This document shows positions 1 through 64,000 of a DNA stretch of 64,000 bases, piece after piece. The position numbers were made by a program, and so were the translations under genes. Source of the stretch: Telmatospirillum sp. (GTDB taxonomy: Bacteria; Pseudomonadota; Alphaproteobacteria; CACIAM-22H2); NCBI GenBank assembly GCA_020248985.1, contig JADCGL010000020.1, forward strand, positions 132,227-196,226, given 5' to 3'. Position 1 is the first letter of the stretch; the number at the start of each line of letters is the position of its first letter. The notes beneath the pieces are model-generated. The model had not been told where the DNA came from and did not search any database. It was given only the letters and a program-made list of their open reading frames with translations.

Positions 1-339
1 ACGGGCAAGATTCAAGGCGGCGTCCTCGAATGCGGCGATCAGCTGCAGAAACGGCGTGTCGCCGGTTTCGGCGCGTGCGACCGCCACATAGTCGGTGCCG
101 GGCAGCCCAAGCTTGGGCAGAACCGCGCGCGCGGCCTCGCGCAGGCGGCGTTTGGCGCGGTTGCGCGCCACGGCATTGCCGATCTTTTTGGTGGCCGTGA
201 ACCCGATACCGATGGCGGCAACGCCGTCGTTGCGCGCACGCGCCTGCAAGACCACGCCGACACGCGCGCATTTGCGGCGCGTTGCCGCAACAGCCAGGAA
301 CTGGCTTCGCGAGGTGAGGCGCGTGAGCGCGTGGGTCAT
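1..339 (-). CDS. rnpA: ribonuclease P protein component, 3' end runs off the window
   Basis: Minus-strand translation from the ATG at 339 gives MTHALTRLTSRSQFLAVAATRRKCARVGVVLQARARNDGVAAIGIGFTATKKIGNAVARNRAKRRLREA..., the RnpA signature KK-GNAV-RNR-KRRLRE. It lies directly downstream of rpmH and continues past coordinate 1. It is not in the ORF track because it is truncated. Confidence 0.85.
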   Translation of the reverse strand, partial: MTHALTRLTSRSQFLAVAATRRKCARVGVVLQARARNDGVAAIGIGFTATKKIGNAVARNRAKRRLREAARAVLPKLGLPGTDYVAVARAETGDTPFLQLIAAFEDAALNLAR

Positions 340-406
340 GGTTTTCCTTGTCGCCGCCACAAGACCCCGGCGGCGCAACGTCCGACGGCCGCAGGGCCGC
401 CGGATT

Positions 407-541
407 TTAGGCGGAAAGGCGCTTGCGGCCCTTGGCGCGACGGCGCTGCAGCACCTTGCGGCCGCCGACGGTTTCCATGCGCGCCCGAAAACCGTGCCGC
501 CGCTTGCGGATGAGCTTGCTGGGCTGATATGTGCGCTTCAC
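407..541 (-). CDS. rpmH: 50S ribosomal protein L34
   Basis: Reverse complement reads [49 protein letters not shown]. This is the 44-aa near-invariant L34 sequence, below the ORF-track length cutoff. Confidence 0.92.
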
Positions 542-707
542 GACGCGATCTCCGAATTGCCAAATGTCTGAAAACGAGCGCGGGTTATACAGACCCCCTG
601 CCTTCGCGTCAATCGAGGCATTTTCCGTTGTTTTTCAGTCCATTGTTTGCCCGATCGGGCCTCGTGCATGTAACGTCGCCTCTCCGCCGACCGAATTGGA
701 CCAAAGC

Positions 708-1418
708 ATGGCCCAAACGTCCCTTCTTCGCAGATTTGCGCCGCTGGTGCTGATAGCCGCCGTGCTCGCCCTCGCTTTTGCGGGCGGGCTCGATCGCTAT
801 TTGAGTTTTGCGGCCCTCGCCGAGCATCGCAGCGATTTGCTGGATTGGGCCGAGGCCAATCCGGCGGCGGCGGCGGCTTCCTACGTGGCGGTCTATGTGC
901 TGGTCGTCGCCTGTTCGCTGCCCGGCGGCACGGTCGCCACGCTGGCGGGCGGGTTCCTGTTCGGCGCCTTGTGGGGCGGGTTTCTGGCCGTGATCGGCGC
1001 CACGATCGGGGCGACCTTGCTGTTTTTGGCCGCACGCTCGGCCCTGGGCGATTTCCTGCGCGCCAAGGCGGGCCCGGCCGTCGCCGCGTTCGAAGCGGGA
1101 TTCCGCGAAAACGCGCTTTCCTATATGCTGGTCTTGCGTCTGGTGCCGGCGTTTCCGTTTTTTCTCGTCAATCTCGCCCCGGCCTTTTTGGGCGTGCGGC
1201 TCGGCGTTTATGTGCTCGCGACCTTTCTGGGCATTCTGCCCGCAACCTTCGTGTTCGCGTCGATCGGGGCCGGGCTCGGTAGCGTTTTCGACCATGGCGA
1301 GGAACCGGATTTGAGCCTGTTCATGCAGCCTTCGGTGATCCTGCCGCTGCTGGGTTTGGCGGCTTTGTCGCTCGTCCCGGTCGTCTACAAAAAACTCAAA
1401 GGCCGCAAAGCGCCATGA
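708..1418 (+). CDS. TVP38/TMEM64 (DedA-like, SNARE-associated) family membrane protein
   Basis: Start is the internal ATG at 708 (MAQTSLLRRFAPLVLIAAVL...) of ORF 531..1418. The protein is polytopic, with a G-rich core (LPGGTVATLAGGFLFGALWGG) typical of DedA/TVP38. Its stop overlaps the next start as ATGA. Confidence 0.75.
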   Translation: MAQTSLLRRFAPLVLIAAVLALAFAGGLDRYLSFAALAEHRSDLLDWAEANPAAAAASYVAVYVLVVACSLPGGTVATLAGGFLFGALWGGFLAVIGATIGATLLFLAARSALGDFLRAKAGPAVAAFEAGFRENALSYMLVLRLVPAFPFFLVNLAPAFLGVRLGVYVLATFLGILPATFVFASIGAGLGSVFDHGEEPDLSLFMQPSVILPLLGLAALSLVPVVYKKLKGRKAP

Positions 1419-2836
1419 ACGAAATCGCCGCCGACATTTGCGTGATCGGGGCGGGCTCGGGCGGCCTGTCGGTGGCCGCCGGCGCCGCCCAGCTCGGCCT
1501 CAAAGTCGTGCTCGTCGAGGCGCACAAGATGGGCGGCGACTGCCTCAATTACGGCTGCGTGCCCTCCAAGGCGCTGATCGCGGCGGCGAGTGCCGTCAAG
1601 GCCGCGCGCGAAGCGGCCCGTTTCGGCCTGCAGACGGCGGGCGGCGTCGACTATGCCGCCGTGCGCAACCATGTGCGCGCGACGATCGCTTCCATTGCGC
1701 CGATGGATTCGGTCGAGCGCTTCGAGGGGCTTGGGGTCAAGGTCGTGGCGGCGCGCGCGAAGTTCGTCGGCCCGAAATTGGTCGAAGCGGGCGACATGCG
1801 CATTGCCGCGCGCAAATTCGTGGTCGCAACGGGCAGCCGGGCGGCCGTGCCGCCGATCCCGGGGCTGGCCGAGGTGCCGTTTCTCACCAACGAAACCGTT
1901 TTCGAACTTGATCGGCGGCCCGACCATCTGGTCGTGATCGGGGCGGGGCCCATCGGCTGCGAGCTTGCGCAGGCGCATGCGCGCCTCGGCACCAAGGTGA
2001 CGCTGATCGAAGCCGCAAGCATGCTGCCCAAGGACGATGAAGAGGCGGTCGCGGTCGTGCGCCAAAGCCTGATTGCCGACGGTGTTGCCTTGCGCGAGCA
2101 GGCGAAGGTCAAGCGCATCGAGCGCCACGCGGTGGGCACCGTCGTGGTGCTCGACGACGGCAAGGGTGGGGAGGCGGCACTCGCGTGTTCGCATCTGCTG
2201 ATCGCGACGGGCCGCAAAGCCAATATCGAAGATCTCGGGCTCGAAGCCGCCGGCATTGCCAGCGACGGCCGCGCGATCAAGGTCGACGATCGTTTGCGCA
2301 CCTCGAACCGCGACGTGCTGGCGCTTGGCGACGTCGCGGGCGGGCTGCAATTCACGCATGTCGCGGGCTGGCATGCCGGCCTGGCGATCCGCAATCTGTG
2401 TTTCCGCATCCCCGCGCGTGCCGACACGACCGCGATCCCGTGGGTGACGTACACGGCCCCCGAGCTTGCGCAAGTGGGCGTGAGCGAGGCGGCGGCCAAA
2501 GCGACGAACCGCGACATCGAAACCGCGCGCTGGCCGTTCCACGACAACGACCGCGCGACCGCGACCGGCGAAACGGCCGGCTTCGTGAAGCTCGTGGCCG
2601 AGCGCGGCCGCGTGATCGGGGCGACGATCGTGGGTGCGCATGCTGGCGATCTTGTGGCCCCCTGGGTCGTGGCGGTCGGCCAACGGCTCAAGGTCGCGAC
2701 GATGGCGGGCGCGGTGATGCCTTATCCGACCCTGTCGGAAGCGGGCAAGCGCGCAGCCGGGGCCTATTTCAGCCCGCGTTTGTTTTCGCCGCGCACGCGC
2801 AAGCTCGTGCGCTTCCTGTTCGACCTGCCGTTCTGA
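1415..2836 (+). CDS. FAD-dependent pyridine nucleotide-disulfide oxidoreductase (dihydrolipoamide dehydrogenase-like, class I)
   Basis: Carries the N-terminal FAD fold GAGSGG and the redox-active disulfide motif GGDCLNYGCVPSK (C-x4-C). There is no C-terminal Cys pair, so it is not MerA. It is coupled to the DedA gene upstream. Confidence 0.85.
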   Translation: MNEIAADICVIGAGSGGLSVAAGAAQLGLKVVLVEAHKMGGDCLNYGCVPSKALIAAASAVKAAREAARFGLQTAGGVDYAAVRNHVRATIASIAPMDSVERFEGLGVKVVAARAKFVGPKLVEAGDMRIAARKFVVATGSRAAVPPIPGLAEVPFLTNETVFELDRRPDHLVVIGAGPIGCELAQAHARLGTKVTLIEAASMLPKDDEEAVAVVRQSLIADGVALREQAKVKRIERHAVGTVVVLDDGKGGEAALACSHLLIATGRKANIEDLGLEAAGIASDGRAIKVDDRLRTSNRDVLALGDVAGGLQFTHVAGWHAGLAIRNLCFRIPARADTTAIPWVTYTAPELAQVGVSEAAAKATNRDIETARWPFHDNDRATATGETAGFVKLVAERGRVIGATIVGAHAGDLVAPWVVAVGQRLKVATMAGAVMPYPTLSEAGKRAAGAYFSPRLFSPRTRKLVRFLFDLPF

Positions 2837-2850
2837 TCCGGGCCGATGCG

Positions 2851-3669
2851 ATGGTTCGATTTCTGCTGGCGGCGGTTCTGATGCTGGGACTGATCCAGAC
2901 CGCTGCGGGCGCACCCAAGGCCGAAGCTTGGGATTTTTGGCGCGCGCACGATGCGGCCTCGACGCAAACGATCGACCATGCGCCTTGGTCGCAGCTGCTC
3001 GCGACGTATCGCAGCGAGGGTCCAGACGGTATCGCGCGTTTTGCCTATGGAAGCGTGACGGCCGCCGACCGCGCTTCGTTGCAGGCCTATCTCGCGGCGC
3101 TGCAAGCGGTCGCCCCGCGCACGCTCGCGCAGCCTCAGCAGAAGGCCTATTGGATCAATCTCTACAATGCCGCGACCGTCGAAACGGTGCTGTCCCGCTA
3201 TCCCGTCGCCTCGATCCGCGACATCCGCACCTCGCCCGGCCTGTTCGCGGTCGGGCCGTGGGGCGCAAAAATCCTGCGCGTCGAAAACCAGGCGCTGTCG
3301 CTCGACGATATCGAGCACCGCATTCTGCGCCCGCTGTGGCAAGACCCGCGCATCCACTACGCGCTCAATTGCGCGGCCCTCGGCTGCCCGAACCTTGGCG
3401 CCGAACCGTTCGACGCCGACCGCCTCGACACGCAGCTCGACGAAGCCGCCCGCCGCTTCGTGGCAAGTCCACGCGGGGTGCGCGTGGGCCCGCGCGGTCT
3501 CGTGCTGTCGTCGATCTACGATTGGTTCAAGGAGGATTTCGGCGCCGACGCGGCGGGCTTGCGGGCACACCTGCTCGCTTTCGCAACAGGCGACACGCGC
3601 GCCGCCCTCGAACGCGGCGCGCCCATCGCGTCCTACGACTACGACTGGGCGCTCAACGCGGCCCCGTAA
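2851..3669 (+). CDS. DUF547 domain protein with signal peptide
   Basis: Internal ATG of ORF 2185..3669, MVRFLLAAVLMLGLIQTAAGAP. Contains YNAATVE...DPRIHYALNCAALGCPNL, which matches the DUF547 core. Confidence 0.7.
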   Translation: MVRFLLAAVLMLGLIQTAAGAPKAEAWDFWRAHDAASTQTIDHAPWSQLLATYRSEGPDGIARFAYGSVTAADRASLQAYLAALQAVAPRTLAQPQQKAYWINLYNAATVETVLSRYPVASIRDIRTSPGLFAVGPWGAKILRVENQALSLDDIEHRILRPLWQDPRIHYALNCAALGCPNLGAEPFDADRLDTQLDEAARRFVASPRGVRVGPRGLVLSSIYDWFKEDFGADAAGLRAHLLAFATGDTRAALERGAPIASYDYDWALNAAP

Positions 3670-3828
3670 GCAAGTCGGGGCGGGGACTTCGCGCCGTGCC
3701 GAACCTTCAAGGACCGCGCCAGACTTCAGGCTTAGGTGTATTCCGGGGCTGCCGCGTGGATCGTTGGGCGCCTAACTCTGCAACGATGCGGGCGTCGTTG
3801 CGACGGCCGCCAACGCGCGGAGAGCGAT

Positions 3829-4011
3829 GTGGGCCTGATCCTTTTGATCGTCGTATTGGTGCTGCTGCTCGGCGGCGGCGGGGGCTACTACGCGCATGGC
3901 CGCTACGGCAATGCCGGAGCCGGCGGCGTGCTCGGCACCGTGCTCGTGGTGCTGGTCGTGGTGTGGTTCTTCGGCGGCTTTGCCGGCATGCATCCGCCGC
4001 CGCCGCTGTGA
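3829..4011 (+). CDS. DUF3309-like small membrane protein (two TM helices around a GYY/GRYG turn)
   Basis: GGAGAG sits 6-7 nt before GTG 3829. Product LILLIVVLVLLLGGGGGYYAHGRYGNAGAGGVLGTVLVVLVVVWFFGG. An upstream in-frame ATG at 3736 would add a GC-poor extension. Confidence 0.5.
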   Translation: MGLILLIVVLVLLLGGGGGYYAHGRYGNAGAGGVLGTVLVVLVVVWFFGGFAGMHPPPPL

Positions 4012-4018
4012 TCCAAGC

Positions 4019-5224
4019 TCAGTCGAGCGCGATCAGCGCCGCTTTGAGATAGGCGCTTTCCGGCAAAAACGGGTGCAGCGGATGGTCGGCACCCGCACCC
4101 GCCACGCGCAAGATGCGCGCTTGGCGCCCGGTTTCGGCGATGCCGCGTGCGGTCTCTTCGAGGAAATTCGCGGTCTCGACATTGTGCGAGCACGAGGCCG
4201 CGAACAGAAACCCGTTGGGGGCGACGAGGGCTGCCGCGAGGCGTGCGGCTTTGCGATAGCCCTTGAGCGCCATCGGCACGTCCTTGCGCGATTTGGCGAA
4301 GGCCGGCGGATCGCACACCACAACGTCGAACCGCTCGCCCGCGGCATCGAGATTGGCGGCGTGGTCGAAAATCTCGCCCTTGTCGAAACGGCATTTGGCG
4401 GCAACGCCGTTGGCCTCGGCCGCTTGTGCGGCAAGGTCGAGCGCGGCTTGCGCGCGGTCGGCAAACACGACCTGCACGGCCCCGGCAAGGGCGGCCTGCA
4501 CGCCGAAGCCGCCGCCGTAGCAATAGAGATCGAGCACGCGGGCACCGGCCGAAACTTTTGCGACGGCCGCCCGATTGTCGCGCTGGTCGTAGAACCAGCC
4601 GGTCTTTTGGCCGCCTGCCACGTCGGCAAAAAACGTGGCGCCGTTTTCCACGAGGCGCACCGGCCCCGCAACGGCGCCCTGCAGCGTTTCGCTTGCCGTA
4701 TCGAGCCCTTCGAGGCTGCGCGCATGGCTTTCGTCGCGCAGCACGATGGCGGCCGGGGCGAGTACCGCCTCGATCGCCTTGTGCAGTTCCGGCCACAGCC
4801 GGTCGATGCCGGCCGCATTGCGCTGGACGACCAGCGTGTCGCCGAAGCGGTCGATCACGAGGCCCGGGAAACCGTCGGCCTCGGCATGGATCAGCCGGTA
4901 GAAGCCGCCCGGATAGAGCCGTTCGCGCAAGGCAAGGGCGGCACGCAGCTTCGCCGCGCACCATGCCGCATCGACCGCCAGGCGCGGATTGCGCTCGAGC
5001 ATGCGCAGCGCGATCAGCGTGTGCGGATTGAAAAACGCCGTGCCCAGATTTTCGCCATGGCTCGTCATCACGCGCACCAGCGTGCCGCGCGCCAGCGCCT
5101 TGGCGCTGTTGTCCATCTGGATCTCGTTCGAATAGGCCCACGGATGGCCCATGCGCAGGCGCTGGTGGCGCTGCGGCTGCAGACGGATTTCCGGCAGCGT
5201 GCCGGTCGGCGACGTTTGGGTCAT
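4019..5224 (-). CDS. class I SAM-dependent rRNA (cytosine-C5) methyltransferase, RlmI/RlmK-like, with N-terminal PUA-like domain
   Basis: 401 aa. Has the SAM-binding LDLYCYGGGFG motif and DVVVCDPPAF, with RlmI-like overall architecture. Confidence 0.8.
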   Translation of the reverse strand: MTQTSPTGTLPEIRLQPQRHQRLRMGHPWAYSNEIQMDNSAKALARGTLVRVMTSHGENLGTAFFNPHTLIALRMLERNPRLAVDAAWCAAKLRAALALRERLYPGGFYRLIHAEADGFPGLVIDRFGDTLVVQRNAAGIDRLWPELHKAIEAVLAPAAIVLRDESHARSLEGLDTASETLQGAVAGPVRLVENGATFFADVAGGQKTGWFYDQRDNRAAVAKVSAGARVLDLYCYGGGFGVQAALAGAVQVVFADRAQAALDLAAQAAEANGVAAKCRFDKGEIFDHAANLDAAGERFDVVVCDPPAFAKSRKDVPMALKGYRKAARLAAALVAPNGFLFAASCSHNVETANFLEETARGIAETGRQARILRVAGAGADHPLHPFLPESAYLKAALIALD

Positions 5225-5272
5225 GGCGGACTTTCGGGGATGAGATGGAAAAGAGTTTCGAACGCGCCGGCG

Positions 5273-7090
5273 TCAGTCGCCAAGGGCTTCGCCTTCGCGC
5301 CGCGGATCGGCACCGCCGATCAGCTGCGTGCGGCCCTGGCGACGCACGATCTGGATGCCGTGCAGGCCGCTGCCGTGCGCAACGAACGTCACTTCGTGGC
5401 CCATGTTGCGCAACTCGCCCGCGAGCCCCGCGATCACCGTATCGCGCTCGAGCTCGGTCGGGCCGTTGAGGCTGAGCGCGTGCGGCAAGGCGACCGCGCG
5501 CTGCATGTCGAGCCCCCAATCGAGGGTCGCGACCAGCGTGCGCGCGACGTACGGGATGATGCGCGCCCCGCCCGGCGAGCCCAAGGTCATCACAAGCCGG
5601 TTTTCGCGGTCGAGCACGATCGTGGGCGACATCGAACTGCGCGGCCGCTTGCCGGGCTCCACGCGGTTGATGTTCGGCACGTCGCCGTCGCGCGGGCGCA
5701 GCGCAAAATCGGTCATCTGGTTGTTGAGCAGGAAACCCCGCACCATCACGCGGCTGCCGAACGCCTGTTCGATCGACGAGGTCATGGCGACCGCGTTGCC
5801 GGCGCCGTCGACGATCGAGAAATGCGAGGTGGCGGGCAGTTCGCTCAGCGTGTCGGGCGCGCGCAGGGCGGCACGCTGCAGGCGGCCCGCCTCGGCGCGG
5901 CCCATGCTGCGCTCGGGCAGAATCTGGCGCGCGCGCGCGGCGAGGTAGCGCCGGTCGAGCAGCTTTTCGAGCGGCACCTGCTCGAAATCCATGTCGGCCA
6001 GATAGCGCGCGCGGTCGGCGAAGGCGAGGCGCTCGGCCTCGGTCAGCGCATGCACGGCGGCCAGCGAATTGGGCGCCATCGCGCGCATGTCGAATTTTTC
6101 GAGCATGGCGAGGATCTGCGCGATCGCGACCCCGCCCGACGAGGGCGGACCCATGCCGCAGACCTTGTACTGGCGATAGCCGCCGCACACGGGCTCGCGC
6201 TTGAGGGCTTTGTAGCTCTTGAGATCTTCCACGCTCAGCGTGCCGGGTGTGCCGGCTTCGCGCACGGCCTTGGCCATCGCGCGCGCCAGGCCCCCGTTGT
6301 AGAAGGCATTGGCGCCGCCATTGGCGATCACGCGCAGCGTTTCGGCGAGTTCGGGATTGGCGAGCCGTTCGCCGACCGCTTTGGGATTGCCGTCGGCGTC
6401 GAAGAAATAGTTGCGCGTCGCCGGGAATTCCTTGAGCTGCGGCGTTTCGGCGATGAGCTGGTTGAGGCGCGGCGAGATCGGGAAACCTTCGGCCGCCATG
6501 CGCATGGCCGGCTCGAACAGCCGCAGCCACGGCAAGCGGCCATGCTGCTCGTGGGCAAGGGCCAGCATGCGCACCACGCCGGGCACGCCCACCGAATGCC
6601 CGCCCATCGCCGCTTGCGCAAACGGCAGCGGCTTGCCGTCGGCGTCGAGGAACATGTCGGGCGTTGCACCCGCAGGCGCCGTTTCGCGCCCGTCGTAGGT
6701 TTCGACTTTTCGCGTCTCGGCCGTGTAGTGGACGAGGAAGGCCCCGCCGCCAATGCCCGAGCTCTGCGGCTCGACGAGGGTCAGCACCATCTGCACGGCG
6801 ATCGCGGCATCGATGGCGCTGCCGCCCTGGCGCAGAATCTGGCGGCCGATTTCGGCGGCAAGCGGGTTTGCCGCCACGACCATATGGCGGTCCGCGGCGA
6901 CGGCGGCCCGGGTGGGGCCTGCGGGCGATGCGGATTCCGGTTGCGGGCGTGCGGTCGATGCGGGGGCGGATGGGGCGGGGGCATTCTGCGCCGATGCCCC
7001 GCCCGCAAATGCGAACCACAGCGACAGGAGCCCCGCGCCCAAAATGGGACGCCAGCCGGTCCAGCGCGCTGTGTCGTTCGCCGTCGTCAT
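5273..7090 (-). CDS. ggt: gamma-glutamyltransferase, periplasmic (signal peptide)
   Basis: The internal ATG at 7090 (MTTANDTARWTGWRPILGAGLLSLWFAFAGGASAQ) is the start. The ORF track extends it 302 aa upstream as a GC artefact. GGT motifs present are the T-nucleophile region TSHFSIVDGAGNAVAMTSSIEQAFGS and GSPGGARII. Confidence 0.88.
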   Translation of the reverse strand: MTTANDTARWTGWRPILGAGLLSLWFAFAGGASAQNAPAPSAPASTARPQPESASPAGPTRAAVAADRHMVVAANPLAAEIGRQILRQGGSAIDAAIAVQMVLTLVEPQSSGIGGGAFLVHYTAETRKVETYDGRETAPAGATPDMFLDADGKPLPFAQAAMGGHSVGVPGVVRMLALAHEQHGRLPWLRLFEPAMRMAAEGFPISPRLNQLIAETPQLKEFPATRNYFFDADGNPKAVGERLANPELAETLRVIANGGANAFYNGGLARAMAKAVREAGTPGTLSVEDLKSYKALKREPVCGGYRQYKVCGMGPPSSGGVAIAQILAMLEKFDMRAMAPNSLAAVHALTEAERLAFADRARYLADMDFEQVPLEKLLDRRYLAARARQILPERSMGRAEAGRLQRAALRAPDTLSELPATSHFSIVDGAGNAVAMTSSIEQAFGSRVMVRGFLLNNQMTDFALRPRDGDVPNINRVEPGKRPRSSMSPTIVLDRENRLVMTLGSPGGARIIPYVARTLVATLDWGLDMQRAVALPHALSLNGPTELERDTVIAGLAGELRNMGHEVTFVAHGSGLHGIQIVRRQGRTQLIGGADPRREGEALGD

Positions 7091-7245
7091 CGCTCGGGGT
7101 CTCGACGCTTCCAAAAAAGCGTCCCAGGGCCTTTGCCCGCCGGTCCAAGCGGGCAGACGGTATTTAGTCGCGTTCCCGCGCCCGGAGCAAGAGCGTCGTG
7201 GCCCTAAAGACCCAACCCGCCCAATAAAACGCCAGCGCTCCCGCC

Positions 7246-7950
7246 CTATTGGCGGACTTGGGCGATCTGGTCGAAGCTGCGCCGCACATAGACGATCTGG
7301 GCGCCGCGCGCTTCGAAGCGCAGGCCGACCCAGCTGTCGTCGGCGGCGTAGCTCAGATCGGCTTTGAGATCGCCCGTGACGCGGTAGGTCGAAACGCGCT
7401 GCGGGATCCCGTCGGCGGTCATGCTCGTTTCGCCGAGATTTTCGTTGGCGACCGTCGCAAGCTTGCCGCTCTGGGTATCCAGAAGCGCGCTGCGGTTCAG
7501 CTTGTCGCGATTCCAGTAGCTGCTGGGGGCGGTGTCGGCAGGGGCCAAGTAGCTGCCGCCGCTGCCTGAGACGGCCAAGCCCGACTCCCCGGCCGTGGCC
7601 AGCACGCGGGTGCGCGTGCCGTTGTCGTCGGTCGAGGCTTCGAGCGAGACGAGGCGCTCGCCCGACCACACTTCGGTGGCGCGATGCGTGTAGCGATAGA
7701 CGGTGACGAAAGCGAGTTTCACGGCCATGTCGATGGCGACTTCGACTTCGCGGCGGTTGCCTGCCTCGCGGATCGTGACGCGGTGCGTGCCGATGCTCGT
7801 GCCGTCGCGCATGACGTCGAACGTCAAGGTCTGCGTCGTGGCCGGAGCTTCTTCGCGCGGGCCGAAATTGGCGAGGGCCGGCGTTGCGGTGCCGAGCCCC
7901 AGACCAAGCCCAAGGCTCAAAACGCTCGCAAGGAGGAAACGGCTGATCAT
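7246..7950 (-). CDS. hypothetical secreted protein (signal peptide MISRFLLASVLSLGLGLGLGTATPALA)
   Basis: 234-aa ORF with a clean signal peptide and high-GC third positions. No family is recognised. Confidence 0.6.
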   Translation of the reverse strand: MISRFLLASVLSLGLGLGLGTATPALANFGPREEAPATTQTLTFDVMRDGTSIGTHRVTIREAGNRREVEVAIDMAVKLAFVTVYRYTHRATEVWSGERLVSLEASTDDNGTRTRVLATAGESGLAVSGSGGSYLAPADTAPSSYWNRDKLNRSALLDTQSGKLATVANENLGETSMTADGIPQRVSTYRVTGDLKADLSYAADDSWVGLRFEARGAQIVYVRRSFDQIAQVRQ

Positions 7951-7990
7951 GATCGCACTTGCTCCGTGGCTGATCTGGATACCTCTTGTA

Positions 7991-8016
7991 CGTCAATTTG
8001 CGTCAATCGGTTCAAT
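7991..8016 (+). repeat. three direct repeats (CGTCAAT, CGTCAAT, TTCAAT) phased at 10 bp
   Basis: cgtcaatttgcgtcaatcggttcaatg lies in the divergent intergenic region between 7246..7950(-) and the Fnr-type regulator gene. The one-helical-turn spacing suggests a protein binding array. Confidence 0.35.
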
Positions 8017-8149
8017 GCCTTCTGCCGCAAAACCGCAAATGCCTGTTCTTCATGGTATATTTACGGGTGGGCGAGCGAAGCCCTTGCGCTTCTGTCATGC
8101 GCGTAGCACCATGCCGAAGGTATCGCTGAACGTCAGGGGGGGCGGCAGG

Positions 8150-8884
8150 ATGGGAATCGTCACAAGCGCAATGGGCGTTCCGGTGCCAATGGCGATCGAA
8201 TCGCATTGCGACGAGTGCGCAATCCGCGAAGCCAGCATCTGCGAAGTTCTCGATGCCGCCCAGCTCGCGCGCCTGCGCGGCATTTCGACCGTCGTGACCT
8301 ACGCCCCGAACGCACCTTTGTTCGAGGAAGGCTCTGAAGCCCAGCATGTCAGCAACGTCATCGAAGGGACGGTGACGCTCTACAAGCTGCTGCCCGACGG
8401 GCGACGCCAGATTCTGGGTTTTCTGTATCCCGGCGATTTCGTGGGCCTCGCGCTGGACCCGACCTATGGCTGCTCGGCCGAGGCGACGACGGTCGTGCGC
8501 ATGTGCCGCTTCCCGCGCGAGCGCCTCGAAAAAATGTTCAAGGATCTGCCGGCCCTCGAGCACCGCTTGCTCGAAATCGCCGGCAACGAGATCAAGGCCG
8601 CGCAGGAGCAGATGCTGCTGCTCGGGCGCAAAACCGCGCGCGAGCGGCTGGCTTCGTTCCTGCTCGTCTTGTCGCGCCGCGCCGCGGCGCGCGGCCGGCC
8701 GGCCTCGCCCGTCGATTTGCCGATGCGCCGCTCGGACATCGGCGACTATCTCGGGCTCACGATCGAAACCGTGAGCCGCACGTTCACGCAGTTCAAAAAG
8801 GCGGGGCTGATCGGCCTTCCGAATCAGAGCCAGGTCACGCTGCTGCAGCGCGAGATCTTGGAAACGATCGCCGAAGGCAATTGA
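8150..8884 (+). CDS. Crp/Fnr-family transcriptional regulator, FnrN/FnrL-type oxygen sensor
   Basis: N-terminal Cys cluster HCDECAIREASIC (C-x2-C-x7-C), a cNMP-binding fold, and a C-terminal HTH (RSDIGDYLGLTIETVSRTF). Start is ambiguous: ATG 8150 (MGIVTS) or ATG 8111. The tracked ORF from 7703 is an artefact extension. Confidence 0.8.
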   Translation: MGIVTSAMGVPVPMAIESHCDECAIREASICEVLDAAQLARLRGISTVVTYAPNAPLFEEGSEAQHVSNVIEGTVTLYKLLPDGRRQILGFLYPGDFVGLALDPTYGCSAEATTVVRMCRFPRERLEKMFKDLPALEHRLLEIAGNEIKAAQEQMLLLGRKTARERLASFLLVLSRRAAARGRPASPVDLPMRRSDIGDYLGLTIETVSRTFTQFKKAGLIGLPNQSQVTLLQREILETIAEGN

Positions 8885-8912
8885 GGCGAAGTCCGCGCGA
8901 CAGCGCGGCACC

Positions 8913-9416
8913 TTAGCGCGGGGCGACGATGGGCCGCACGAATTGCGGCTCGGTATCCCACGGGAACATGATCCAGGTATCCTGGCTCACCTCGGTCACG
9001 TAGGTGTCGACCATCGGCTTGCCGGCGGGCTTGGCATAGACCGTGGCGAGATGCGCACCCGGCAGCATTGCGCGCACGATCTTGGCGGTGGCCCCGGTAT
9101 CGACCAGATCGTCGATGATGAGCCAGCGCGGGCCCGAGTTGGCGTCGGTCGTCGAAGCGGCAAGCGGCTTCAGGATGTTCGAGGTGTCGCCGATCTGCTG
9201 GCCCTGGTAGGTGGCGATCGACACCGTGTCGATGATGCGCAGCTCGAGCTCGCGCGCGATGATGCCGGCCGGGATCAGCCCGCCGCGCGTGACGGCGACA
9301 ATGCCGCGCCACGGGCCGCCGGCCACGAGCTTCCAGGCGAGCGCCTTGCAGTCGCGATGCAGCTCCTGCCAGGAGACGGTGAACATCTTGCGATAGGTAT
9401 CGTCGGCGCTGGACAT
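8913..9416 (-). CDS. gpt: xanthine-guanine phosphoribosyltransferase
   Basis: Near-colinear with E. coli Gpt (WQELHRDCKALAWKL...WRGIVAVTRGGLIPAGIIARELELRIIDTVSIATY...IIDDLVDTGATAKIVR...VYAKPAG...DTWIMFPWD). GGAG lies 9 nt before ATG 9416. Confidence 0.88.
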   Translation of the reverse strand: MSSADDTYRKMFTVSWQELHRDCKALAWKLVAGGPWRGIVAVTRGGLIPAGIIARELELRIIDTVSIATYQGQQIGDTSNILKPLAASTTDANSGPRWLIIDDLVDTGATAKIVRAMLPGAHLATVYAKPAGKPMVDTYVTEVSQDTWIMFPWDTEPQFVRPIVAPR

Positions 9417-9480
9417 GGGCGACTCCGGTGCGGAAGCTTTCGCCTTCATGCCGTGCGCACGCGCGCGATGCAAGCGCGGC

Positions 9481-9897
9481 TCACACGCCCGGGCGTTTGG
9501 CCGGCAAGAGTTCGACGCCGGCGATGCGGAAGCTGCCGTCTTGCTGGCGTGCCATGTAATAGAGGGCGACCGCCGACGTGCCGTCGAGCCCGTCGAATTC
9601 GACGATCTGCGCGATCACGTCGCCGTCCGTTTTCGCGTCGCCGAACGCGTAGCTGCGCGGCCGGTAGATCATCGCGTAGCCCTGGCGCACCATCGCCATG
9701 AAGCGCTCGGGGTTGCCGAACATGCTCTGGATGTTCGCGTCCGCGAACGCGAAGGCGGCGGCCCCGTCGTCGGCGCGGAAGGCTTGGATCTGGCGCTCGA
9801 TCGTGCTGCGAATTGCGGCTTGGTCGCCCGTCGATTGGGCATACGCCGGAAAAGCCAGCCACAGACCGACCAGAACGCTCAAAAAGCCTTTGCGCAT
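9481..9897 (-). CDS. DUF4864 domain secreted protein
   Basis: Signal peptide MRKGFLSVLVGLWLAFPAYAQ, and IQAFRADDGAAAF...YYMARQQDGSFRIAG matches DUF4864. Confidence 0.6.
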   Translation of the reverse strand: MRKGFLSVLVGLWLAFPAYAQSTGDQAAIRSTIERQIQAFRADDGAAAFAFADANIQSMFGNPERFMAMVRQGYAMIYRPRSYAFGDAKTDGDVIAQIVEFDGLDGTSAVALYYMARQQDGSFRIAGVELLPAKRPGV

Positions 9898-9973
9898 CGC
9901 CCGAACCCCCGATTAGAAAAGACGGCCCCGCCAAAAAAGATTTGTCCCTCCCTTCAGCAAAGGCAAGCCTCCC

Positions 9974-11581
9974 ATGCTCAGCACGCCGCGCGGCTATCGC
10001 GGAATGGTCACGGCCCCGCACCATCTGGCCAGCCAAGCCGGCCTCGAGGTGCTGCGCGAAGGCGGCAACGCGGTCGAAGCGATGATCGCGATGGCGGCGG
10101 CTATCCCGGTCGTCTATCCGCACATGAACGCGATCGGCGGCGACGGGTTCTGGTTGATCGACGCAGGCGACGGCCGGCCCGTGGCCGGCATCGATGCATG
10201 CGGGGCGGCCGCTTCGATACTGTCGCCCGCCTGGTACAAGCGCCAAGGCCACGAGACGATCCCGTCGCGCGGGCCCTTGGCGGCCAACACGGTTGCGGGC
10301 ACCGTGTCGGGCTGGGGGGCGGCCTACGAAATGGCCAAGACGCTGGGCGGCAAATTGCCGTTGAGCCGCCTCGTGGAACCCGGCGCCTATTACGCCGAAA
10401 ACGGCTATCCCACGACCGCGAGCCAGACGCGGTTCACGGCCGAAAAGCGCGCCGAATGCGAAAGCGCCCCCGGCTTCAAGAAAGCGTTTCTGCCCGGCGG
10501 CAAAGTGCCGCAGCCGGGCAGCCGCTTCGTGCAGAGTGCGTTGGCCGCCACGTTGCGGCGCATCGGTGCGGAAGGGACCGAGAGCTTCTATCGCGGCAAA
10601 CTCGCCGAGGCGATCGCGGGCGATCTGAAGCGCGCCGGTTCGCCCGTCACGATCGACGACTACAAGCGCCACAAGGCCAAGATCGTGACCCCGCTCACGG
10701 TGAACGTGCCCGGTGCGCGGCTCTACAACATGACGCCGCCCACGCAAGGTTTGGCGTCGCTGCTGATCCTCGCCTTGTTTTCGCGCTTCAAGCCGACGCG
10801 CGCCGACGGGCCCGAATTCGTGCATGCGCTCGTCGAAGCGACGAAGCTGGCCTTCCGCGTGCGCGACAAGCACGTGAAGGATCCGGCCTATATGGCGCAG
10901 GAAGCGCAAAGCCTGCTGGCCGACGCGCGCGTGGCGAAGCTTGCGGCGCAGTTCGATCCGCATTTGGCGGCCCCCTGGCCGCAAGCGCCGCAGAAGGGCG
11001 ACACGATTTGGATGGGGGCCATCGACGCCCAGGGGCGCATGGCGAGCTTCATCCAATCGATCTACTGGGAATTCGGCTCGGCCGTGGTCGGCGACGAGAC
11101 CGGCATTCTGTTCCAGAATCGCGGCACCTCGTTCAGCCTCGAGAAGGGAGCACCCCAGGAACTCGCGGCGGGCCGCAAGCCCTTCCACACGCTCAATCCG
11201 GCGATGGCGCATTTCGACGACGGCCGCACGATGGTCTACGGCACGATGGGCGGCGACGGCCAGCCGCAGACGCAAGCCGCGATCTTTTCGCGCTATGCCT
11301 GGTACGGCCACACGCCGCAAGAAGCGATCTCGGCCCCGCGCTGGCTGTTGGGCCGCACCTGGGGCACGGCGACGACGAAGTTGCGCCTGGAAAGCCGCTT
11401 CGCGCCGGGCATCGTCGCGGCCTTGAAGGGCATGGGCCACGATCTCGAAACGCTGGCCGACTACACGGACCTCATGGGCCATGCCGGCATGGTGGTGCGC
11501 ACGCCGGCGGGCGACGGCGGTTCGGCGTTGCTCGAAGGCGGCACCGACCCGCGCAGCGACGGCCAGGTCGGGGCGTTCTAG
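9974..11581 (+). CDS. gamma-glutamyltransferase family protein, cytoplasmic (no signal peptide)
   Basis: 535 aa with a GGT-like fold and the Thr nucleophile region (GDTIWMGAIDAQGRMASFIQSIYWEFGSAVV). It is a second GGT paralogue in the window. Confidence 0.8.
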   Translation: MLSTPRGYRGMVTAPHHLASQAGLEVLREGGNAVEAMIAMAAAIPVVYPHMNAIGGDGFWLIDAGDGRPVAGIDACGAAASILSPAWYKRQGHETIPSRGPLAANTVAGTVSGWGAAYEMAKTLGGKLPLSRLVEPGAYYAENGYPTTASQTRFTAEKRAECESAPGFKKAFLPGGKVPQPGSRFVQSALAATLRRIGAEGTESFYRGKLAEAIAGDLKRAGSPVTIDDYKRHKAKIVTPLTVNVPGARLYNMTPPTQGLASLLILALFSRFKPTRADGPEFVHALVEATKLAFRVRDKHVKDPAYMAQEAQSLLADARVAKLAAQFDPHLAAPWPQAPQKGDTIWMGAIDAQGRMASFIQSIYWEFGSAVVGDETGILFQNRGTSFSLEKGAPQELAAGRKPFHTLNPAMAHFDDGRTMVYGTMGGDGQPQTQAAIFSRYAWYGHTPQEAISAPRWLLGRTWGTATTKLRLESRFAPGIVAALKGMGHDLETLADYTDLMGHAGMVVRTPAGDGGSALLEGGTDPRSDGQVGAF

Positions 11582-11616
11582 CTGGCCGGGTTTCGACGCG
11601 CGACGGCGTTGCCCGA

Positions 11617-11655
11617 AACAAAAAACCCCGGTCCTATTTCAGGGCCGGGGTTTTT
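11617..11655. terminator. bidirectional rho-independent terminator between convergent genes
   Basis: aacaaaaaa-CCCCGGTCC-tatttca-GGGCCGGGG-ttttt. A GC stem with an A-run 5' and a T-run 3' serves both strands. Confidence 0.65.
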
Positions 11656-11686
11656 CGCGGGCGTTTCTGAAACCGCGCCGGAAGCT

Positions 11687-12913
11687 TCAGCGCACGTAGA
11701 GATGCACTTCGTTGTTCTGCGCTTGCGACGACGTCGTCGAGGACAGCGTCATGCGCTGGGCGGGCAGGCCCATATTGCCGAGGCTGCGCATCACGCTTTC
11801 CGCCTGGCGACGCGCCGAGGTTGCGGCAAGGGCCGCTTGGCTTTGGCCGCCGCGCGTGGGGGCGACGGCCACGAGATCGAAATTCGCGGTTGGGCTGCGC
11901 TCGAGCGCGCGGCTCACGGCCGTGTAGAGCGCCTGCTCGTAGGACGGGTTGGCGCGGTCGAAGCGGATCACCACCAGCGGGCGGCGGCCGGCGGCGGCCG
12001 TCGCCGGGTTGGCTGCCTGCGGCTGCGCGCCGGGCGCCACGCCCAGAATAGCGGGGCTGCCGTCGGCCGGCGCCACGTTCGTGAAGGCGCGGTTGTTGAG
12101 GCCCGAGCCGAACAATTCGCCGTTGCGGATGGCAAGCGACAGGGCCGAAAGGTTCGAGCGCTCGCGGCTGGCGTAGGTCGACTGGCGGTTGATGTCTTCG
12201 TTGAGCTCGTTGAGCAGCCGGTCGATCGACACGACCGTGCGGTTCACCTCGTCTTCGACCTGCGCGAGCTGGCGGTGGTCGTCTTCGACCGCCCCGTTCA
12301 GCGAATAGGCCGCGCGCGTCGAGTCGAGCAGGAAGGCCGCCATGGCGGCGTCGCTGGCGGCCTGGCTCGAAAGCTGCGCCAAACGGCCGATTTCGGCCGA
12401 CAGGCGGTCGAGCTCGGCCGCCGCTTGCGTCCATTGCGCCTGCAGGATCGGGTTGCCGGGCGTGGTGCCCACTTGCAGGCGCGTATTGATGCCGGCCACG
12501 AGCGTGAAATAGCGCTGGGCCGTGGCGACCGTGTCGGCGCGCATCTGCTGGATGGACCCCGAACGCGTCTGCACGGCCCCCTGGAGATTCTGCAGCTCCG
12601 TGCGCATCGCTTGCGCGCGAATGCCGACGGCCGTCTGCTGGCCGCCGGGCAGGCGGCCCGTGTCGGGCGCGTCGATGGCGCCGGTGGCGCGCGACGGCAC
12701 GACGACGGTGGTGCCGGGCATCGGCGCGCTTTGCGCCTGGCGCTCGGCGGACGAGGCGGGGATTTCCTGGCGCACGGCCGAGGATTGCGGCGAAGCGCTC
12801 GGGCCCGACAGCGACGGCCACAAAGCTTCCGAAACCATGTTGCAGCCCGACAGCGGCACGCCCAGGGCCAGCAACAAGGCAGTTTTGCGGAGATGGGCGA
12901 ACCGATCGGTCAT
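11687..12913 (-). CDS. lipoprotein with long coiled-coil region
   Basis: Internal ATG 12913 gives MTDRFAHLRKTALLLALGVPLSGCNMV with an LSGC lipobox. The central region has heptad-like Q/A/L-rich repeats. The C-terminus (RRQAESVMRSLGNMGLPAQRMTL...EVHLYVR) loosely resembles an OmpA-like peptidoglycan-binding tail. The ORF track extends it upstream as an artefact. Confidence 0.6.
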   Translation of the reverse strand: MTDRFAHLRKTALLLALGVPLSGCNMVSEALWPSLSGPSASPQSSAVRQEIPASSAERQAQSAPMPGTTVVVPSRATGAIDAPDTGRLPGGQQTAVGIRAQAMRTELQNLQGAVQTRSGSIQQMRADTVATAQRYFTLVAGINTRLQVGTTPGNPILQAQWTQAAAELDRLSAEIGRLAQLSSQAASDAAMAAFLLDSTRAAYSLNGAVEDDHRQLAQVEDEVNRTVVSIDRLLNELNEDINRQSTYASRERSNLSALSLAIRNGELFGSGLNNRAFTNVAPADGSPAILGVAPGAQPQAANPATAAAGRRPLVVIRFDRANPSYEQALYTAVSRALERSPTANFDLVAVAPTRGGQSQAALAATSARRQAESVMRSLGNMGLPAQRMTLSSTTSSQAQNNEVHLYVR

Positions 12914-13219
12914 TGTGCAAGCTCGTTCAAAAAGAAAGGTGCTGGACAAAAGGCGGTGCGGGCTTGGCTCGTGGCGGCGACACGACAACGCTAGCGCAAA
13001 CATCGCCGCTGCCGTGAAACTTTTGTGCGTGTCCGAAGGCAAGCGACCGATGGGCCGTTCAACCCCAGAACCCGAAGGCGGCGGATCGTAACCAACACGA
13101 CGCATCGGCGCAACGCCGATTTTATCCCGGTTTTCCACAGCCTTATGGCGGCTTGAATGAGCCTTCCAAGATTCGATTTGCGACGCAAACAGCACTTTGC
13201 TGCGGGGTCGGATTTGCGC

Positions 13220-13248
13220 TTGCACGGGCCGGACGGTTCGACTAGTGT
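13220..13248 (+). promoter_or_regulatory. putative sigma70-type promoter for tRNA-Arg
   Basis: TTGCAC-N17-TAGTGT lies about 45 nt upstream of the tRNA 5' end. Confidence 0.3.
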
Positions 13249-13291
13249 CCGCGACCGTTTCCCCCAGGTATCGGGTGTGAAACGCCTCCGC

Positions 13292-13368
13292 GCGGCCGTA
13301 GCTCAACTGGATAGAGCATCAGACTACGAATCTGGAGGTTAGGGGTTCGAATCCCTTCGGCCGCGCCA
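13292..13368 (+). tRNA. tRNA-Arg (anticodon ACG)
   Basis: GCGGCCGTAGCTCAACTGGATAGAGCATCAGACTACGAATCTGGAGGTTAGGGGTTCGAATCCCTTCGGCCGCGCCA. The 7-bp acceptor stem pairs, the D arm is GCTC/GAGC, the anticodon loop is CTACGAA, the T-loop is TTCGAAT, and CCA is encoded. Confidence 0.9.
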
Positions 13369-13402
13369 TTTTCCTTCGAACGAAGTTTTCAACGCCGCGC
13401 TT

Positions 13403-13900
13403 TCACCGATGGCGGCGATGGCCGCCGAATCCGTAGCCGAAACCGAAGGACGGTCCGGGCGGGTAGGGGCGCCAGCCATAGGGCTCGTAGTAATAGGGCC
13501 GCGGGCGGTAATAGGGTTCGGGATAGACATAGACCACGCGCGGCTGCGGCTGCGCGGCGATCACGATCGGCGCTTCTTGCGGCCTTGCACGCTGTTCGAC
13601 CGGCTGCGGTTCCTGTTGGGCAAGTTTCCATGTGCCGTCCGGCTGGCGGCAGGCGGTGCCGTAGGCCTGCTGCTGCGTGCCGCCGATCGTCACGGTTTTG
13701 GTGAATTCGCGGCATACGGTGCCGCCGCTGGCGAAGGCCGGTTTGGGCACGATCGTTTCGACCGTGCCGCTGTCCGGGTTCTGCCATTGCGTGACCGTGC
13801 CCGAGCGCGTCGTCTCGAGGGCCGCCTGTCCGGGACCGTCGAGAATCTGCGCTGCCGCACAGGCCGGCAGCAGGCCGACGAGGCCGACGACGCGCAGCAT
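13403..13900 (-). CDS. secreted protein with Pro/Tyr-rich C-terminal repeats
   Basis: Signal peptide MLRVVGLVGLLPACAAAQ. A Cys pair flanks a Gly-rich segment (TVCREF...YGTACRQPDGTW). The C-terminus reads VVYVYPEPYYRPRPYYYEPYGWRPYPPGPSFGFGYGFGG. Confidence 0.6.
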   Translation of the reverse strand: MLRVVGLVGLLPACAAAQILDGPGQAALETTRSGTVTQWQNPDSGTVETIVPKPAFASGGTVCREFTKTVTIGGTQQQAYGTACRQPDGTWKLAQQEPQPVEQRARPQEAPIVIAAQPQPRVVYVYPEPYYRPRPYYYEPYGWRPYPPGPSFGFGYGFGGHRRHR

Positions 13901-13962
13901 TTGAGGCAAGGTGCGCAACGGTCCCTCCGCGAAAAAGCCCCGCACCGATGGGCGGGTACCGA

Positions 13963-14754
13963 TCAAACGCTTTGCAGGCCGATCTTGTTCCCGGCTTTTT
14001 GCGCCTCGGTGTGAGGCCGCCACGCGAGGGTGCGGCGTTCGATTTCGCGCACCGCCTCGTGGAAGGCCCAGCCGAGCAGCGACAGCAGCAGCACGATGCC
14101 GATCACGGAAGCCGTGTCGCTGCTTTCCTGTGCCGCCGACAGCAAATAGCCAAGGCCTTTGCTGGCCCCCATGAGCTCGCCGACGACGGCCGCGGTCACC
14201 GCCTGAGTGGTGGCGATGCGCAAGCCGCCGAGGATGGCCGGCAGCGCCACGCGCAGATCGATCAAAACGGCGCGCTGGAACGCCGTGAGAGCCAGGATCT
14301 GCGCCAAATCGCGGAAGCCGCGTGCGGCATGCCGCGCACCGGCATAGGCCCCCGCCATTGCCGGGAAGAACGCGACGATGGCGACCAGCAGCGCCTTCGG
14401 CCCCATGCCGAGGCCGAACCACAAAATCAGCAGGGGCGCGATCGCGATTTTGGGCGCGGTTTGGATCAGCAGCACCAAGGGCGCTGCCAAACGCTCGAGC
14501 AGCGGATGGCGCGCGAAGACGAGGCCCGCGGCAATGCCGACCGCGCCGCCGGTCGCAAAGCCGACGGCGATTTCGCCCAAGGTCGTCGCCGTATGGCCGG
14601 CAAGGTCGGCGTAGGTCGCGAGAAACACGAGGCGATTCAAAACCGCGTCGGGGGCGGGCAGCAGGAAGGCCGGCACGGCAAACAGCCGCACCAACCCCCA
14701 CCACACCGCAAGGAAGCCCGCAAACGCCAGCAGATTGCGGGCGACCTTGCGCAA
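13963..14754 (-). CDS. ABC transporter permease (NitT/TauT family), second permease
   Basis: Carries the EAA-like region LLIQTAPKIAIAPLLILWFGLGMGPKA. The start is assigned to TTG 14754, 1 nt after the substrate-binding-protein gene stop. No in-frame ATG/GTG lies nearby, so the start is uncertain. Confidence 0.7.
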   Translation of the reverse strand: MRKVARNLLAFAGFLAVWWGLVRLFAVPAFLLPAPDAVLNRLVFLATYADLAGHTATTLGEIAVGFATGGAVGIAAGLVFARHPLLERLAAPLVLLIQTAPKIAIAPLLILWFGLGMGPKALLVAIVAFFPAMAGAYAGARHAARGFRDLAQILALTAFQRAVLIDLRVALPAILGGLRIATTQAVTAAVVGELMGASKGLGYLLSAAQESSDTASVIGIVLLLSLLGWAFHEAVREIERRTLAWRPHTEAQKAGNKIGLQSV

Positions 14755-14756
14755 CG

Positions 14757-15752
14757 TCAGACGCCGATCGCGCGCGGCTGCACGACCATCTCGGCCGCCG
14801 GGAAGCCGCGCTCGATGGCTTTGTATTCGGCCAGGACGTCGATGTTCTTCTGCCAGGCCGCAAGGTCGGCGGCACCCAGGCCGTTGGCTTTGGTCGTCGG
14901 GCTTTGCCAGACCGACGCGATGAACGTGTCGCGGAAGGCGCGCTCGAGGATCGCTTCCTGGCCCTTCCAGGTCGGCGCGTGTTTGTCGATGGCGATCTGC
15001 AGCGCTTCGGCGACGTTGCCGGCGATGACCCACTCGAAGCTTTCGGTGATCGCGTCGTTGAAGCGGCGCACGGTTGCGGCGCTCGTGGCCAAGGTCCGGT
15101 CGCCGGTGACAACGACATTGCCGAACGAGGGCAGAAAATCGTTCGACAGGATCATGTGCGTGGGGAAACCGTCGGCCTCGAGATTGTATTTGCGCAGCTC
15201 CGAGAACACGATCGCGTCGACCTGGCCCGCCTGCAGCGACTGCACGATCGCGCCCGTGGCGACGATCTCGAGCTTCACGTCGTCGAGCGCGAGGCGCGCT
15301 TGTTTGAGGCCCACCTGCAGCTGCAGATAGTTGGGGCTGCCGAGAGCCGTGATCGCCACGCGCTTGCCCTTGAGATCGGCATAGCTGCGAATGCCGCTGG
15401 TGCTGCGCGTGAGCAAGGCGCCGATGCCGCGCTGGTAGGTCGTGTGCACGACCTTGACCGGCAGGCCGTTGGCGCGCGCCGCGATCACGGAATCGCCGTT
15501 CGGAAAGCCGAAGCCGACATTGCCGCTCGCGACATTGCGCAGAATGTCGGACGCCGCCGCATAGACGATCTGCACGTCGAGCCCGCGGCTGCGGAAGAAG
15601 CCTTTTTCGAGCCCGGCATAGATCGGCGCGTAGAACGGCACGGCCGCCCCGTCGATCTGCAGGCTCACGGCCTGCGGGCTTTGGGCGCGCAGCACGTTCG
15701 GTGCGGCGAGCGCGGCCGCACCGGCGGCCAAAAACAGGCGACGTTCGATCAT
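14757..15752 (-). CDS. ABC transporter substrate-binding protein, NMT1/THI5-like (NitT/TauT family)
   Basis: 331 aa with a signal peptide (MIERRLFLAAGAAALAAPNVLRAQS) and the periplasmic binding fold of the sulfonate/nitrate/HMP-binding family. Confidence 0.82.
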   Translation of the reverse strand: MIERRLFLAAGAAALAAPNVLRAQSPQAVSLQIDGAAVPFYAPIYAGLEKGFFRSRGLDVQIVYAAASDILRNVASGNVGFGFPNGDSVIAARANGLPVKVVHTTYQRGIGALLTRSTSGIRSYADLKGKRVAITALGSPNYLQLQVGLKQARLALDDVKLEIVATGAIVQSLQAGQVDAIVFSELRKYNLEADGFPTHMILSNDFLPSFGNVVVTGDRTLATSAATVRRFNDAITESFEWVIAGNVAEALQIAIDKHAPTWKGQEAILERAFRDTFIASVWQSPTTKANGLGAADLAAWQKNIDVLAEYKAIERGFPAAEMVVQPRAIGV

Positions 15753-15764
15753 GGTTGTTTCTCC

Positions 15765-16538
15765 TTATCGCAAAAAGGGTTCCAGCAAGGCAGCCGCCGC
15801 AACGCCCACGCGCACGACGGATGTTTGGGCGGGTTCGTAGTCTTCGAGCCAAGTGTCGGTCACGCGGTCGCCGTGCACGGCGAGGACGGCGCCCACCTGC
15901 AGGCCAAGGGCAGGCCCGACCGTAAACAGCGTTTCGGTTTCCATGTCGCAGCCGAGCGCTCCGGCGGCGACGAAGGCGGGGATCGGATCGGCGACGACCG
16001 GCCCGTCTTGCGCGATCGGGCGGCCTTGGCCGCGATAATAGCTGTCGGTCGTGGCGACGGTGCCGCGGCGGCAATCGAGCTTGAGATCGCGCGCGGCCGC
16101 TTCGAGTGCCGCCACGACGGCCGGTGTCGCGACTGCGGGGCCGCTGCGATAGAGGCCGCCCGCACCGGTGCCGCCGATCGCCGCATCGACGGCGAGCAGG
16201 CTGCCGAGCTTCAGGCCCGGGGCGATCGCACCCATGCCGCCGATGCGGATCACGGCGCGCGCACCGAGATTGGCGAGTTCGACGAGCGCGATCTCGGTCG
16301 AGGGGCCGCCGATGCCGCTCGAGCAGATCGTGACGGGCCCGCTCGGCGTCTCGACTGTGGCGACGCGGAATTCGCGGCGCTGGCCGAAATCGCGCCCGCC
16401 GCCATAGAGGGCGGCCGCAAGCGAAACGCGAGCGGGGTCGCCCGGCAGCAGCACGACGGGGGCGATGTCGCCGGGCCCGCACGGCAGATGCGGCGGCCGG
16501 CCGTTTTGCCACGGGAAGGCGGCGGTGCGCGCTTTCAT
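15765..16538 (-). CDS. nucleoside phosphorylase, PNP/UDP family 1 (DeoD/Udp-like)
   Basis: VVLLPGDPARV matches the VLMPGDPLRA phosphate-binding motif. VIRIGGMGAI matches IRVG-CGAI. TTDSYY and CDMETETLF match SSDLFY and EMEAAAL. The ATGA overlap at 16535-16538 couples it to the permease upstream. Confidence 0.78.
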   Translation of the reverse strand: MKARTAAFPWQNGRPPHLPCGPGDIAPVVLLPGDPARVSLAAALYGGGRDFGQRREFRVATVETPSGPVTICSSGIGGPSTEIALVELANLGARAVIRIGGMGAIAPGLKLGSLLAVDAAIGGTGAGGLYRSGPAVATPAVVAALEAAARDLKLDCRRGTVATTDSYYRGQGRPIAQDGPVVADPIPAFVAAGALGCDMETETLFTVGPALGLQVGAVLAVHGDRVTDTWLEDYEPAQTSVVRVGVAAAALLEPFLR

Positions 16539-17299
16539 GATGCTCCGCTCCAGCGGATCAAGCGCCGCTCGGCCGCGGCAAGGGCAAGATGCAGCGCCAA
16601 GCCCAGCATCACGGTGAGGGCGACGGCCGCGAACAAGAGCGGCGTGCGGTAGGTCGCACTGGCAAAGGTCATCAGATAGCCGAGGCCGAATTTGCCGGAC
16701 ATCCATTCGCCGAGGACAGCCCCGACGACCGCCTGCACGGCCGCGATGCGGAAGCCCACGAAGATATCCGGCAAGGCCGCCGGCAAGTCGATGCGCCAGA
16801 GTTTTTGCGCAGGGCTGAGATCGAGGATGCGCGCCAAATCGCGCAAGGCCGGATCGAGGCCGCGCAACCCGACCAAGGTCGCGACCAGAACCGGAAACGC
16901 GGTCAACGACACGATGAGTGCCACTTTGGACGCAGCCCCGAGCCCGAACCAAATCACAAACAGCGGCGCGAGAGCGATTTTCGGCGCGGTCTGAAGGATC
17001 AAGATCGGCCCTTCGAGCCAGCGTTCGAGCCGTACGGAGCGCGCAAGGGCGGCACCCGCGGCAAGCCCGAGTGCCGTGCCGAGGGCGAGCCCCGCCGCGA
17101 TGTTGCCGAGCGTGTGCGCCAGATGCAGCCAGAGCGCGCCGCTCGCCGCAAGGTTTGCGATCGCATCGCCGACGGCGGCAGGTGCAGGCAGCAAATAGGC
17201 CGGAACCTGGGCGGCCACGACGTAGACCTGCCACGCAACCAACACGGCACCGAGGCCGAGCGCATGGTCGACGAGCGGAGGCAGCGTCCTGGCGGTCAT
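16535..17299 (-). CDS. ABC transporter permease (NitT/TauT family)
   Basis: [19 protein letters not shown]... with the EAA-like ILQTAPKIALAPLFVIWFGLGAASK. An ATGA overlap couples it to the ATPase stop. Confidence 0.85.
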   Translation of the reverse strand: MTARTLPPLVDHALGLGAVLVAWQVYVVAAQVPAYLLPAPAAVGDAIANLAASGALWLHLAHTLGNIAAGLALGTALGLAAGAALARSVRLERWLEGPILILQTAPKIALAPLFVIWFGLGAASKVALIVSLTAFPVLVATLVGLRGLDPALRDLARILDLSPAQKLWRIDLPAALPDIFVGFRIAAVQAVVGAVLGEWMSGKFGLGYLMTFASATYRTPLLFAAVALTVMLGLALHLALAAAERRLIRWSGAS

Positions 17300-18081
17300 C
17301 GCAGATCCTTGCGGAATTGCGCCATCAGCGCGTGGAAGCGCGGATCGAGCTTGGTTGCCTCGCCGCGCGGCCGCGCAAGATCGACCGTGTGGATGGCTTT
17401 CACAATGCCGGGCCGCGGCGACATCACCGCAACGCGATCGGACAGATACGCCGCTTCTTCGACCGAGTGGGTTACGAACACCACGGTCTTGCGCGTCTCT
17501 TCCCAGATGCGCAGCAATTCGTCGTTGAGGCGGTCGCGGGTGAGCAGATCGAGCGCCCCGAAGGGTTCGTCCATCAGCAAGATCGGCGGATCGTAGGACA
17601 GAGCCCGCGCGATCGAGGCGCGCTGGCGCATGCCGCCTGACAATTGATGCGGCAGCGCATCGGCGAAGCCGGCAAGCCCGACAAGATCGAGCAGATGGTG
17701 CGCGCGCGCATCCGCTTCGGCGCGGTCGGTGCCGGCGGTGTCGAGCGGAAAGCGGATGTTGGCGAGTGTGCTGAGCCAGGGCAGCAGCACAGGGTCCTGG
17801 AATACGAAACCGATGCGCCGGCGGGCGCTCTCGCGGAATTCTTCGGCAAGTGCGATGCGCCCGCTGCTCGGCGCATCGAGGCCTGCAATAAGGCGCAGCA
17901 AGGTCGATTTGCCGCAGCCCGAGGGGCCCACGATCGACAGAAATTCGCCGCGCGCGACCGTGAGGCTGACGGGTGCCAAAGCGTCGATCGTTTCGCCCGA
18001 CGGCCCGGCAAAGCGCTTGGCGACCTGATCGATCGAAATCATCGGCGCGCGGGCGGCCAGTTGCGTCTCCATGGCCGCCAT
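17296..18081 (-). CDS. ABC transporter ATP-binding protein (NitT/TauT family)
   Basis: Walker [10 protein letters not shown], signature [15 protein letters not shown], Walker [16 protein letters not shown] 18081 is chosen as start because of the conserved upstream 17-mer. Other in-frame candidates are 18108, 18072 and 18042. Confidence 0.85.
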
Positions 18082-18087
18082 CTTTGC

Positions 18088-18104
18088 TTTGTTCCAAAAC
18101 AATA
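18088..18104 (-). repeat. 17-nt motif TATTGTTTTGGAACAAA (mRNA sense), copy A, 6 nt upstream of the ATPase ATG
   Basis: Identical to copy B at about 39424-39440 (plus strand TTTGTTCCAAAACAATA). It contains the inverted half-sites TTGTT/AACAA with a 4-nt spacer. Confidence 0.6.
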
Positions 18105-18251
18105 ACAAGAAGCGGGCGCCCCAATCCCACCGTCGGCCTCGTCGCCGGGGCGATCCCTTGCCAGATTCCTAAAATTTGTGGTATTTAAAAAACATTGGGC
18201 GAGAAACGCCTGGAATTCATGTTTCGCAACGATATGCGGAGGCCTTCGAGA

Positions 18252-18458
18252 ATGTCGGGTCTTGGAGCAGTGGGCAACGGAGTCGGGGCCGGTTCGTCCG
18301 GTACGGCCAAATTCGATCTCGCCTATCAGGTCGGCGCGTTTGTCGCCGCCTTCAACAATCAGCAATGGACGCCGCAGAGCTTCTTCGACGGTCCGCGCGT
18401 CAATGCGCCCGACCTCGTCGTGTTCGGCCAGGGCAAGACCTACGACTTCTTCGCCTGA
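18252..18458 (+). CDS. orphan small protein (68 aa), Gly-rich N-terminus
   Basis: GGAGG lies 9 nt before ATG 18252 and is preceded by an AT-rich tract (cctaaaatttgtggtatttaaaaaacatt). Product MSGLGAVGNGVGAGSSGTAKFDLAYQVGAFVAAFNNQQWTPQSFFDGPRVNAPDLVVFGQGKTYDFFA. No family is recognised. Confidence 0.5.
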   Translation: MSGLGAVGNGVGAGSSGTAKFDLAYQVGAFVAAFNNQQWTPQSFFDGPRVNAPDLVVFGQGKTYDFFA

Positions 18459-18581
18459 CGGCGAGGGGCGAAAAATTCCACAATGATGCCGCAATTGCGC
18501 GCGGAATAGCCGGCCGGTCTCGCGCTTTGTCTTGGCGACGACGGTATCGTGCCGTCGCCCGACAGAAAGCGGAGACATCCC

Positions 18582-18797
18582 ATGAAGAAGTTTGCGGCTC
18601 TTGCCATCGCCCTCGCCCTGGCCGTTCCGGCGGCCGCGTTCGCGCAGACGACCCCGACCGCGCAGCCGACGGCCAAGCCCGCCGTCGCTGCCCCGTCGGT
18701 CGCACAGGCCGCGCCGAAGGCGGGCGAAGCCAAGAAGACCGAAACGGGCACCCACACGGGTACGCCCGCGGCCAAGGAACAGCCCAAGAAGAACTAA
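18582..18797 (+). CDS. small secreted Ala/Pro/Thr/Lys-rich protein (71 aa)
   Basis: GGAGA lies 6 nt before ATG 18582. Signal peptide MKKFAALAIALALAVPAAAFAQ, followed by a low-complexity TPTAQPTAKPAVAAP...KEQPKKN tail. Confidence 0.6.
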   Translation: MKKFAALAIALALAVPAAAFAQTTPTAQPTAKPAVAAPSVAQAAPKAGEAKKTETGTHTGTPAAKEQPKKN

Positions 18798-18813
18798 GCT
18801 TCCGGCTGTTGTT

Positions 18814-18850
18814 CCCGCCGCGCTGCAGCCTTTGGTTTGCGCGCGGCGGG
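18814..18850 (+). terminator. GC-rich stem-loop after the small secreted gene (possible terminator, no U-tract)
   Basis: CCCGCCGCGC-15 nt-GCGCGGCGGG forms a perfect 10-bp stem. Confidence 0.3.
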
Positions 18851-18895
18851 GATAGCCCTACACCCCCTGCGGCCATTCGGTAAGTCGCTACCTCG

Positions 18896-18954
18896 ATTTG
18901 CGTGCGCTGCAAAAATTCGGGTTTGCTGCGCTTGCACATTTGCGCAGAACGCGC
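18896..18954 (+). promoter_or_regulatory. operator-like cluster of TTGC...GCAA palindromic repeats upstream of the RND operon
   Basis: aTTTGCGTGCGCTGCAAAaattcgggTTTGCTGCGCTTGCACATTTGCGCAGAAcgcgc. Repeated TTTGC(G/T) units and the CTGCGC/GCGCAG inverted repeat sit 70-130 nt upstream of the adaptor-subunit start. Confidence 0.35.
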
Positions 18955-19025
18955 CTAAGTGTTTCCCATGCGGCGACTGCTGAATGCGGCAGCGCCAACC
19001 AAAATCGGCATGGGGGCATTTGAGA

Positions 19026-20159
19026 ATGGCGCAGCGTCTTATCGGTGCGGTCGCGATCGCAGCTTCGTTGGTGTGGGCGCAGGCTGCGTTGGCGCAGGGC
19101 GGGCCGCCGCAAGCCCCGCCGGTCACGGTTGCCAAGCCGGTCGTCAAAGAAATCGTCGAGCAGGACGACTACACAGGCCGCTTCGAGGCGGCCGATTCGG
19201 TCGAACTGCGCGCGCGCGTTTCGGGATATCTCGAAGCGGTTCGCTTCCGCGACGGCCAGATCGTGCGCGAGGGCGATCTCTTGTTCGTGATCGACAAGCG
19301 CCTCTACCAGGCAACGCTTGCGCGCACGACCGCCGCCGTTAACGCCGCCCAGACGCGTCTCGATTTCGCGCGCCTCGATTTCGAGCGCTTCGAGCGTTTG
19401 GCGCGCAGCGGCACGGCACCCGAGCGCCAGCTCGAGCAGACGCGCCAGACCTTCCAGCAGGCGCAGGCCGACATCGCGGCCCTGCGTGCAGACCAGGAAA
19501 CGGCGCGCCTCAATCTGGGCTTCACCGAGATCCGCAGCCCGCTCAACGGCCGCATCGGCCGCAAGCTCGTCTCGGAAGGCAATCTCGTGACGGCCGACCA
19601 GACGCTGCTTTCGACGATCGTGTCGATCGATCCGATCTATCTGAACTTCGACATCGACGAGCGCTCCTACATCGCCTACACGCGCCGCGTGCAGGCCGGC
19701 GAGCAGCAATCGGGCCGGGCCGGGGCGGGCTTCGACGTGCGCGCAGGGCTGCTCGACGAGCGCAACATGCCGCGCGTCGGACGCCTCGAGTTCCTCGACA
19801 ACCGCATCGATCCGGCCAGCGGCACGATGCGCGCGCGCGCCACGTTCCCCAACAACGACGGCTTGCTCACGCCGGGCCTGTTCGGCCGCGTGCAGGTGCC
19901 GGGCTCCAACCCCTACAAAGCCGTGCTGATCCCCGAAGAGGCGATCGGCGCGGACCAGGACCGGCGCTTCGTATGGGTGGTGGCCGACGACGGGTCGGTC
20001 GCGATCCGCCTGATCCGTCCCGGTCCGCGCATCGACGGCTATCGCATCGTTCGCACCGGCCTCGACGGCAGCGAGCGCATCGTCGTGGTCGGTCTGCAGC
20101 GCGTGCGCCCCGGCGGGCGCGTGACGGCGCAGACGATCGAACTTCCACAATCGCGCTAA
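19026..20159 (+). CDS. efflux RND transporter periplasmic adaptor subunit (membrane fusion protein)
   Basis: Start ATG 19026 (MAQRLIGAVAIAASLVWAQAALA). Shows the HlyD/AcrA-like lipoyl and alpha-hairpin pattern with RLDFARLDFERFERL. Confidence 0.85.
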   Translation: MAQRLIGAVAIAASLVWAQAALAQGGPPQAPPVTVAKPVVKEIVEQDDYTGRFEAADSVELRARVSGYLEAVRFRDGQIVREGDLLFVIDKRLYQATLARTTAAVNAAQTRLDFARLDFERFERLARSGTAPERQLEQTRQTFQQAQADIAALRADQETARLNLGFTEIRSPLNGRIGRKLVSEGNLVTADQTLLSTIVSIDPIYLNFDIDERSYIAYTRRVQAGEQQSGRAGAGFDVRAGLLDERNMPRVGRLEFLDNRIDPASGTMRARATFPNNDGLLTPGLFGRVQVPGSNPYKAVLIPEEAIGADQDRRFVWVVADDGSVAIRLIRPGPRIDGYRIVRTGLDGSERIVVVGLQRVRPGGRVTAQTIELPQSR

Positions 20160-20210
20160 GCGCCCGAGCCCGCTCGGTCGTAACGGCAGCACCCAAAGGG
20201 AATCCGCGCC

Positions 20211-23200
20211 ATGCGCTTTACGCATTTCTTCGTCGACCATCCGATCTTCGCCTCGGTGCTGTCGATCGTGATGGTCATTCTGGGCGCAGTCGCGTTCACG
20301 GCGCTGCCGGTGACCGAATATCCGGAAATCGCCCCGCCCACCATCGTGGTGCGCGCGGCCTATCCGGGTGCGGACGCCCAGACCGTGGCCGCCACGGTCG
20401 CAACCCCGCTCGAGCAGGAAATCAACGGCGTGGAAGACATGATCTACATGTCGTCCTACGCCACCGCCGACGGCTCGATGGCGCTCACGATCACCTTCAA
20501 GGCCGGCACCAATCTCGACCAGGCGAGCGTGCTCGTGCAGAACCGCGTGTCGATCGCCACGCCGCGTTTGCCCGAAGAAGTGCGCCGCCTCGGCATCACG
20601 ACGCAGAAAAGCTCGCCCAACCTCATGATGGTTGTGCACATGCTTTCGCCCGACGAAAGCTACGACCAGCTCTACATCTCGAACTACGCGCTGCTGCGCG
20701 TGCGCGACCAGTTGCTGCGCATCGAGGGCGTGGGCGACCTCATCGTGTTCGGCGCGCGCGAATACGCCGTGCGCATCTGGATGGACCCAGACAAGCTCGC
20801 AGGCTACGGCCTGTCGGCGGGCGACGTGGTGCGCGCGTTGCGCGAACAGAACGTGCAGGTCTCGGGCGGTTCGCTCGGCACGCCGCCGGCCGACGCCAAC
20901 ACGGCCTTCCAGATCGCGGTGACCACGCAAGGGCGTTTCGAAGATCTGCGCCAATTCCGCGACGTGATCGTGCGCAATTCGGGCGACGGCCGCCTCGTGC
21001 GCGTGGGCGACGTCGCCCGCCTCGAGCTCGGCGCCAAAGACTACGTGACGAATTCGTATCTGAACGGCAAACCCGCCGTGGCGCTCGCGATCTTCCAGCG
21101 CCCCGGCTCGAACGCGCTCGCCACCGCCAACGCGATCCGTGCGCGCATGATCGAACTGCAGCGCGATTTCCCGATCGGCGTCGAACACCAGGTCGTCTAC
21201 AACCCGACCGAATTCATCCAAGAATCGATTTCGGCCGTCTATGCCACGCTGATCGAAGCCATCGTGCTCGTGGCGCTTGTGGTGCTCGTGTTCCTGCAGA
21301 GCTGGCGGGCGGCCCTCATTCCCATTCTGGCGATCCCGGTGTCGCTGATCGGCACGTTCGTGGTGCTGCTCGAATTCGGTTTTTCGCTGAACGTGCTCAC
21401 GCTGTTCGGCATGGTGCTGGCGATCGGCATCGTCGTCGACGACGCGATCGTGGTCGTCGAAAACGTCGAGCGCAACATCGCCGAGGGCATGAGCCCGCGC
21501 GACGCCGCGCACGAAACCATGGACGAGGTGGGAACCGCCGTCATCGCGATTTCGATCGTGCTGTGCGCGGTCTTCATCCCGTCGGCGTTCGTGCCCGGGC
21601 TGCAGGGCCAGTTCTACCGCCAGTTCGCCGCGACGATCGCGGTCGCGACGGTGCTGTCGGCGTTCAATTCGCTGACGCTGTCGCCGGCCCTTGCGGCCAT
21701 TCTCCTCAAGCCGCACGATCCGCACCACGCGCCCAAGAACCCGATCGCCAAACTCGGCAGCGGCTTCGCCGCGATCTTCAATCGCGGCTTCGACAAGATG
21801 GGCCACGGCTACGCCACGCTTTCGGGCGTGCTCGTGCGGCGCAAGGCGCTGATGCTTTTGGTCTATGCGGGCCTCGGCGGGGCGACCGTGTGGATCGGCT
21901 CGGCGGTGCCCACGGGCTTCATCCCGCCGCTCGATCGCGGCTACGCGATCGTCGCGATCCAGCTGCCCGACGGCGCTTCGCTCGAACGCACCGATGCGGT
22001 CGTCAAACGCGCGATGGGCATTCTGCAGAACACGCCCGGCGTCAAAGACGCGGTCGCGTTCGCCGGCTTCTCGGGTGCGACGTTCACGAACGCGCCCAAC
22101 GCCGCCGTGATCTTCACCGGCTTCAAGCCGTTTTCCGAGCGCATCCCGGCGGGCCTCAGTTCGGATGCCATCGTCGGCCAAATTTTCGGCCGCATGCAGC
22201 AAATCCAAGAGGCGTTCATCATCGCCATCGCACCGCCCTCGGTGCCGGGCATCGGTTCCCTGGGCGGCGTCAAGCTGCAGCTGCAAGACCGCACTGGAAA
22301 CGACGTCGTGCGCGTGCTGGGGGCTGCGAACCAACTCATCGGCCAGTTGCGCCAGACGCCGGGGCTGGTCGGCGTGTTCACGTCCTTCTCGGCCAGCACG
22401 CCGCAGATCTATCTCGACATCGACCGCACCAAGGCGCAGATCCTGAACGTGCCGATCGGCAACATATTCGAGACGCTGCAGTTCAATCTGGGCACGGCCT
22501 ACGTCAACGACTTCAACGCGTTCGGCCGCGTCTACCAGGTGCGCGCCCAGGCCGACCGCGAGTTTCGCCTCACGCCCGACGATATTGCGCGCCTGCGCGT
22601 GCGCTCGGCGACGGGCGCTTTGGTGCCGCTCGGCACGCTCGTCGACATTCGCGACACGACCGGGGCCGATCTCGTGCAGCGCTACAACGCCTTCGTGTCG
22701 ATTCCGATCCAGGCGGCGGCGGGGCCCGGCCTCACCTCGAGCCAAGCCATTGCGCTGATCGAGAAGGTGGCGGCCGAAACGCTTCCGGCCGGCATCGGGC
22801 TCGAATGGACCGAACTTGCCTACCAGGAGAAGCTCACCGGCAACACGGCGACGTACATCTTCATTCTCGCGGTCGTGTTCGTGTTCCTGGCGCTTGCCGC
22901 CCAGTACGAAAGCTGGGGCATGCCGTTCTCGATCGTGCTGATCGTGCCGATGAGCGTGCTGTCGGCGTTGGCGGGGGTGATGATCCGCGGGCTCGACAAC
23001 AACATCCTCGTGCAGGTGGGCCTCATCGTGCTGGTGGGGTTGGCGGCCAAAAACGCGATTCTGATCGTCGAGTTCGCGCGCCAGATCGAAAACGAGGGCA
23101 AAGACGCCGTCGAAGCGGTGGTCGAGGCTTGCCGCCTGCGGCTGCGGCCCATTCTGATGACGGCGTTCGCCTTCATCTTGGGCGTCGTGCCGCTCGTCAC

Positions 23201-23369
23201 GGCAACCGGGCCAGGTGCCGAGATGCGCCAGTCGTTGGGCACGGCCGTGTTCGCCGGCATGCTCGGCGTCACGATCTTCGGCCTGTTCCTGACGCCGGTT
23301 TTCTACGTCGTCGTCCGCAGCCTGTCGCGGAAACGAAAGGCAATTGCGGCTGCTGCACCGCAAAAATGA
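20211..23369 (+). CDS. efflux RND transporter permease subunit (HAE1, AcrB/MexB-like)
   Basis: 1052 aa. Begins MRFTHFFVDHPIFASVLSIVMVILG and has 12-TM AcrB-like architecture. No outer-membrane factor gene is adjacent. Confidence 0.9.
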   Translation: MRFTHFFVDHPIFASVLSIVMVILGAVAFTALPVTEYPEIAPPTIVVRAAYPGADAQTVAATVATPLEQEINGVEDMIYMSSYATADGSMALTITFKAGTNLDQASVLVQNRVSIATPRLPEEVRRLGITTQKSSPNLMMVVHMLSPDESYDQLYISNYALLRVRDQLLRIEGVGDLIVFGAREYAVRIWMDPDKLAGYGLSAGDVVRALREQNVQVSGGSLGTPPADANTAFQIAVTTQGRFEDLRQFRDVIVRNSGDGRLVRVGDVARLELGAKDYVTNSYLNGKPAVALAIFQRPGSNALATANAIRARMIELQRDFPIGVEHQVVYNPTEFIQESISAVYATLIEAIVLVALVVLVFLQSWRAALIPILAIPVSLIGTFVVLLEFGFSLNVLTLFGMVLAIGIVVDDAIVVVENVERNIAEGMSPRDAAHETMDEVGTAVIAISIVLCAVFIPSAFVPGLQGQFYRQFAATIAVATVLSAFNSLTLSPALAAILLKPHDPHHAPKNPIAKLGSGFAAIFNRGFDKMGHGYATLSGVLVRRKALMLLVYAGLGGATVWIGSAVPTGFIPPLDRGYAIVAIQLPDGASLERTDAVVKRAMGILQNTPGVKDAVAFAGFSGATFTNAPNAAVIFTGFKPFSERIPAGLSSDAIVGQIFGRMQQIQEAFIIAIAPPSVPGIGSLGGVKLQLQDRTGNDVVRVLGAANQLIGQLRQTPGLVGVFTSFSASTPQIYLDIDRTKAQILNVPIGNIFETLQFNLGTAYVNDFNAFGRVYQVRAQADREFRLTPDDIARLRVRSATGALVPLGTLVDIRDTTGADLVQRYNAFVSIPIQAAAGPGLTSSQAIALIEKVAAETLPAGIGLEWTELAYQEKLTGNTATYIFILAVVFVFLALAAQYESWGMPFSIVLIVPMSVLSALAGVMIRGLDNNILVQVGLIVLVGLAAKNAILIVEFARQIENEGKDAVEAVVEACRLRLRPILMTAFAFILGVVPLVTATGPGAEMRQSLGTAVFAGMLGVTIFGLFLTPVFYVVVRSLSRKRKAIAAAAPQK

Positions 23370-23456
23370 CGGTTTTCAGCGCGGCGATTGCGCGGCCAAG
23401 CCCGATGGGCTATCGAAGGAGATTGTCCGCAACCGCCCGGAGCCGATTACACCCGT

Positions 23457-23822
23457 ATGGCCAGCGAGTACCGGTGCATCCTGTTCCCTTGGCGGGACAT
23501 TCGCGAAGCGCTGGTTGCGTTCCAGCGCCGACGCGGCTTGGCAGTGCCGGTGCGCGACCCCGACGCGTTCGTCGTCGACCCCAACAAGCTCGACATCGAA
23601 CTGACCTACGAAGAAGAACCTAGGCCGCAGATTTTCCGCTTCGATCGCGAAACGGTGGCGGCGGCGCTCATTCTGCAGTGCAAGGATCGCGGCGTGCGTC
23701 TGCCGCTCAAATCCAAGAAGCAGGTCTATCTTATCGACACGCGCCTGGCGTTGATGGTGCATATCGCAGGTCCCGAAAGCGAAGAGTTTCTGGCCTTCGA
23801 ACTCATAAAGCGCGTGGCATGA
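23457..23822 (+). CDS. hypothetical protein P1 (about 121 aa), paralogue of the next gene
   Basis: MASEYRCILFPWRDIREALVAFQRRRG...ETVAAALILQCKDRGVRLPLKSKKQVYLIDTRLALMV. The stop TGA (23820-22) overlaps the next ATG as ATGA. A TTG at 23388 is an alternative start. Confidence 0.6.
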   Translation: MASEYRCILFPWRDIREALVAFQRRRGLAVPVRDPDAFVVDPNKLDIELTYEEEPRPQIFRFDRETVAAALILQCKDRGVRLPLKSKKQVYLIDTRLALMVHIAGPESEEFLAFELIKRVA

Positions 23823-24208
23823 CGAAAAAGTCCGCCCTGCCGGACGGCATGTCCGAGTACCGGCTCATCTTTTTCCGCGAAAGCGAAATGGTGCAGGCGA
23901 TCGGCGCGTTCGTGCGGCTGCAGAAAAAGCCGCTGCCCGTGGGCATGATCACGCGCATGGTGTTCGACGAAGACGATTTTTCGATGACGCTGCATATGGA
24001 GCGCGATTCGGGCGGCAAGGTCGAGCGCAGTTTCAAACAGTCGGAAATCGCGGCCGCTCTGATCGGCTACTGCAAAAACGCGCGCATTCCCTTGCCGCGT
24101 TCGGGCAGAAAAGAACTGCGCATCATCTCGAACCGGCCGGCTTTCCTCATTCGCGAACACGGCAGCGGCGTCGATCTCGACGATGCGCTGGTCGATTTCC
24201 GGGATTGA
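23819..24208 (+). CDS. hypothetical protein P2 (about 129 aa), paralogue of P1
   Basis: MTKKSALPDGMSEYRLIFFRESEMVQAIGAFVRLQKK...SEIAAALIGYCKNARIPLPRSGRKELRIISNRPAFLI. It shares the SEYR-I-F...A-AF and AAAL-CK-R-PL core with P1. Its stop overlaps the lhr start codon (TTGA). Confidence 0.6.
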   Translation: MTKKSALPDGMSEYRLIFFRESEMVQAIGAFVRLQKKPLPVGMITRMVFDEDDFSMTLHMERDSGGKVERSFKQSEIAAALIGYCKNARIPLPRSGRKELRIISNRPAFLIREHGSGVDLDDALVDFRD

Positions 24209-26679
24209 CGCCGATTAGCCCCGGCACGCCCGTGCCCCCGCATAAACTTCCCGCCCCGTTCGATGCCTGGTTCGCCGCACGCGGCTGGCGCTTGCGCAAG
24301 CACCAGGGCGAATTGCTGGCCGCCGCACGCGACGGAAATTCGGTGCTGCTCGTGGCGCCGACGGGGGCGGGCAAGACGCTGGCGGGCTTTCTGCCGAGCC
24401 TCGTCGATATCGCGGCCGATCCGCGCCCGCGCTTGCACACGCTCTACATCTCGCCGCTGAAAGCGCTGGCGGTCGATATTCACCGCAATCTCGAAGCGCC
24501 GATCGCCGAGATGGGTCTCGCGATTCGCGCTGATACCCGCACGGGCGACACGCCCGCGTCCAAACGCCGTCGCCAGCGCAGCGATCCGCCGCATCTGCTG
24601 CTGACCACGCCCGAATCGCTGGCCTTGCTGCTCTCCTATCCCGATGCGGGCACGCTGTTCGGCGAGCTTGCCTGCGTGGTGGTGGACGAGGCGCACGCGC
24701 TTGCCGGCACCAAGCGCGGCGATCTGCTGGCGCTGGGCTTGGCGCGGCTCGCAGGCCTGGCGCCGAACGCGCGGCGCGTCGGCCTGTCGGCGACCGTCGC
24801 CGATCCGCCGATGTTGGCGCGCTGGCTCTCGGCGGGCCTCAAGCACGCGGCCGATATCGTCTTCGGCGAAGCGGGGGCGCGGCCCGAGATCACGATCGTC
24901 AATCCGGCCGCGCGCGTGCCGTGGTCCGGCCACGGGGCCGTGCATGCGCTGCCGGAAGTCTATATGGCGCTCAAGAACGCGCGCGCGGCGATCGTGTTCG
25001 TGAATACGCGCGCCCAGGCAGAGATCTGCTTTCGCGAATTGTGGAAGCTCAACGACGACAATCTCGCCATCGCCTTGCACCATGGCAGTCTTGCGGTCGA
25101 ACAGCGTCGGCGCGTGGAAGCCGCGATGGCGGCGGGCAAACTGCGCGCGGTCGTGGCGACGTCGTCGCTCGATCTCGGCATCGATTGGGGCAATGTCGAT
25201 CTGGTCGTGCAAGTTGGCGCCCCCAAGGGCGCTTCGCGCCTGCTGCAGCGCTTGGGCCGGGCCAACCACCGGCTCGACGACGCAAGCCGCGCGTTGCTCG
25301 TCCCCGGCAACCGTTTCGAGATGCTCGAATGCGTGGCCGCGATCGCGGCCGTGGCAGCGGACGAGCTCGACCGCCTGCCCGAACGACCCGGTGCGTTGGA
25401 CGTGCTCGCCCAGCATTTGCTGGGTCTCGCTTGTGCAGGCCCGTTCGATGAAGATGCGGTCTACGCGCAGACCATCTCGGCACTGCCCTACGCCGATCTT
25501 TCGCGCGCCGATTTCGATGCGGTCCGCAACTATGTCGCGACCGGCGGCTACGCGCTGGCGGGCTACGAGCGCTATCGGCGCCTGGTGCGCGATGCGGCCG
25601 GGCATTGGGCCGTGGCCGACCCTTCGTTCGTGCGCCAATATCGCATGAATATCGGCACCATCGTCGAAGAGCCGATGCTGCATGTCGCGTTCAAGCGCGG
25701 CAAACGTCTGGGCTCGATCGAAGAATATTTCGCGCTCGGGCTCGAGATCGGCGACACGTTTGCGTTCGCGGGCCAAATCCTGCGCTTCGAGGGTTTGCGC
25801 GACGGCACGCTCGAAGTTTCGAAGGCCGCGTCTTCCGAGCAGCCCAAAGTGCCGGTCTATGCGGGCGGGCGCATGCCGTTCACGAGCGAGCTTGCCTCGC
25901 GCGTGCGCGCGTTGCTGCAGGATCCGCCCGCCTGGGCGGGCTTTCCCGCCGACGTGCGCGAATGGCTGCATTTGCAGCGCAAGCGCAGCCAGATGCCGGA
26001 CCGTACCGGATTGCTCGTCGAAACCTTTCCGCGCGACGGGCGCTGGTTCCTGGTCGCGTATTGTTTTGCGGGCCGCAACGCGCATCAGAGTTTGGGCATG
26101 CTGCTGACCCGGCGCATGGCGCGCGCCGGGTTGCGGCCGATCGGGTTTGTTGCGTCCGACTACGCGATCGCCGTGTGGTCGGCCAAACATGCCGAGCGGC
26201 CGAGCGAACTTTTTACCGAAGACATGCTGGGCGACGATCTCGAAGAATGGCTCGCCGAAAGTTCGATGCTGAAGCGCAGCTTCCGCAACGTCGCGGTCAT
26301 TGCAGGCCTCATCGAGCGGCGCCATCCGGGCCAGGAAAAATCCGGCCGCCAGGTGACGTTTTCGTCGGACCTCATCTACGACGTTTTGCGCAAGCACCAG
26401 CCGGGCCATGTCCTGCTCAAAGCCGCCCGCGCCGACGCCGACGCCGGCATGATCGATCTCGTGCGTTTGGCGCAGATGCTGAAGGCCGCGCGCGGGCGCA
26501 TTTCGCATCGCAGCCTGCCGCGCGTGTCGCCGCTCGCCGTGCCGATTCTGCTCGAAGTGGGCCGCGAATCGGTGCAAGGCTCCGCCCCCGACGAATGGCT
26601 CGCCGATGCCGCCGCCGCCCAAGCGCTGATCGACGAGGCGAGTTTCGAAGACGACGATCCGCAGCCGAGTCTGTTCTGA
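24205..26679 (+). CDS. lhr: Lhr-core type DEXH-box DNA helicase (ligase-associated DNA damage response helicase)
   Basis: 824 aa with FDAWFAARGW...HQGELL, Walker A APTGAGKT, DEAH box VVVDEAHAL and the second RecA domain. Length and domain order fit Lhr-core. Start is the overlapping TTG 24205 or GTG 24229. Confidence 0.88.
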   Translation: MTPISPGTPVPPHKLPAPFDAWFAARGWRLRKHQGELLAAARDGNSVLLVAPTGAGKTLAGFLPSLVDIAADPRPRLHTLYISPLKALAVDIHRNLEAPIAEMGLAIRADTRTGDTPASKRRRQRSDPPHLLLTTPESLALLLSYPDAGTLFGELACVVVDEAHALAGTKRGDLLALGLARLAGLAPNARRVGLSATVADPPMLARWLSAGLKHAADIVFGEAGARPEITIVNPAARVPWSGHGAVHALPEVYMALKNARAAIVFVNTRAQAEICFRELWKLNDDNLAIALHHGSLAVEQRRRVEAAMAAGKLRAVVATSSLDLGIDWGNVDLVVQVGAPKGASRLLQRLGRANHRLDDASRALLVPGNRFEMLECVAAIAAVAADELDRLPERPGALDVLAQHLLGLACAGPFDEDAVYAQTISALPYADLSRADFDAVRNYVATGGYALAGYERYRRLVRDAAGHWAVADPSFVRQYRMNIGTIVEEPMLHVAFKRGKRLGSIEEYFALGLEIGDTFAFAGQILRFEGLRDGTLEVSKAASSEQPKVPVYAGGRMPFTSELASRVRALLQDPPAWAGFPADVREWLHLQRKRSQMPDRTGLLVETFPRDGRWFLVAYCFAGRNAHQSLGMLLTRRMARAGLRPIGFVASDYAIAVWSAKHAERPSELFTEDMLGDDLEEWLAESSMLKRSFRNVAVIAGLIERRHPGQEKSGRQVTFSSDLIYDVLRKHQPGHVLLKAARADADAGMIDLVRLAQMLKAARGRISHRSLPRVSPLAVPILLEVGRESVQGSAPDEWLADAAAAQALIDEASFEDDDPQPSLF

Positions 26680-26689
26680 GCACTTTGCA

Positions 26690-27412
26690 ATGCACGCGCG
26701 CCTGACGCTCGAAGAAACGCCGCTGTTCGCCGATCCGTCGGGCGGCCTCTATTGGCCCGCGCGCCGCACGCTGGTGGTGGCCGATCTGCATCTCGAAAAA
26801 GGTTCGGCGTTCGCGGCCCGCCGCACGCTGCTGCCGCCCTACGATTCGGCCGCGAGCCTCGCCAAGCTGCAGGGGCTCATCCGCAAATTCACGCCGGCGC
26901 GCGTCGTGTGCTTGGGCGATTCGTTCCACGATGTGCGCGCCGAGGCGCGCATGGCGCCCAACGATGCGGCATTGCTCAGACGCATGGTGGCAGCGCTCGA
27001 CTGGGTGTGGGTCGTGGGCAACCACGATCCGGCGATACCGCCGGCCTTCGGCGGCCGAGCCGTGTCCGAAATCGTCGAGGACAAGCTCGCTTTGCGCCAC
27101 GAACCGGCGGCTTCAAGCGGCTTGGCGCCGGGCGAAATCGTCGGCCATTTCCACCCCAAAGCCGCCGTCGCCACGCAAGGCGGGCGCATTGCGGCCCCCT
27201 GTTTTGCGCTCGACGGGCGGCGCATGGTGCTGCCGGCCTTCGGCGCCTATGCGGGCGGGCTCGATGTGCTGGACCCCGCCATCGCCCGGCTGTTCGGGCG
27301 CGCGCGCTTTCGCGTGCTGATGCTGGGGGGCGAACGCTTGCATTTGTTCGGCCGCGAGCGTCTGCTCCCCTTTGGTGCGCACCCGGATACCGCCAAAAAG
27401 TCCAATCGGTGA
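26690..27412 (+). CDS. pdeM: ligase-associated DNA damage response endonuclease PdeM (MPE metallophosphoesterase)
   Basis: 240 aa with LVVADLHLEKGS, CLGDSFHD, VVGNHD and GHFHP metallophosphoesterase motifs. It follows the Lhr-core gene, the established Lhr-core/MPE pairing. Confidence 0.82.
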   Translation: MHARLTLEETPLFADPSGGLYWPARRTLVVADLHLEKGSAFAARRTLLPPYDSAASLAKLQGLIRKFTPARVVCLGDSFHDVRAEARMAPNDAALLRRMVAALDWVWVVGNHDPAIPPAFGGRAVSEIVEDKLALRHEPAASSGLAPGEIVGHFHPKAAVATQGGRIAAPCFALDGRRMVLPAFGAYAGGLDVLDPAIARLFGRARFRVLMLGGERLHLFGRERLLPFGAHPDTAKKSNR

Positions 27413-27437
27413 TCCATGATGCGGCGCACAGCGTAAA
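27410..27437 (+). promoter_or_regulatory. candidate ECF sigmaE-type promoter (TGATCC-N16-CGTAAA) upstream of phr
   Basis: TGATCC overlaps the pdeM stop codon. After 16 nt comes CGTAAA, about 45 nt before the phr ATG. This resembles the Rhodobacter RpoE -35 TGATCC / -10 CGTA class, recalled from memory. Confidence 0.3.
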
Positions 27438-27480
27438 CAGTCGCGAACAACGTCAAACCAACGGTCTTTTTCGAAAAACA

Positions 27481-28917
27481 ATGGCAGCGGCGCCGATACT
27501 CGTTTGGTTTCGTCAGGATCTGCGCCTGACCGACAATCCGGCCCTCGCTGCTGCGGCGGCGACGGGGGCCCCCGTCTTTTGCGTCTATATCCGCGACAGA
27601 GGCGGCGAGAGTGCTTGGGCGCCAGGGGCGGCATCGGATTGGTGGCTGCATCATTCGCTGGCGTCGCTCGGCGCTTCGCTTGCCAAACTGGGCAGCCGCT
27701 TGATCCTGCGCAGTGGTGCGGCCCAGCCCGTGCTCGAAGGGCTCATCGCCGAGACGGGGGCTGAAACCGTCTATTGGAACCGGCGCTACGAGCCCGCCGC
27801 GATCGCGCGCGACAGTGCGATCAAAGCGGCTTTCGAGAAGCGCGGCCTTGCCGCCAAAAGTTTCAATGCGAGTCTGCTCTTCGAGCCTTTGACGATCCGC
27901 AACAAAAGCGGCGGGCCGTATCGCGTATTCACGCAATTCTGGAAAACCTGTATGGCGGGCGAAGCCCCGCCGCTTCCTTTGCCGGCGCCCAAGAAACTCG
28001 CCGCACCGACCGCGTGGCCAGCGTCCGATGCGCTTGAAACCTGGAACCTCACGCCGCGCAAACCCGATTGGGCCGCTGGTTGGCAGGAGCTGTGGCAGCC
28101 CGGCGAAGCGGGTGCCAATGCGCGGCTGGCGCGGTTCCTCAAAGAGGCGGTCGCGGGCTACAAACAAGACCGCAACCGCCCCGATCTCGAAGCCACGTCC
28201 CGCCTGTCCGCCCATCTGCATTTCGGCGAGATCGGGCCGCGCCAATGTTTCCATGCCGCCCAAGCCGCGGCCGGCGGGACGGCGGGGTCGGACACGTTCT
28301 TGTCCGAATTGGGCTGGCGCGAATTCGCGCACCATCTGTTGTTCCAGCATGCCGATCTGCCGGAAGCGCCGTTGCGCGCCGATTTCCGGAGCTTCCCGTG
28401 GGCCGACGATGCGGCGAAGCTCTGCGCCTGGCAGCGCGGCCAAACCGGCTATCCGATCGTCGATGCCGGCATGCGCGAGCTGTGGCAGACCGGCTGGATG
28501 CATAATCGCGTGCGCATGATCGTGGCCTCGTTTCTGGTCAAGCATCTTCTGCTGCCGTGGCAGCAGGGCGAGGCGTGGTTCTGGGACACGCTTGTCGATG
28601 CCGACCTCGCCAACAATGCCGCGAGCTGGCAGTGGGTCGCGGGCTGCGGGGCGGATGCCGCTCCGTATTTCCGCATCTTCAATCCGATCCTGCAGGGTGC
28701 CAAGTTCGACCCCGACGGTGCCTATACGCGCCGCTACGTGCCGGAACTCGCCGAGCTGCCGACCGAATATCTGTTTGCACCCTGGGAAGCGCCCGCTGCG
28801 GTGCTCACAAAAGCGCGTCTGCGTTTGGGCACCGACTATCCGTTGCCGATCGTGGACCACGCAAAAGCGCGCGCGCGCGCCCTTGCAGCTTTCCAGACGC
28901 TGAAGAATGCGGCCTAG
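27481..28917 (+). CDS. phr: deoxyribodipyrimidine photo-lyase (CPD photolyase, cryptochrome/photolyase family)
   Basis: MAAAPILVWFRQDLRLTDNPAL; the FAD-binding C-terminal domain with WREFAHHLLF, TGYPIVDAGMRELWQTGWMHNRVRMIVASFLVKHL and W-W-AGCGADAAPYFRIFNP. Confidence 0.92.
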   Translation: MAAAPILVWFRQDLRLTDNPALAAAAATGAPVFCVYIRDRGGESAWAPGAASDWWLHHSLASLGASLAKLGSRLILRSGAAQPVLEGLIAETGAETVYWNRRYEPAAIARDSAIKAAFEKRGLAAKSFNASLLFEPLTIRNKSGGPYRVFTQFWKTCMAGEAPPLPLPAPKKLAAPTAWPASDALETWNLTPRKPDWAAGWQELWQPGEAGANARLARFLKEAVAGYKQDRNRPDLEATSRLSAHLHFGEIGPRQCFHAAQAAAGGTAGSDTFLSELGWREFAHHLLFQHADLPEAPLRADFRSFPWADDAAKLCAWQRGQTGYPIVDAGMRELWQTGWMHNRVRMIVASFLVKHLLLPWQQGEAWFWDTLVDADLANNAASWQWVAGCGADAAPYFRIFNPILQGAKFDPDGAYTRRYVPELAELPTEYLFAPWEAPAAVLTKARLRLGTDYPLPIVDHAKARARALAAFQTLKNAA

Positions 28918-28918
28918 C

Positions 28919-30238
28919 ATGGAACGTTTGAATATTGCCGTCGTCGGCTCCGGCATTTCGGGTTTGAGTGCGGCTTGGCTGCTGGCCAAGCGCCACCGCG
29001 TGACCTTGTTCGAAAAGCAGGACCGGCTCGGCGGCCACACCAACACGGTGCACACAAAAGCGCGCGCCGAGGATGGTTCGCTGCGCGACGTCGCGGTCGA
29101 TACGGGCTTCATCGTCTACAACGATGCGACGTATCCAGACCTCATCGCGCTGTTTGCGCATCTGGGCGTGGCCGCGCGCCAGTCGGACATGTCGTTTGCG
29201 GCTTCGATCGACCGCGGCCGCATCGAATATTCAGGCGGCACGCTTGCCGGCCTGTTTGCGCAGAAGCGCAACATCCTGCGCCTCGACCATTGGCGCATGC
29301 TGCGCGACTGCATGCGCTTCTTCCGCGAGGCGACGGCGTTGTGCGCGGCCGAAACCGACGATCCGCGCGATCTCGGCACCTTCTTGGCGCAAGGCGGCTA
29401 CAGCCGCGCTTTCGTCGAAAACCATCTGCTGCCGATGGCGGCGGCGATCTGGTCGTGCCCGGCCAAAACCATGATGGCGTTTCCGGTCGTGAGCCTTGCG
29501 CGCTTCTTCCGCAACCACGGGCTTCTGCAGATTTTCGACCGCCCGGCCTGGCGCACAGTGCAAGGCGGCAGCCGCACCTATATCGGCAAATTGCTCGAGG
29601 ATGCCGGCAGCGCTTTGACGCTTGCGCCCGGCGCGGTTGCCATTGAAGCGGGCGCCGACGGCGCGCAGCTGCGCGATGCGACGGGGCAGACCCATCGCTT
29701 CGACCGCGTGGTCTGTGCCGCCCATGCCGACGAGACGCTGGCGCTGCTCGTCGATGCGACACCGCTCGAAAAAGAGATTCTCGGCCGTTTCCGCTTCCAG
29801 TCCAACCGCGCGATTCTGCACCAGGACGATTCGCTGATGCCCAAGCGCAAAGCGGCCTGGTCGAGCTGGAACTATCTCGCCGAACGGCGCGGCCACGGGC
29901 TCGACGGCGAAATGGCCGTATCGGTCACCTACTGGATGAACCTCTTGCAGGGGCTCGACCCGGCCGTGCCGCTGTTCGTGTCGCTCAATCCGCTGGCCCC
30001 GCCCGCGATGGCCAAGACGCTCGCGACCTTCGACTACATGCACCCCGTCTTCGACGAAGGGGCGATGGCCGGCCAGAAGCGCTTGGGCGAAATACAGGGC
30101 AAGCGCGGGCTTTATTTCTGCGGGGCGTGGACCGGCTACGGCTTCCACGAAGACGGCTTGCGTTCGGGCCTCGATATTGCAGAATTGCTCGGCGTGAAGC
30201 GGCCCTGGGCGCAAGCCCAGGCAAACGCCGCCGACTGA
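28919..30238 (+). CDS. NAD(P)/FAD-dependent oxidoreductase (amine-oxidase-like) of the CFA cluster
   Basis: MERLNIAVVGSGISGLSAAWLLAK dinucleotide-binding fold. The start is 2 nt after the phr stop. Confidence 0.82.
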   Translation: MERLNIAVVGSGISGLSAAWLLAKRHRVTLFEKQDRLGGHTNTVHTKARAEDGSLRDVAVDTGFIVYNDATYPDLIALFAHLGVAARQSDMSFAASIDRGRIEYSGGTLAGLFAQKRNILRLDHWRMLRDCMRFFREATALCAAETDDPRDLGTFLAQGGYSRAFVENHLLPMAAAIWSCPAKTMMAFPVVSLARFFRNHGLLQIFDRPAWRTVQGGSRTYIGKLLEDAGSALTLAPGAVAIEAGADGAQLRDATGQTHRFDRVVCAAHADETLALLVDATPLEKEILGRFRFQSNRAILHQDDSLMPKRKAAWSSWNYLAERRGHGLDGEMAVSVTYWMNLLQGLDPAVPLFVSLNPLAPPAMAKTLATFDYMHPVFDEGAMAGQKRLGEIQGKRGLYFCGAWTGYGFHEDGLRSGLDIAELLGVKRPWAQAQANAAD

Positions 30239-30253
30239 AAGAGCCCCGGGGAA

Positions 30254-31042
30254 ATGCCAGAAAACTGCCTCTATTTCGGCAATGTGTTGCATGCGCGGCT
30301 GCGGCCGTTCCGGCATCGTTTTGCCTACGGCGTTTTCTCGATGCTCGTCGATCTCGACGCGGTGCCGGACCTCGCGCGTGGCTCGCGCCTGTTCGCCTAC
30401 AACCGGCCCGGCCTGTTCGCCTTCTACGATGCCGACCATGGCGCGCGCGACGGCAGCACGGTGCGCGAATGGGTGCAGGTGAATTTGGATAAGGCCGGGC
30501 TCGCGGCGGCCGGTGCCAAAATCTACGCGCTGTGTTTCCCGCGCGTGCTGGGCTACGTGTTCAATCCGCTCACGGTCTATTTCTGCTACGCCGCCGACGG
30601 TCGCCTTTCCGCGATGCTGTACGAGGTCAAAAACACGTTCGGCGACCAGCACGGCTATCTCATTCCGGTCGCCGCCGACCGCGCACCGAGCGCACCCGTC
30701 GTGCAGCAGGCGGCCAAACATTTCCACGTGTCGCCCTTCATCGACATGGCGCAGCTCTACCGTTTCCGCGTCGCCGAGCCTGAGGAAAAGCTCACGCTGC
30801 TGATCCGCGAAGACGCCGCCGACGGCGAATTGCTGGTCGCAAGCCAGACCGGCCGGCGCGTTGCCTGGAACGACCGCAATCTCTTTCGCGCCTTCGTGCG
30901 CTATCCGCTGCTGACGTTCAAAGTGATCGGCGCTATCCATTGGGAAGCGCTGCGCCTTTGGCTGAAAGGTGCCCGCTACCATGCAAGACCAGTCGCTCCC
31001 GCAATCCCTGTCGAAATCGTCGTTCGCCATGCTGAAATCTGA
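30254..31042 (+). CDS. DUF1365 domain protein
   Basis: HARLRPFRHRFAYGVFSMLVDLD...CFPRVLGYVFNPLTVYFCY is the typical DUF1365 core, and the gene sits in its usual CFA-cluster position. Confidence 0.8.
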   Translation: MPENCLYFGNVLHARLRPFRHRFAYGVFSMLVDLDAVPDLARGSRLFAYNRPGLFAFYDADHGARDGSTVREWVQVNLDKAGLAAAGAKIYALCFPRVLGYVFNPLTVYFCYAADGRLSAMLYEVKNTFGDQHGYLIPVAADRAPSAPVVQQAAKHFHVSPFIDMAQLYRFRVAEPEEKLTLLIREDAADGELLVASQTGRRVAWNDRNLFRAFVRYPLLTFKVIGAIHWEALRLWLKGARYHARPVAPAIPVEIVVRHAEI

Positions 31043-32234
31043 AATTCCGGGCCTTGCCTTGCGCACCCTGCTCGCCGCGGGCGAGCATATCGAGATCGGC
31101 TGCCTGACCGTGACCTTGCCCGACGGTTCGCAGCGCGTGTTTCGCGGACCCAAACCCGGCCCGCAGGCGGAGCTCGCGATTCGCACGAACCGGGCCGCGC
31201 GCCAGATCCTGTTCGGCGGCAATGTCGGTTTTGCCGAAGCCTATATGGACCACGGCATCGACTCGCCCGACATGGCGGCGATGCTCGAACTTGCCGTGCT
31301 CAACGAAACCGCGATCGATCCGATCCATTACGGCACGGCGAGCCGCATTGGGCCCATCGTCGGTTATGTGCGTCGCCTGTGGCATGCGCTGCGCGCCAAC
31401 ACGCGCGCGGGCTCGCAGCGCAACATCGCCTACCATTACGATCTCGGAAACGCGTTCTACGAACGTTGGCTCGATCCGTCGATGGCCTATTCCTCGGCCG
31501 TCTATCCGACCGGCGTGGCCGATCTCGAAGCGGCCCAACAAGCCAAGTTCAAGCAGATGGCGACGATGATGGCCGTCGCACCCGGCCAGAAAGTGCTCGA
31601 AATCGGCTGCGGCTGGGGCTCTTTCGCGGCCTTCCTTGCCAAAGAATACCAAGCCAAAGTGACCGCGATCACGGTGAGCCGCGAGCAGCTCGCCCACACG
31701 CAAGCCAAGGTCCAGGCCGAAGGGCTCGGCGATCTCGTCGAAACGCGCTTCGTCGATTATCGCGACGTCGAAGGGCGCTATGACCGCATTGCGTCCATCG
31801 AAATGTTCGAGGCGGTCGGCGAAAAATACTGGCCCGCTTATTTCGGCAAGCTGCACGATTGCCTGCAGCCCGGCGGACGTGCCGCTCTGCAGATCATCAC
31901 CATCGCCGACCAATGTTTCGAGCGCTACCGCAACGGCGTGGATTTCATCCAGCGCTACATTTTCCCGGGCGGCATGCTGCCTTCGCCCACCGCCCTCAAG
32001 CGCGAATACGAAGCGGCCGGCCTGCGTCTCGAGAAGCAGAGCAATTTCGGCGAAGACTATGCGCGCACGCTCGCCGAATGGAATCGCCGCTTCCAGGCCG
32101 CGTGGCCCGAGATCGAGCCGCTCGGCTTCGACGGGCGCTTCAAGCGCATGTGGGAGTTCTATCTCGCCTATTGCGAAGCAGGCTTCCGCGGACGCTCGCT
32201 CGACGTCACACAGGTTGCCCTTGTCCGCGCGTGA
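30981..32234 (+). CDS. cfa: cyclopropane-fatty-acyl-phospholipid synthase
   Basis: SAM-binding VLEIGCGWGSFAAFLAKEY, YDRIASIEMFEAVGEKYW and YIFPGGMLPS. Start is ATG 30981, with GTG 30969 or ATG 31029 as alternatives. It overlaps the DUF1365 gene end. Confidence 0.88.
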   Translation: MQDQSLPQSLSKSSFAMLKSEIPGLALRTLLAAGEHIEIGCLTVTLPDGSQRVFRGPKPGPQAELAIRTNRAARQILFGGNVGFAEAYMDHGIDSPDMAAMLELAVLNETAIDPIHYGTASRIGPIVGYVRRLWHALRANTRAGSQRNIAYHYDLGNAFYERWLDPSMAYSSAVYPTGVADLEAAQQAKFKQMATMMAVAPGQKVLEIGCGWGSFAAFLAKEYQAKVTAITVSREQLAHTQAKVQAEGLGDLVETRFVDYRDVEGRYDRIASIEMFEAVGEKYWPAYFGKLHDCLQPGGRAALQIITIADQCFERYRNGVDFIQRYIFPGGMLPSPTALKREYEAAGLRLEKQSNFGEDYARTLAEWNRRFQAAWPEIEPLGFDGRFKRMWEFYLAYCEAGFRGRSLDVTQVALVRA

Positions 32235-33576
32235 CGAAAAGAAACTGCCCGCGTCCCTGCTCGCCGCCTACGCGTTGCCGGCTTTGCCTGCCGCAATGCT
32301 GGGTCTGCCGCTGCTGATCTTTCTGCCCGCCTACTATGTCGAAACCACGGCGCTGAGCCTGACCGCGATCGGCAGCGTACTGCTTGTCGCCCGCCTGTGG
32401 GACGTGGCGGTCGATCCGGCCATCGGCGCTTTGTCCGACCGCACGCACACGCCGCTCGGCCGGCGCAAGCCCTGGATCCTCGCTGCGTTGCCCTTCGTGC
32501 TGCTCGGCAGCTATATGCTGTTCGATCCGCCGACGGATGCGAGTGCGGGCTATTTGTTGCTGTGGTTGCTCGTCGTCTATCTCGGCTGGTCGATGGTGCA
32601 GATCCCGCACCAGGCCTGGGGGGCCGAGCTATCGAGCGACTATGCCGAACGCAGCCGCATTGCTGCCTGGCGCGAGAGCCTCACCGTCGTCGGCGTTGCG
32701 ATCGCGGCGTCGCTGCCGACCGTGGCAGTGCAGACCGGCCTCCTGCATCCCGGCGATTCGCCCGAAGGATTTGCGCTGCACGTGCTCGTCGTGGCCTGTG
32801 CGATTTTGCTGCCGATCGCGGCGTTTGTGCTTGTGCGCTTTGTGCCCGAGCCCAAAGCCGTTGAAGCCGCCAGCGGCTTTGATTTGCGCGCAGGCTGGCA
32901 CTTGCTGCGGGACAACCGGCCGTTCCGCCGCCTCGTGGTCGCCTATCTCGTCAACGGCGTTGCCAATGCACTGCCGGCCACGTTGTTTTTGCTCTATGCG
33001 GGCAGCGTGCTGGGGGCGGGCGACCAATCGGGCGCATTCCTGCTCGTTTATTTCCTGAGCGGCATTGCAGCCGTACCCTTGTGGCTGCGCGCATCGAAGC
33101 TCTGGAGCAAACACCGCGCCTGGAGTGCCTCGATGGTTGCAGCGTGCGGTGCCTTTGCCATCGTGCCGTTTCTGGGCAATGGCGATACGGCGGCGTTCCT
33201 TGCGATTTGCCTACTCACCGGCCTGTGCTTCGGCGCGGACCTCGCATTGCCCGCCTCGATGCAGGCCGACGTCGTCGATGTCGACACGGCCGGCGGCGGG
33301 GGCCAGCGCACCGGGCTCTATTTTGCTATCTGGTCGGTCGCGACCAAGCTTGCATTGGCGCTGGCACCGGCCTTGGCGTTTCCGGCCCTCGATGCGGCGG
33401 GATTCGTCGCGAACGATCTGGCCAGCCCTGGCCATGCTATGCTGGCATTTCTCTATGCGGGCGTGCCGGTGGTTTTCAAACTCGGGGCCGCCTATCTCAT
33501 TTGGAATTTCCCGCTCGACGCCGCTGCGCAAACGCAGCTGCGTGCGCGCATTGCCGAAAGGGTCGGTGCCCGATGA
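32221..33576 (+). CDS. MFS transporter (GPH/sugar-cation symporter-like) of the CFA cluster
   Basis: N-terminal region aligns to the MelB-like LPASLLAAYALP...VARLWDVAVDPAIGALSDRTHTPLGRRKPW. Start is assigned to TTG 32221, overlapping the cfa 3' end, and is uncertain. Confidence 0.78.
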   Translation: MSARDEKKLPASLLAAYALPALPAAMLGLPLLIFLPAYYVETTALSLTAIGSVLLVARLWDVAVDPAIGALSDRTHTPLGRRKPWILAALPFVLLGSYMLFDPPTDASAGYLLLWLLVVYLGWSMVQIPHQAWGAELSSDYAERSRIAAWRESLTVVGVAIAASLPTVAVQTGLLHPGDSPEGFALHVLVVACAILLPIAAFVLVRFVPEPKAVEAASGFDLRAGWHLLRDNRPFRRLVVAYLVNGVANALPATLFLLYAGSVLGAGDQSGAFLLVYFLSGIAAVPLWLRASKLWSKHRAWSASMVAACGAFAIVPFLGNGDTAAFLAICLLTGLCFGADLALPASMQADVVDVDTAGGGGQRTGLYFAIWSVATKLALALAPALAFPALDAAGFVANDLASPGHAMLAFLYAGVPVVFKLGAAYLIWNFPLDAAAQTQLRARIAERVGAR

Positions 33577-34103
33577 TCCGCCGTTTTCTCGTATTGCTGG
33601 CGACGACGCTGGCGTTGATGGGGTGCAGTGGCATGAAGATCGAAGATTTCGCGGGCAAGACGCCCGTCTTGAAGATCGACGAGTATTTCCTCGGCCGCAC
33701 GCGCGCCTGGGGCATTTTCGAGGACCGCTTCGCCAATCTGCGCCGCGAATTCACGGTCGACATCGAAGGCAAGTGGGAGGGCGACGAGTTCGTCCTCGAC
33801 GAGCATTTCGACTATGCCGACGGCGAGAAGGATCGCCGCGTATGGCGCTTGCGCCGCGTCGGCACCGACCGTTGGGAAGGGCGCACCGAAGACGCGATCG
33901 GCGTGGCCTTGGGCCACCAAGTCGGCAACGCCTTCAGCTTCAAATACAACATCAATCTCAAGATGGGCGAACGGCGCTTGGCCGTGCATTTCGACGATTG
34001 GATGTATTTGCAGCCGGACGGCCTGTTGCTCAACCGCGCCTACGTGACCAAATGGGGTTTCGATATCGGCTCGGTCACGCTCGCCTTTAAGCGGGTACCT
34101 TGA
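33573..34103 (+). CDS. DUF3833 family lipoprotein
   Basis: MIRRFLVLLATTLALMGCSG lipobox. The ATGA overlap with the MFS gene stop is the usual CFA-cluster position. Confidence 0.65.
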   Translation: MIRRFLVLLATTLALMGCSGMKIEDFAGKTPVLKIDEYFLGRTRAWGIFEDRFANLRREFTVDIEGKWEGDEFVLDEHFDYADGEKDRRVWRLRRVGTDRWEGRTEDAIGVALGHQVGNAFSFKYNINLKMGERRLAVHFDDWMYLQPDGLLLNRAYVTKWGFDIGSVTLAFKRVP

Positions 34104-34494
34104 GGCGGCGGCGCACGAGGCCGACGAGCCAGCCGATCACCGGCAATTTGGCATAGACCTCGGTGCTCGCATCCCAATGGTCGATGTGGGCGCAAATGCG
34201 CCCGTCGGGCGCGAAGCGGACTTCGCTCATTCCGTCGAACTCAAACCCGTTGCCCTGGTCGTAGCGCCAGAGGAGATACGCGCCTTGGGCCCCGCGCGCT
34301 TTGTCGCGCACCGTGAAGCGCGGCGTGCCGTGGTCGAACGCCATGGCAAGGGCCGCGCGCATTTTGTCGACACCGGTCACGTCGTTGAACGGATCTTTGA
34401 AGCGCACGTCCGGTGTGACGAGCGCGTCGAGTGCGCCCAGATTGTCGCGCCGGATATTCTCGAAAAACGCGACATAGGCGTCGAGCTTGTCCAT
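34087..34494 (-). CDS. nuclear transport factor 2 (SnoaL-like) family protein
   Basis: 135 aa: MDKLDAYVAFFENIRRDNLGALDALVTPDVRFKDPFNDVTG...AHIDHWD. The start overlaps the SDR gene stop (TGATG). Confidence 0.55.
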   Translation of the reverse strand: MDKLDAYVAFFENIRRDNLGALDALVTPDVRFKDPFNDVTGVDKMRAALAMAFDHGTPRFTVRDKARGAQGAYLLWRYDQGNGFEFDGMSEVRFAPDGRICAHIDHWDASTEVYAKLPVIGWLVGLVRRRLKVPA

Positions 34495-35240
34495 CAAACC
34501 CCCGTCATGCGCCGCACGAGTTTGAAATAGAGCCCGTAGGGCAGCATGCGCAGAAACTTGAGCAGGATCGCAAAGCGGCGCGGGAACACGATTTCGAAGC
34601 TGTTGCCGGCAAGGCCTGCGACGAACGCGTCGATCGCGTCGTCGAGTTCCATCAGGAACGGCATCGGAAAATCGTTTTTGTCGGTGAGCGGCGTGCGCAC
34701 AAAACCCGGATCGACGAGCTGCAGCTTGATGCCGAGCGCGTCGCATTCGAGCTTCAGCCCTTCGCACATATTGATGAGGGCGGCTTTGGTGGCCCCGTAG
34801 GCCGACGCAGTCGGCAGGCCCGAATAGCCGGCGACGGACGCGACGACCGCAATATGTCCGCTTTTGCGCGCCCGCATGGCGGCGAGCGTGGGGGCGAGCA
34901 CATTGACCGTGCCCATCAGATTGATCTCGACGAGCTGGCGGAACGGGGCCACGGCAAAATCCGCCGCTCCCATCGGCAGATGCGTGCCCGCGTTGAACAC
35001 GGCAAGGGCGAGCGGCCCGATCTCGGCCTCGATCCAGGCGACGGCGTTTTCGCACGCGTCCTTGTCGGTCGCGTCGAGGGCGAGCGGCACGAGGTTTTTG
35101 CCGCCCTCGGCCGCCAACGCGTCGAGGGCGGCTTGATTGCGCGCCGAGGCCACGACCGTGCGGCCTTCGCGTGCGAGGCGCAAAGCAAGGGCGCGGCCAA
35201 TGCCCGACGACGCCCCGGTGATCCAGACGATTTCGCTCAT
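34494..35240 (-). CDS. SDR family oxidoreductase
   Basis: TGASSGIGRALALRL Rossmann motif and catalytic YGATKAAL. Confidence 0.85.
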   Translation of the reverse strand: MSEIVWITGASSGIGRALALRLAREGRTVVASARNQAALDALAAEGGKNLVPLALDATDKDACENAVAWIEAEIGPLALAVFNAGTHLPMGAADFAVAPFRQLVEINLMGTVNVLAPTLAAMRARKSGHIAVVASVAGYSGLPTASAYGATKAALINMCEGLKLECDALGIKLQLVDPGFVRTPLTDKNDFPMPFLMELDDAIDAFVAGLAGNSFEIVFPRRFAILLKFLRMLPYGLYFKLVRRMTGV

Positions 35241-35241
35241 G

Positions 35242-35979
35242 TCAGGCTTTTACGCGCAAACTGCCGCGACCGCCATCCACGCCGACGATTTGGCCCGTGA
35301 TCCAGCCCGCTTTGGGCCCGAGCAAGAAGGCGCCGAGGGCGGCCGCATCGTCGGGTGCGCCGATGCGACCCAGCGGGTGCATCGCATCCATGGCTTTTTC
35401 GAGCGACGGGTTCGACAGAAACGCCGCCGCCATCTTGCTGCGTGTGAGGCTGGGCGCGATGCAATTGACGCGCACGTTGGGCGCAAGCTCGGCCGCCAGC
35501 GACAGCGACAGCGCTTCGACCGCCCCCTTGGCCGAGGCGATCACGCTGTGCTGCGGAAAGCCTTGGCCCGCCGCCACGCTCGAAAACAGCAATACCGCCC
35601 CCTTGGCCTGCGCCAACGCCGCCTGTGCCGCTTTGATCGCAAGCGCTGCCCCAATCACGTTGAGGCGATAGGCGTCGGCAAAATCGGCGGCCGTTGCGCG
35701 CGCCAGCGGCTTCAGCACGATCGAGCCCACGCACCAGGCAAGCCCGGCGATCCCGGCACCCTCAGCCGATGCCGCCGTAACGGTCGCGGCAATGCTCGCA
35801 TCGTCGAGCGCGTCGAACGGGCTCGTCGTTGCGCTCAGTTCCTGGCCGAGGGCGGCAAGGGCCGGGGCGTCGCGCGCGGCCAGATGCAGGCGATGACCGT
35901 CGGCGGCGAGACTGCGCGATAGTGCTTGGCCAATGGCACCCGTGGCGCCGAAAACGAGAAAGGGGGCTTGGTTTGTCAT
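35242..35979 (-). CDS. SDR family oxidoreductase (second copy)
   Basis: FGATGAIGQAL Gly-rich motif, SVAAGQGFPQHSVIASAKGAVE. Its stop is 1 nt after the neighbouring SDR gene start. Confidence 0.8.
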   Translation of the reverse strand: MTNQAPFLVFGATGAIGQALSRSLAADGHRLHLAARDAPALAALGQELSATTSPFDALDDASIAATVTAASAEGAGIAGLAWCVGSIVLKPLARATAADFADAYRLNVIGAALAIKAAQAALAQAKGAVLLFSSVAAGQGFPQHSVIASAKGAVEALSLSLAAELAPNVRVNCIAPSLTRSKMAAAFLSNPSLEKAMDAMHPLGRIGAPDDAAALGAFLLGPKAGWITGQIVGVDGGRGSLRVKA

Positions 35980-36037
35980 GCCAAAGACATGGCGTGGCGG
36001 GCTGGAAAAACCATGGGTTTGGCGCTATGTTTGGGCC

Positions 36038-36358
36038 ATGGAAAAGACACGACGCGCTTTTTTGACCTGTGCGGCTGTCGCGGCGACCGCTGGCTTGGTT
36101 GCCCCGCGCCAGGCCTTGGCCTTGCGCGTCGAAGATCTCGACGTGCCGCGCCAGCGCCTGATCCTCGATGCGTGCGAAACGCGCAATGCTCATAGCCGCG
36201 TGCTGGCCGAATTGATGGCCGAGCTCGAAGGGCGGGGTGTGGACGAAGCGCAGGCGCGCGAAACCGCCCAGCAGATGAATTGTCCGTTCTGCGGCTGTGG
36301 GCTTGCGGCAGCGGCCGCCGGCGAATTGCCGGACGCGCAGACGCCCCCGCGCTTCTAA
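36038..36358 (+). CDS. small Tat-signal protein with CPFCGCG motif (106 aa)
   Basis: Internal ATG 36038 gives MEKTRRAFLTCAAVAATAGLVAPRQALA, a twin-arginine signal. The mature about 78-aa product has Cys at LDACETR and MNCPFCGCG. Confidence 0.55.
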   Translation: MEKTRRAFLTCAAVAATAGLVAPRQALALRVEDLDVPRQRLILDACETRNAHSRVLAELMAELEGRGVDEAQARETAQQMNCPFCGCGLAAAAAGELPDAQTPPRF

Positions 36359-36376
36359 TCCCGTCGTTTTTTTGGT

Positions 36377-36751
36377 TTAGCGCTCGCGCGGCCGGCCGGC
36401 ATAGGTGCCGGTCTGCGGCCAGATCATTTCGAGGCCGATCGGCTGGTCGCCGGGCAGCTTGCGCAAGATGGCCTTGAGGCCGATCGCGTCGGCGTAGCGC
36501 TCGGCTTCCGATTCCGCGTGGCCGCGAATGCGCCGGCGCGTGGCGCCCGGCAGGCGGTCGAAGGCGGTGCGCGCGAGCTCGAAATTGAACGGGCTTTCGT
36601 CGTCGGCCGCCGTGCGGATCGCGCGCGCCACGTGATGGTCGGGCCCCAGCAATTCGCCGACCGATTTGGACAGGATGAAGATCGCGCGCACGCGTTCGCG
36701 CGGGCGCGCGGCGGCGGCTTGGGCGCGGGGAGCGGAAGGAAGTTCTGCCAT
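36377..36751 (-). CDS. hypothetical protein (124 aa)
   Basis: Good GC3 codon usage. No Cys/His zinc motif, so it is not MucR/Ros. Family not recognised. Confidence 0.5.
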   Translation of the reverse strand: MAELPSAPRAQAAAARPRERVRAIFILSKSVGELLGPDHHVARAIRTAADDESPFNFELARTAFDRLPGATRRRIRGHAESEAERYADAIGLKAILRKLPGDQPIGLEMIWPQTGTYAGRPRER

Positions 36752-36804
36752 CGGACGGATCGCCTTGTTGGGCCGGTCCTACGGCAGCTGCCGTCAGGCC
36801 CGGG

Positions 36805-38613
<1,809 letters not shown>

Positions 38614-38680
38614 CTATACGCCGATCAGCCCGTCGGCGATCGCGGTCGAATATCGCCGCGATGGAATATCGAAACGAACG

Positions 38681-39415
38681 CTACGCATCGCCGCCGAGCT
38701 CTTTGAGTGCCAGGTCGATGCGTTGGTGGCGGCTTTCGTTGGCGCGCGGGTTGGCCGCCCCCCAGCGCGTGGCGCGGCGGAAATCCCGGAAGCGCTCGAT
38801 GTCGAGCGGGTTGGCGGGAGCGACACTGCGCGTCTTGCCGTCGGCTCCGTCGAAGGCAACCGTACGACCGGCGAGGAAGGCTTCGAGCCGTTCGGTCGAA
38901 CCGGTGCCGAACTGGTGCAGATGGCAGCCAAGTTCGATCTGGCCGCGCAGGCTGCGCGCGAACTCGGCCGCCCCGGGGCTTGCCGTTGCGATCATGCGGC
39001 GCACGGCCAAGCCGATGCGCACGAGCTTCAATCGCTCGAAGCGCGCGAGGATCGCTGCCGCCCCCGGCCAGGCCAGCAGGCGCATGCCGATGCGCTCGGC
39101 CTGGGCGCGTTCGGTTTTGGCCATCTGTGCGGTCGGTTTGGCGAAGAGCCGCTCGAGATCGACGCGCGCGGCAAGTGCGTGGGGCTGCTTCGTGTCGAGA
39201 TCGAGCAGGCGCGCGCGGGCAAAAGCGGCCAGCCTTGCGCGCAATTCGGCCTGTTGGCTTAGATCCATTTGCAGGCGGCCGAGCGACAGGCCGCTTGCAC
39301 CATTGTCGAGCGCAACCGCCTGGCCTGCACGCGCGCCCTCGGCCGCCGCCAAGGTTGGCTCGAGCCAGCGCACAAACTGCGGATGCAGGCCAATCCGCAG
39401 GGCGGCGCCGTTCAT
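38681..39415 (-). CDS. hypothetical protein (243 aa from ATG 39415; an in-frame upstream ATG at 39559 with a perfect SD would add 48 aa)
   Basis: The body has normal high GC3. The 48-codon in-frame extension (MAISTNRVEANLL...DIVLEQKKNM) has A/T-rich third positions and contains the 17-mer motif. That favours 39415 as the start and makes the extension a leader. Confidence 0.55.
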   Translation of the reverse strand: MNGAALRIGLHPQFVRWLEPTLAAAEGARAGQAVALDNGASGLSLGRLQMDLSQQAELRARLAAFARARLLDLDTKQPHALAARVDLERLFAKPTAQMAKTERAQAERIGMRLLAWPGAAAILARFERLKLVRIGLAVRRMIATASPGAAEFARSLRGQIELGCHLHQFGTGSTERLEAFLAGRTVAFDGADGKTRSVAPANPLDIERFRDFRRATRWGAANPRANESRHQRIDLALKELGGDA

Positions 39416-39423
39416 ATTCTTTT

Positions 39424-39440
39424 TTTGTTCCAAAACAATA
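39424..39440 (-). repeat. 17-nt motif TATTGTTTTGGAACAAA (mRNA sense), copy B, 8 nt upstream of ATG 39415
   Basis: Identical to copy A at 18088-18104, in the same orientation relative to the downstream start codon. Confidence 0.6.
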
Positions 39441-39559
39441 TCGGCATTGCCGGGATTGAGGCCGTAAGGGCCGATGACAGCTGGCAGGCGCTGCACGCGA
39501 TCTCCGCGATCCATTCTGGCGAGCAGATTTGCTTCGACTCTGTTCGTCGATATTGCCAT

Positions 39560-39640
39560 ATTGTTCTCCTAAGTGAATAAAAAGAATAATATCTAATATA
39601 GGATAATTAATCAAATTATTTTTGTGCGAGCTTGGCAAAG
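39560..39640. promoter_or_regulatory. AT-rich island in the divergent intergenic region (likely promoters)
   Basis: ttgttctcctaagtgaataaaaagaataatatctaatataggataattaatcaaattatttttgtg is about 80% A/T inside a roughly 67% GC genome. It contains the reverse complement of AGGAG-6nt-ATG for the minus gene and a TTATCC-like element. Confidence 0.45.
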
Positions 39641-39776
39641 AGTTTTGACCCGCCGCAGGGCGGCCTATATAAACCGTGCCATTCGCACAATTCGGTACGC
39701 CTCGGTTCGATTTGCCATGGGATTGCGTCCTGGCAGACAGGGTCGAATTTTGCGTGCCGTCGCCAGGAGACTGCAA

Positions 39777-40385
39777 ATGTCGTTGCCCTTGATGCCCAAA
39801 GCCACGGCCGTGTGGCTGGTCGAAAACACCGCGCTCAGCTTCGAGCAGATCGCCGAGTTCTGCGGCATGCATTCGCTCGAAGTGCAGGGCATTGCCGACG
39901 GCGAAGTGGCGATGGGGATCAACGGCCTCGATCCGATCGCCAACAACCAGCTCACGCGCGAAGAGATCACGCGCGCGGAAGCGGATCCGGCGGCCCGCCT
40001 CAATCTCCTGAAGGTCGATCTGCCGATGCCGGTGCAGCGCCCGAAGGGGGCCAAATACACGCCCGTATCCAAGCGCCAGGATCGCCCGGCCGCGATCGCG
40101 TGGCTGCTGCGCCACCATGCCGAGCTCGGCGATGCCGCGATCGGCAAGCTTGTGGGCACCACGAAGCCGACGATTCAGAAAATCCGCGACCGCTCGCATT
40201 TCGACATGGCCAACATCAAGCCGACCAATCCGGTCGTGCTCGGCCTGTGCAGCCAGGACGCGCTCGACGAAGCGATCGGCCGCGCCGCCCGTTCGGCCGA
40301 GCGTGCGCGCAAAGAGCAGGAACGCGCCGCCAAGCGTGCCGCCAAAGCCGCAACCGACGCCGCCGCCGCGAAGGCCGAAGCCTAA
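39777..40385 (+). CDS. DUF1013 domain protein (conserved alphaproteobacterial; some databases label this family TrcR-like)
   Basis: AGGAGA lies 7 nt before ATG 39777. MSLPLMPKATAVWLVENTALSFEQIAEFCGMHSLEVQGIADGEVAMGINGLDPIANNQLTREEI, with a Lys/Ala-rich C-terminal tail. The tracked ORF from 39624 is an upstream artefact. Confidence 0.7.
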   Translation: MSLPLMPKATAVWLVENTALSFEQIAEFCGMHSLEVQGIADGEVAMGINGLDPIANNQLTREEITRAEADPAARLNLLKVDLPMPVQRPKGAKYTPVSKRQDRPAAIAWLLRHHAELGDAAIGKLVGTTKPTIQKIRDRSHFDMANIKPTNPVVLGLCSQDALDEAIGRAARSAERARKEQERAAKRAAKAATDAAAAKAEA

Positions 40386-40388
40386 GCG

Positions 40389-42302
40389 TCAGGCTTCCTT
40401 CGCGTAGCCGGCGTCTTTCAAGCTCGCGCGGATTTCGTCGAGGATCGCGGGATCGTCGATCGTGGCGGGCGGCTTGTAGCTCTGCGCGTCGGCGATTTTC
40501 TGCATCGTTCCGCGCAGGATTTTGCCCGAACGCGTCTTGGGCAGGCGCTTCACGACCACGGCCTGCTTGAACGCGGCGACGGGGCCGATCTTGTCGCGCA
40601 CGAGGGCCACGATCTCCGCCGTGATCGTCGCATCGGGCTTGTTGACGCCCGATTTGAGCACGACGAAGCCGAGCGGCACCTGGCCTTTCAATTCGTCGGC
40701 AACGCCGATCACGGCGCATTCGGCGACATCCGCGTGGCTTGCCAGCACTTCTTCCATCTGCCCCGTCGACAGGCGATGGCCGGCCACGTTGATCACGTCG
40801 TCGACACGGGTCATCACATAGAGATAGCCGTCTTCGTCGATATAGCCGGCATCGCCGGTTTTGTAGCAGCCTGGATATTCGGCGAGATACGCGTCGATGA
40901 AACGTTGCTCGGCGTTCCACAGCGTGGGGAACGTGCCCGGCGGCAGCGGCAGGCGGCAAACGATGGCGCCGATTTGGCCGGCCGCCAGCGCATGCCCGTC
41001 GGTGTCGAGCACAGCCACGTCCCAGCCGGGGACGGGCTTGGTCGGCGAGCCGGGCTTGATCGGGAACAGCGCACCCGTGCCGGTCGGAATGCCGAGGCAA
41101 TTGGCCGCGATGGGCCAGCCGGTTTCGGTCTGCCACCAATGGTCCACGACCGGGCGCTGCAGCTTCTGCGTGGCCCAGTCGAGGGTCGCCGGATCGCAGC
41201 GCTCGCCCGCCAGAAACAGCGCGCGGAAGCCCGAAAGATCGTGTTTGGCGATGAGCAGCCCTTCGGGATCCTCTTTTCGGATCGCGCGGAATGCCGTGGG
41301 TGCGGTGAACAAGGTTTTGACGCCGTGGCTCTCGATCACGCGCCAATAGACACCCGCATCCGGCGTGCCGACGGGCTTGCCTTCGAACAGCACCGTCGTG
41401 CAGCCCGCCAGCAACGGCGCGTAGCAGATATAGGAATGGCCGACGACCCAGCCGACGTCGGAGGCCGCCCAGAAAACCTCGCCGGGCTTCATGTCGTAGA
41501 TCGCCTGCATCGAATAATGCAATGCAACCGCATGCCCGCCATTGTCGCGCACCACGCCCTTGGGGGCTCCTGTGGTGCCCGATGTGTAGAGGATGTAGAG
41601 CGGGTCGGTCGCCAGCACGGGCACGCAATCGGCGGGTGCGGCGGCGGCGACCGCTTCGGCCCAGTCGCGGTCGCGGCCCGGAACGAGGGCGCAGGCAAGC
41701 TGGGGACGCTGCAGGATGAGGCACGCCGAAGGTTTGTGTTTGGCGATGGCGATCGCGGCGTCGAGCAATGGCTTGTAGGGGACGATTTTGGCGCCTTCGA
41801 TGCCGCACGAGGCCGACAGAATAGCCTTGGGCGTGCAGTCGTCGATGCGCACGGCAAGCTCGTTGGCGGCAAAACCGCCGAACACGACCGAATGCACGGC
41901 CCCCAGTCGCGCGCAGGCCAGCATCGCCACGAGCGCTTCGGGCACCATTGGCATATAGACGATCACGCGGTCGCCTGCGGCCACACCCGCTTCTTTGAGC
42001 GCACCGGCGAGTGCCGCGATTTTCGCCTGCATCTCGACATAGGTGAAACGCGCGATGGTGCCGGTCACGGGGCTGTCGTAGATCACGGCAAGGCGCTGGC
42101 CGTGGCCAGCGGCGACATGGCGGTCGATCGCGTTCCAGCACGTGTTGAGCAGGCCGCCCGGAAACCAGCGCGCGACCGGCTTGGCATCGGCATCGAGCAC
42201 GCGCTCGAAGGGGCGGATCCAGTCGATGCCCTGCGCGATCTCGCCCCAGAACCCCTCCGGATCGCGTCGCGAACGGCTGTGGATTTCGGCGTAAGTTGCC
42301 AT
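40389..42302 (-). CDS. prpE: propionyl-CoA synthetase (AMP-forming acyl-CoA ligase)
   Basis: 637 aa, colinear with enteric PrpE: ARWFPGGLLNTCWNAIDRH, YTSGTTGAPKGV, DVGWVVGHSYI, TRVDDVINVAGHRL and LPKTRSGKILR. Confidence 0.78.
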   Translation of the reverse strand: MATYAEIHSRSRRDPEGFWGEIAQGIDWIRPFERVLDADAKPVARWFPGGLLNTCWNAIDRHVAAGHGQRLAVIYDSPVTGTIARFTYVEMQAKIAALAGALKEAGVAAGDRVIVYMPMVPEALVAMLACARLGAVHSVVFGGFAANELAVRIDDCTPKAILSASCGIEGAKIVPYKPLLDAAIAIAKHKPSACLILQRPQLACALVPGRDRDWAEAVAAAAPADCVPVLATDPLYILYTSGTTGAPKGVVRDNGGHAVALHYSMQAIYDMKPGEVFWAASDVGWVVGHSYICYAPLLAGCTTVLFEGKPVGTPDAGVYWRVIESHGVKTLFTAPTAFRAIRKEDPEGLLIAKHDLSGFRALFLAGERCDPATLDWATQKLQRPVVDHWWQTETGWPIAANCLGIPTGTGALFPIKPGSPTKPVPGWDVAVLDTDGHALAAGQIGAIVCRLPLPPGTFPTLWNAEQRFIDAYLAEYPGCYKTGDAGYIDEDGYLYVMTRVDDVINVAGHRLSTGQMEEVLASHADVAECAVIGVADELKGQVPLGFVVLKSGVNKPDATITAEIVALVRDKIGPVAAFKQAVVVKRLPKTRSGKILRGTMQKIADAQSYKPPATIDDPAILDEIRASLKDAGYAKEA

Positions 42303-42657
42303 CGGTCGCGTTCCCCCTGCTGTCGTGCGTCTCTTGTTTGGCGCTTTGAGCTTTGCCTCCGAACCTTGCCCGGAACTGCCGCGATTGGGAAGGGCCGGGC
42401 GGCCCCCCGAAAACGAGGTGCGGCATAGCGCCGCAGGGGGTGCGCAAAAGGGCGGTTTTGGCCTTGTTTTCTGCGGTTTGGCGCCCGGATCGCCGCTATC
42501 GGCCCGCGGCCATGCCGGGGGCCGTATGCGCAGTTGAGATTGTCACGCTATGTCGTGTACGTTGACCCCGGTTCGCACGGACTCCGGTTCGCCGGTGCCG
42601 TGCGGCTGAACGCAAAAAAACGTCGATCCGGCACTCATCCGAAACAATAGGCAGGCC

Positions 42658-45199
<2,542 letters not shown>

Positions 45200-45223
45200 G
45201 CGGCGAACGGGGAAAGTACGGCA

Positions 45224-46201
45224 ATGTCCGCAGACGGTGGCTACGAAGCAACGCTGAACCCGGCGCTTGATGCGCCGGGGCTCGGCGCGTCCGCGGCATC
45301 CGGCGGCGTTGCCGATTTTGTGGCGCTGCTGAAGCCGCGCGTGATGAGCCTGGTGGTGTTCACAGGCCTTGTGGGGTTGATGCTTGCCCCGCCGAGCCTG
45401 CACCCGTTCGAGGCTGCGGTTGCGGTCGTGTGCATCGCCGTTGCCGCCGGGGCCGCCGGTGCGATCAACATGTGGTACGACGCCGACATCGACGCGTTGA
45501 TGCGGCGCACGGCCACGCGCCCCATCCCGGCGGGCCGCGTCGATCCGTCGGAGGCTTTGGCCTTCGGCGTCGTGCTTTCGATCGCGTCGGTCGTGACGAT
45601 GATTTTGGCGACCAATCTGGTGGCGGGCGCATTGCTGGCCGGTTCGATCGCCTTCTACGTTTTCATCTACACGATGTGGCTCAAGCGCAGCACGCCGCAG
45701 AACATCGTGATCGGCGGGGCTGCCGGCGCCTTCCCGCCGATGATCGGCTGGGCGGCCGCGACCGGCGACGTGACCCTCGCCCCGATCGTCCTGTTCGCGA
45801 TCGTGTTCATGTGGACGCCGCCGCATTTCTGGGCGCTCGCTCTGTTCGGCTGCCGCGACTACGCCAAGGCCGGCGTGCCGATGCTGCCGGTGGTGGCCGG
45901 CAAGCCCGAGACGCGCCGCCAGATCGTGATCTATTCGGTTTTGATGGCGCCCCTGGGCGTGGCCCCCTATGCGCTGGGTTTGGTCGGTCCCATCTATGCC
46001 GCGGCCGCGACCGTGCTGGGCCTCGTGTTCGTCGCCGGTGCCTTCGCCGTGTGGCGCGACGGCAAAGCGGAAGGTGCGGATGCGCCGGACTTCGCCGAGC
46101 CGGCCGCGCGCCGCCTGTTCGGCTATTCGATCGTCTATCTGTTTCTGCTGTTCGGGCTCATGATCTTCGATCGCGTGCCCTACGCTGGCGGGGCCTTCTG
46201 A
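45224..46201 (+). CDS. ctaB: heme o synthase (protoheme IX farnesyltransferase)
   Basis: UbiA-family motifs NMWYDADIDALMRRTATRPIPAGR, and WTPPHFWALAL. Confidence 0.9.
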   Translation: MSADGGYEATLNPALDAPGLGASAASGGVADFVALLKPRVMSLVVFTGLVGLMLAPPSLHPFEAAVAVVCIAVAAGAAGAINMWYDADIDALMRRTATRPIPAGRVDPSEALAFGVVLSIASVVTMILATNLVAGALLAGSIAFYVFIYTMWLKRSTPQNIVIGGAAGAFPPMIGWAAATGDVTLAPIVLFAIVFMWTPPHFWALALFGCRDYAKAGVPMLPVVAGKPETRRQIVIYSVLMAPLGVAPYALGLVGPIYAAAATVLGLVFVAGAFAVWRDGKAEGADAPDFAEPAARRLFGYSIVYLFLLFGLMIFDRVPYAGGAF

Positions 46202-46332
46202 TGGACGAAGCGCCGAAGGTCGCCCCTGATTTCGAAAAGCGCCGCCGCGCCAAAAACGTCGCGATCGCATTGACGCTCGCCGGTTTCTGCGCGCTATTCT
46301 ACGCCATCACCGTCGTCAAGATGATCAAATGA
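46201..46332 (+). CDS. small cox-cluster membrane protein (coxF-like, 43 aa)
   Basis: MDEAPKVAPDFEKRRRAKNVAIALTLAGFCALFYAITVVKMIK. Its ATG overlaps the ctaB stop (TGATG) and its stop overlaps the ctaG start (ATGA). It is too short for the ORF track but shares the frame of ORF 45430..46332. Confidence 0.55.
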   Translation: MDEAPKVAPDFEKRRRAKNVAIALTLAGFCALFYAITVVKMIK

Positions 46333-46916
46333 GCGCTGAACCTGCCCCCAACAACGCCGCCCAACAGCGCCGCGCGACCGGCCTTGCCGTCGCCGGCATC
46401 GGGCTCGGCATGCTGGCGTTGGCTTTTGCCGCCGTGCCGCTTTATCGGCTGTTTTGCCAGATCACCGGCTTCGGCGGCACGCCGCTTGTCGCGACGGCGG
46501 CACCTGCCCAGCTCGGCACGCGCCAAGTGACCGTGCGGTTCGATGCCAATGTGATGGGCGGACCGCAGGCATTGGGCTGGCGCTTCCAAGCGCCGTCGTC
46601 GGTCAAGGTCACGACCGGCGAAGAGCATCTGATCTTCTTCACGGCCGCCAATCGCGGTGCGGAAGCTTCGACCGGTACGGCGACGTTCAACGTGACGCCG
46701 CTCAAAGCCGCCCCTTATTTCCAGAAGATCGCGTGCTTCTGCTTCACCGAGCAGACGCTGGCACCCGGCGAATCGATGTCGATGCCGGTGTCGTTTTTCG
46801 TCGATCCGGCGATCGAAAACGACATCAACATGCGCGACGTGACGACCATCACGCTGTCCTACTCGCTGTACCGCGCGGCCGACCAGGCGAAACTGGCGGC
46901 GGCGACACCCAACTGA
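46329..46916 (+). CDS. ctaG: cytochrome c oxidase assembly protein CtaG/Cox11
   Basis: TM anchor then the Cox11 domain with FQKIACFCFTEQTL (copper-binding CFCF). Confidence 0.9.
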   Translation: MSAEPAPNNAAQQRRATGLAVAGIGLGMLALAFAAVPLYRLFCQITGFGGTPLVATAAPAQLGTRQVTVRFDANVMGGPQALGWRFQAPSSVKVTTGEEHLIFFTAANRGAEASTGTATFNVTPLKAAPYFQKIACFCFTEQTLAPGESMSMPVSFFVDPAIENDINMRDVTTITLSYSLYRAADQAKLAAATPN

Positions 46917-46928
46917 GGAACCACGAAC

Positions 46929-47810
46929 ATGGCCCAGACCTCCGCCCACGGGAGCAAGCACCCTTACCATCTGGTCGAACCGAGCGGCTGGCCGGCCTTC
47001 GGCGCGCTGTCCGCTTTGGTGCTCGCCACGGGCGCGTTGCTGGTGATGCATCCCGACCTGTTCGGCGCGAGCTCGGAAGCCTTCTTCAAGGCTTTGGGTC
47101 CCTGGAAACTCGTGCTCGGCTTCGCGATGGTGCTGTTCACGATGTACGGGTGGTGGCGCCAGGTCATCCACGAAAGCATGACCAAGGGCCTGCATTCGCC
47201 GGTCGTGCGGCTGGGCCTCCGCTACGCGATGGTGCTGTTCATCGCGTCGGAAGTGATGTTCTTCGTCGCGTTCTTCTGGTCCTACTTCCATTTCTCGTTC
47301 TATCCGGCCCTGCACACGATCGGCCAGGTGTGGCCGCCCAAGGACATCGTCACGTTCGATCCCTGGGATCTCCCGTTCCTCAACACGCTGATCCTGCTGA
47401 CCTCGGGGGCGACCGTGACGTGGGCGCACCATTCGCTGATCGAAGGCAACCGCCAGGGCCTGATCTGGGGTCTCGTGGCGACCGTGGCACTCGGCATCGC
47501 GTTCACGGCCTGCCAGGCCTACGAATACAGCCACGCGGCTTTCTCGTTCGACGCCAACGCCTATTCGTCGGTGTTCTTCATGGCGACGGGCTTCCACGGC
47601 TTCCACGTGCTCGTCGGCACGATCTTCTTGGCCGTGTGCCTTGTGCGCGCGATCAAGAACCAGTTCACGCCGGAGCGCCATTTCGGTTTCGAAGCGGCCG
47701 CTTGGTACTGGCATTTCGTCGACGTCGTGTGGCTGTTCCTGTTCGCGGTCATCTACGTGGCGGGCGAAGGCCCCAACAGCCTGCCGGGCCACGGCCCGTG
47801 GTCGAGCTAA
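46929..47810 (+). CDS. ctaE: cytochrome c oxidase subunit III
   Basis: HPYHLVEPSGWP, and the 7-TM subunit III pattern (GFHGFHVLVGTIFL). Confidence 0.93.
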   Translation: MAQTSAHGSKHPYHLVEPSGWPAFGALSALVLATGALLVMHPDLFGASSEAFFKALGPWKLVLGFAMVLFTMYGWWRQVIHESMTKGLHSPVVRLGLRYAMVLFIASEVMFFVAFFWSYFHFSFYPALHTIGQVWPPKDIVTFDPWDLPFLNTLILLTSGATVTWAHHSLIEGNRQGLIWGLVATVALGIAFTACQAYEYSHAAFSFDANAYSSVFFMATGFHGFHVLVGTIFLAVCLVRAIKNQFTPERHFGFEAAAWYWHFVDVVWLFLFAVIYVAGEGPNSLPGHGPWSS

Positions 47811-47846
47811 TCGCCGCGCACGTTTTTCGCAACCCGGGCACCGTCG

Positions 47847-48563
47847 ATGTTTGACCGGTTCTTCGCCGGCTTCCAGCCGCGCCTGGTGCCGACCCTGCTG
47901 AGCCTGCCCGGTGTTGTGATCCTGTTCGGGCTCGCCGGGTGGCAGTTCTCGCGCCATATCGAACGCGAAGCCGAAAACGATTTTCGTGCGGGCCGTCTGG
48001 CGCTGGCCGCGGTCGATGTCGATGCGGCGATGGCCGATCCGGCGGCGCATCGTTTTCGCCGCGTGACGGTCGAAGGCACCTTCGCGCACGACAAAGAGCT
48101 GTACGTCTACGCGCGCTCGCTGCGCGGCAACGAAGGGTTCTATGTGGTGACCCCGTTGCTGCGCGAGGGCAAACCCGCCGTGCTCGTCAATCGCGGCTGG
48201 GTCAGCAAGGATCTGCGCAGTGCTAGCTTGCGCGCCGAAGGCCAACTCGCGGGCGTGCAGCGCGTCGAGGGCATTCTGCGCGACGAGCCGCGCCGCGGCC
48301 CCTGGATGCCGGACAACGAGATCGCCTCGAACCAATGGTTCTGGTTCGATCTGCCGGCGATGCAGAAGGTCGCGTCTTTGCCCGCGATGCTGCCGGTCTA
48401 TGTCGAAGCCGATCTCGAGCCGCGCAATCCGGGCGGCTGGCCGCGCGGCGGCCAGACCCAGATTCAATTGCCGCGCCCGCATCTGCAGTACGCGTTCACA
48501 TGGTTCTGCCTCGCGATCGCGTTGGCGGCCGTCTATCTCCTGTCGCAGAGGCGCAAGCCATGA
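47847..48563 (+). CDS. SURF1 family cytochrome oxidase biogenesis protein
   Basis: Two TM helices flank a periplasmic domain: WQFSRHIEREAE...YVVTPLLREGKPAVLVNRGWV...PHLQYAFTWFCLA. Confidence 0.85.
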   Translation: MFDRFFAGFQPRLVPTLLSLPGVVILFGLAGWQFSRHIEREAENDFRAGRLALAAVDVDAAMADPAAHRFRRVTVEGTFAHDKELYVYARSLRGNEGFYVVTPLLREGKPAVLVNRGWVSKDLRSASLRAEGQLAGVQRVEGILRDEPRRGPWMPDNEIASNQWFWFDLPAMQKVASLPAMLPVYVEADLEPRNPGGWPRGGQTQIQLPRPHLQYAFTWFCLAIALAAVYLLSQRRKP

Positions 48564-50050
48564 ACGCCTACACGCATCTCGAAGCGCGCTTCAAGCGCAT
48601 GAATCTGGTGCGCGACGCGATCGCGATGCTGGAATGGGATGCCGCCGCCATGATGCCGGACGGCGGCTCGGATGCGCGCGCCGACCAGCTTGCAGCCCTG
48701 AAGCTCGTCGTGCACGAGCAGGCGACGTCGCCGGCCCTCGCCGAATTTCTCGATGCGGCGGGCGAAGGGCAGGGGCTTGATGCGTGGCAGCGCTCGAATT
48801 TGCGCGAGATGAAGCGCAGCTTCGTGCACGCGACCGCTTTGCCCGCCGACCTTGTCGAAGCGCAGTCGCGCGCGGTCTCCACATGCGAGATGCGCTGGCG
48901 CACCGCGCGCAAGGAAAACGACTTCAAAGGCCTGCTGCCGGATCTGCAGCGTGTCCTCGATCTCGCGCGCGAAGAAGCGCAGATCAAGGCGCAGAAATTC
49001 GGCTGCAGCCTCTACGACGCGCTGCTCGACGCCTACGAGCCCGGCGGCAAGTCGGCTGCGATCGACGCGATCTTTGCCGATCTCGCGACGTTCCTGCCCG
49101 GTTTCATCGATGCGGCTTTGGAGCGCCAAGCGCGTAAGCCCGCCGCCATTCCGTTCGACGGGCCGTTCCCGGCTGCGACGCAAACCAAGCTTGCCGCCGA
49201 GTTGATGGCGGCCGTCGGTTTCGATTTTGCGCATGGCCGCCTCGATACGAGCCACCACCCGTTCTGCGGCGGCGTGCCGGACGATGTGCGCCTCACGACG
49301 CGTTGGGACGAGGCGGATTTCGCCAAGGGCCTGATGGGCGTCATGCACGAGACCGGGCATGCGATGTACGAGCGCGGCCTGCCGCTCAAATGGCGCCACC
49401 AGCCGGTCGGGTTCGCGCGCGGCATGAGCGTGCATGAGAGCCAATCGCTGCTGGTGGAGATGCAGGCCGCGCGCAGCGACGCGTTCTTGGCCTATCTCGC
49501 CCCCAAGGCAGCGGCGGCGTTCGGCAAGTCGGGCCCGGCCTGGACGGTCGAGAATTTCGCGCGCGTCTATCGCCGCGTGCAGCGCGGCCTCATCCGTGTG
49601 GATGCCGACGAGGCGACGTATCCCGCCCACGTGATCCTGCGCTACCGGCTCGAGCGCGCGATGATCGAGGGCCGTCTGGCGCTCCGCGATCTGCCGGGGG
49701 CGTGGAACGACGGCATGCGCGAGCTTGTGGGCACCGTCCCGCCCGACGATCGCGACGGCTGCCTGCAGGATATTCATTGGCCCGGCGGGGCCTGGGGCTA
49801 TTTCCCGACCTACACGCTGGGGGCGATGACGGCCGCCCAATTGTTCGACGCCGCCAAGCGTGCGGACCCGAACATCGTGCCGTCGATCGGCAAGGGCGAT
49901 TTCGCCCCGCTGATGGCGTGGCTGCGCAAGAACGTGCACGAACAAGGCTCGCATCTCGACACCGATGCGCTGCTGGTCAAGGCCACCGGCAAGACGCTGG
50001 ACGCCGAAATTTTCAAAGCGCACCTTAAGGCGCGCTATCTCGACGCCTGA
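48560..50050 (+). CDS. M32 family carboxypeptidase (Taq-type metallocarboxypeptidase)
   Basis: HETGHAMYE (HExxH), HPFCGG and the IHWPGGAWGYFPTY region. Its ATG overlaps the SURF1 stop as ATGA. Confidence 0.85.
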   Translation: MNAYTHLEARFKRMNLVRDAIAMLEWDAAAMMPDGGSDARADQLAALKLVVHEQATSPALAEFLDAAGEGQGLDAWQRSNLREMKRSFVHATALPADLVEAQSRAVSTCEMRWRTARKENDFKGLLPDLQRVLDLAREEAQIKAQKFGCSLYDALLDAYEPGGKSAAIDAIFADLATFLPGFIDAALERQARKPAAIPFDGPFPAATQTKLAAELMAAVGFDFAHGRLDTSHHPFCGGVPDDVRLTTRWDEADFAKGLMGVMHETGHAMYERGLPLKWRHQPVGFARGMSVHESQSLLVEMQAARSDAFLAYLAPKAAAAFGKSGPAWTVENFARVYRRVQRGLIRVDADEATYPAHVILRYRLERAMIEGRLALRDLPGAWNDGMRELVGTVPPDDRDGCLQDIHWPGGAWGYFPTYTLGAMTAAQLFDAAKRADPNIVPSIGKGDFAPLMAWLRKNVHEQGSHLDTDALLVKATGKTLDAEIFKAHLKARYLDA

Positions 50051-50082
50051 CGCGCGCCTTATCGACGGAGACGAACAAGCTC

Positions 50083-51480
50083 GTGCGCTACATTTCGACC
50101 CGCGGCCAAGCGCCCTCTCTTGCCTTCGACGACGTGCTGCTCGCCGGCCTCGCGCGCGACGGCGGGCTCTATGTGCCGGAAGCCTGGCCGCAATTTTCGC
50201 AAGCCCAATGGCGTGCTTTGCGCGACCGGCCCTATGCGGAGATCGCGGCCGCCGTGTTGCGCCCGTTCGTGGGCGGTACCATTGCGGATGCCGATCTTGA
50301 GCGCCTTGCGACCGAAACCTATGCAGGTTTCGGTCATCCGGCGGTTGCCCCGTTGAAGCAGCTCGGGCCGGGCCTGTGGACGATGGAATTGTTCCACGGG
50401 CCGACGCTGGCGTTCAAAGACTATGCGCTGCAGCTCGTCGGCCGCCTGTTCGACCATGTGCTGGCAGCCAAGGGTACGCGCGTGATGGTCGTCGGTGCGA
50501 CCTCGGGCGATACCGGGCCCGCCGGCATCGCCGCCTGCATGGACCGTGCGGCGGTCGATATCGTGATGCTGCATCCAAACGGGCGCACCTCGCCCGTGCA
50601 GCGCCGCCAGATGACGACCGTGCTGTCGGCCAATGTGCGCAACATCGCGCTCGAAGGCACGTTCGACGACTGCCAGGACGCGGTCAAAGCCCTGTTCAAC
50701 GACCTCGAATTCCGCGACCGCTACAATCTGTCGGCCGTCAATTCGATCAACTGGGCGCGCGTGGCTGCCCAGATCGTCTATTACGCGCATGCCGCCTTGT
50801 CGCTGGGTGCGCCCGACCGCACCGTCGATTTCTGCGTTCCGACAGGCAATTTCGGCAATGTGCTGGCGGCTTACGGCGCCAAGCGCATGGGTCTGCCCGT
50901 GGGCCGCATGATCGTCGCGACCAACCGCAACGACATCATGGCGCGCACGGTCGCCACGGGCCGCATGGCGCTCGAAGCCGTCGCCCCCACGGTGTCGCCG
51001 TCGATGGACGTGCAGATCTCGTCGAATTTCGAGCGGCTGATGTTCGAGCTCAATGCGCGCGACGGCGCCGCCACCGCCGCCATGATGGCGAAGTTCCGCG
51101 CCGACGGGCGGCTGGAATTCGCCCCTTCGCAGCATGCCGATCTCGCGGCCGAGTTCGATGCCGGCGCCTGCGACGAAGCGGCCACGCTTGCCGAAATCGG
51201 CGCAACCTACCGCACGACGGGCGAACTCATCGATCCGCACACGGCCGTTGCGCTGCACGTGGCGCGCAAAGCACGGCGGGGCAACAACCCGGTCGTGGTC
51301 GCATCGACGGCACACCCGGCGAAATTCCCCGATGCGGTCGAGCGTGCCACCGGCGTGCGCCCGGCTTTGCCGCCGCGTCTGGCCGATCTGTTCGACCGGC
51401 CCGAGCGCGTCGAAGTGCTGCCCAATGATCTGGCGCGCATCAAGCAGGTCGTCTCCGACCTTGCATCGAGGACAAAATGA
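50083..51480 (+). CDS. thrC: threonine synthase
   Basis: GTG start (MRYISTRGQAP). ELFHGPTLAFKDYALQ with the PLP lysine, ATSGDTGPA and PTGNFGNVLA. Confidence 0.92.
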   Translation: MRYISTRGQAPSLAFDDVLLAGLARDGGLYVPEAWPQFSQAQWRALRDRPYAEIAAAVLRPFVGGTIADADLERLATETYAGFGHPAVAPLKQLGPGLWTMELFHGPTLAFKDYALQLVGRLFDHVLAAKGTRVMVVGATSGDTGPAGIAACMDRAAVDIVMLHPNGRTSPVQRRQMTTVLSANVRNIALEGTFDDCQDAVKALFNDLEFRDRYNLSAVNSINWARVAAQIVYYAHAALSLGAPDRTVDFCVPTGNFGNVLAAYGAKRMGLPVGRMIVATNRNDIMARTVATGRMALEAVAPTVSPSMDVQISSNFERLMFELNARDGAATAAMMAKFRADGRLEFAPSQHADLAAEFDAGACDEAATLAEIGATYRTTGELIDPHTAVALHVARKARRGNNPVVVASTAHPAKFPDAVERATGVRPALPPRLADLFDRPERVEVLPNDLARIKQVVSDLASRTK

Positions 51481-52736
51481 GCGTGCGCGTCGAAAGTCTC
51501 GCCAATGGCCTGCGCGTGGCAAGCGACCGCATGGACCAGGTCGAAACCGTTTCGGTCGGCCTCTATGTGGGGGCGGGCACGCGCCACGAGCCGGCAGCAC
51601 TCAACGGTGTGGCGCACATGCTCGAGCATATGGCGTTCAAAGGGACCGCGCGCCGCGACGCCAAGGCGATCGCCGAAGAGATCGAAAATGTCGGCGGATT
51701 CATGAACGCGCATACGGGCCGCGAGCAAACTGCCTACTACATCAAATGTCTCAAGCAGGATTTCGACTTGGCGCTCGACATCCTTGCCGACATCTTCTTG
51801 AACTCGACCTACGACCCGGCCGAATTCGAGCGCGAGCGCGGCGTGATCCTGCAGGAGCTCGGCCAAGTCGAAGACACGCCCGACGACGTGATCTTCGACC
51901 GCTTCCAGGAAACGGCCTATGCGGGCCAAGCCCTCGGCCGACCCGTTTTGGGCACGGCCGACATCATCCGCAAATTGCCGCGCCAAGCCGCCCTCGATTG
52001 GCGTTCTTCGATTTATGCGCCGAGCAATGTCGTGCTGGCAGCGGCCGGCAATTTCGATCCCGCCCATCTTGCCAGCCGTGCGGATGCGCTGCTGGGCGGT
52101 TGGCGTGCCAACGGTGCAGCGCTCAACGAAGTCGCGCGCTACACGGGCGGCGAGTTCCGCGACGACAGCGATCTCGAGCAAGCGCATCTGGTGCTGGGTT
52201 TCCCAGGCGTGGGTTTCGCCGACCCCGATTATTGGGCCGTGCAAGTGCTGGCGACGATGCTGGGGGGCGGCATGTCGTCGCGTCTGTTCCAGGAAATCCG
52301 CGAAAAGCGCGGCCTGTGCTATTCGATCTCGGCGCACGCCGCCTCGTTCGCCGACGGCGGCATGTTCGATATCTACACAGGTACGGGCGAAACCGAGATG
52401 GCCGAGCTCATTCCGGCCCTCGCCGACCAATTGCGCGGTGCACGCGCCAAGGCAAGCGACGCCGAATTGCGCCGCGCGAAGGCGCAGATGCGCGCCGGAC
52501 TTTTGATGTCGCTCGAGAGTACCAATGCGCGCATGGATGCGCTCGGCGCCAATCTGCTGATTTTCGGGCGCGACATCACGCCCGAGGAAGTGACCGCGAA
52601 GGTCGAGGCCGTATCGCACGAGGATCTGATGCGCGTGGCCGCACGCATCTTTGCCGGCCGCCCGACCTTGGCGGCCTTGGGGCCGCTTGCCCATCTCGAA
52701 AGTCTCGAAAAAATCGCGGCTCGAATCGCCGCGTAA
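51477..52736 (+). CDS. M16 family metallopeptidase (pitrilysin/insulinase-like)
   Basis: Inverted zinc motif HMLEHMAFKGT. ATGA overlap with thrC. Confidence 0.88.
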   Translation: MSVRVESLANGLRVASDRMDQVETVSVGLYVGAGTRHEPAALNGVAHMLEHMAFKGTARRDAKAIAEEIENVGGFMNAHTGREQTAYYIKCLKQDFDLALDILADIFLNSTYDPAEFERERGVILQELGQVEDTPDDVIFDRFQETAYAGQALGRPVLGTADIIRKLPRQAALDWRSSIYAPSNVVLAAAGNFDPAHLASRADALLGGWRANGAALNEVARYTGGEFRDDSDLEQAHLVLGFPGVGFADPDYWAVQVLATMLGGGMSSRLFQEIREKRGLCYSISAHAASFADGGMFDIYTGTGETEMAELIPALADQLRGARAKASDAELRRAKAQMRAGLLMSLESTNARMDALGANLLIFGRDITPEEVTAKVEAVSHEDLMRVAARIFAGRPTLAALGPLAHLESLEKIAARIAA

Positions 52737-52741
52737 GCTTT

Positions 52742-53320
52742 CTAGGCGTGGCCGGCTTCGCCCGAGAGGCGGCTCAAATCGACGCCGAGCCGGCCGATAG
52801 CGCGCTGCCACAGCGTGTCGAGCCCCTGGTCGAACACAAGATCGGCGTCGGCCGGCACGGTGAGCCAGCCATTGCGCTGGATCTCGCCCTCGAGCTGGCC
52901 CGCCGACCAGCCCGCACAGCCGAGTGCAAGCAGCGAGCGCTGCGGCCCGTCGCCGATGGCGAGTGCCTTCAGAATGTCGATGGTCGCCGTCAGCGCAATG
53001 CCCGGCATCACGCGCATCGAGCCGTCATGCATGTAGTCGTCCGAATGCAGCACGAAACCGCGGCCCGACTCGACCGGCCCTCCGGAGCGCAGCAGGATTT
53101 GGCGCGTGCGCGGGCTGCTCGGGATTTCGAGCTGTTCGAGAAGGTCGGGGAAGCTCATCTGCTCGAACGGCCGGTTGATCACCAAGCCCATGGCGCCGTC
53201 GGGATTGTGCGCGCACATGTAGATGACCGAGCGCTCGAAGCGGGAATCGGACATTGAGGGCATCGCGACCAACAGATGCCCGGCGAAGAAGGTCGGAATC
53301 TCGATGCGTGTGCGTGCCAT
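52742..53320 (-). CDS. YqgE/AlgH family protein (UPF0301)
   Basis: Internal ATG 53320: MARTRIEIPTFFAGHLLVAMPSMSDSRFERSVIYMCAHNPDGAMGLVINRP. The tracked ORF continues upstream as an antisense artefact of dsbD. Confidence 0.8.
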   Translation of the reverse strand: MARTRIEIPTFFAGHLLVAMPSMSDSRFERSVIYMCAHNPDGAMGLVINRPFEQMSFPDLLEQLEIPSSPRTRQILLRSGGPVESGRGFVLHSDDYMHDGSMRVMPGIALTATIDILKALAIGDGPQRSLLALGCAGWSAGQLEGEIQRNGWLTVPADADLVFDQGLDTLWQRAIGRLGVDLSRLSGEAGHA

Positions 53321-53377
53321 ATCCAATATAGAATAGCACAGCTTCGGACGAATTTGCAGGCTTGCCGAGGAACCGAA

Positions 53378-55468
53378 TTGACGCGTTTCAGACTGTGGAT
53401 ATTGCTGGGGCTTTTGCTGCTCGCACACCCGGATGCGGCACGCGCGGCCGCGTCCGATTGGGTGCGCCATCCCGAGATTGCGATGCGTCTGGTCGCCGCC
53501 AATTCGGGTACGGGCACGCAAGGCGCCGTCGGCTTGGGTCTCGAGATGCAGCTGGCCCCCGGCTGGAAAACCTATTGGCGCTCGCCCGGCGATGCGGGCT
53601 TGCCGCCGACCGTCGATTGGGCGGGCTCGGACAATCTGGCAAACGCAACATTGCGTTTTCCCGTGCCCGAGCGTTTTACGCTGTTCGGGCTCGAAACCTA
53701 CGGCTACGGCGGCACGGTCATTCTGCCGATCGAAGCGGCGCTGCAAACGCCCGGCGAAGCGTTGCGCGTGCGCGCGGGCGTCGATGTGCTGGTGTGCGAG
53801 GTCGTGTGCATTCCCTATCGCGCCGAGCTTGCCCTCGACCTTGCCGCCGGGCTGGGCGTGCCGTCGGCGCAGGCGCATGATTTGGCGCGTTTTGCCTCTT
53901 CCGTCCCGCCGGTCGATGCGGCTGGTGGCGGCGTCAACGGACTTGCGATCGAAACGGCCGATCTGCGCGCCGGTCCGCCCGCGTCGCTGCTCGTGCAGGT
54001 GCGCGCCGAGCCGCCGCTGGCGGCCCCCGATATCTATGTCGAAGGTCCGCCGGGTTGGAGCTTTGCCAAACCCATCGTGCAATTTTCCGAGGGCGGCCGA
54101 CTTGCCACGATGATCGTGCCCGCAGCCGCCGGGCCGGGAGCCGAGAAACTCGGCGGCGGCAATGTGACCTTCACGCTGGTTGATCGCGGTCGCGCGGTCG
54201 AGCGCATGCTTGCGCTGGGCACGGCTCCGCCGGCCGCTTTGTCGGGCTCGCTGCTGGCGATGCTGGCGGTCGCGTTGCTGGGCGGCCTCGTGCTCAATCT
54301 GATGCCGTGCGTGCTGCCGGTCCTTGCCATGAAGCTTGCAGGGCTCGTGGCGCATGCGCAGCAAGACCGACGTGCGACGCGCCTCTCGTTCCTCGCGACG
54401 GCAGCCGGGATCGTGGTGGCGTTTGCGATCCTTGCGGCAAGTCTCGTGGGCCTCAAAGCGGCGGGCGAGGCGGTCGGCTGGGGGCTGCAATTCCAGCAGC
54501 CGTGGTTCCTGGCCGCGATGGCGCTGGTGCTCGTCGGTTTCGCCGCCAATCTCTGGGGCTGGTTCGATATCCCGCTGCCGGCCGCATTGGGGCGCGTCGG
54601 CGATCCCAAATTCGGCGGGTCGTTTGCGACCGGCCTGTTTGCAACGCTGCTCGCCACCCCCTGCTCGGCGCCCTTTGTCGGCACCGCCGTCGGGTTTGCG
54701 CTGGCGCAAGGGCCGGTCGAGATTTTTGCGATCTTCATCGCACTTGGCCTCGGGCTCGCGGCCCCTTATCTCGCCGTCGCGGCAGCACCAGGGCTTGCCC
54801 AGGTTTTGCCGCGCCCGGGGCGCTGGATGGGCGTGCTGCGCGCGGTACTGGGCCTTGCCCTCGTCGGCACGGCCGCGTGGCTTGCGAGCGTGTTGGCGGC
54901 CCAGCTCGGGCTTGCGGCGGCGCTGGCACTGGCTTTGGCCCTGGTCGGGCTTGCCCTCGGTCTGTTTCTGTTGCGCGCGCGCCGGCATGTGCGGCTGCGC
55001 GTGTGGCTCGCAAGCCTGTGCGTGTTTGTGGCCGTCGCGGTCCCGCCGCGCCTCGCCACTGCACCGGCCAGCGCCTTGGCCGCCGATCCTGCGATCGCGT
55101 GGGTCGCGTTCGACCGCACCGAGATCGACCGCGCGGTCGCTGCCGGGCGCGTGGTTTTCGTCGATGTGACGGCCGATTGGTGCGTCACCTGCCAGGTCAA
55201 CAAGCGCCTCGTGGTGTCGCGCCCGCCCGTCCTCGACCGGCTGCAGAGCGGCGGCGTGGTCGCGATGCGCGCCGACTGGACGCGGCCCGACGCGCGCATT
55301 TCGGCCTATTTGGCCAGTTTCGGACGCTACGGCATCCCGTTCAACGCGGTCTACGGACCCGGTGCGCCGGGCGGCATCGCACTGCCCGAATTGCTGAGTG
55401 CCGACGCCGTTCTCGCCGCCCTTGCCCAGGCCGCCGCCCCCGTTGCAATCTCGCGAGCACCCCTCTAA
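53378..55468 (+). CDS. dsbD: thiol:disulfide interchange protein DsbD (protein-disulfide reductase)
   Basis: TTG start, with GAGGAA 6 nt upstream. N-terminal periplasmic domain with VLVCEVVCIP. TM domain Cys pair (MPCVLP / TPCSAPFVG). C-terminal thioredoxin fold ADWCVTCQ. Confidence 0.85.
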   Translation: MTRFRLWILLGLLLLAHPDAARAAASDWVRHPEIAMRLVAANSGTGTQGAVGLGLEMQLAPGWKTYWRSPGDAGLPPTVDWAGSDNLANATLRFPVPERFTLFGLETYGYGGTVILPIEAALQTPGEALRVRAGVDVLVCEVVCIPYRAELALDLAAGLGVPSAQAHDLARFASSVPPVDAAGGGVNGLAIETADLRAGPPASLLVQVRAEPPLAAPDIYVEGPPGWSFAKPIVQFSEGGRLATMIVPAAAGPGAEKLGGGNVTFTLVDRGRAVERMLALGTAPPAALSGSLLAMLAVALLGGLVLNLMPCVLPVLAMKLAGLVAHAQQDRRATRLSFLATAAGIVVAFAILAASLVGLKAAGEAVGWGLQFQQPWFLAAMALVLVGFAANLWGWFDIPLPAALGRVGDPKFGGSFATGLFATLLATPCSAPFVGTAVGFALAQGPVEIFAIFIALGLGLAAPYLAVAAAPGLAQVLPRPGRWMGVLRAVLGLALVGTAAWLASVLAAQLGLAAALALALALVGLALGLFLLRARRHVRLRVWLASLCVFVAVAVPPRLATAPASALAADPAIAWVAFDRTEIDRAVAAGRVVFVDVTADWCVTCQVNKRLVVSRPPVLDRLQSGGVVAMRADWTRPDARISAYLASFGRYGIPFNAVYGPGAPGGIALPELLSADAVLAALAQAAAPVAISRAPL

Positions 55469-55528
55469 ATCCTTCTTCCGTACCCTTTCCCCGAAAGCCG
55501 CCCCCTTAGGGGGCGAAAGGACACTCCC

Positions 55529-56014
55529 ATGACGATCAAGGCAGGCGACAAGGTTCCGGCAGTGAAGCTGAAATCGATGACCAAGGACGGCATCAAGGAT
55601 TTCACGACCGACGACATCTTCAAGGGCAAGAAGGTTGCGATCTTCGGCCTGCCCGGCGCCTTCACGCCGACCTGCTCGGCCAAGCACCTGCCGGGCTTCG
55701 TCAACCACTACGACGCGCTGAAGGCCAAGGGCGTGGACACCGTCGCGTGCGTGTCGGTCAACGACGCGTTCGTGATGGACGCTTGGGGCAAGGCGCAGAA
55801 TGTCGGCGACAAGGTCATGATGCTGGCCGACGGCAACGCCGATTTCGCCAAAGCGCTCGGCATCGAGATGGACGGCACGGGCTTCGGCATGGGCCTGCGC
55901 ATGAAGCGCTTCTCGATGTACGTGGTGGACGGCGAAGTGAAGACCTTCAACCTCGAAAAGCCGGGCGCATTCGAAGTCTCGAACGTCGAGACGATGCTGA
56001 CGCAAGTCGGCTGA
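55529..56014 (+). CDS. peroxiredoxin (Prx5-like, AhpC/TSA superfamily)
   Basis: GLPGAFTPTCS peroxidatic Cys motif, 161 aa. Confidence 0.88.
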   Translation: MTIKAGDKVPAVKLKSMTKDGIKDFTTDDIFKGKKVAIFGLPGAFTPTCSAKHLPGFVNHYDALKAKGVDTVACVSVNDAFVMDAWGKAQNVGDKVMMLADGNADFAKALGIEMDGTGFGMGLRMKRFSMYVVDGEVKTFNLEKPGAFEVSNVETMLTQVG

Positions 56015-56039
56015 TCCGCCGACCTCTTTGTACCCCGAA

Positions 56040-56072
56040 CGCCGACCGTGCTCGACGCACGGTCGGCGTTTT
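56040..56072 (+). terminator. rho-independent terminator after the peroxiredoxin gene
   Basis: CGCCGACCGTGC-tcgac-GCACGGTCGGCG-TTTT. A perfect 12-bp stem followed by a U-tract. Confidence 0.7.
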
Positions 56073-56077
56073 CGTTT

Positions 56078-56542
56078 CTAGTTCCCGCGCGTGGCGGCGA
56101 TGGCACCGCGCGCGAGCGCGTCGGCGCGTTCGTTTTCGGCGTGGCCGGCATGGCCTTTTATCCATCGCCATTCGACGTCGTGCGGCTCGGCCGCCGCGAG
56201 CAAGGCCTGCCACAGATCGACGTTTTTGACCGGCTTCTTGTCGGCTGTTTTCCAACCGCTGCGCTTCCAGCCATGCACCCATTTGGTGATGCCGTCGCGC
56301 ACATAGACGCTGTCGGTCCACAGCCGCACGCGCGCGGGCCGTTTGAGCGCTTTGAGCGCTTCGATCGCGGCCATCAATTCCATGCGGTTGTTGGTGGTCG
56401 GGTTTTCGCCGCCCGACAATTCCTTTTCGATGCCGCGAAAGCGCAGCAACGCTCCCCAGCCGCCGGGGCCCGGATTGCCGCTGCACGCCCCATCGGTGAA
56501 AATCTCGACCGTACCGTCGGCCGCGTTGTCGCCTTCGCTCAC
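56078..56542 (-). CDS. rnhA: ribonuclease HI
   Basis: GTG start. [22 protein letters not shown]...[10 protein letters not shown]...LWTDSVYV...[18 protein letters not shown]. Confidence 0.92.
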
Positions 56543-57216
56543 TTGGGCTCCAGCAGGATTTCGGCTTCGACGTCGATGCGCACGCTGGTACGGCCGGGCT
56601 CGGCGACGGGTGCATGGGCCGCATCGGCCATTGCGACGGCGGCGCGCATGGCCAGACGCGGCTGCGGCACGGCGCCGCCGGTTTCGCCGATGCGGATCGT
56701 GCGGATTGCAGCCACGCGCCTGTCGAGGGCGGCCGCAACGCGGGCGGCGCGCGATTGCAGGCGTGCCAGCGCTTCTTCTGTCAGCGCGTCTTGGGCGGCG
56801 CGAGCCGCCTCGCGCGTGAGGTCGAAGCCCATGCCCGAAATCGCCAGACCGGTTTCCTGCAAGCCGCCGACGAGGGCGAGCAACGAAGCCGCATCGGACG
56901 AAATCAGATCAAGTGTGGCGACCGCACGCCAGCGCACGGGCCGGCCCTGCACGCGCTCTTCGTTGGCCCATGCCCCGCCGGTCTGGACCGCTACGCCGGC
57001 AACGGTTTTGGCGCGCGCGACCGCGGCTTCCATGCGCCGATTGGTTTCGGCTTGTGCGGCGGCGGCCGTCGCCGCACTCGCCTCTGCGCGCAGCGACACG
57101 GTGAGCCTGTCTTGCGTGAGTTCGCGTTCGGCCGACTCGCTCAAGGTCAGCACTGTCTGCGCGTCCGCCGCAGCGGCAAACGCAAAGAGCAGCAGGGCCG
57201 CAATCCGACATTTCAC
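56539..57216 (-). CDS. SIMPL domain (DUF541) periplasmic protein
   Basis: GTG start, with GGAGA 6 nt upstream. Signal peptide [23 protein letters not shown] overlaps at both ends, with thrB upstream and rnhA downstream. Confidence 0.6.
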
Positions 57217-58190
57217 GCGGTCTCTCCGTTTTCGATGCCGTAGGCGGCAAGATTGCCGGCCCCGGCATGGAAGCGCAGCTTGCGCGCATATTCGAGCGGG
57301 TCTTTGGGTTTGACGAAAGCGCCCGGCGGATGGTTGAGCCAATCGTAGAGGCGCGTGAGCAAAAACCGCAGTGCCGAGCCGCGCGCGAAAATCGGCAGGG
57401 CGGCAAGCTCCTCGGGCGAAAGCTTGCGCGCGCGCGCATAGCCCGCCACAAGGCGGCGCGCTTTGGTCGCGTTGAAAGCGCCGTCGGCTTCGAAGCACCA
57501 GGCATTAAGGCAAATCGCCAGATCGTAAGCGAGGAAATCGTTGCATGCGAAATAGAAGTCGATCATGCCCGAAAACGCGTCGTCGAGGAAAAACACGTTG
57601 TCGGGAAACAGATCGGCGTGGATCACGCCGAAGGGCAATTCCTTGGGCCAGCTGCGCTCGAGATGGTCGAGTTCGCGTGCCAGCGCGTCAGCGAGGCCCG
57701 TCTCGACCGTGTCGGCGCGGGGTCGGCACGCTTCGAACAGCGGCCGCCAGCCGGCGGGCCCGAGCGCGTTGGCGCGTTTGATCGCAAAATCTTGCCCGGC
57801 CAAGTGCAGGCGTGCCAGCGCTTCGCCCACGGGTGCGCAATGCGCGAGCGTCACGCGTCGCGGCCACACGCCGGCGAGGAAACTCACGATCGCGGCCGGC
57901 CTGCCGCACAATTCGCCGAGCACGGCGCCGTCGGTGCGGTGGATCGGCGTGGGGCAGGCAAGGCCCTTGGCGGCCAGATGGTCCATGAGACCGAGAAAAA
58001 ACGGCAGATCGCCAAGCTTCACGCGCTTTTCGTAGAGCGTAAGGATGTAGCGTCCCTGCGTCGTCTCGAGCAGAAAGTTCGAATTTTCCACGCCTTCGGC
58101 GATGCCGCGATAGCCCCGGAGTCCGCCGATAGCATAGTGACCCAGAAAGGCCGCCAGCGCATCGTCGTCCACTTCGGTATAGACAGCCAT
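57213..58190 (-). CDS. thrB: homoserine kinase, type II (APH-fold ThrB)
   Basis: 325 aa: [28 protein letters not shown] and [11 protein letters not shown], the aminoglycoside-phosphotransferase-like homoserine kinase of alphaproteobacteria. Confidence 0.85.
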
Positions 58191-58200
58191 CTTGGCGCGC

Positions 58201-59148
58201 TCAATCTTCGAGGATGCGCGGCAGATTGAAATGCACGTCTTCGCGCGCCGTGACGACCTCTTCGATCGTCACGCTGTAGCGTTCCCGTGCTGCGGCCAGC
58301 GTTTCCTGCACGAGGATCTCAGGCGCCGACGCGCCCGCCGTGATGCCCATCCGCCGCAAGGGCCCGAGGGCTGCCCAGTCGATGTCGGCAGCGCGCTGGA
58401 CGAGATGCGCGTTGCGGCAGCCTGCTTTGCGCGCAACTTCGACCAACCGCATCGAGTTCGACGAGTTGGGCGAGCCCAGGACGAGCACCGCATCGGCATC
58501 GGCCGCCATCGCTTTGACCGCCGCCTGGCGGTTGGTGGTGGCGTAGCAGATATCGTCCGAGCGCGGCGGGCGGATCTGCGGATAGCGGCGCTGCAGGACC
58601 GATACGATCCCGGCCGTATCGTCGACCGACAAGGTCGTCTGGGTCGAGAAGGCAAGCTCGCGGTCGGTCGGCAGTTCGACGCGCTCGGCCTGTTCGACGT
58701 CTTCGACGAGCGTGATCGCCCCTTCCGGCAATTGGCCCAGCGTGCCGACCACTTCGGGATGGCCGTCATGCCCGATCAGCACGATATGGCGCCCGGCTTT
58801 GTAGTGATGTTCGGCAGCCGAATGTACTTTGCTCACGAGCGGGCAGGTGGCGTCGAGATAGAACATGGCGCGCCGCTCGGCCTCGGCGGGCACGGATTTC
58901 GGCACGCCGTGGGCCGAAAAGACGACCGGCCGGTCGCTGGGGACGGCGTCGAGCTCGTCCACGAACACGGCCCCCTTGGCCTCGAGCGCTTCGACCACGA
59001 AGCGGTTATGGACGATTTCGTGGCGCACGAAGACGGGTGCGCCGTATTTTTCGAGCGCGCGTTCGACGATCAGGATTGCCCGGTCCACGCCCGCGCAGAA
59101 TCCGCGCGGGGTAGCCAGCAGGACGGTCAGCGGCGCTTGTGCGGTCAT
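58201..59148 (-). CDS. ispH: 4-hydroxy-3-methylbut-2-enyl diphosphate reductase
   Basis: Internal ATG 59148 ([25 protein letters not shown]). Three conserved Cys (FCAG, ATCPLV, ICYAT) and HNxxV. Confidence 0.9.
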
Positions 59149-59243
59149 GGCGGTTTCTCTAGTGTCGGGAAGATAGTTACACCGGAGTCGCGCGGCAGCG
59201 CCAGCCCCGGTTTCCGGCCCCCGAACCGACCAGGAAGACCGCA

Positions 59244-59486
59244 ATGACCGCTCCCAACGTCCCTCAGAAAGCGCCCTATCCGATCGACGTCGAAGCCGGC
59301 AAAGCCTATTGGTGGTGCAGCTGCGGGTTGTCGAAAAAGCAGCCTTTCTGCGACGGCAGCCATGCGGGCTCCGGCATGCAGCCGGTCAAGTTCGAAGCGA
59401 GCGAATCGAAGAAGCTCTTTTTCTGCGGCTGCAAAGCCAGCAAGAACCAGCCTTTCTGCGACGGCGCGCACAAAAACCTGCCGTGA
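59244..59486 (+). CDS. CDGSH iron-sulfur domain protein (two CDGSH motifs)
   Basis: [18 protein letters not shown] and [16 protein letters not shown]. Confidence 0.88.
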
Positions 59487-60022
59487 ACCAGCCTGTGCGC
59501 ATCCTGGCGGCGGCGGCTGCGGCTCTGTTGGCTGCTGCCTGTTCGGGCGAGCAGCAACTATCCGTCGTGTGCCCGCGCCCGGGCATTTTGCCCGACGCCA
59601 ACACCATCGTCGTGTTCCGCGACGGGGGCGGGCGCGACATCACCGACGTGCTGGTTCAGTCGCAGATTGTCGATGTGCGCGTCGATTGCACCTATGCCAA
59701 GCGCAGCGCGCGCCCGTCGGTCACGCTCGAACTGCAGATCGCGATCGCGGCCGAGCGCGGGCCTGCCGACCGCACGCGGCGTGCCGCCGTCCCCTATTTC
59801 GTCGCGATCGTCGATGTGGACCGAAACGTCATCGCCAAAGAGACGTTTACCGCCGCCTTCGAGTGGACGGACAATCGCCCGCGCGTCGGCCGCGTCGATA
59901 TCTGGGAGCCCTATATTCCGCTTGTGCGCAATATGGACGGGCCATCCTACCAGGTGATGGTCGGATTCCAGCTCACGGCCGAACAATTGGAATGGAATCG
60001 CAGTCAGCGCCCGTCGCGCTAG
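59483..60022 (+). CDS. hypothetical lipoprotein
   Basis: GTG start overlapping the CDGSH stop (GTGA). [22 protein letters not shown] lipobox. Confidence 0.55.
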   Translation: MNQPVRILAAAAAALLAAACSGEQQLSVVCPRPGILPDANTIVVFRDGGGRDITDVLVQSQIVDVRVDCTYAKRSARPSVTLELQIAIAAERGPADRTRRAAVPYFVAIVDVDRNVIAKETFTAAFEWTDNRPRVGRVDIWEPYIPLVRNMDGPSYQVMVGFQLTAEQLEWNRSQRPSR

Positions 60023-60139
60023 GATTTATCCCCAGCTTTCGGACCCGCCAATTGCGGGTTTGTGCGATCCGCCTTGACCCGGCGGATACGCAAGCTATGG
60101 TGTTTCCCGCGTTGCGCGGACTGCCATATCCGCGAAACG

Positions 60140-60345
60140 CCTCCCACGCGGGAGAGAGCCCCGACTGGCCATCGTCGGGGACGCCGAAGGAGCAACCGCC
60201 CCGGAAACTCTCAGGCAAACGGACCGCGTGACGAGACGTAACTCTGGAAAGCGAGCGGCACCGTTGCGTGTCGCTCCACCGAAGAGGTAAGTCCGCCGGA
60301 TATCGCGGACGATTCTTTCAGGTTCAAGGACAGAGGGGGCATGTG
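60140..60345 (+). promoter_or_regulatory. glycine riboswitch, tandem aptamers, upstream of gcvT
   Basis: Aptamer 1: GGGAGAG...CGCCGAAGGAGCAA...CTCAGGCAAACGGAC. Aptamer 2: CTCTGGAAAG...CACCGAAGAGGTAAG...TCAGGTTCAAGGACAG. Both match the GGAGAG / CCGAAGGRGCAA / CTCAGGCAAAAGGAC cores. Confidence 0.85.
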
Positions 60346-60415
60346 CTGGCGGAATAGACCGCCCCAGCGCATGCGTTGTCCCGTCCTTGGCAGAGTATGC
60401 GTGGGAGTCCATCGC

Positions 60416-61537
60416 GTGGCCCAATCCGAATCCTCGGCCCAAACGCTGCAGAAGACGCCGCTGCATGCGCTGCATGTGGCGCTTGGCGCCAAGATGGTGG
60501 AATTCGGCGGCTACGACATGCCGGTCCAGTATCCGGCCGGCATCATGGCCGAGCATCTGCACACGCGCACGCAAGCGGGCTTGTTCGACGTCTCGCATAT
60601 GGGCCAGGTCACGCTGCACGGGCCCGATGCGGTCGCAGCGCTTGAGACGCTGGTGCCGGGAGATCTGGCGATCCTCAAAGAAGGGGCCATCCGCTATTCG
60701 ATGTTCACCGACGAAGCGGGCGGCATCCTCGACGATTTGATGATCACGCAGCGCGGCACGAGCTTGTTTCTGGTCGTCAATGCCGGCTGCAAGCTCGCCG
60801 ACATCGCGCATATGCAGGCGAAAATCGGCAGCCGCACGAAGGTCGAGTATCACGAAGACCGCGCCTTGCTGGCCCTGCAGGGGCCGGCGGCGGCGTCCGT
60901 GATGGCGCGCCTTGCGCCCAACGCCGTGGGCCAGAAGTTCATGACCTTCCGCACCGGCGACATTGCCGGCATCCCGTGCTTCTTCACGCGCTCGGGCTAT
61001 ACGGGCGAGGACGGCTACGAGATTTCCGTGCCGGCCGCCCGGGCTGTCGATCTCGCAAACGCATTGCTGGCCGAGGCGGAAGTGAAGCCGATCGGCCTTG
61101 GCGCGCGCGACTCGTTGCGCCTGGAAGCCGGGCTCTGCCTCTACGGCCACGATATCGATACGACGACATCGCCCATCGAAGCCGATCTGGCGTGGTCGAT
61201 TTCCAAGCGCCGGCGCGCCGAAGGCGGTTTTCCGGGGGCCGCGCGCATCCAACGGGAATTGGCGCAAGGCCCCGCGCGCCGCCGCGTGGGCATCCTGCCC
61301 GACGGGCGTGCTCCTGCGCGCGAGGGGACCGAGATCGTCGATGCGGGCGGTGCGAAAATCGGCACGGTCACGTCGGGCGGATTTGGGCCAAGCATCAATG
61401 CGCCGATTTCGATGGGCTATGTCGCCAGCGCCTTCGCCGCCCCCGGCACGCAAGTCGGGCTCGTCGTGCGCGGCAAGACGATGCCCGCGCGCGTCGCCCC
61501 TATGCCCTTTGCCCCCCATCGCTATTTCCGCGGATAA
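60416..61537 (+). CDS. gcvT: glycine cleavage system aminomethyltransferase T protein
   Basis: GTG start, with GGGAG 8 nt upstream. [30 protein letters not shown] aligns to the E. coli GcvT N-terminus. The tracked ORF from 60341 is an artefact extension into the riboswitch. Confidence 0.9.
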
Positions 61538-61556
61538 GCCCCCAAGGAGCTGCCCC

Positions 61557-61937
61557 ATGCCCGAGCTGCGTTTCACCAAAGACCACGAATGGATCCGCGT
61601 CGAAGACGGCGACGTCTACGCGATCGGCATTACGGCGTTTGCGCAAGGCCAGCTCGGCGACGTCGTGTTCGTCGAATTGCCGGAGATCGGCAAGAAGGTC
61701 GCAAAAGGCGGCCAAGCGGCGGTCGTGGAATCGGTGAAGGCGGCGTCGGACATTTACGCACCTGTGTCGGGCACGGTCGTGGCGGCCAACGATGCGCTCG
61801 CGGGCGAGCCCGGCCTCGTCAACTCCGATCCGACGGGCGCCGGCTGGTTCTTCAAATTGAAGGCCACAGAAACGGCCGAATTCCAGGATCTGATGGATCA
61901 AGCCGCCTACGACGCGTTTGTCGCGTCGCTGGGCTGA
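61557..61937 (+). CDS. gcvH: glycine cleavage system H protein
   Basis: AAGGAG SD. Lipoyl-lysine motif [18 protein letters not shown]. 126 aa. Confidence 0.92.
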
Positions 61938-61951
61938 AGGAGCAAGTCGCC

Positions 61952-63310
61952 ATGCGCTATCTGCCGCATACCGCCGAAGACCGCCAAGCGATGCTGGCGA
62001 CGATCGGCCTTGCAAACGACGACGCCTTGTTCGTCGACGTGCCTGCCCATGCGCGGCTCTCCGGGCCGGTCGCGGGCTTGAGCCTCACCAAAAGCGAAAT
62101 CGAGGTCGAGCGCCATCTGCAGGCACTCGCGGCCAAGAATCGCCCGGCCGGGTCGATGGCGAGTTTCTTGGGCTGCGGCGCTTATCGCCATCACGTGCCC
62201 GCTTCGGTCGACTACATCATCCAGCGCGGCGAGTTCTTGACGAGCTACACGCCCTACCAGCCCGAGATCGCGCAGGGCACGCTGCAATATCTGTTCGAGT
62301 TCCAGACCCAGGTCGCGTTGCTCACCGGCATGGAAGTCGCCAACGCGTCGATGTACGACGCGGCCACGGCTTGCGTCGAAGCTGTGATGATGGCCAACCG
62401 CATCACACGGCGCGGCAAGGCGATCCTGTCGGGGGCTTTGCATCCGCATTATCGCGAAACGGTCGAAACGCACGGGCGATTCTCAGGCTTTGCGGTCGAG
62501 GCGTTGGCGCCGTCGCCGGACGGTCTCAAGGGCTTGGCCGAACGCATCGACGCCAAGACGTCGTGCGTCGTCGTGCAGTATCCCAACGTGTTCGGCCGGC
62601 TCGAGGATTTTTCGGCCCTAGCCGCTGCGTGCCAGAAAGCGGGCGCGTTGCTCGTGTGCGCGGTGCCTGAAATCCTGTCGATGGGCGCCGTCACGCCGCC
62701 CGGCGACATGGGGGCCGACATCGTCGTGGCCGAGGGCCAGTCGATTGGCAACCCGCTCAATTTCGGCGGCCCCTATGTGGGACTGTTCGCGGCCAAGGAA
62801 AAATACGTGCGCCAGATGCCGGGCCGTCTGTGCGGCGAAACGGTCGATGCCGACGGCAAGCGCGGCTGGGTGCTGACCCTCTCGACGCGCGAGCAGCATA
62901 TCCGCCGCGAAAAGGCGACGTCGAACATCTGCACCAATTCGGGCCTGTGCGCGCTCGCTTTCACGGTCCATCTGTCGCTGCTGGGCGAGCAGGGGATCAC
63001 GCAGTTGGCGGCGCTCAACCATGCGCATGCGAGCCTGCTTGCCGACAAGCTTGGTGCCGTCAAGGGCGTGGAGCTGCTGACCGACGCGTTTTTCAACGAG
63101 TTCGCGCTGCGCCTGCCGCGCGATGCGGCAAGCGTGGTGGATGCCCTTGTGGCCAAAGGCGTGCTTGCCGGCGTGCCTGGCGGGCGGCTGTGGCCCGGCA
63201 ATGCCGATATGGCCAATCTGTTGGTCGTCGCTGCAACCGAAACCAACACGCAAGCCGAGATGGACCTGTTCGCGTCCGCTCTTGCCGCCGAACTTGGGGG
63301 GGTGCTGTAA
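61952..63310 (+). CDS. gcvPA: glycine dehydrogenase (decarboxylating) subunit 1
   Basis: [20 protein letters not shown]... and [15 protein letters not shown]. About 450 aa, the split P-protein N-terminal half. Confidence 0.9.
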
Positions 63311-63311
63311 C

Positions 63312-64000
63312 ATGGACAAAAGCCAGGGCCGTCTTGCGGCCGTTCCGGCGGCGAGCGAAACGCTCGCCCCCGCTGCCACGCATTCGGGCCATCGCGGCCT
63401 GATGCTCGAAGAGCCGCTCATTTTCGAACAAGGCGTGCCGGGGCGCATTGGCGTCGATGTGCCCGCCGCACCGGCCGCCAAATCGCGCCTGGGTTCGTTC
63501 AAGCGCAAGGCGCCGATCGGGCTGCCGTGCCTGTCCGAGCCGCAGGTCGTGCGCCACTTCACGCGCCTGTCGCAGAAGAACTACGGCATCGACAGCGGTC
63601 TGTTTGCGCTGGGTTCGTGCACGATGAAGCACAATCCGCGCCTCAACGAAAAAATGGCGCGGCTGCCGGGTTTTGCCGACATCCATCCGCTGCAGCCCGT
63701 GCAGACCGTGCAGGGCGCGCTCGAATTGATTGACGAACTTGCGCGCTGGCTCAAGACGCTGACCGGCATGCCGGCCGTGGCGATGAGCCCGGCGGCAGGT
63801 GCGCATGGCGAGCTTTGCGGCATGGTCGCGATCTGGTCGGCGATCCAGGCCAAGGGCGAAGGGGCCACGCGCACGCGCGTGCTCGTTCCTGAGTCCGCAC
63901 ACGGCACCAATCCCGCAACTGCGGCCCTGCTCGGCTTCACGGTCGATCCGATCCCGGCCGATGCGCGCGGGCGCGTCGATCTCGCCGCGTTCGAAAAGAA
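63312..64000 (+). CDS. gcvPB: glycine dehydrogenase (decarboxylating) subunit 2, 5' part (continues past window end)
   Basis: ATG 2 nt after the gcvPA stop. LGSCTMKHNP and SAHGTNPA. Truncated by the window, so absent from the ORF track. Confidence 0.85.
   Translation, partial: MDKSQGRLAAVPAASETLAPAATHSGHRGLMLEEPLIFEQGVPGRIGVDVPAAPAAKSRLGSFKRKAPIGLPCLSEPQVVRHFTRLSQKNYGIDSGLFALGSCTMKHNPRLNEKMARLPGFADIHPLQPVQTVQGALELIDELARWLKTLTGMPAVAMSPAAGAHGELCGMVAIWSAIQAKGEGATRTRVLVPESAHGTNPATAALLGFTVDPIPADARGRVDLAAFEK

Follow-up and report, generated by a model that had tools for sequence, protein, structure and literature searches.

Uridine phosphorylases (Udp; EC 2.4.2.3) of E. coli, Salmonella and Vibrio are enzymes of the NP-I fold, and the NitT/TauT-type importers SsuABC, TauABC and NrtABCD, together with ThiXYZ, combine an NMT1/SsuA-fold binding protein and BPD_transp_1 permeases with a related ATPase; a single permease serves each of the Ssu, Tau and ThiX systems. 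The Bmp/PnrA (CUT2) nucleoside importers are built from Bmp and BPD_transp_2 proteins. Orotate is degraded reductively in Clostridium oroticum, a strict anaerobe whose pathway starts from free orotate and uses orotate reductase/DHOD-B, dihydroorotase and ureidosuccinase. Here, we analyze an operon in a 64-kb stretch of Telmatospirillum sp. DNA (the window) that draws on the same component families as the NitT/TauT and ThiXYZ importers, but that places the gene for a cytoplasmic Udp-like enzyme between transporter genes, encodes two paralogous permeases where Ssu, Tau and ThiX have one, and lacks desulfonation genes, thi genes and a TPP riboswitch. Its likeness to the Bmp/PnrA systems is functional only: the two probably do the same job, with binding proteins and permeases from unrelated families.

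The operon occupies positions 18081 to 13963 of the minus strand, and its five genes lie in the order and at the positions given in the original prediction: ATPase, permease 1, PNP_UDP_1-family enzyme, NMT1-family binding protein and permease 2.

17296..18081, minus strand: ABC transporter ATP-binding subunit, NitT/TauT-like, 261 aa (Pfam ABC_tran, E=9.6e-35)
16535..17299, minus strand: permease 1, 254 aa (BPD_transp_1, E=1.7e-23)
15765..16538, minus strand: divergent uridine-phosphorylase-like nucleoside phosphorylase, 257 aa (PNP_UDP_1, E=2.6e-26)
15753..15764, minus strand: 12-nt spacer before the binding-protein gene, with a Shine-Dalgarno-like GGAG (read from the upstream sequence)
14757..15752, minus strand: NMT1/THI5-family periplasmic substrate-binding protein, 331 aa (NMT1, E=4.5e-35)
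13963..14754, minus strand: permease 2, 263 aa, with a TTG start at 14754 (BPD_transp_1, E=7.1e-23)
13939..13956, minus strand: terminator-like hairpin, CCCGC...GCGGG followed by GCTTTTT (consensus match only)

ATGA overlaps join the ATPase gene to permease 1 and permease 1 to the phosphorylase gene; the remaining gaps measure 12 nt (phosphorylase to binding protein, holding the GGAG) and 2 nt (binding protein to permease 2), in agreement with the ATGA overlaps or 1-13 nt gaps first described. The binding-protein ATG at 15752 is preceded by TGCGATAAGGAGAAACAACC, and the hairpin, which starts 7 nt past the permease 2 stop codon, likely marks the end of the operon. Public contigs of identical sequence, on which genes were called independently, carry these five products at equal lengths, the 261-aa ATPase and 263-aa permease 2 among them.

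The transporter genes encode the full NitT/TauT component set (an ABC_tran ATPase, a SsuC/TauC-like BPD_transp_1 permease and an NMT1/SsuA-fold binding protein), yet every component falls under the cut-offs of the named families: 78 bits against 163.5 for SsuA_fam, 112 against 347 for SsuC and 209 against 357 for TauB. The ATPase carries a Walker motif and the signature LSGGMRQR, and its best NCBIfam matches are the SaoA, taurine and nitrate ATPases, each below its cut-off. Permease 1 is SsuC/TauC-like, again under the NCBIfam cut-offs, and permease 2 is its paralogue, with about 40% identity and cross-hits between the two types. The binding protein has a signal peptide containing RR (MIERRLFLAAG...), an AF2 model with pLDDT 88 in which residues 1-22 are disordered, and 69 positions that are invariant over three phyla; the structures nearest to it are a thiamin-binding protein (4NMY) and ThiY (3IX1), at 21-22% identity and an rmsd of about 4 A. 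An Rfam search of positions 17900-19100 returned no match at E<=1, and hence no TPP riboswitch; across the whole window Rfam found nothing besides one tRNA and one glycine riboswitch. No thi genes were seen among the annotated neighbors of related loci, and no ssuD, tauD or nitrate-assimilation genes were present either there or beside the operon in the window.

The enzyme encoded within this operon resembles Udp in fold, phosphate arginines, ribose contacts and uracil-reading triad, and departs from it in score, in several active-site residues, in its gate-loop and N-terminal motifs and in its place inside a transporter operon. It belongs clearly to PNP_UDP_1 (PF01048; 92.9 bits against a cut-off of 25.1), and the motifs VVLLPGDPARV, IRIGGMGAI, TTDSYY and DMETETLF, cited in its initial assignment, are all in the translation. 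The Udp equivalog models TIGR01718 (148.3 bits against 280.3) and NF008383 (116 against 262) are not reached, and identity to E. coli and Salmonella Udp is about 35%. Its AF2 model (pLDDT 94) superimposes on Udp structures with a TM score of about 0.85 and an rmsd of about 2 A, and in a Foldseek search of the PDB all top-50 matches are uridine phosphorylases. We aligned the window enzyme with 22 relatives (23 sequences; E. coli Udp numbering throughout). The phosphate arginines R30, R48 and R91 and the ribose contacts H8, M197 and E198 are invariant in 23/23 sequences, as are R168 and R223 of the uracil-reading triad, while Q166 is kept in 21/23; in the window enzyme's own numbering the triad is Q171, R173 and R225. 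Judged by this alignment, the catalytic and uracil-reading residues are retained, and the enzyme is not the degenerate pseudoenzyme that would have undercut the original prediction. Since the Gln166/Arg168/Arg223 triad is kept, a purine nucleoside, one of the two cargo classes first suggested, is unlikely.

Against this conserved background, three substitutions mark a subfamily: T94G, I220H and Q225T are invariant among the aligned relatives (Gly94 and His220 in 23/23), position 221 is Gly, Ala, Cys or Asn, and none of the three is found in the six alignable Udp-like sequences of greater divergence. Neither the window enzyme nor its subfamily thus has the Thr94 and Ile220/Val221 typical of Udp, which we take, in the E. 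coli enzyme, to be a phosphate contact and the hydrophobic wall of the base pocket, respectively. The subfamily also shares a conserved W-L-x-D-Y motif in the gate loop and FPW..GRPPHLP at the N-terminus. T94G and I220H could conceivably form part of a carboxylate pocket, though this is conjecture, and the loss of Thr94 might alter the chemistry, for example toward hydrolysis. The reaction is presumably phosphorolysis, and a ribose-1-phosphate product is indirectly supported by the phosphopentomutase gene deoB, which adjoins the module in 9 loci (494-549 bits, over cut-offs).

The five genes form a coupled module whose order is conserved: it is colinear in 22/32 loci from Alphaproteobacteria, Betaproteobacteria and Bacillota, and in 5 Actinomycetota loci the enzyme gene is divergent from the same transporter, so that the pairing of transporter and phosphorylase spans three bacterial phyla. 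Culturable carriers include Neorhizobium galegae, Rhizobium leguminosarum and Paenibacillus periandrae. A gene order kept in no relative, the other finding that would have undercut the original prediction, is thereby contradicted. Elsewhere the importer is exchanged. In Paratissierella (L016) a Bmp/PnrA nucleoside ABC importer lies directly upstream of a subfamily phosphorylase in place of the NMT1-type importer, and in two further loci (L083 and L030) an aromatic-acid-type MFS transporter takes this place. The adjoining DeoB and the Bmp importer swap fit the earlier proposal that a nucleoside is imported and cleaved to base plus ribose-1-phosphate, and the arrangement is, as also proposed, not a standard one: no such system appeared in the literature searched. 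The transporter presumably carries the substrate of the Udp-like enzyme.

In the wider family, the recurrent neighbors other than DeoB are paralogues of orotate-pathway enzymes. PyrD/PyrK genes are present in 16/32 loci; at 331-381 bits they exceed the threshold of the class-1B DHOD equivalog (269), and they resemble DHOD-B more than dihydropyrimidine dehydrogenase (233 bits versus 91). M20 carbamoylase-family genes occur in 14 loci, all within these 16, and dihydroorotase, phosphopentomutase, TRAP transporters or pyrF are added at some loci; adenosine deaminase is also among the neighboring genes. Against dihydroorotases of known structure, the cluster amidohydrolases reach 363 bits, versus about 105-124 against dihydropyrimidinases, and they bear HxHxR[DE]PG and MPNT motifs. 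TRAP DctPQM genes lie beside PyrK in L009 and L085, an aromatic-acid MFS gene beside PyrK in L090, and in L090 a type-2 pyrF is directly upstream of the ATPase gene (194 bits against a cut-off of 111). These clusters contain the enzyme types of the C. oroticum pathway, but add to them a predicted nucleoside uptake and cleavage step and DeoB, and they do so in aerobes of several phyla. The window contains the five-gene core only: tblastn found no PyrD/PyrK, M20, dihydroorotase or DeoB genes in its 64 kb, and the same accessory genes are missing within 8-10 kb at about half of the related loci. A reductive orotate cluster therefore describes the wider family and not the window locus itself.

We propose that the operon encodes a self-contained module that imports and cleaves a uracil-type ribonucleoside, most likely orotidine (6-carboxyuridine), yielding orotate; this is our leading reading, held at a little under even confidence. 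The original prediction did not consider orotidine or orotate. In the proposed mechanism, the periplasmic NMT1-fold protein would capture the nucleoside, a heterodimer of both permeases driven by the single ATPase would import it, and the co-translated Udp-like enzyme would use phosphate to split it into base and ribose-1-phosphate, the latter being recycled by phosphopentomutase. The released base would be orotate, because the conserved catabolic neighbors (PyrD/PyrK, dihydroorotase and carbamoylase) point to orotidine and orotate. In Telmatospirillum, orotate could enter UMP synthesis via PyrE/PyrF; in many relatives it could be converted to aspartate through the adjacent NADH-linked class-1B DHOD (PyrD/PyrK), dihydroorotase and M20 carbamoylase. 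A preparation of ordinary-type uridine phosphorylase from Erwinia has a side activity of about 1% toward orotidine (PMC3347554). The link to orotate comes entirely from gene neighborhood, and the orotate and nucleoside modules could be adjacent yet separate. Counting against orotidine, the base-reading residues are identical to those for plain uracil, and its environmental sources are poorly documented. The literature searched yielded no orotidine import-and-cleavage route.

The same residues bear on an alternative that we rate as unlikely, though as the likeliest of the rivals: that plain uridine, or a different common pyrimidine nucleoside such as thymidine or 5-methyluridine, is what the module takes up and phosphorolyses. 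The nearby PyrD/PyrK, amidohydrolase and M20 genes would then represent a reductive uracil pathway of an undescribed kind, or a mere neighboring orotate module. Uridine phosphorylases are the best family and structure matches, the uracil triad is retained, and the DeoB and adenosine deaminase neighbors suit general nucleoside use; moreover, fungal DHOD homologues are reported to act on dihydrouracil (PMC9585004), which also counts against orotidine. However, the Udp equivalog score is far under its cut-off (148 versus 280), and the invariant T94G and I220H alter phosphate-contacting and base-pocket residues, given the roles we presume for these positions in E. coli Udp. The cluster amidohydrolases are, furthermore, of dihydroorotase and not dihydropyrimidinase type, and several clusters lack any amidohydrolase, which disfavors a uracil route because a reversible housekeeping PyrC could serve dihydroorotate, but not dihydrouracil. 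Transporters of the TRAP and aromatic-acid MFS types favor a base that bears a carboxylate. Finally, the loci examined showed no genes for handling beta-alanine, and the aldehyde dehydrogenase of one locus (L086) is of the succinate-semialdehyde type.

The remodeled base pocket with its retained uracil edge-reading residues, and the exceptionally conserved, polar-rich binding protein, could also be accommodated by another modified uracil nucleoside, such as a 5-substituted or carboxylated uridine released as tRNA is turned over, or an antibiotic or analogue of nucleoside type, with only an indirect link to orotate catabolism. We consider this improbable, as no conserved modification-removing enzymes lie nearby and the orotate-pathway paralogues and DeoB are the only recurrent partners. 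Salvage by a ThiXYZ-like system of an HMP/FAMP-like precursor of thiamine or a cofactor, or of the riboside of such a precursor, as originally entertained, draws on the NMT1/THI5 fold and the closest solved structures of the binding protein, but is highly implausible given the low identity to those structures, the lack of a TPP riboswitch or other Rfam element upstream and of thi genes among annotated neighbors, and the catabolic nature of the conserved partners. Equally implausible is a plain sulfonate, taurine or nitrate importer with a chance or non-catalytic phosphorylase gene: although SsuC, TauC, SaoA and nitrate-type models are the best NCBIfam matches of the transporter subunits, all lie far under cut-offs, the insertion is kept across Proteobacteria and Bacillota and still linked in Actinomycetota, the catalytic residues are invariant, and the genes expected beside such importers are absent next to the operon in the window and among the annotated neighbors of related loci.

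Returning to orotidine, a broader claim, that the operon forms the central part of a hitherto undescribed system for orotidine/orotate utilization, is one we advance as a possibility short of a probability. If true, it would provide the first nucleoside importer dependent on an NMT1-fold binding protein, and would define the Udp subfamily with T94G and I220H as the first dedicated orotidine phosphorylase. It would also mean that many bacteria feed an aerobic reductive orotate pathway, in which NADH-linked DHOD-B runs in reverse and is followed by dihydroorotase and by an M20 enzyme acting as ureidosuccinase.

The operon runs from 18081 to 13963 on the minus strand as five contiguous genes, whose products gave Pfam E-values from 1e-23 to 1e-35.

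Genes of the operon (window coordinates)
18081-17296, minus strand: ATPase, 261 amino acids
17299-16535, minus strand: permease 1, 254 amino acids
16538-15765, minus strand: PNP_UDP_1 enzyme, 257 amino acids
15752-14757, minus strand: NMT1-family binding protein, 331 amino acids
14754-13963, minus strand: permease 2 with a TTG start, 263 amino acids

ATGA overlaps form the ATPase/permease 1 and permease 1/enzyme junctions, the binding-protein gene comes after a 12-nt spacer with a GGAG, and a 2-nt gap lies between it and permease 2, whose stop codon is followed by a terminator-like hairpin (13956-13939). Identical metagenome contigs have the same five products in their public gene calls, and a Telmatospirillum sp. 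MAG encodes a binding protein with 100% identity to this one. The five-gene layout described in the original prediction was correct, with coordinates, domains, junctions and public gene calls all in agreement.

Cytochrome oxidase genes, a tRNA and a glycine riboswitch aptamer elsewhere in the window mark it as chromosomal; the aptamer (60139-60236, plus strand, 60.8 bits) precedes an ORF whose start is near 60341. A megablast search of the operon against plasmids returned only short ATPase matches at 74-78% identity, which say nothing on the origin of the locus, and a promoter scan found no sigma-70 consensus, a result that carries no information at a genomic GC content of 67%. The tRNA, a tRNA-Arg(ACG) at 13292-13368, lies about 600 nt past the operon end on the opposite (plus) strand. 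A 165-amino acid lipoprotein of the 17-kDa-antigen type (13403-13900, minus strand; PF16998 on L087, a public contig identical to this region) starts 62 nt after permease 2, past the hairpin, and has a C-terminal tail rich in Pro, Tyr and Gly. Two small plus-strand ORFs (18195-18458 and 18549-18797) diverge from the operon in a lower-GC (59%) intergenic stretch between it and an RND efflux pair (18984-23369); one is about 68 amino acids long in the L087 gene call, and the product of the other is a small secreted protein rich in Ala, Pro and Thr.

The enzyme has about 35% identity to the Udp proteins of E. coli and Salmonella (E=4e-30), its AF2 model (pLDDT 94) aligns to Udp structures with a TM of 0.85, and uridine phosphorylases account for 50 of its 50 best PDB matches. 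It shares the fold and active-site residues of Udp, yet its score (148 bits) is far short of the curated Udp cut-off (280 bits) and it carries the changes T94G, I220H and Q225T. When the window protein is aligned with 22 relatives from four phyla (E. coli numbering), the phosphate-binding residues R30, R48 and R91 and the ribose contacts H8, M197 and E198 are kept in 23/23 sequences, as are two of the three residues that read the O2-N3-O4 edge of uracil, R168 and R223; the third, Q166, is kept in 21. All 23 have Gly at position 94, His at 220 and Thr at 225, and the gate loop has a conserved W-L-x-D-Y motif. Six more distant alignable Udp-like sequences from the same scan have T94 and lack His220, with an aliphatic residue at position 220 in five and Gly in one. 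T94 and I220 are assigned the roles they have in published E. coli structures. Because catalytic and base-reading residues are kept while T94, I220 and Q225 are uniformly changed, the alignment identifies a distinct subfamily under strong selection, whose remodelled pocket is predicted to read a uracil-like base; the worry that the ORF might be a decayed pseudoenzyme fails on the same residues. In one Acidobacteriaceae MAG (L030, 8001-8800) the subfamily gene, beside an aromatic-acid MFS gene, is frameshifted after about 55 codons, reflecting either an assembly error or a pseudogene.

Scanning species-representative genomes and looking up individual homologues gave 32 distinct loci with a subfamily enzyme; for those at 73% GC, where a GC3 filter is unreliable, gene content was taken from tblastn and public gene calls. 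The order ATPase-permease-enzyme-binding protein-permease recurs in 22 of the 32, spanning Alphaproteobacteria of several orders, Variovorax, two Paenibacillus species and Pilosibacter, and is thus conserved well beyond the window. In five further loci, all actinobacterial, the enzyme gene diverges from an ATPase-permease-binding protein-permease set. Elsewhere the transporter is exchanged: Paratissierella has a nucleoside ABC importer of the Bmp/PnrA type immediately upstream of the enzyme, and an aromatic-acid-type MFS transporter accompanies it in Saccharopolyspora and the acidobacterial MAG (the remaining two loci are on truncated contigs). One enzyme subfamily adjoins three unrelated transporter types, as would be expected of transporters that deliver the enzyme's substrate. 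Beside the module stands an orthologous XRE regulator in Proteobacteria and an IclR regulator in Gram-positives. In Pilosibacter fragilis (L020, 512-5259), an ABC transporter of the Bmp type, comprising an ATPase and two permeases, lies together with an adenosine deaminase just upstream of the IclR regulator and five-gene module, thus placing two nucleoside systems side by side.

The binding protein, whose signal peptide contains RR and is disordered in the AF2 model (pLDDT 88), branches deeply within the NMT1 fold: it reaches no named NCBIfam model, and is 17-22% identical to its closest solved structures, namely the thiamin-binding protein 4NMY, ThiY (3IX1), Thi5, SsuA, TauA and the PQQ-binding PqqT. 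Among orthologues from Proteobacteria, Actinomycetota and Bacillota, 69 positions are invariant, including a single Arg and a single His, with the motifs QIDGAAVPxYAP, GFPNxD, HTTYQ, SxNYxQLQ and LPSFGN. That so many are invariant, and often polar or aromatic, suggests a specific polar ligand.

DeoB (phosphopentomutase) adjoins the module in nine loci from two phyla, scoring well above cut-offs, which fits a ribose-1-phosphate product. The swapped transporters and these DeoB genes support the core logic first proposed, import followed by phosphorolysis, and we consider it probable that the module imports a nucleoside that the enzyme cleaves. We infer the identity of this cargo from neighbourhoods in other genomes; the window holds the five-gene core only, as do half of the related loci, and tblastn found no PyrD/PyrK, M20, dihydroorotase or DeoB gene in its 64 kb.

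Half of the loci (16/32) carry a PyrD/PyrK pair that passes the class-1B DHOD equivalog cut-off (331-381 versus 269 bits), matches a solved DHOD-B at 233 bits versus 91 for dihydropyrimidine dehydrogenase, and keeps the catalytic NISCPN motif. The DHOD of rhizobia and actinobacteria is normally of the quinone-dependent class 2; an additional NADH-linked class-1B pair next to a carbamoylase therefore looks catabolic. An M20 amidase of the hydantoinase/carbamoylase family is present in 14 loci, and a dihydroorotase-type amidohydrolase in four (full-length in L017, L019 and L022, partial at a contig end in L011). The L017 protein scores 363 bits against solved dihydroorotases versus about 105-124 for dihydropyrimidinases, and all four share the HxHxR[DE]PG and MPNT motifs, which bind the substrate carboxylate. 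In Ahrensia, a 354-amino acid Amidohydro_1 gene lies beside the M20 gene. Carboxylate-type transporters also adjoin PyrK: TRAP DctPQM in Pseudooceanicola and Ahrensia, and in Terrarubrum an aromatic-acid MFS 57% identical to that paired with the enzyme in Saccharopolyspora. Terrarubrum flagellatum (L090) further encodes a type-2 pyrF (orotidine-5'-phosphate decarboxylase; 7309-8289, 194 bits versus a cut-off of 111) directly upstream of the module ATPase gene and in the same direction, with the MFS-PyrK-PyrD-M20 set on the module's other side; pyrF copies 5 kb away in Variovorax and 7 kb away in Nonomuraea may be housekeeping genes and carry little weight. In Neorhizobium galegae (L081, 13756-16421), a second, distantly related NMT1-type ABC transporter, its binding protein about 28% identical to the module's, lies between DeoB and M20-PyrD-PyrK and may import the free base. 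Small actinobacterial ORFs between IclR and M20 (two each in L011, 10820-11905, and L013, 10721-11709; the second only in L022, 11123-11527) have no Pfam or NCBIfam match, and their identification by eye as phosphoribosyltransferases was dropped. Also dropped was a beta-alanine catabolic link upstream of the L086 cluster (aminotransferase and aldehyde dehydrogenase), which would favour a uracil pathway, because that aldehyde dehydrogenase belongs to the succinate-semialdehyde type.

If the base is orotate, the chemistry closes: orotidine and phosphate would yield orotate and ribose-1-phosphate, orotate would be reduced with NADH to dihydroorotate, and this would be opened to N-carbamoyl-L-aspartate and finally cleaved to aspartate, CO2 and NH3. 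The orotate steps would match the classical Clostridium oroticum route, to which the module loci would add nucleoside uptake. In genomes with such a bare locus, including that of the window, the released base could be converted to UMP, via PyrE/PyrF if orotate or Upp if uracil. Orotidine cleavage is feasible on the Udp scaffold, since a review (PMC3347554) describes an Erwinia Udp preparation that cleaves orotidine irreversibly, at about 1% of the uridine rate. Orotidine specifically is a tentative assignment, to which we give slightly less than an even chance. Plain uridine is a serious rival, and fungi possess DHOD homologues that act on dihydrouracil, according to PMC9585004; known bacterial dihydropyrimidine dehydrogenases are of the PreA/PreT type or the ferredoxin-dependent PydAc type, and all differ from the cluster PyrD/PyrK. 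Salvage for thiamine or cofactor precursors, also raised in the original prediction, is not supported, and thiamine control is disfavoured because a search upstream of the operon found no TPP or other riboswitch.

Enzyme and importer come from known superfamilies, the NP-I phosphorylases and NitT/TauT-like ABC importers, and by curated thresholds neither falls in a characterised family. The literature searched describes no NMT1-type nucleoside importer, dedicated orotidine phosphorylase or gene cluster of this kind, and the searches, which also covered ureidosuccinase, the degradation of orotate and its transport by TRAP systems, and uridine in connection with NMT1, gave only the Erwinia side activity and dihydropyrimidine dehydrogenase variants. 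The operon is uncharacterised and widely conserved. The substrate hypothesis is specific and cheap to test, with commercial substrates and culturable carriers. If correct, it would extend the ligand range of the NMT1/SsuA binding-protein superfamily to nucleosides, sulfonate, nitrate or HMP transport being the routine annotation of its members, and would define a uridine-phosphorylase subfamily with its own sequence signature and a substrate prediction that can be tested. Our data point to a multi-phylum catabolic island for orotidine/orotate, which would explain the extra NADH-linked PyrD/PyrK in bacteria with a quinone-dependent DHOD and provide candidate genes for N-carbamoyl-L-aspartate amidohydrolase.

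What the first reader, a model, noticed from the sequence alone, without database searches (positions are those of the whole stretch)
27405..34103. Photolyase heads a six-gene coupled operon with the cyclopropane-fatty-acid cluster behind a possible sigmaE-type (TGATCC-N16-CGTAAA) promoter
phr, the FAD oxidoreductase, DUF1365, cfa, the MFS transporter and the DUF3833 lipoprotein are linked by a 2-nt gap and three overlaps (14, 14 and 4 nt). Convergent SDR/NTF2 genes close the locus. In Rhodobacter sphaeroides the ECF sigma factor RpoE (with ChrR) drives both a photolyase and the cfaS operon in the singlet-oxygen response. Here the motif TGATCC-N16-CGTAAA overlaps the pdeM stop codon, about 45 nt before the phr ATG. 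It resembles that RpoE promoter class, though the consensus is recalled from memory and not checked. That would put Lhr/PdeM, photolyase and membrane-lipid remodelling in one photo-oxidative/UV stress neighbourhood.
Basis: partly seen in the sequence, partly recalled or inferred. Interest (0 to 1): 0.5.

Follow-up and report, generated by a model that had tools for sequence, protein, structure and literature searches.

The report
Singlet-oxygen sigma-factor promoter before photolyase operon
The motif is real and matches the published promoter type of the ChrR-controlled stress sigma factor (ECF11 sigma-E); it sits in front of a photolyase and furan-fatty-acid gene operon that is already known as the core of the bacterial singlet-oxygen response, so this is a new example of a known system rather than a new one.

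Summary
TGATCC(27410-27415)-N16-CGTA(27432-27435) is the only exact match in 64 kb. It overlaps the pdeM stop codon and lies 45 nt before the phr ATG (27481). Six same-strand genes follow, tightly packed: 1-nt gap, 15-nt gap, then overlaps of 14, 14 and 4 nt.

The motif equals the experimentally derived consensus of ChrR-type sigma-E (ECF11) in Pseudomonas syringae and Shewanella oneidensis. In both species phrB and cfa share one sigma-E-driven operon.

The boxes are conserved at the same place in relatives. They occur in 8 of 9 syntenic alphaproteobacterial loci and in 6 of 6 closer relatives. The spacer and flanks diverge.

The "cyclopropane-fatty-acid cluster" is most likely the furan-fatty-acid pathway: UfaD (FAD oxidase), UfaO (DUF1365) and UfaM (Cfa-like methylase). 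It is followed by the same GPH-family transporter family as in the Rhodobacter sphaeroides sigma-E operon, plus a small lipoprotein and a nearby SDR that correspond to the rest of that operon in size and type.

Not shown: the rpoE-chrR pair. It is absent from the window and from 10 kb either side of phr in close relatives. The link to Lhr is variable between relatives.

By-product: a secreted DUF6134 protein (7246-7950) carries a near-consensus site and travels with this regulon in many metagenomes.

Verdict: a new member of a known kind, of low to moderate interest.

The parts
27410..27415 (+). -35 box TGATCC, preceded by G. Its first three bases are the pdeM stop codon TGA.
   Evidence: Identical to the published ECF11 -35 element. 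Invariant in alignment A3 and in 16 related loci.
27432..27437 (+). -10 box CGTA(AA), 16 nt downstream of the -35 box.
   Evidence: Matches CGTA / CGTAAT of P. syringae and Shewanella. Invariant in relatives while the spacer keeps only 5-12 of 16 bases.
27441..27446 (+). Predicted transcription start zone. This is inferred and not mapped. It would give a 5' leader of about 35-40 nt.
   Evidence: Inference from mapped starts a few bases downstream of CGTA in Shewanella.
27467..27478 (+). A/T-rich perfect palindrome TTTTTCGAAAAA, 2 nt before the phr ATG. No Shine-Dalgarno-like GGAG is present. Function unknown.
   Evidence: Sequence. A related T-run/A-run is kept in relatives with 78-93% Phr protein identity (alignment A3).
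27481..28917 (+). phr: class III-type CPD photolyase, 478 aa.
   Evidence: Pfam DNA_photolyase + FAD_binding_7. The best solved relative is 4U63 at 574 bits, which I recall as Agrobacterium PhrA, against 304 bits for E. coli photolyase 1DNP.
28919..30238 (+). UfaD-like FAD-dependent fatty-acyl desaturase (amine-oxidase fold), 439 aa.
   Evidence: Pfam Amino_oxidase/NAD_binding_8. Same family and position as RSP1091/RPA2571. It starts 1 nt after the phr stop.
30254..31042 (+). UfaO-like DUF1365 protein, 262 aa.
   Evidence: Pfam DUF1365, E 2.5e-79. UfaO (RSP1090/RPA2570) is the characterised DUF1365 protein that closes the furan ring using O2.
31029..32234 (+). UfaM-like SAM-dependent fatty-acyl methylase (Cfa-like), 401 aa.
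   Evidence: Pfam CMAS. Below all three NCBIfam CFA-synthase cutoffs: 272 bits against 400, 263 against 600 and 218 against 650. 194 bits to E. coli CFA synthase 6BQC. Gene order ufaD-ufaO-ufaM as in R. palustris.
32221..33576 (+). GPH-family (MFS_2) transporter, 451 aa.
   Evidence: Pfam MFS_2 and TIGR00792 similarity. The R. sphaeroides sigma-E operon gene RSP_1089 is annotated as a sugar/cation symporter of the GPH family.
33573..34103 (+). DUF3833 lipoprotein, 176 aa. N-terminus MIRRFLVLLATTLALMGC, with a lipobox.
   Evidence: Pfam DUF3833. ATGA start/stop overlap. It probably corresponds to RSP_1088 (186 aa, whose P. syringae orthologue is annotated as a lipoprotein). That correspondence is inferred.
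34087..35979 (-). Convergent operon SDR (35242-35979) - SDR (34494-35240) - SnoaL/NTF2 (34087-34497). No sigma-E-like site is recognisable upstream.
   Evidence: Pfam. Motif scan allowing up to 2 mismatches found nothing near 35980-36250. In other genomes SDR-SnoaL follow DUF6134 or chrR behind an exact motif.
24205..27412 (+). lhr (24205-26679) and pdeM (26690-27412). These are upstream neighbours and are not behind the motif.
   Evidence: Pfam and TIGR04123. Lhr is absent in relatives L165-L168, which keep the promoter.
7989..8014 (-). Near-consensus site TGAACC-N16-CGTA, 38 nt before the ATG of the DUF6134 gene.
   Evidence: The same variant is found upstream of DUF6134 in relatives L082, L083 and L162 and in 7 other metagenome loci.
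7246..7950 (-). Secreted DUF6134 protein (234 aa). It is a candidate additional regulon member.
   Evidence: Pfam. Synteny with the phr/ufa/SDR genes in dozens of loci. AlphaFold model with pLDDT 90 and a LolA-like open beta-barrel fold.

Best explanation
The sequence at 27410-27435 is a promoter of the ECF11 class. This is the class read by the sigma factor called RpoE/sigma-E in Rhodobacter sphaeroides, which is held inactive by the zinc anti-sigma factor ChrR.

Proposed mechanism: when singlet oxygen, organic peroxide or UV-A triggers ChrR degradation, sigma-E RNA polymerase binds TGATCC (-35) and CGTA (-10) and starts a few bases downstream. It then transcribes one polycistronic mRNA carrying:
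- a class III-type CPD photolyase;
- UfaD, UfaO and UfaM, which together convert vaccenate in phospholipids into the furan fatty acid 9M5-FuFA, a membrane-bound singlet-oxygen scavenger that in Rhodobacter also feeds back on ChrR turnover;
- a GPH-family transporter;
- a DUF3833 lipoprotein.

The short gaps and the 14-, 14- and 4-nt overlaps point to translational coupling.

What is shown: the motif, its match to the published consensus, its conservation, the gene families and their packing. What is inferred: sigma-E dependence, inducibility, a single transcript, and the furan-fatty-acid product.
For: 1. The match to experimentally derived consensus sequences is exact, including the 16-nt spacing.

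2. The downstream genes are family-level counterparts of the seven non-regulatory genes of the two R. sphaeroides sigma-E operons. These operons are phrA-cfaS (RSP2143-2144) and RSP1091-1087, which comprise an amine oxidase, DUF1365, a GPH symporter, a 186-aa protein and an SDR.

3. Merged phrB...cfa operons behind this promoter are documented in P. syringae and Shewanella.

4. Footprinting across genomes. Among 80 phr loci from reference genomes, the exact N16 motif lies within 250 nt upstream of phr, on the sense strand, in 10 loci. That includes 8 of the 9 loci that share the phr-FADox-DUF1365-Cfa order. The background rate is 2.5e-6 per position, giving binomial P of about 1e-20.

5. Footprinting in closer relatives. 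Six more loci with 75-93% Phr protein identity all carry the motif. In alignment A3 the boxes are 10 of 10 identical in every sequence. The spacer keeps 5-12 of 16 bases and the leader 4-32 of 45.

6. The promoter stays with phr when the upstream gene changes: to a convergent cyclase in L167, or to no lhr in L165, L166 and L168.

7. The same motif precedes ChrR-like genes in L017, L028 and L059. It also lies between divergent rpoE-chrR and ufaD in L126 and L145, which is the Rhodobacter layout.

8. UfaM, UfaD and UfaO are necessary and sufficient for FuFA synthesis in R. sphaeroides and R. palustris, and the R. palustris gene order is the one seen here. The Cfa-like protein fails every CFA-synthase equivalog cutoff.
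Against: No ECF sigma factor or ChrR gene was found in the 64-kb window. Pfam scans of about 40 ORFs found none. tblastn with five ChrR sequences, two ECF11 RpoE sequences and E. coli RpoE also found none. None lies within 10 kb of phr in six close relatives. The rest of the genome could not be searched.

There is no transcription-start or expression data.

No terminator separates pdeM from phr, so read-through from lhr-pdeM is possible.

One syntenic genome (Elioraea, L015) lacks the motif.

The UfaM/UfaD/UfaO assignment rests on family, gene order and regulon context. The window proteins were not compared directly with the characterised proteins.
Confidence: 0.78

Rival explanations
1. The motif is a functional ECF-type promoter but is read by a sigma factor that is not paired with ChrR. 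This could be a different ECF group with the same box preferences, or an ECF11 sigma factor under another anti-sigma. The inducing signal would then not need to be singlet oxygen.
For: No rpoE-chrR pair was found in the window or near phr in close relatives. In Ferrovibrio and Hyphobacterium the ChrR-like gene carries the motif but has no adjacent sigma gene. A variant box, TGAACC, recurs upstream of DUF6134 and could belong to a paralogous sigma factor.
Against: Where the regulator is next to the cluster (L126, L145) it is a canonical rpoE-chrR pair with the exact motif on both sides. Every experimentally studied organism with this motif uses a ChrR-paired sigma factor.
Confidence: 0.1
2. The Cfa-like gene encodes a true cyclopropane fatty acid synthase. 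The cluster would then remodel membranes by cyclopropanation rather than by making furan fatty acids.
For: The best named hits are CFA synthases: NF008686 at 272 bits and 6BQC at 194 bits. The orthologous genes are still annotated cfa or cfaS in many genomes and papers.
Against: The score is below the curated cutoff of every CFA-synthase equivalog model. The gene sits directly after UfaD- and UfaO-type genes in the order shown to make FuFA in R. palustris. The R. sphaeroides "cfaS" of this regulon was shown to be the methylase UfaM.
Confidence: 0.12
3. The six genes are not one sigma-E transcript. They are mainly expressed by read-through from the lhr-pdeM unit or from unrecognised internal promoters, and the motif adds little.
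For: The pdeM-phr spacer is only 68 nt and has no terminator-like hairpin. There is a 15-nt gap before DUF1365. Some other genomes have an exact motif between DUF1365 and Cfa, in L132-L135.
Against: The boxes are strictly conserved next to phr even where lhr or pdeM is absent or the upstream gene is convergent. No sigma-70-like promoter is detected across 26500-36500. The only other near-match in the operon (32354, TGAGCC) lies inside the MFS gene and is within chance expectation.
Confidence: 0.12
4. The motif is a chance match created by the pdeM stop codon and has no function.
For: A 10-base pattern is expected 0.14 times per window, and 13% of shuffles contain one somewhere.
Against: Its position, strand, exact spacing and conservation across 16 related loci with diverged spacers cannot be explained by chance.
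Confidence: 0.01

Closest known systems
Core sigma-E/ChrR (ECF11) singlet-oxygen regulon of Rhodobacter (Cereibacter) sphaeroides. It was defined by Dufour, Landick & Donohue 2008, reviewed in PMC6852236, and comprises the operons phrA-cfaS (RSP2143-2144) and RSP1091-1087.
   Same: Same promoter boxes. Same gene families: photolyase, Cfa-like methylase UfaM, FAD oxidase UfaD, DUF1365 UfaO, GPH symporter, small lipoprotein and SDR.
   Different: Here the two Rhodobacter operons are fused into one phr-led unit. The SDR sits on the convergent strand without a recognisable site. rpoE-chrR is not adjacent, whereas in Rhodobacter it is divergent from RSP1091. The organism is an uncultured relative of Tagaea, which by my own knowledge belongs to the Rhodospirillales; nothing in the window indicates phototrophy.
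Pseudomonas syringae DC3000 PSPTO_1121 (phrB)-PSPTO_1114 operon under PSPTO_1043 (PMC5507510), and Shewanella oneidensis SO_3386-SO_3374 under RpoE2 (PMC4336711).
   Same: Photolyase and the cfa/amine-oxidase/DUF1365 genes share one operon behind TGATCC-N16-CGTA. In P. syringae the site lies inside the upstream gene, as it overlaps pdeM here.
   Different: Those operons also contain an SDR and other genes between phrB and the oxidase. Their promoters were verified by ChIP-seq, qRT-PCR or primer extension. Here nothing has been measured.
Furan fatty acid pathway UfaM/UfaD/UfaO (Lemke et al. 2020, PMC7380195), including Rhodopseudomonas palustris RPA2571-2570-2569.
   Same: Same three protein families in the same order ufaD-ufaO-ufaM.
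   Different: Orthology was not checked against the characterised sequences, and no FufM-type second methylase was looked for.
Ligase-associated DNA damage response cluster: Lhr helicase, PdeM phosphoesterase, ATP-dependent ligase and a metallo-beta-lactamase-fold exonuclease (NCBIfam TIGR04123 context).
   Same: Lhr and PdeM are present and adjacent.
   Different: The ligase and exonuclease genes seen next to lhr in relative L164 are not next to lhr in the window. The pair lies upstream of the promoter, not behind it.

Membership tests
ECF11 (sigma-E/ChrR) dependent promoter | -35 TGATCC and -10 CGTA separated by 16 nt | tested here: met
   Exact match at 27410-27435. Consensus taken from PMC5507510 and PMC4336711.
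ECF11 (sigma-E/ChrR) dependent promoter | Lies upstream, on the sense strand, of an orthologue of a core-regulon gene | tested here: met
   It lies 45 nt before phr, which is followed by the ufaD/ufaO/ufaM-type genes.
ECF11 (sigma-E/ChrR) dependent promoter | Boxes conserved at the orthologous position in other genomes while neighbouring bases drift | tested here: met
   10 of 80 reference loci carry it, including 8 of 9 syntenic ones (P about 1e-20), plus 6 of 6 closer relatives. The boxes are 10/10 identical while the spacer keeps 5-12 of 16 bases.
ECF11 (sigma-E/ChrR) dependent promoter | Cognate rpoE-chrR pair encoded in the same genome, normally autoregulated by the same motif | not testable with these tools
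   Absent from the 64-kb window and from 10 kb either side of phr in relatives. The rest of the genome is not available. The pair with the motif is seen in more distant loci L126 and L145.
ECF11 (sigma-E/ChrR) dependent promoter | Transcription start just downstream of CGTA, and induction by singlet oxygen or organic peroxide that depends on sigma-E | not testable with these tools
   This needs an experiment.
Furan fatty acid (UfaM/UfaD/UfaO) cluster | CMAS-family SAM methylase, FAD amine-oxidase-fold desaturase and DUF1365 protein encoded together | tested here: met
   Pfam hits for all three families. The order ufaD-ufaO-ufaM is the same as RPA2571-2569.
Furan fatty acid (UfaM/UfaD/UfaO) cluster | The methylase is not a bona fide cyclopropane fatty acid synthase | tested here: inconclusive
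   It scores below all three NCBIfam CFA-synthase cutoffs: 272/400, 263/600 and 218/650. No UfaM-specific model or reference sequence was available for a positive test.
Furan fatty acid (UfaM/UfaD/UfaO) cluster | Direct orthology to RSP2144, RSP1091 and RSP1090, and production of 9M5-FuFA | not tested
   The reference sequences are not held in any searchable collection used here. The product needs lipid analysis.
Class III CPD photolyase | Photolyase N-terminal domain plus FAD-binding domain, and closest to the Agrobacterium PhrA / plant-cryptochrome branch rather than to class I | tested here: met
   Pfam. 4U63 scores 574 bits, plant cryptochromes about 394 bits and E. coli 1DNP 304 bits. The best NCBIfam similarity is TIGR02766, below its cutoff. 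The identity of 4U63 as Agrobacterium PhrA and the "class III" label come from my own knowledge; the database lists it only as "DNA photolyase".
Ligase-associated Lhr/PdeM DNA damage response cluster | PdeM equivalog and an Lhr helicase with the DEAD_assoc and WH_Lhr domains | tested here: met
   TIGR04123 scores 214.9 bits against a cutoff of 150. Lhr domains found by Pfam.
Ligase-associated Lhr/PdeM DNA damage response cluster | ATP-dependent DNA ligase and metallo-beta-lactamase exonuclease encoded alongside | tested here: not met
   In the window lhr is preceded by two small ORFs without Pfam hits and an RND pump. Relative L164 does have the ligase and a Lactamase_B gene divergent from lhr.

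The most novel reading that the evidence does not exclude
The singlet-oxygen (ECF11) regulon has an unrecognised, widely conserved envelope branch. It would consist of a secreted DUF6134 protein with a LolA-like open beta-barrel, the DUF3833 lipoprotein and the GPH-family transporter. Together they would bind or move furan-containing or photo-oxidised lipids across the envelope.

In this window DUF6134 (7246-7950) has moved 20 kb away from the cluster but kept a near-consensus promoter, TGAACC-N16-CGTA. No paper in the searched library mentions DUF6134.
Probability: 0.4. Interest if true: 0.45.

Novelty: new member of a known kind. Interest (0 to 1): 0.22.

Why it matters
For the main finding this is chiefly a matter of correct annotation. 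It identifies the regulatory class of the phr operon in an uncultured alphaproteobacterium related to Tagaea. It re-labels a "cfa" cluster as a probable furan-fatty-acid pathway. It also shows that the published core regulon can be fused into a single photolyase-led operon in the Alphaproteobacteria, as in Pseudomonas and Shewanella.

The motif turned out to be extremely specific. About two thirds of the exact hits in roughly 1.3 Mb of related loci lie upstream of phr, chrR, rpoE, ufaD, cfa, SDR or DUF6134 genes, and most of the rest were not placed. It can therefore be used to map this regulon in metagenomes.

The more interesting lead is the by-product. DUF6134 is consistently linked to this regulon and has never been discussed in the searched literature.

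Tried and rejected
1. Search for rpoE-chrR in the window. I ran Pfam on about 40 ORFs and tblastn with E. coli RpoE, two ECF11 RpoE sequences and five ChrR sequences taken from related loci. Nothing was found. The weak hit at 8201-8317 is the helix-turn-helix of a Crp/Fnr regulator.

2. Search for the pair near phr in close relatives. None lies within 10 kb. The whole genome could not be reached. The exact Phr protein exists only on a 16-kb Logan contig, and the closest reference genome is a Tagaea MAG at 75% identity. I ran no further search on ChrR, because its hits could not be assigned to this organism.

3. Sigma-E site upstream of the convergent SDR-SDR-SnoaL operon. None was found with up to 2 mismatches.

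4. The 1-mismatch site at 32354 (TGAGCC). It lies inside the MFS gene, and the number of 1-mismatch hits is within chance (3 observed, 2.0 expected). Rejected.

5. The exact motif at the MFS/DUF3833 junction in L002, L166 and L168. It begins in the ATGA start/stop overlap and runs into the DUF3833 signal-peptide codons, so it cannot drive DUF3833. It is probably a coding coincidence shared by descent. The window has TGATCC there (33574-33579) but no CGTA at 16 nt.

6. SOS control. No alphaproteobacterial LexA-type GTTC-N7-GTTC lies near lhr, pdeM or phr.

7. Sigma-70 promoters, terminators and RNA elements. None stands out in 26500-36500. Rfam finds only a tRNA and a glycine riboswitch, both elsewhere.

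Full report
**What is in the sequence**

The window has about 66% G+C. It carries alphaproteobacterial marker genes such as TrcR, CtaG and SURF1.

At 27410-27437 the plus strand reads TGATCC-atgatgcggcgcacag-CGTAAA. This is the only exact TGATCC-N15-18-CGTA match in the 64 kb on either strand, against 0.14 expected.

The TGA of TGATCC is the stop codon of the pdeM ORF (26690-27412). The photolyase ATG is at 27481, and its product starts MAAAPILVWFRQDLRL.

- Lhr, 24205-26679.
- PdeM, 26690-27412. It also passes NCBIfam TIGR04123.
- Photolyase, 27481-28917.
- An amine-oxidase-fold FAD protein, 28919-30238.
- DUF1365, 30254-31042.
- A CMAS-family methyltransferase, 31029-32234.
- An MFS_2 transporter, 32221-33576.
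- A DUF3833 lipoprotein, 33573-34103.
- Convergent on the minus strand: SnoaL, 34087-34497, and two SDR genes, 34494-35240 and 35242-35979.

The 401-aa Cfa-like product and the two 14-nt overlaps are also what gene callers give for relatives. A pattern scan finds no sigma-70-like promoter in 26500-36500, and hairpin-plus-T-run sites occur only at the chance rate.

**Is the consensus right?**

Yes. In Pseudomonas syringae DC3000 the ChrR-paired ECF sigma factor PSPTO_1043 has the consensus TGATCCnnnnnnnnnnnnnnnnCGTA, derived from ChIP-seq and supported by qRT-PCR and by singlet-oxygen and peroxide reporter assays. The phrB (PSPTO_1121) to PSPTO_1114 operon, which contains the SDR, amine oxidase, DUF1365 and cfa genes, is one of its targets. 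The binding site lies inside the upstream gene PSPTO_1122 (PMC5507510).

In Shewanella oneidensis the RpoE2-ChrR promoters read TGATCC-N16-CGTAAT or CGTATT, with mapped transcription starts for rpoE2 and pgpD. The SO_3386-SO_3374 operon holds both phrB and cfa (PMC4336711).

The published core regulon consists of rpoE, chrR, phrB, cfaS, RSP1091, RSP1090, RSP1088 and RSP1087.

**Conservation**

A scan of reference genomes with the Phr protein gave 80 loci. The nearest is a Tagaea MAG at 75% identity.

The exact N16 motif lies within 250 nt upstream of phr, on the sense strand, in 10 of these loci. All ten are alphaproteobacterial or unclassified Pseudomonadota records, and the roughly 55 Verrucomicrobiota and Planctomycetota loci have none. 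Among the 9 loci that share the phr-FADox-DUF1365-Cfa order, 8 carry the motif. With a background of 2.5e-6 per position, the binomial P is about 1e-20.

Six closer relatives, with 75-93% Phr protein identity, were retrieved through protein look-ups. All carry the motif 34-82 nt before phr.

In an alignment built on coordinates relative to phr, the ten box positions are identical in all six sequences. The spacer keeps 5-12 of 16 bases and the leader 4-32 of 45. Even the relative with 93% Phr protein identity differs at 4 spacer and 13 leader positions.

The promoter stays with phr when the upstream gene changes. L167 has a convergent guanylate cyclase there, and L165, L166 and L168 have no lhr.

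**The motif marks the regulon**

In the related loci the other exact hits sit upstream of:
- ChrR-like genes in L017, L028 and L059;
- DUF6134 (L058 and many metagenome loci);
- the space between divergent rpoE-chrR and ufaD in L126 and L145, which is the Rhodobacter layout;
- cfa or SDR genes.

**What the genes do**

The photolyase is closest to 4U63 at 574 bits, against 304 bits for E. coli photolyase. From my own knowledge 4U63 is Agrobacterium PhrA, a class III CPD photolyase.

The "cfa cluster" needs re-reading. In R. sphaeroides the regulon's "cfaS" is UfaM, a SAM-dependent methylase that makes 11Me-12t-18:1. RSP1091 is the desaturase UfaD. RSP1090, a DUF1365 protein, is UfaO, which uses O2 to close the furan ring. 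[quoted passage not shown]

The window has these three families in that order. Its Cfa-like protein scores below every NCBIfam cyclopropane-synthase cutoff and only 194 bits against E. coli CFA synthase.

RSP_1089 is annotated as a GPH-family symporter, RSP_1088 is a 186-aa protein whose P. syringae orthologue is a lipoprotein, and RSP_1087 is an SDR. These match the window's MFS_2, DUF3833 and SDR genes in family or in size. The window therefore holds counterparts of all seven non-regulatory genes of the two Rhodobacter operons, six of them fused into one phr-led unit.

In Rhodobacter the FuFA genes are also needed for rapid ChrR turnover in singlet oxygen. The assignment here rests on family, gene order and context, not on direct comparison with the characterised proteins.

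**What is missing**

No ECF sigma factor or ChrR gene is in the window, and none lies within 10 kb of phr in six relatives. The source genome could not be searched. The exact Phr protein is on record only on a 16-kb Logan contig. The regulator is therefore inferred from the promoter.

**Lhr and PdeM**

Lhr/PdeM are upstream of the promoter. PdeM-like ORFs often precede phr, but Lhr is present in only some relatives. The ligase and exonuclease partners seen in L164 are not next to lhr here. No LexA-type box is nearby. I therefore do not count them as part of the unit, although read-through into phr is possible.

**By-product: DUF6134**

The only good 1-mismatch site outside a gene is TGAACC-N16-CGTA at 8014-7989 on the minus strand. 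It lies 38 nt before the ATG of a secreted DUF6134 protein, 7246-7950.

In relatives this gene heads the convergent DUF6134-SDR-SnoaL operon next to the phr/ufa cluster.

A metagenome scan with a DUF6134 alignment gave 80 loci. Of 75 usable ones, 18 have the exact motif within 300 nt upstream and 18 more have a 1-mismatch form. The TGAACC variant recurs in 9 loci, including two 87-88% identical relatives (also L162). The neighbours are almost always SDR, SnoaL, DUF3833, MFS, Cfa, DUF1365, FADox, Phr or ChrR genes.

An AlphaFold model (pLDDT 90) is an open beta-barrel. It most resembles the DUF1849 protein of Brucella (6NTR, TM 0.55-0.58) and, more distantly, VioE, LolA/LolB, RseB and LprG.

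No paper in the searched library mentions DUF6134. This is a lead, not a demonstrated function.

**Verdict**

- the lipid cluster is probably a furan fatty acid pathway, not a cyclopropane one;
- Lhr/PdeM are not part of the promoter's unit;
- the regulator has not been located.

The system is a further member of a well-described regulon.

Noticed in passing
window 7246-8014 (minus strand): The secreted DUF6134 gene has TGAACC-N16-CGTA 38 nt before its ATG. DUF6134 travels with the phr/ufa/SDR/chrR genes in dozens of genome and metagenome loci, often behind the exact ECF11 motif. Its predicted fold is a LolA-like open beta-barrel. No literature on it was found.
   Followed up: yes
window 8084-8884 (+): A Crp/Fnr-family regulator (cNMP_binding + HTH_Crp_2) is divergently transcribed from DUF6134. 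The shared 133-nt intergenic region contains a repeated TTGACG element (TTGACGCAAATTGACG) inside the spacer of the sigma-E-like site.
   Followed up: no
L017 17750-18417, L028 14961-15719, L059 16208-16966 (minus strands): ChrR-like genes in Hyphobacterium and Ferrovibrio sit directly behind an exact TGATCC-N16-CGTA, but no ECF sigma gene was detected anywhere in these ~21-kb loci. The two Ferrovibrio proteins carry the H-x3-C-x2-C zinc motif plus a cupin domain. In L017 and L059 the gene is followed by SDR and SnoaL or DUF6134 genes; in L028 it is convergent with cfa. The anti-sigma gene appears uncoupled from rpoE there.
   Followed up: partly
L162 2884-5134 against window 11580-11611: A relative that is 90% identical in DNA (JGI Ga0620611_001786) carries a 2.25-kb insertion that the window lacks. 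It encodes an ECF-like sigma factor (Sigma70_r2 + DUF6596, 411 aa), a YCII protein and a 149-aa membrane protein.
   Followed up: partly
window 27467-27478: A perfect A/T palindrome, TTTTTCGAAAAA, lies 2 nt before the phr ATG in an otherwise 66% G+C genome. There is no Shine-Dalgarno-like sequence. It is partly conserved in relatives with 78-93% Phr protein identity.
   Followed up: partly
window 24205-27412 compared with L164 4169-9933: Relative L164 has the full ligase-associated repair set: ATP-dependent ligase and Lactamase_B exonuclease divergent from lhr-pdeM. The window has only lhr-pdeM. Relatives L165-L168 lack lhr and have a PdeM-sized ORF, a guanylate cyclase, or both upstream of phr. 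This spot is a rearrangement hotspot between the RND pump and phr.
   Followed up: partly
window 23457-23822 and 23819-24208 (+): Two small overlapping ORFs (121 and 129 aa) have no Pfam hit. They appear to be distant paralogues of each other (31% identity by tblastn in L002) and are conserved after the RND pump in all close relatives.
   Followed up: no
L002 16136, L166 16120, L168 16132; window 33574-33579: An exact TGATCC-N16-CGTA begins in the ATGA stop/start overlap of MFS and DUF3833 and runs into the DUF3833 signal-peptide codons in three related genomes. The window keeps TGATCC there but not the CGTA. This is probably a coding coincidence, not a promoter.
   Followed up: yes
window 60139-60236 (+): A glycine riboswitch aptamer (Rfam RF00504, 60.8 bits) lies upstream of three ORFs at 60341-61537, 61557-61937 and 61952-63310. 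Only the middle one was identified, as glycine-cleavage protein H (Pfam GCV_H). The flanking two are probably gcvT and gcvP, judged from their position alone.
   Followed up: no
window 13292-13368 (+): tRNA-Arg (ACG), the only tRNA gene in the window.
   Followed up: no
window 36038-36358 (+) and 36377-36751 (-): Small conserved ORFs without Pfam hits lie between the SDR operon and a gene at 36805-38208 that by synteny with relatives is a CcrM-like N6_N4 methyltransferase. The plus-strand ORF has a twin-arginine-like N-terminus (MEKTRRAFL...) and is divergent from the SDR operon, with only a 58-nt gap.
   Followed up: no

What the first reader, a model, noticed from the sequence alone, without database searches (positions are those of the whole stretch)
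39416..39776. Strongly AT-rich divergent promoter island with an ambiguous start: a 48-codon in-frame low-GC3 leader carrying a perfect Shine-Dalgarno
Between the hypothetical gene (minus) and the DUF1013 gene (plus) lies an about 80-bp stretch that is roughly 80% A/T (gaataaaaagaataatatctaatataggataattaatcaaattattttt). This is exceptional for this genome. The minus gene has two candidate starts. ATG 39559 is preceded by AGGAG-aacaat, an ideal SD, but it opens a 48-codon stretch with A/T-rich third positions (ATA, AGA, GAA, AAT, AAA AAG AAT) that also contains the conserved 17-mer. ATG 39415 begins normal high-GC3 coding. Either the protein has an atypical N-terminal extension, or a structured leader or leader peptide regulates the gene. 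AT-rich islands of this kind are the preferred targets of MucR/H-NS-like silencers and of cell-cycle regulators in alphaproteobacteria. ccrM, with its GANTC-rich promoter, lies 1.6 kb away.
Basis: seen in the sequence. Interest (0 to 1): 0.5.

Follow-up and report, generated by a model that had tools for sequence, protein, structure and literature searches.

The report
Conserved AT-rich promoter, genuine upstream start
The AT-rich patch is best read as the conserved promoter and short leader of an unannotated lysozyme-like gene, placed back-to-back with the promoter of the cell-cycle gene trcR; the gene most likely starts at the upstream ATG, so the odd low-GC stretch is a fast-evolving, probably disordered protein tail and not a regulatory leader.

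Summary
Bases 39576-39625 are 88% A/T, the most extreme 50-mer in a 65.9% GC window (next best 66%). The first 48 codons of the minus-strand ORF have GC3 of 0.54, against 0.80 for the rest.

The island is not specific to this genome. In 23 related loci the same AT-rich block lies between trcR (formerly DUF1013) and this gene. It contains conserved promoter-like blocks (TTGAyT, 17 nt, TATTAT-like), a TCC-N6-GGAT inverted repeat in the spacer, an upstream A/T tract, an AGGAG Shine-Dalgarno and the start codon.

Comparison of 12 orthologue DNAs favours ATG 39559. The start codon and Shine-Dalgarno are conserved in position (ATG, GTG or TTG). The frame has no stop in any of the 12. The only indel is three codons long. 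ATG 39415 is not conserved and has no Shine-Dalgarno, so the public 244-aa annotation is probably truncated.

The extension evolves quickly (dN/dS about 0.57, core 0.23) and is modelled at low confidence. Only this clade has it. The core has a lysozyme/chitosanase-like fold.

I found no support for a leader peptide, a structured leader, a CtrA box or GANTC sites. MucR binding was not testable. The AT-rich 17-mer shared with 18088 is unexplained.

The parts
38681..39559 (-). Full-length CDS (292 aa) of an unannotated protein with a lysozyme/chitosanase-like fold. The proposed true start is ATG 39559.
39416..39559 (-). The 48-codon low-GC3 N-terminal extension. It has a conserved helix motif (codons 2-17), a variable linker and a conserved L-E-Q-N-x-N motif.
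   Evidence: GC3 is 0.54 here and 0.42-0.73 in all 12 orthologues, against 0.80-0.86 in their cores. Frame 0 has no stop in any of the 12, while the other two frames hold 14 and 13 stops in total. The chance that six mutually divergent copies are all open is about 1e-6. Median dN/dS is 0.57, against 0.23 for the core. pLDDT is below 50 for residues 1-5 and 15-54. The extension is absent from all remote homologues.
39413..39415 (-). Internal ATG (codon 49), used as the start in the public annotation of the identical gene (244 aa). Probably not the main start.
   Evidence: P0007 is 100% identical, 244 aa long and begins MNGAAL. Among the 12 DNAs only the window has ATG at this codon; P0001 (98% identical) has Met at the same position in the protein alignment. 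Three other orthologues have ATG at codon 44 or 47. L003 and L035 have no ATG, GTG or TTG between codon 35 and the conserved LHP motif. The only purine-rich motif upstream is GGAA, separated from the ATG by 12 nt.
39566..39570 (-). Shine-Dalgarno AGGAG, 6 nt upstream of ATG 39559.
   Evidence: GAGAAC is present in 10 of the 12 long-form loci (GAGAAT in L021, GTGAAC in L030). The start codon lies at the same aligned position in all 12: ATG in ten, TTG in L002 and GTG in L035.
39586..39614 (-). Promoter-like site for the lysozyme-like gene: -35 TTGATT (39614..39609), 17-nt spacer, -10 TATTAT (39591..39586).
   Evidence: This is the only sigma-70-like match in 39300-39900. The identical site is called in L019. 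TTGAyT and GGATAWTT blocks with the same spacing are conserved in most of the long-form and short-form loci. The strict scanner does not call the -10 variants of L003 and L005, so the exact -10 is inferred.
39591..39604 (.). Operator-like inverted repeat inside the promoter spacer. On the minus strand it reads ATCC-TATATT-AGAT, one mismatch from ATCC-N6-GGAT.
   Evidence: TCCT and GAT are invariant in the 12 long-form loci. L033 (ATCCTATATAGGAT) and L034 (ATCCTTATAAGGAT) carry perfect 14-bp palindromes. Most short-form loci keep TCC-N7-GGAT. The window has no other AT-rich TCC-N6-8-GGA site.
39615..39624 (-). A/T tract (CAAAAATAAT on the minus strand) directly upstream of the -35, resembling an UP element.
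   Evidence: AAAAATAATTTGA is nearly invariant in the 12 long-form loci. An UP-element function is inferred, not tested.
39645..39673 (+). Promoter-like site for trcR: TTGACC (39645-39650), 17 nt, TATAAA (39668-39673).
   Evidence: TTTTGACCC followed by CTATATAA is present in 22 of the 24 upstream sequences compared. L030 has GATATAAA in place of the second block. L032's stored stretch begins downstream of the first block. Searches show the same conservation. The strict scanner does not call it because the last base of the -10 is A, so the assignment is inferred.
39674..39776 (+). trcR 5' leader of about 100 nt, ending in the Shine-Dalgarno AGGAG (39765-39769).
   Evidence: It is conserved within clades. 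Its fold is not exceptional (z=+0.23). RNAalifold finds only 4 pairs and no compensatory change. There is no Rfam match.
39777..40385 (+). trcR (PF06242, formerly DUF1013), the divergent neighbour.
   Evidence: Pfam E=2.5e-60. The divergent trcR/lysozyme-like gene pair is conserved in L001-L012 and L014. rnhB and ccrM were found downstream of the lysozyme-like gene in most of those loci.
39424..39440 (-). AT-rich 17-mer TATTGTTTTGGAACAAA inside the extension, encoding (D)IVLEQK. It is identical to 18088-18104. Its last 7 nt, GAACAAA (39430..39424), are invariant in all 12 orthologues.
   Evidence: The meaning of this element is unexplained.

Best explanation
The AT-rich island is the conserved core promoter, upstream A/T tract and short leader of a minus-strand gene. 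It lies back-to-back with the trcR promoter, with 30 bp between the two -35 blocks.

Proposed sequence of events (inferred). RNA polymerase with the housekeeping sigma factor starts a few bases downstream of TATTAT (39591..39586). This gives a leader of about 20 nt carrying AGGAG. Translation starts at ATG 39559.

The 48 low-GC3 codons are therefore translated. They form a clade-specific, weakly constrained and probably disordered N-terminal extension. It has a short conserved helix (MAxxTNxVEAxLxAxxD) and a conserved LEQNxN motif, and it sits in front of a lysozyme/chitosanase-like domain.

The TCC-N6-GGAT inverted repeat in the promoter spacer is a candidate operator for an unidentified regulator (inferred).

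What is shown: the composition, the conservation of the blocks, the open frame and its codon statistics, the non-conservation of the internal ATG, and the fold of the model. What is inferred: promoter activity, the transcription start site, use of the start codon in vivo, and operator function.
For: AT island:
- It is the compositional extreme of the window.
- It is present at the same place in all 23 trcR-adjacent loci examined. A/T over the last 70 nt before the start is 0.53-0.79, in contigs of 63-68% GC.
- A sigma-70-like site is called here and in L019.
- In the 12 long-form loci, AAAAATAATTTGA, TCCT...GAT, the Shine-Dalgarno and the start codon are invariant or nearly so. The sequence between them varies and has indels that are not multiples of three.

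Start codon:
- The start is ATG, GTG or TTG at one aligned position in all 12.
- Frame 0 holds 0 stops, against 14 and 13 in the other two frames.
- The joint chance that six divergent copies are all open is about 1e-6.
- The only indel in the extension is three codons long.
- Codons 2-17 differ least at the second codon position (0.34/0.25/0.36).
- ATG 39415 is not conserved. L003 and L035 have no possible start between codon 35 and the family-wide LHP motif.
- In short-form relatives the equivalent promoter-like blocks, a Shine-Dalgarno-like motif and an ATG lie directly before the core, at about the same distance from trcR. The extension therefore looks like an in-frame gain after the start codon.
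- Remote homologues all begin within 3-8 residues of the domain.

Protein:
- The AF2 model is confident for the core and has pLDDT below 50 for residues 1-5 and 15-54.
- Distant homologues carry a C-terminal PF09374 peptidoglycan-binding domain.
Against: - The composition of the extension looks non-coding. GC3 of 0.54 is in the lowest 2% of 48-codon windows. In this window such values mostly mark non-coding DNA upstream of true starts.
- The public annotation of the identical gene chose the internal ATG.
- Constraint on the extension is weak. dN/dS is about 0.57, and codons 18-42 differ almost equally at all three codon positions.
- The -10 hexamer is not strictly conserved. The scanner misses the site in L003 and L005, and it does not call the trcR promoter at all.
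- There are no transcription start, proteomic or ribosome-profiling data.
- The lysozyme-like assignment rests on one predicted model built from 24 sequences. There is no sequence-level hit in Pfam or the PDB.
- The candidate catalytic residue E74 is replaced by Gly in P0018.
Confidence: 0.7

Rival explanations
1. The gene starts at ATG 39415, as in the public 244-aa annotation. In that case 39416-39559 is an untranslated leader of about 165 nt that happens to be open in frame.
For: The 48 codons have GC3 of 0.54, typical of non-coding 5' ends of over-extended ORFs in this window. P0007 is annotated from this ATG. Short-form relatives begin about 5 residues before the LHP motif. Codons 18-42 evolve almost neutrally.
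Against: ATG 39415 is specific to this strain and its closest relative, and it has no Shine-Dalgarno at a workable distance. Frame 0 is open in 12 of 12 orthologues, the indel is three codons long, and the joint chance is about 1e-6. L003 and L035 have no alternative start before the conserved core. A perfect Shine-Dalgarno with a position-conserved ATG, GTG or TTG sits at 39559.
Confidence: 0.08
2. Both ATGs are used in this strain. This would give a long and a short isoform: the lysozyme-like domain with and without the disordered tail.
For: The window and its 98%-identical relative both have Met at codon 49. The A-rich, weakly structured sequence in front of it might allow some initiation.
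Against: There is no Shine-Dalgarno. The feature is absent from 10 of the 12 orthologue DNAs. Nothing shows selection for it.
Confidence: 0.1
3. The island works mainly as a nucleation site for an AT-preferring silencer (MucR/Ros family) or for cell-cycle regulators (CtrA, GcrA/CcrM). This would couple the gene and trcR to the cell cycle.
For: The AT content is extreme and rich in TA steps. Published work shows that MucR binds AT-rich DNA in alphaproteobacteria and acts as an H-NS-like silencer (PMC9410896, PMC10746212, PMC5881533). The neighbours trcR and ccrM are cell-cycle genes (PMC10754441 citing Delaby et al. 2021).
Against: The island has no GANTC site, and the window has no TTAA-N7-TTAA or TTAACCAT. 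What is conserved is a set of discrete blocks with fixed spacing, not just composition. The gene is not foreign DNA: core GC3 is 0.80 and the gene order is conserved. Silencer binding is compatible with the promoter reading and is not excluded.
Confidence: 0.2
4. The extension carries a nucleic-acid element in addition to its coding role. The invariant GAACAAA and the 17-mer shared with the leader of the ABC transporter operon would be a common target of a small RNA, an RNA-binding protein or a DNA-binding regulator (palindrome TTGTT-N4-AACAA).
For: The 17-mer occurs exactly twice, with 0.03 expected. It is the only AT-rich repeat among the 12 exact repeats of 17 nt or more in the window. Both copies lie on the minus strand, downstream of the two most AT-rich islands of the window, and 8-9 nt before an ATG. 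GAA-CAA are 2 of only 4 invariant A/T-ending codons among 106 invariant amino-acid columns.
Against: The full 17-mer and the palindrome are not conserved in orthologues. No locus has the exact 17-mer; L002, L019 and L031 each differ at one position, and only L002 keeps the TTGTT-N4-AACAA palindrome. 27% of invariant residues also have invariant codons, so GAACAAA could reflect a conserved EQ peptide motif. The two homologous ABC loci examined have unrelated upstream DNA. There is no Rfam hit.
Confidence: 0.12
5. The 48 codons act as a regulatory leader peptide or a structured attenuator or riboswitch leader.
For: The codon composition is odd and there is an A-run.
Against: No stop codon separates the stretch from the core. 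There is no terminator-like hairpin on the coding strand. The fold z-score is -0.72. No Rfam match at E<=1. The A AAA AAG run is not conserved.
Confidence: 0.02

Closest known systems
Back-to-back divergent sigma-70-type promoters with an AT-rich spacer, leader and UP-like tract
   Same: There are two promoter-like sites on opposite strands, 30 bp apart: TTGATT-17-TATTAT and TTGACC-17-TATAAA. An A/T tract lies upstream of the first -35. A Shine-Dalgarno and a start codon follow within about 25 nt. All of this is conserved in position across relatives.
   Different: The AT content is unusually extreme for a 66% GC genome (88% over 50 bp). The -10 hexamers deviate from the E. coli consensus in several relatives. 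No transcription start data exist.
Start codons called too far downstream, cutting off lineage-specific disordered N-terminal extensions
   Same: The composition-based gene call picked the internal ATG. Comparative data support the upstream start. The extension evolves fast, is modelled at low confidence and is restricted to one clade.
   Different: The low GC3 persists in every orthologue (0.42-0.73). A 7-nt stretch is invariant at the nucleotide level. Neither is explained by disorder alone.
Lysozyme superfamily: GH46/GH80 chitosanases, T4-type and GH108-type muramidases, SpmX muramidase domain, Brucella SagA
   Different: There is no sequence-level similarity to any Pfam, NCBIfam, PHROGs or PDB entry. 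No hydrophobic N-terminal segment of the signal-peptide or membrane-anchor kind is apparent in the sequence. The family is rare, with 35 cluster representatives among 1.84 billion proteins. E74 is not universal.
MucR/Ros (H-NS-like) target regions in alphaproteobacteria
   Same: The DNA is AT-rich with many TA steps, sits in a GC-rich alphaproteobacterial genome and lies next to cell-cycle genes (PMC9410896, PMC10746212).
   Different: The gene is native, not horizontally acquired. The region is only about 65 bp long. Its conservation is block-wise, like a promoter. Binding has not been tested.
Leader-peptide attenuators and riboswitch leaders
   Same: An upstream ATG with a strong Shine-Dalgarno opens a short stretch of unusual codon composition.
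   Different: The stretch is in frame and continuous with the main ORF. There is no stop codon, no terminator or antiterminator, no significant structure and no Rfam family.

Membership tests
Sigma-70-type promoter (lysozyme-like gene) | -35 and -10 hexamers close to TTGACA and TATAAT, separated by 16-18 nt | tested here: met
   TTGATT-17-TATTAT (9 of 12 matches) at 39614..39586 is the only site in 600 bp; 0.5 are expected. The same site is called in L019.
Sigma-70-type promoter (lysozyme-like gene) | Conservation of the hexamers and their spacing in orthologous loci | tested here: inconclusive
   The -35 (TTGAyT) and a GGATAWTT block keep the same spacing in most of the 23 loci. The hexamer at the -10 position varies (TATTTT, TATTTA, TAATTA), and the scanner does not call L003 or L005.
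Sigma-70-type promoter (lysozyme-like gene) | A mapped transcription start site about 7 nt downstream of the -10 | not testable with these tools
   No transcriptome data are available.
Genuine translation start at 39559 | A Shine-Dalgarno 5-9 nt upstream, and a start codon conserved in position across orthologues | tested here: met
   AGGAG lies 6 nt upstream. GAGAAC is present in 10 of the 12 loci (GAGAAT in L021, GTGAAC in L030). The start is ATG in ten, GTG in one and TTG in one, at one aligned position.
Genuine translation start at 39559 | The downstream frame stays open, with indels only in multiples of three | tested here: met
   Frame 0 has 0 stops in 12 of 12 sequences, against 14 and 13 in the other frames. 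There is one 3-codon indel. The joint chance is about 1e-6.
Genuine translation start at 39559 | Purifying selection at the protein level (dN/dS well below 1) | tested here: inconclusive
   Median dN/dS is 0.57, against 0.23 for the core. There is a clear signal only in codons 2-17 and at E44-Q45. Codons 18-42 are close to neutral.
Leader peptide / transcription attenuator | A short ORF ended by its own stop codon, followed by alternative hairpins and a terminator | tested here: not met
   The stretch is continuous with the 292-aa ORF. There is no terminator-like site on the minus strand of 39400-39580.
Riboswitch / structured cis-regulatory leader | A match to a curated RNA family, or folding that is significantly more stable than shuffled sequence, with covariation | tested here: not met
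   No Rfam match at E<=1. Fold z-scores are -0.72 (lysozyme-like gene leader plus extension) and +0.23 (trcR leader). No compensatory pairs.
CtrA- or GcrA/CcrM-controlled promoter | A TTAA-N7-TTAA or TTAACCAT box, or GANTC sites in the promoter | tested here: not met
   The window has no CtrA box. The only GANTC in 39300-39900 is at 39536, inside the coding sequence.
MucR / H-NS-like silencer target | AT-rich DNA with TA steps | tested here: met
   88% A/T over 50 bp. This is a permissive criterion only.
MucR / H-NS-like silencer target | Protein occupancy, and derepression in a mutant | not testable with these tools
   This needs ChIP-seq and genetics.
Lysozyme superfamily (GH46-like / muramidase-like) | The two-lobed alpha+beta lysozyme fold | tested here: met
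Lysozyme superfamily (GH46-like / muramidase-like) | A catalytic Glu with an Asp or Thr partner, conserved | tested here: inconclusive
   E74 is at least 90% conserved and D99 is invariant in A1, but P0018 has Gly at position 74. No structural superposition of the active site was made.
Lysozyme superfamily (GH46-like / muramidase-like) | Sequence membership in a curated glycoside-hydrolase family | tested here: not met
   No hit in Pfam, NCBIfam, PHROGs or PDB sequences.

The most novel reading that the evidence does not exclude
The N-terminal extension is dual-purpose. Besides encoding a disordered tail, it carries a nucleotide-level regulatory element: the invariant GAACAAA inside the AT-rich 17-mer TATTGTTTTGGAACAAA. 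The same element occurs in the leader of an unrelated ABC-transporter/nucleoside-phosphorylase operon at 18088-18104. One trans-acting factor (a small RNA seed, an RNA-binding protein, or a regulator recognising TTGTT-N4-AACAA) would then co-regulate a rare lysozyme-like protein of the trcR-rnhB-ccrM cell-cycle cluster together with that transporter. The persistent low GC3 of the extension would be selected to keep this region of the mRNA accessible.
Probability: 0.1. Interest if true: 0.5.

Novelty: new member of a known kind. Interest (0 to 1): 0.25.

Why it matters
There are three practical results.

1. The public annotation of this gene (244 aa) probably lacks 48 N-terminal residues.
2. 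The 'hypothetical' gene wedged between trcR and rnhB-ccrM in this group of Rhodospirillales belongs to a rare, uncurated family with a lysozyme/chitosanase-like fold. Distant members of the family carry peptidoglycan-binding domains. This gives a testable idea for its role: cell-wall or polysaccharide hydrolysis, or a non-catalytic use of the fold as in SpmX.
3. The AT island gives a well-defined, conserved divergent control region for a cell-cycle-linked gene pair: two promoters and a TCC-N6-GGAT repeat.

None of this changes how promoters or start codons are understood. The finding is mostly ordinary biology, now explained.

Tried and rejected
- Structured leader or riboswitch: no Rfam match at E<=1 for 39200-40000, and no family-threshold match in the whole window apart from one tRNA and one glycine riboswitch elsewhere. 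Fold z-scores are not significant. RNAalifold on 17 trcR leaders gave 4 pairs and no compensatory change.
- Leader peptide or attenuator: no stop codon and no terminator on the coding strand.
- Programmed frameshift at A AAA AAG (39425..39419): the slippery run is present only in this strain.
- Origin of the extension by tandem duplication of the promoter and leader: local alignment of each extension against its own upstream DNA is not better than shuffled controls in 10 of 12 loci. The window's one hit is a GC-rich 12-mer.
- CtrA, GcrA or CcrM control: the motifs are absent.
- Sigma-54, EcfG and FNR/FixK readings of the 17-mer: I checked spacing and half-sites by eye against consensus sequences recalled from memory. 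None fits. This was not a formal test.
- Conservation of the 17-mer upstream of the ABC operon: the two homologous operons I fetched have unrelated upstream DNA, and a third had no DNA available, so the question stays open.
- Scan of viral contigs for the 17-mer: 35 scattered hits of the kind expected by chance in AT-rich phage DNA, so uninformative.
- Search for the extension peptide on other proteins with a profile of 13 extensions: nothing at E<=0.01. The query is short, so the sensitivity is low.
- Foldseek against afdb50 was unavailable.
- The TrcR paper (Delaby et al. 2021, PMC7923619) is not held. Statements about TrcR come from papers that cite it.
Full report
**1. The observation**

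The window is 65.9% GC. Bases 39576-39625 are 88% A/T. The best 80-mer (39543-39622) is 78% A/T. For 50-mers the window mean is 34% (sd 7%), and the next most AT-rich 50-mer reaches only 66%, at 18157-18206.

The island lies between a minus-strand ORF, 38681..39559 (292 aa), and a plus-strand gene, 39777..40385. The plus-strand gene matches PF06242, now named TrcR and formerly DUF1013, with E=2.5e-60.

On the minus strand, AGGAG (39570..39566) is followed by AACAAT and ATG 39559. A second in-frame ATG lies at 39415. The 48 codons between them have GC3 of 0.54, against 0.80 for the rest of the gene. Among 48-codon windows of 37 long ORFs in the window, only 2.1% are this low. Most of those are non-coding 5' ends of over-extended ORFs.

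So the description is correct and the composition really is atypical.

**2. The island is conserved and has internal structure**

The 292-aa protein has 28 homologues in the large protein collection. All are 'hypothetical' and none has a Pfam domain.

Loci from genome and metagenome collections show that the divergent pair of trcR and this gene is conserved in L001-L012 and L014. rnhB and ccrM were found downstream of the gene in most of those loci.

In every trcR-adjacent locus examined, the last 70 nt before the start codon are AT-rich (0.53-0.79), in contigs of 63-68% GC.

Alignment of the 12 closest loci shows these blocks, reading in the gene's direction:
- AAAAATAATTTGA, nearly invariant;
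- TTGAyT;
- a 17-nt spacer containing TCCT-N5-(G)GAT;
- a TATTAT/TATTTT-like hexamer;
- a variable leader of about 20 nt;
- GGAGAAC;
- the start codon.

The consensus scanner calls TTGATT-17-TATTAT (39614..39586) as the only sigma-70-like site in 600 bp. It calls the identical site in L019. It does not call L003 or L005, where the -10 deviates.

On the other strand, TTTTGACCC followed by CTATATAA is present in 22 of the 24 upstream sequences compared. In the window this is TTGACC at 39645-39650, then 17 nt, then TATAAA at 39668-39673. L030 has GATATAAA in place of the second block, and L032's stored stretch begins downstream of the first. I read this as the trcR promoter, followed by a leader of about 100 nt.

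The two -35 blocks are 30 bp apart. The island is therefore the AT-rich half of a compact, conserved divergent control region.

The spacer repeat is a perfect 14-bp palindrome in L033 (ATCCTATATAGGAT) and in L034 (ATCCTTATAAGGAT). The window has one mismatch (ATCCTATATTAGAT). I treat it as a candidate operator. Nothing similar occurs elsewhere in the window.

**3. Which start codon**

The public annotation of the identical protein (P0007, Telmatospirillum sp. MAG) begins at the internal ATG and is 244 aa long.

Comparative data point to the upstream ATG:
- Seventeen homologues of 53-98% identity carry the extension.
- In 12 orthologue DNAs the start codon sits at one aligned position, as ATG in ten, TTG in L002 and GTG in L035. 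GAGAAC lies in front of it in 10 of the 12.
- Frame 0 of the extension has no stop in any of the 12. The other two frames hold 14 and 13 stops.
- For six mutually divergent copies (below 65% nucleotide identity), the joint chance of an open frame is about 1e-6.
- The only indel is three codons long. The adjacent non-coding DNA has indels of other lengths.
- Among the 12 DNAs, ATG 39415 is found only in the window; P0001, the 98%-identical relative, has Met at the same position in the protein alignment. L003 and L035 have no ATG, GTG or TTG between codon 35 and the LHP motif that is conserved across the whole family.
- ATG 39415 has no Shine-Dalgarno at a usable distance.

In the more distant 'short-form' relatives (55-60% identity, 216-231 aa), equivalent promoter-like blocks, a Shine-Dalgarno-like motif and an ATG lie at about the same distance from trcR. 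There they are followed directly by the core.

A profile search of 1.84 billion cluster representatives found only 35 relatives. In all the remote ones the domain begins at residue 3-8. The extension is therefore an in-frame gain of one clade.

**4. Nature of the extension**

The extension evolves faster than the core. Median dN/dS is 0.57 against 0.23. Mean pairwise differences by codon position are 0.41/0.41/0.47, against 0.16/0.13/0.35 for the core.

Some constraint is visible in codons 2-17 (0.34/0.25/0.36) and at L-E-Q-N-x-N.

AlphaFold2 models the core at pLDDT of about 85. Residues 1-5 and 15-54 fall below 50, with short helices at 7-17 and 40-44.

Low GC3 is a property of the extension in every orthologue: 0.42-0.73, against 0.80-0.86 in the cores.

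A search with a profile of the extension alone found nothing elsewhere. The query is short, so this is weak evidence.

The extension plus leader does not fold unusually well (z=-0.72) and matches no Rfam family. There is no stop codon and no attenuator. The leader-peptide and structured-leader readings are therefore rejected.

**5. The protein**

Several distant homologues carry a C-terminal PF09374 peptidoglycan-binding domain.

E74 (at least 90% conserved) and D99 (invariant) are placed like a lysozyme-type acid/base pair. P0018, however, has Gly at position 74.

There is no sequence-level match in Pfam, NCBIfam, PHROGs or the PDB. No hydrophobic N-terminal segment of the signal-peptide kind is apparent in the sequence. 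I file the protein as a new, rare family with a lysozyme-superfamily fold. Its activity is unknown.

**6.

The island has no GANTC site. The only one nearby, at 39536, is inside the coding sequence. The whole window has no TTAA-N7-TTAA or TTAACCAT.

The remark about ccrM is correct. The region 37901-38100 holds 4 GANTC sites, the densest cluster in the window.

MucR-family proteins do bind AT-rich DNA in alphaproteobacteria (PMC9410896, PMC10746212, PMC5881533). That cannot be tested here. It is compatible with the promoter reading but not needed for it.

TrcR itself is described as an RNA-polymerase-associated factor in Caulobacter (PMC10754441 and PMC12864828, both citing Delaby et al. 2021). 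The original paper is not held.

**7. The 17-mer remains unexplained**

TATTGTTTTGGAACAAA (minus strand) occurs at 39440..39424 and at 18104..18088. There are no degenerate copies, and 0.03 matches are expected by chance. Of the 12 distinct exact repeats of 17 nt or more in the window, it is the only AT-rich one, with 13 of 17 bases A/T against 7 or fewer in the others.

The adjacent GC-rich 17-mer at 39438 is ordinary background.

The second copy lies in the leader of a NitT/TauT-type ABC operon (ATPase, permease, PNP_UDP_1), about 46 nt before the annotated start. It is downstream of the second most AT-rich island of the window.

In the lysozyme-like gene the 17-mer encodes (D)IVLEQK. Orthologues show it drifting as coding sequence: no locus has the exact 17-mer, L002, L019 and L031 each differ at one position, and only L002 keeps the TTGTT-N4-AACAA palindrome. 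GAACAAA, however, is invariant in all 12.

GAA and CAA are 2 of only 4 invariant A/T-ending codons among 106 invariant residues. On the other hand, 27% of invariant residues also have invariant codons.

The two homologous ABC operons I could read have unrelated upstream DNA.

I can neither dismiss the repeat as chance nor give it a function.

**8. Verdict**

The finding is real and is now largely explained. It is a conserved, unusually AT-rich promoter and leader, back-to-back with the trcR promoter. It drives a gene whose true start is most likely ATG 39559. The low-GC3 stretch is a clade-specific, weakly constrained N-terminal extension on a rare lysozyme-like protein.

This is ordinary biology with three useful by-products: a start-codon correction, a fold assignment, and a defined control region with a candidate operator. 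One loose end remains, the AT-rich 17-mer with its invariant GAACAAA.

Noticed in passing
window 18040-18260: This is the second most AT-rich island of the window (18157-18236, 61% A/T over 80 bp). It lies between a minus-strand ABC operon (ATPase, permease, PNP_UDP_1) and a small plus-strand ORF (about 68 aa from ATG 18253, Shine-Dalgarno GGAGG, no Pfam or PHROGs hit). It contains TTGCCA-18-TATTTA with a TCC...GG spacer that resembles the promoter of the lysozyme-like gene. The exact 17-mer copy is at 18088-18104.
   Followed up: partly
window 39425-39419 (minus strand): The codons CAA-AAA-AAG form the heptamer A AAA AAG, the classic dnaX-type -1 slippery sequence, in the correct frame. It is present only in this strain; orthologues have CAA-AAC-ACG and similar. 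It is probably accidental.
   Followed up: yes
L004-L008, L012, L014 (about 70 nt before the start of the short-form gene): Short-form relatives carry three AAGG + A/T-rich units about 21 nt apart, for example AGGATAATTAGC, AAGGTAATATTAC and AAAGGAAAATTT. The last unit is the Shine-Dalgarno. The pattern suggests repeated binding sites for a protein on the DNA or on the leader RNA. The long-form loci, including the window, lack the middle unit.
   Followed up: no
window 37901-38100: This is the densest GANTC cluster in the window: 4 sites in 200 bp, against a mean of 1.3 per kb. It lies just upstream of the ccrM-like gene and overlaps the 3' end of rnhB, as expected for a methylation-sensitive ccrM promoter.
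   Followed up: partly
window 39674-39776 (plus strand) and the equivalent stretch in L001-L035: The trcR leader of about 100 nt is strongly conserved within clades. It contains different hairpins in the two clades, for example GTCCCGTTAACGGGAC in short-form genomes. There is no Rfam match and no covariation support in 17 sequences.
   Followed up: partly
window 5273-7996 (minus strand): A long ORF has GC3 as low as 0.42 over about 240 codons at its 5' end. This is unlike every other long ORF in the window. It could be foreign DNA, a mis-called frame, or a repetitive or disordered region.
   Followed up: no
window 60139-60236 (+) and 13292-13365 (+): A glycine riboswitch aptamer (RF00504, 60.8 bits) and a tRNA. 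These are the only Rfam matches above threshold in the window.
   Followed up: no
L013, L018, L024: Paralogues of the lysozyme-like family that are not next to trcR have GC-rich upstream DNA and no AT island. L018 and L024 have long C-terminal extensions. In L013 the upstream sequence appears to encode a second member of the family, which would make two copies in tandem.
   Followed up: partly
window 39395-39406 and 39653-39664: The GC-rich 12-mer CCGCAGGGCGGC occurs both inside the lysozyme-like gene's coding sequence and in the spacer of the trcR promoter. In a genome of this GC content it is most likely chance.
   Followed up: partly
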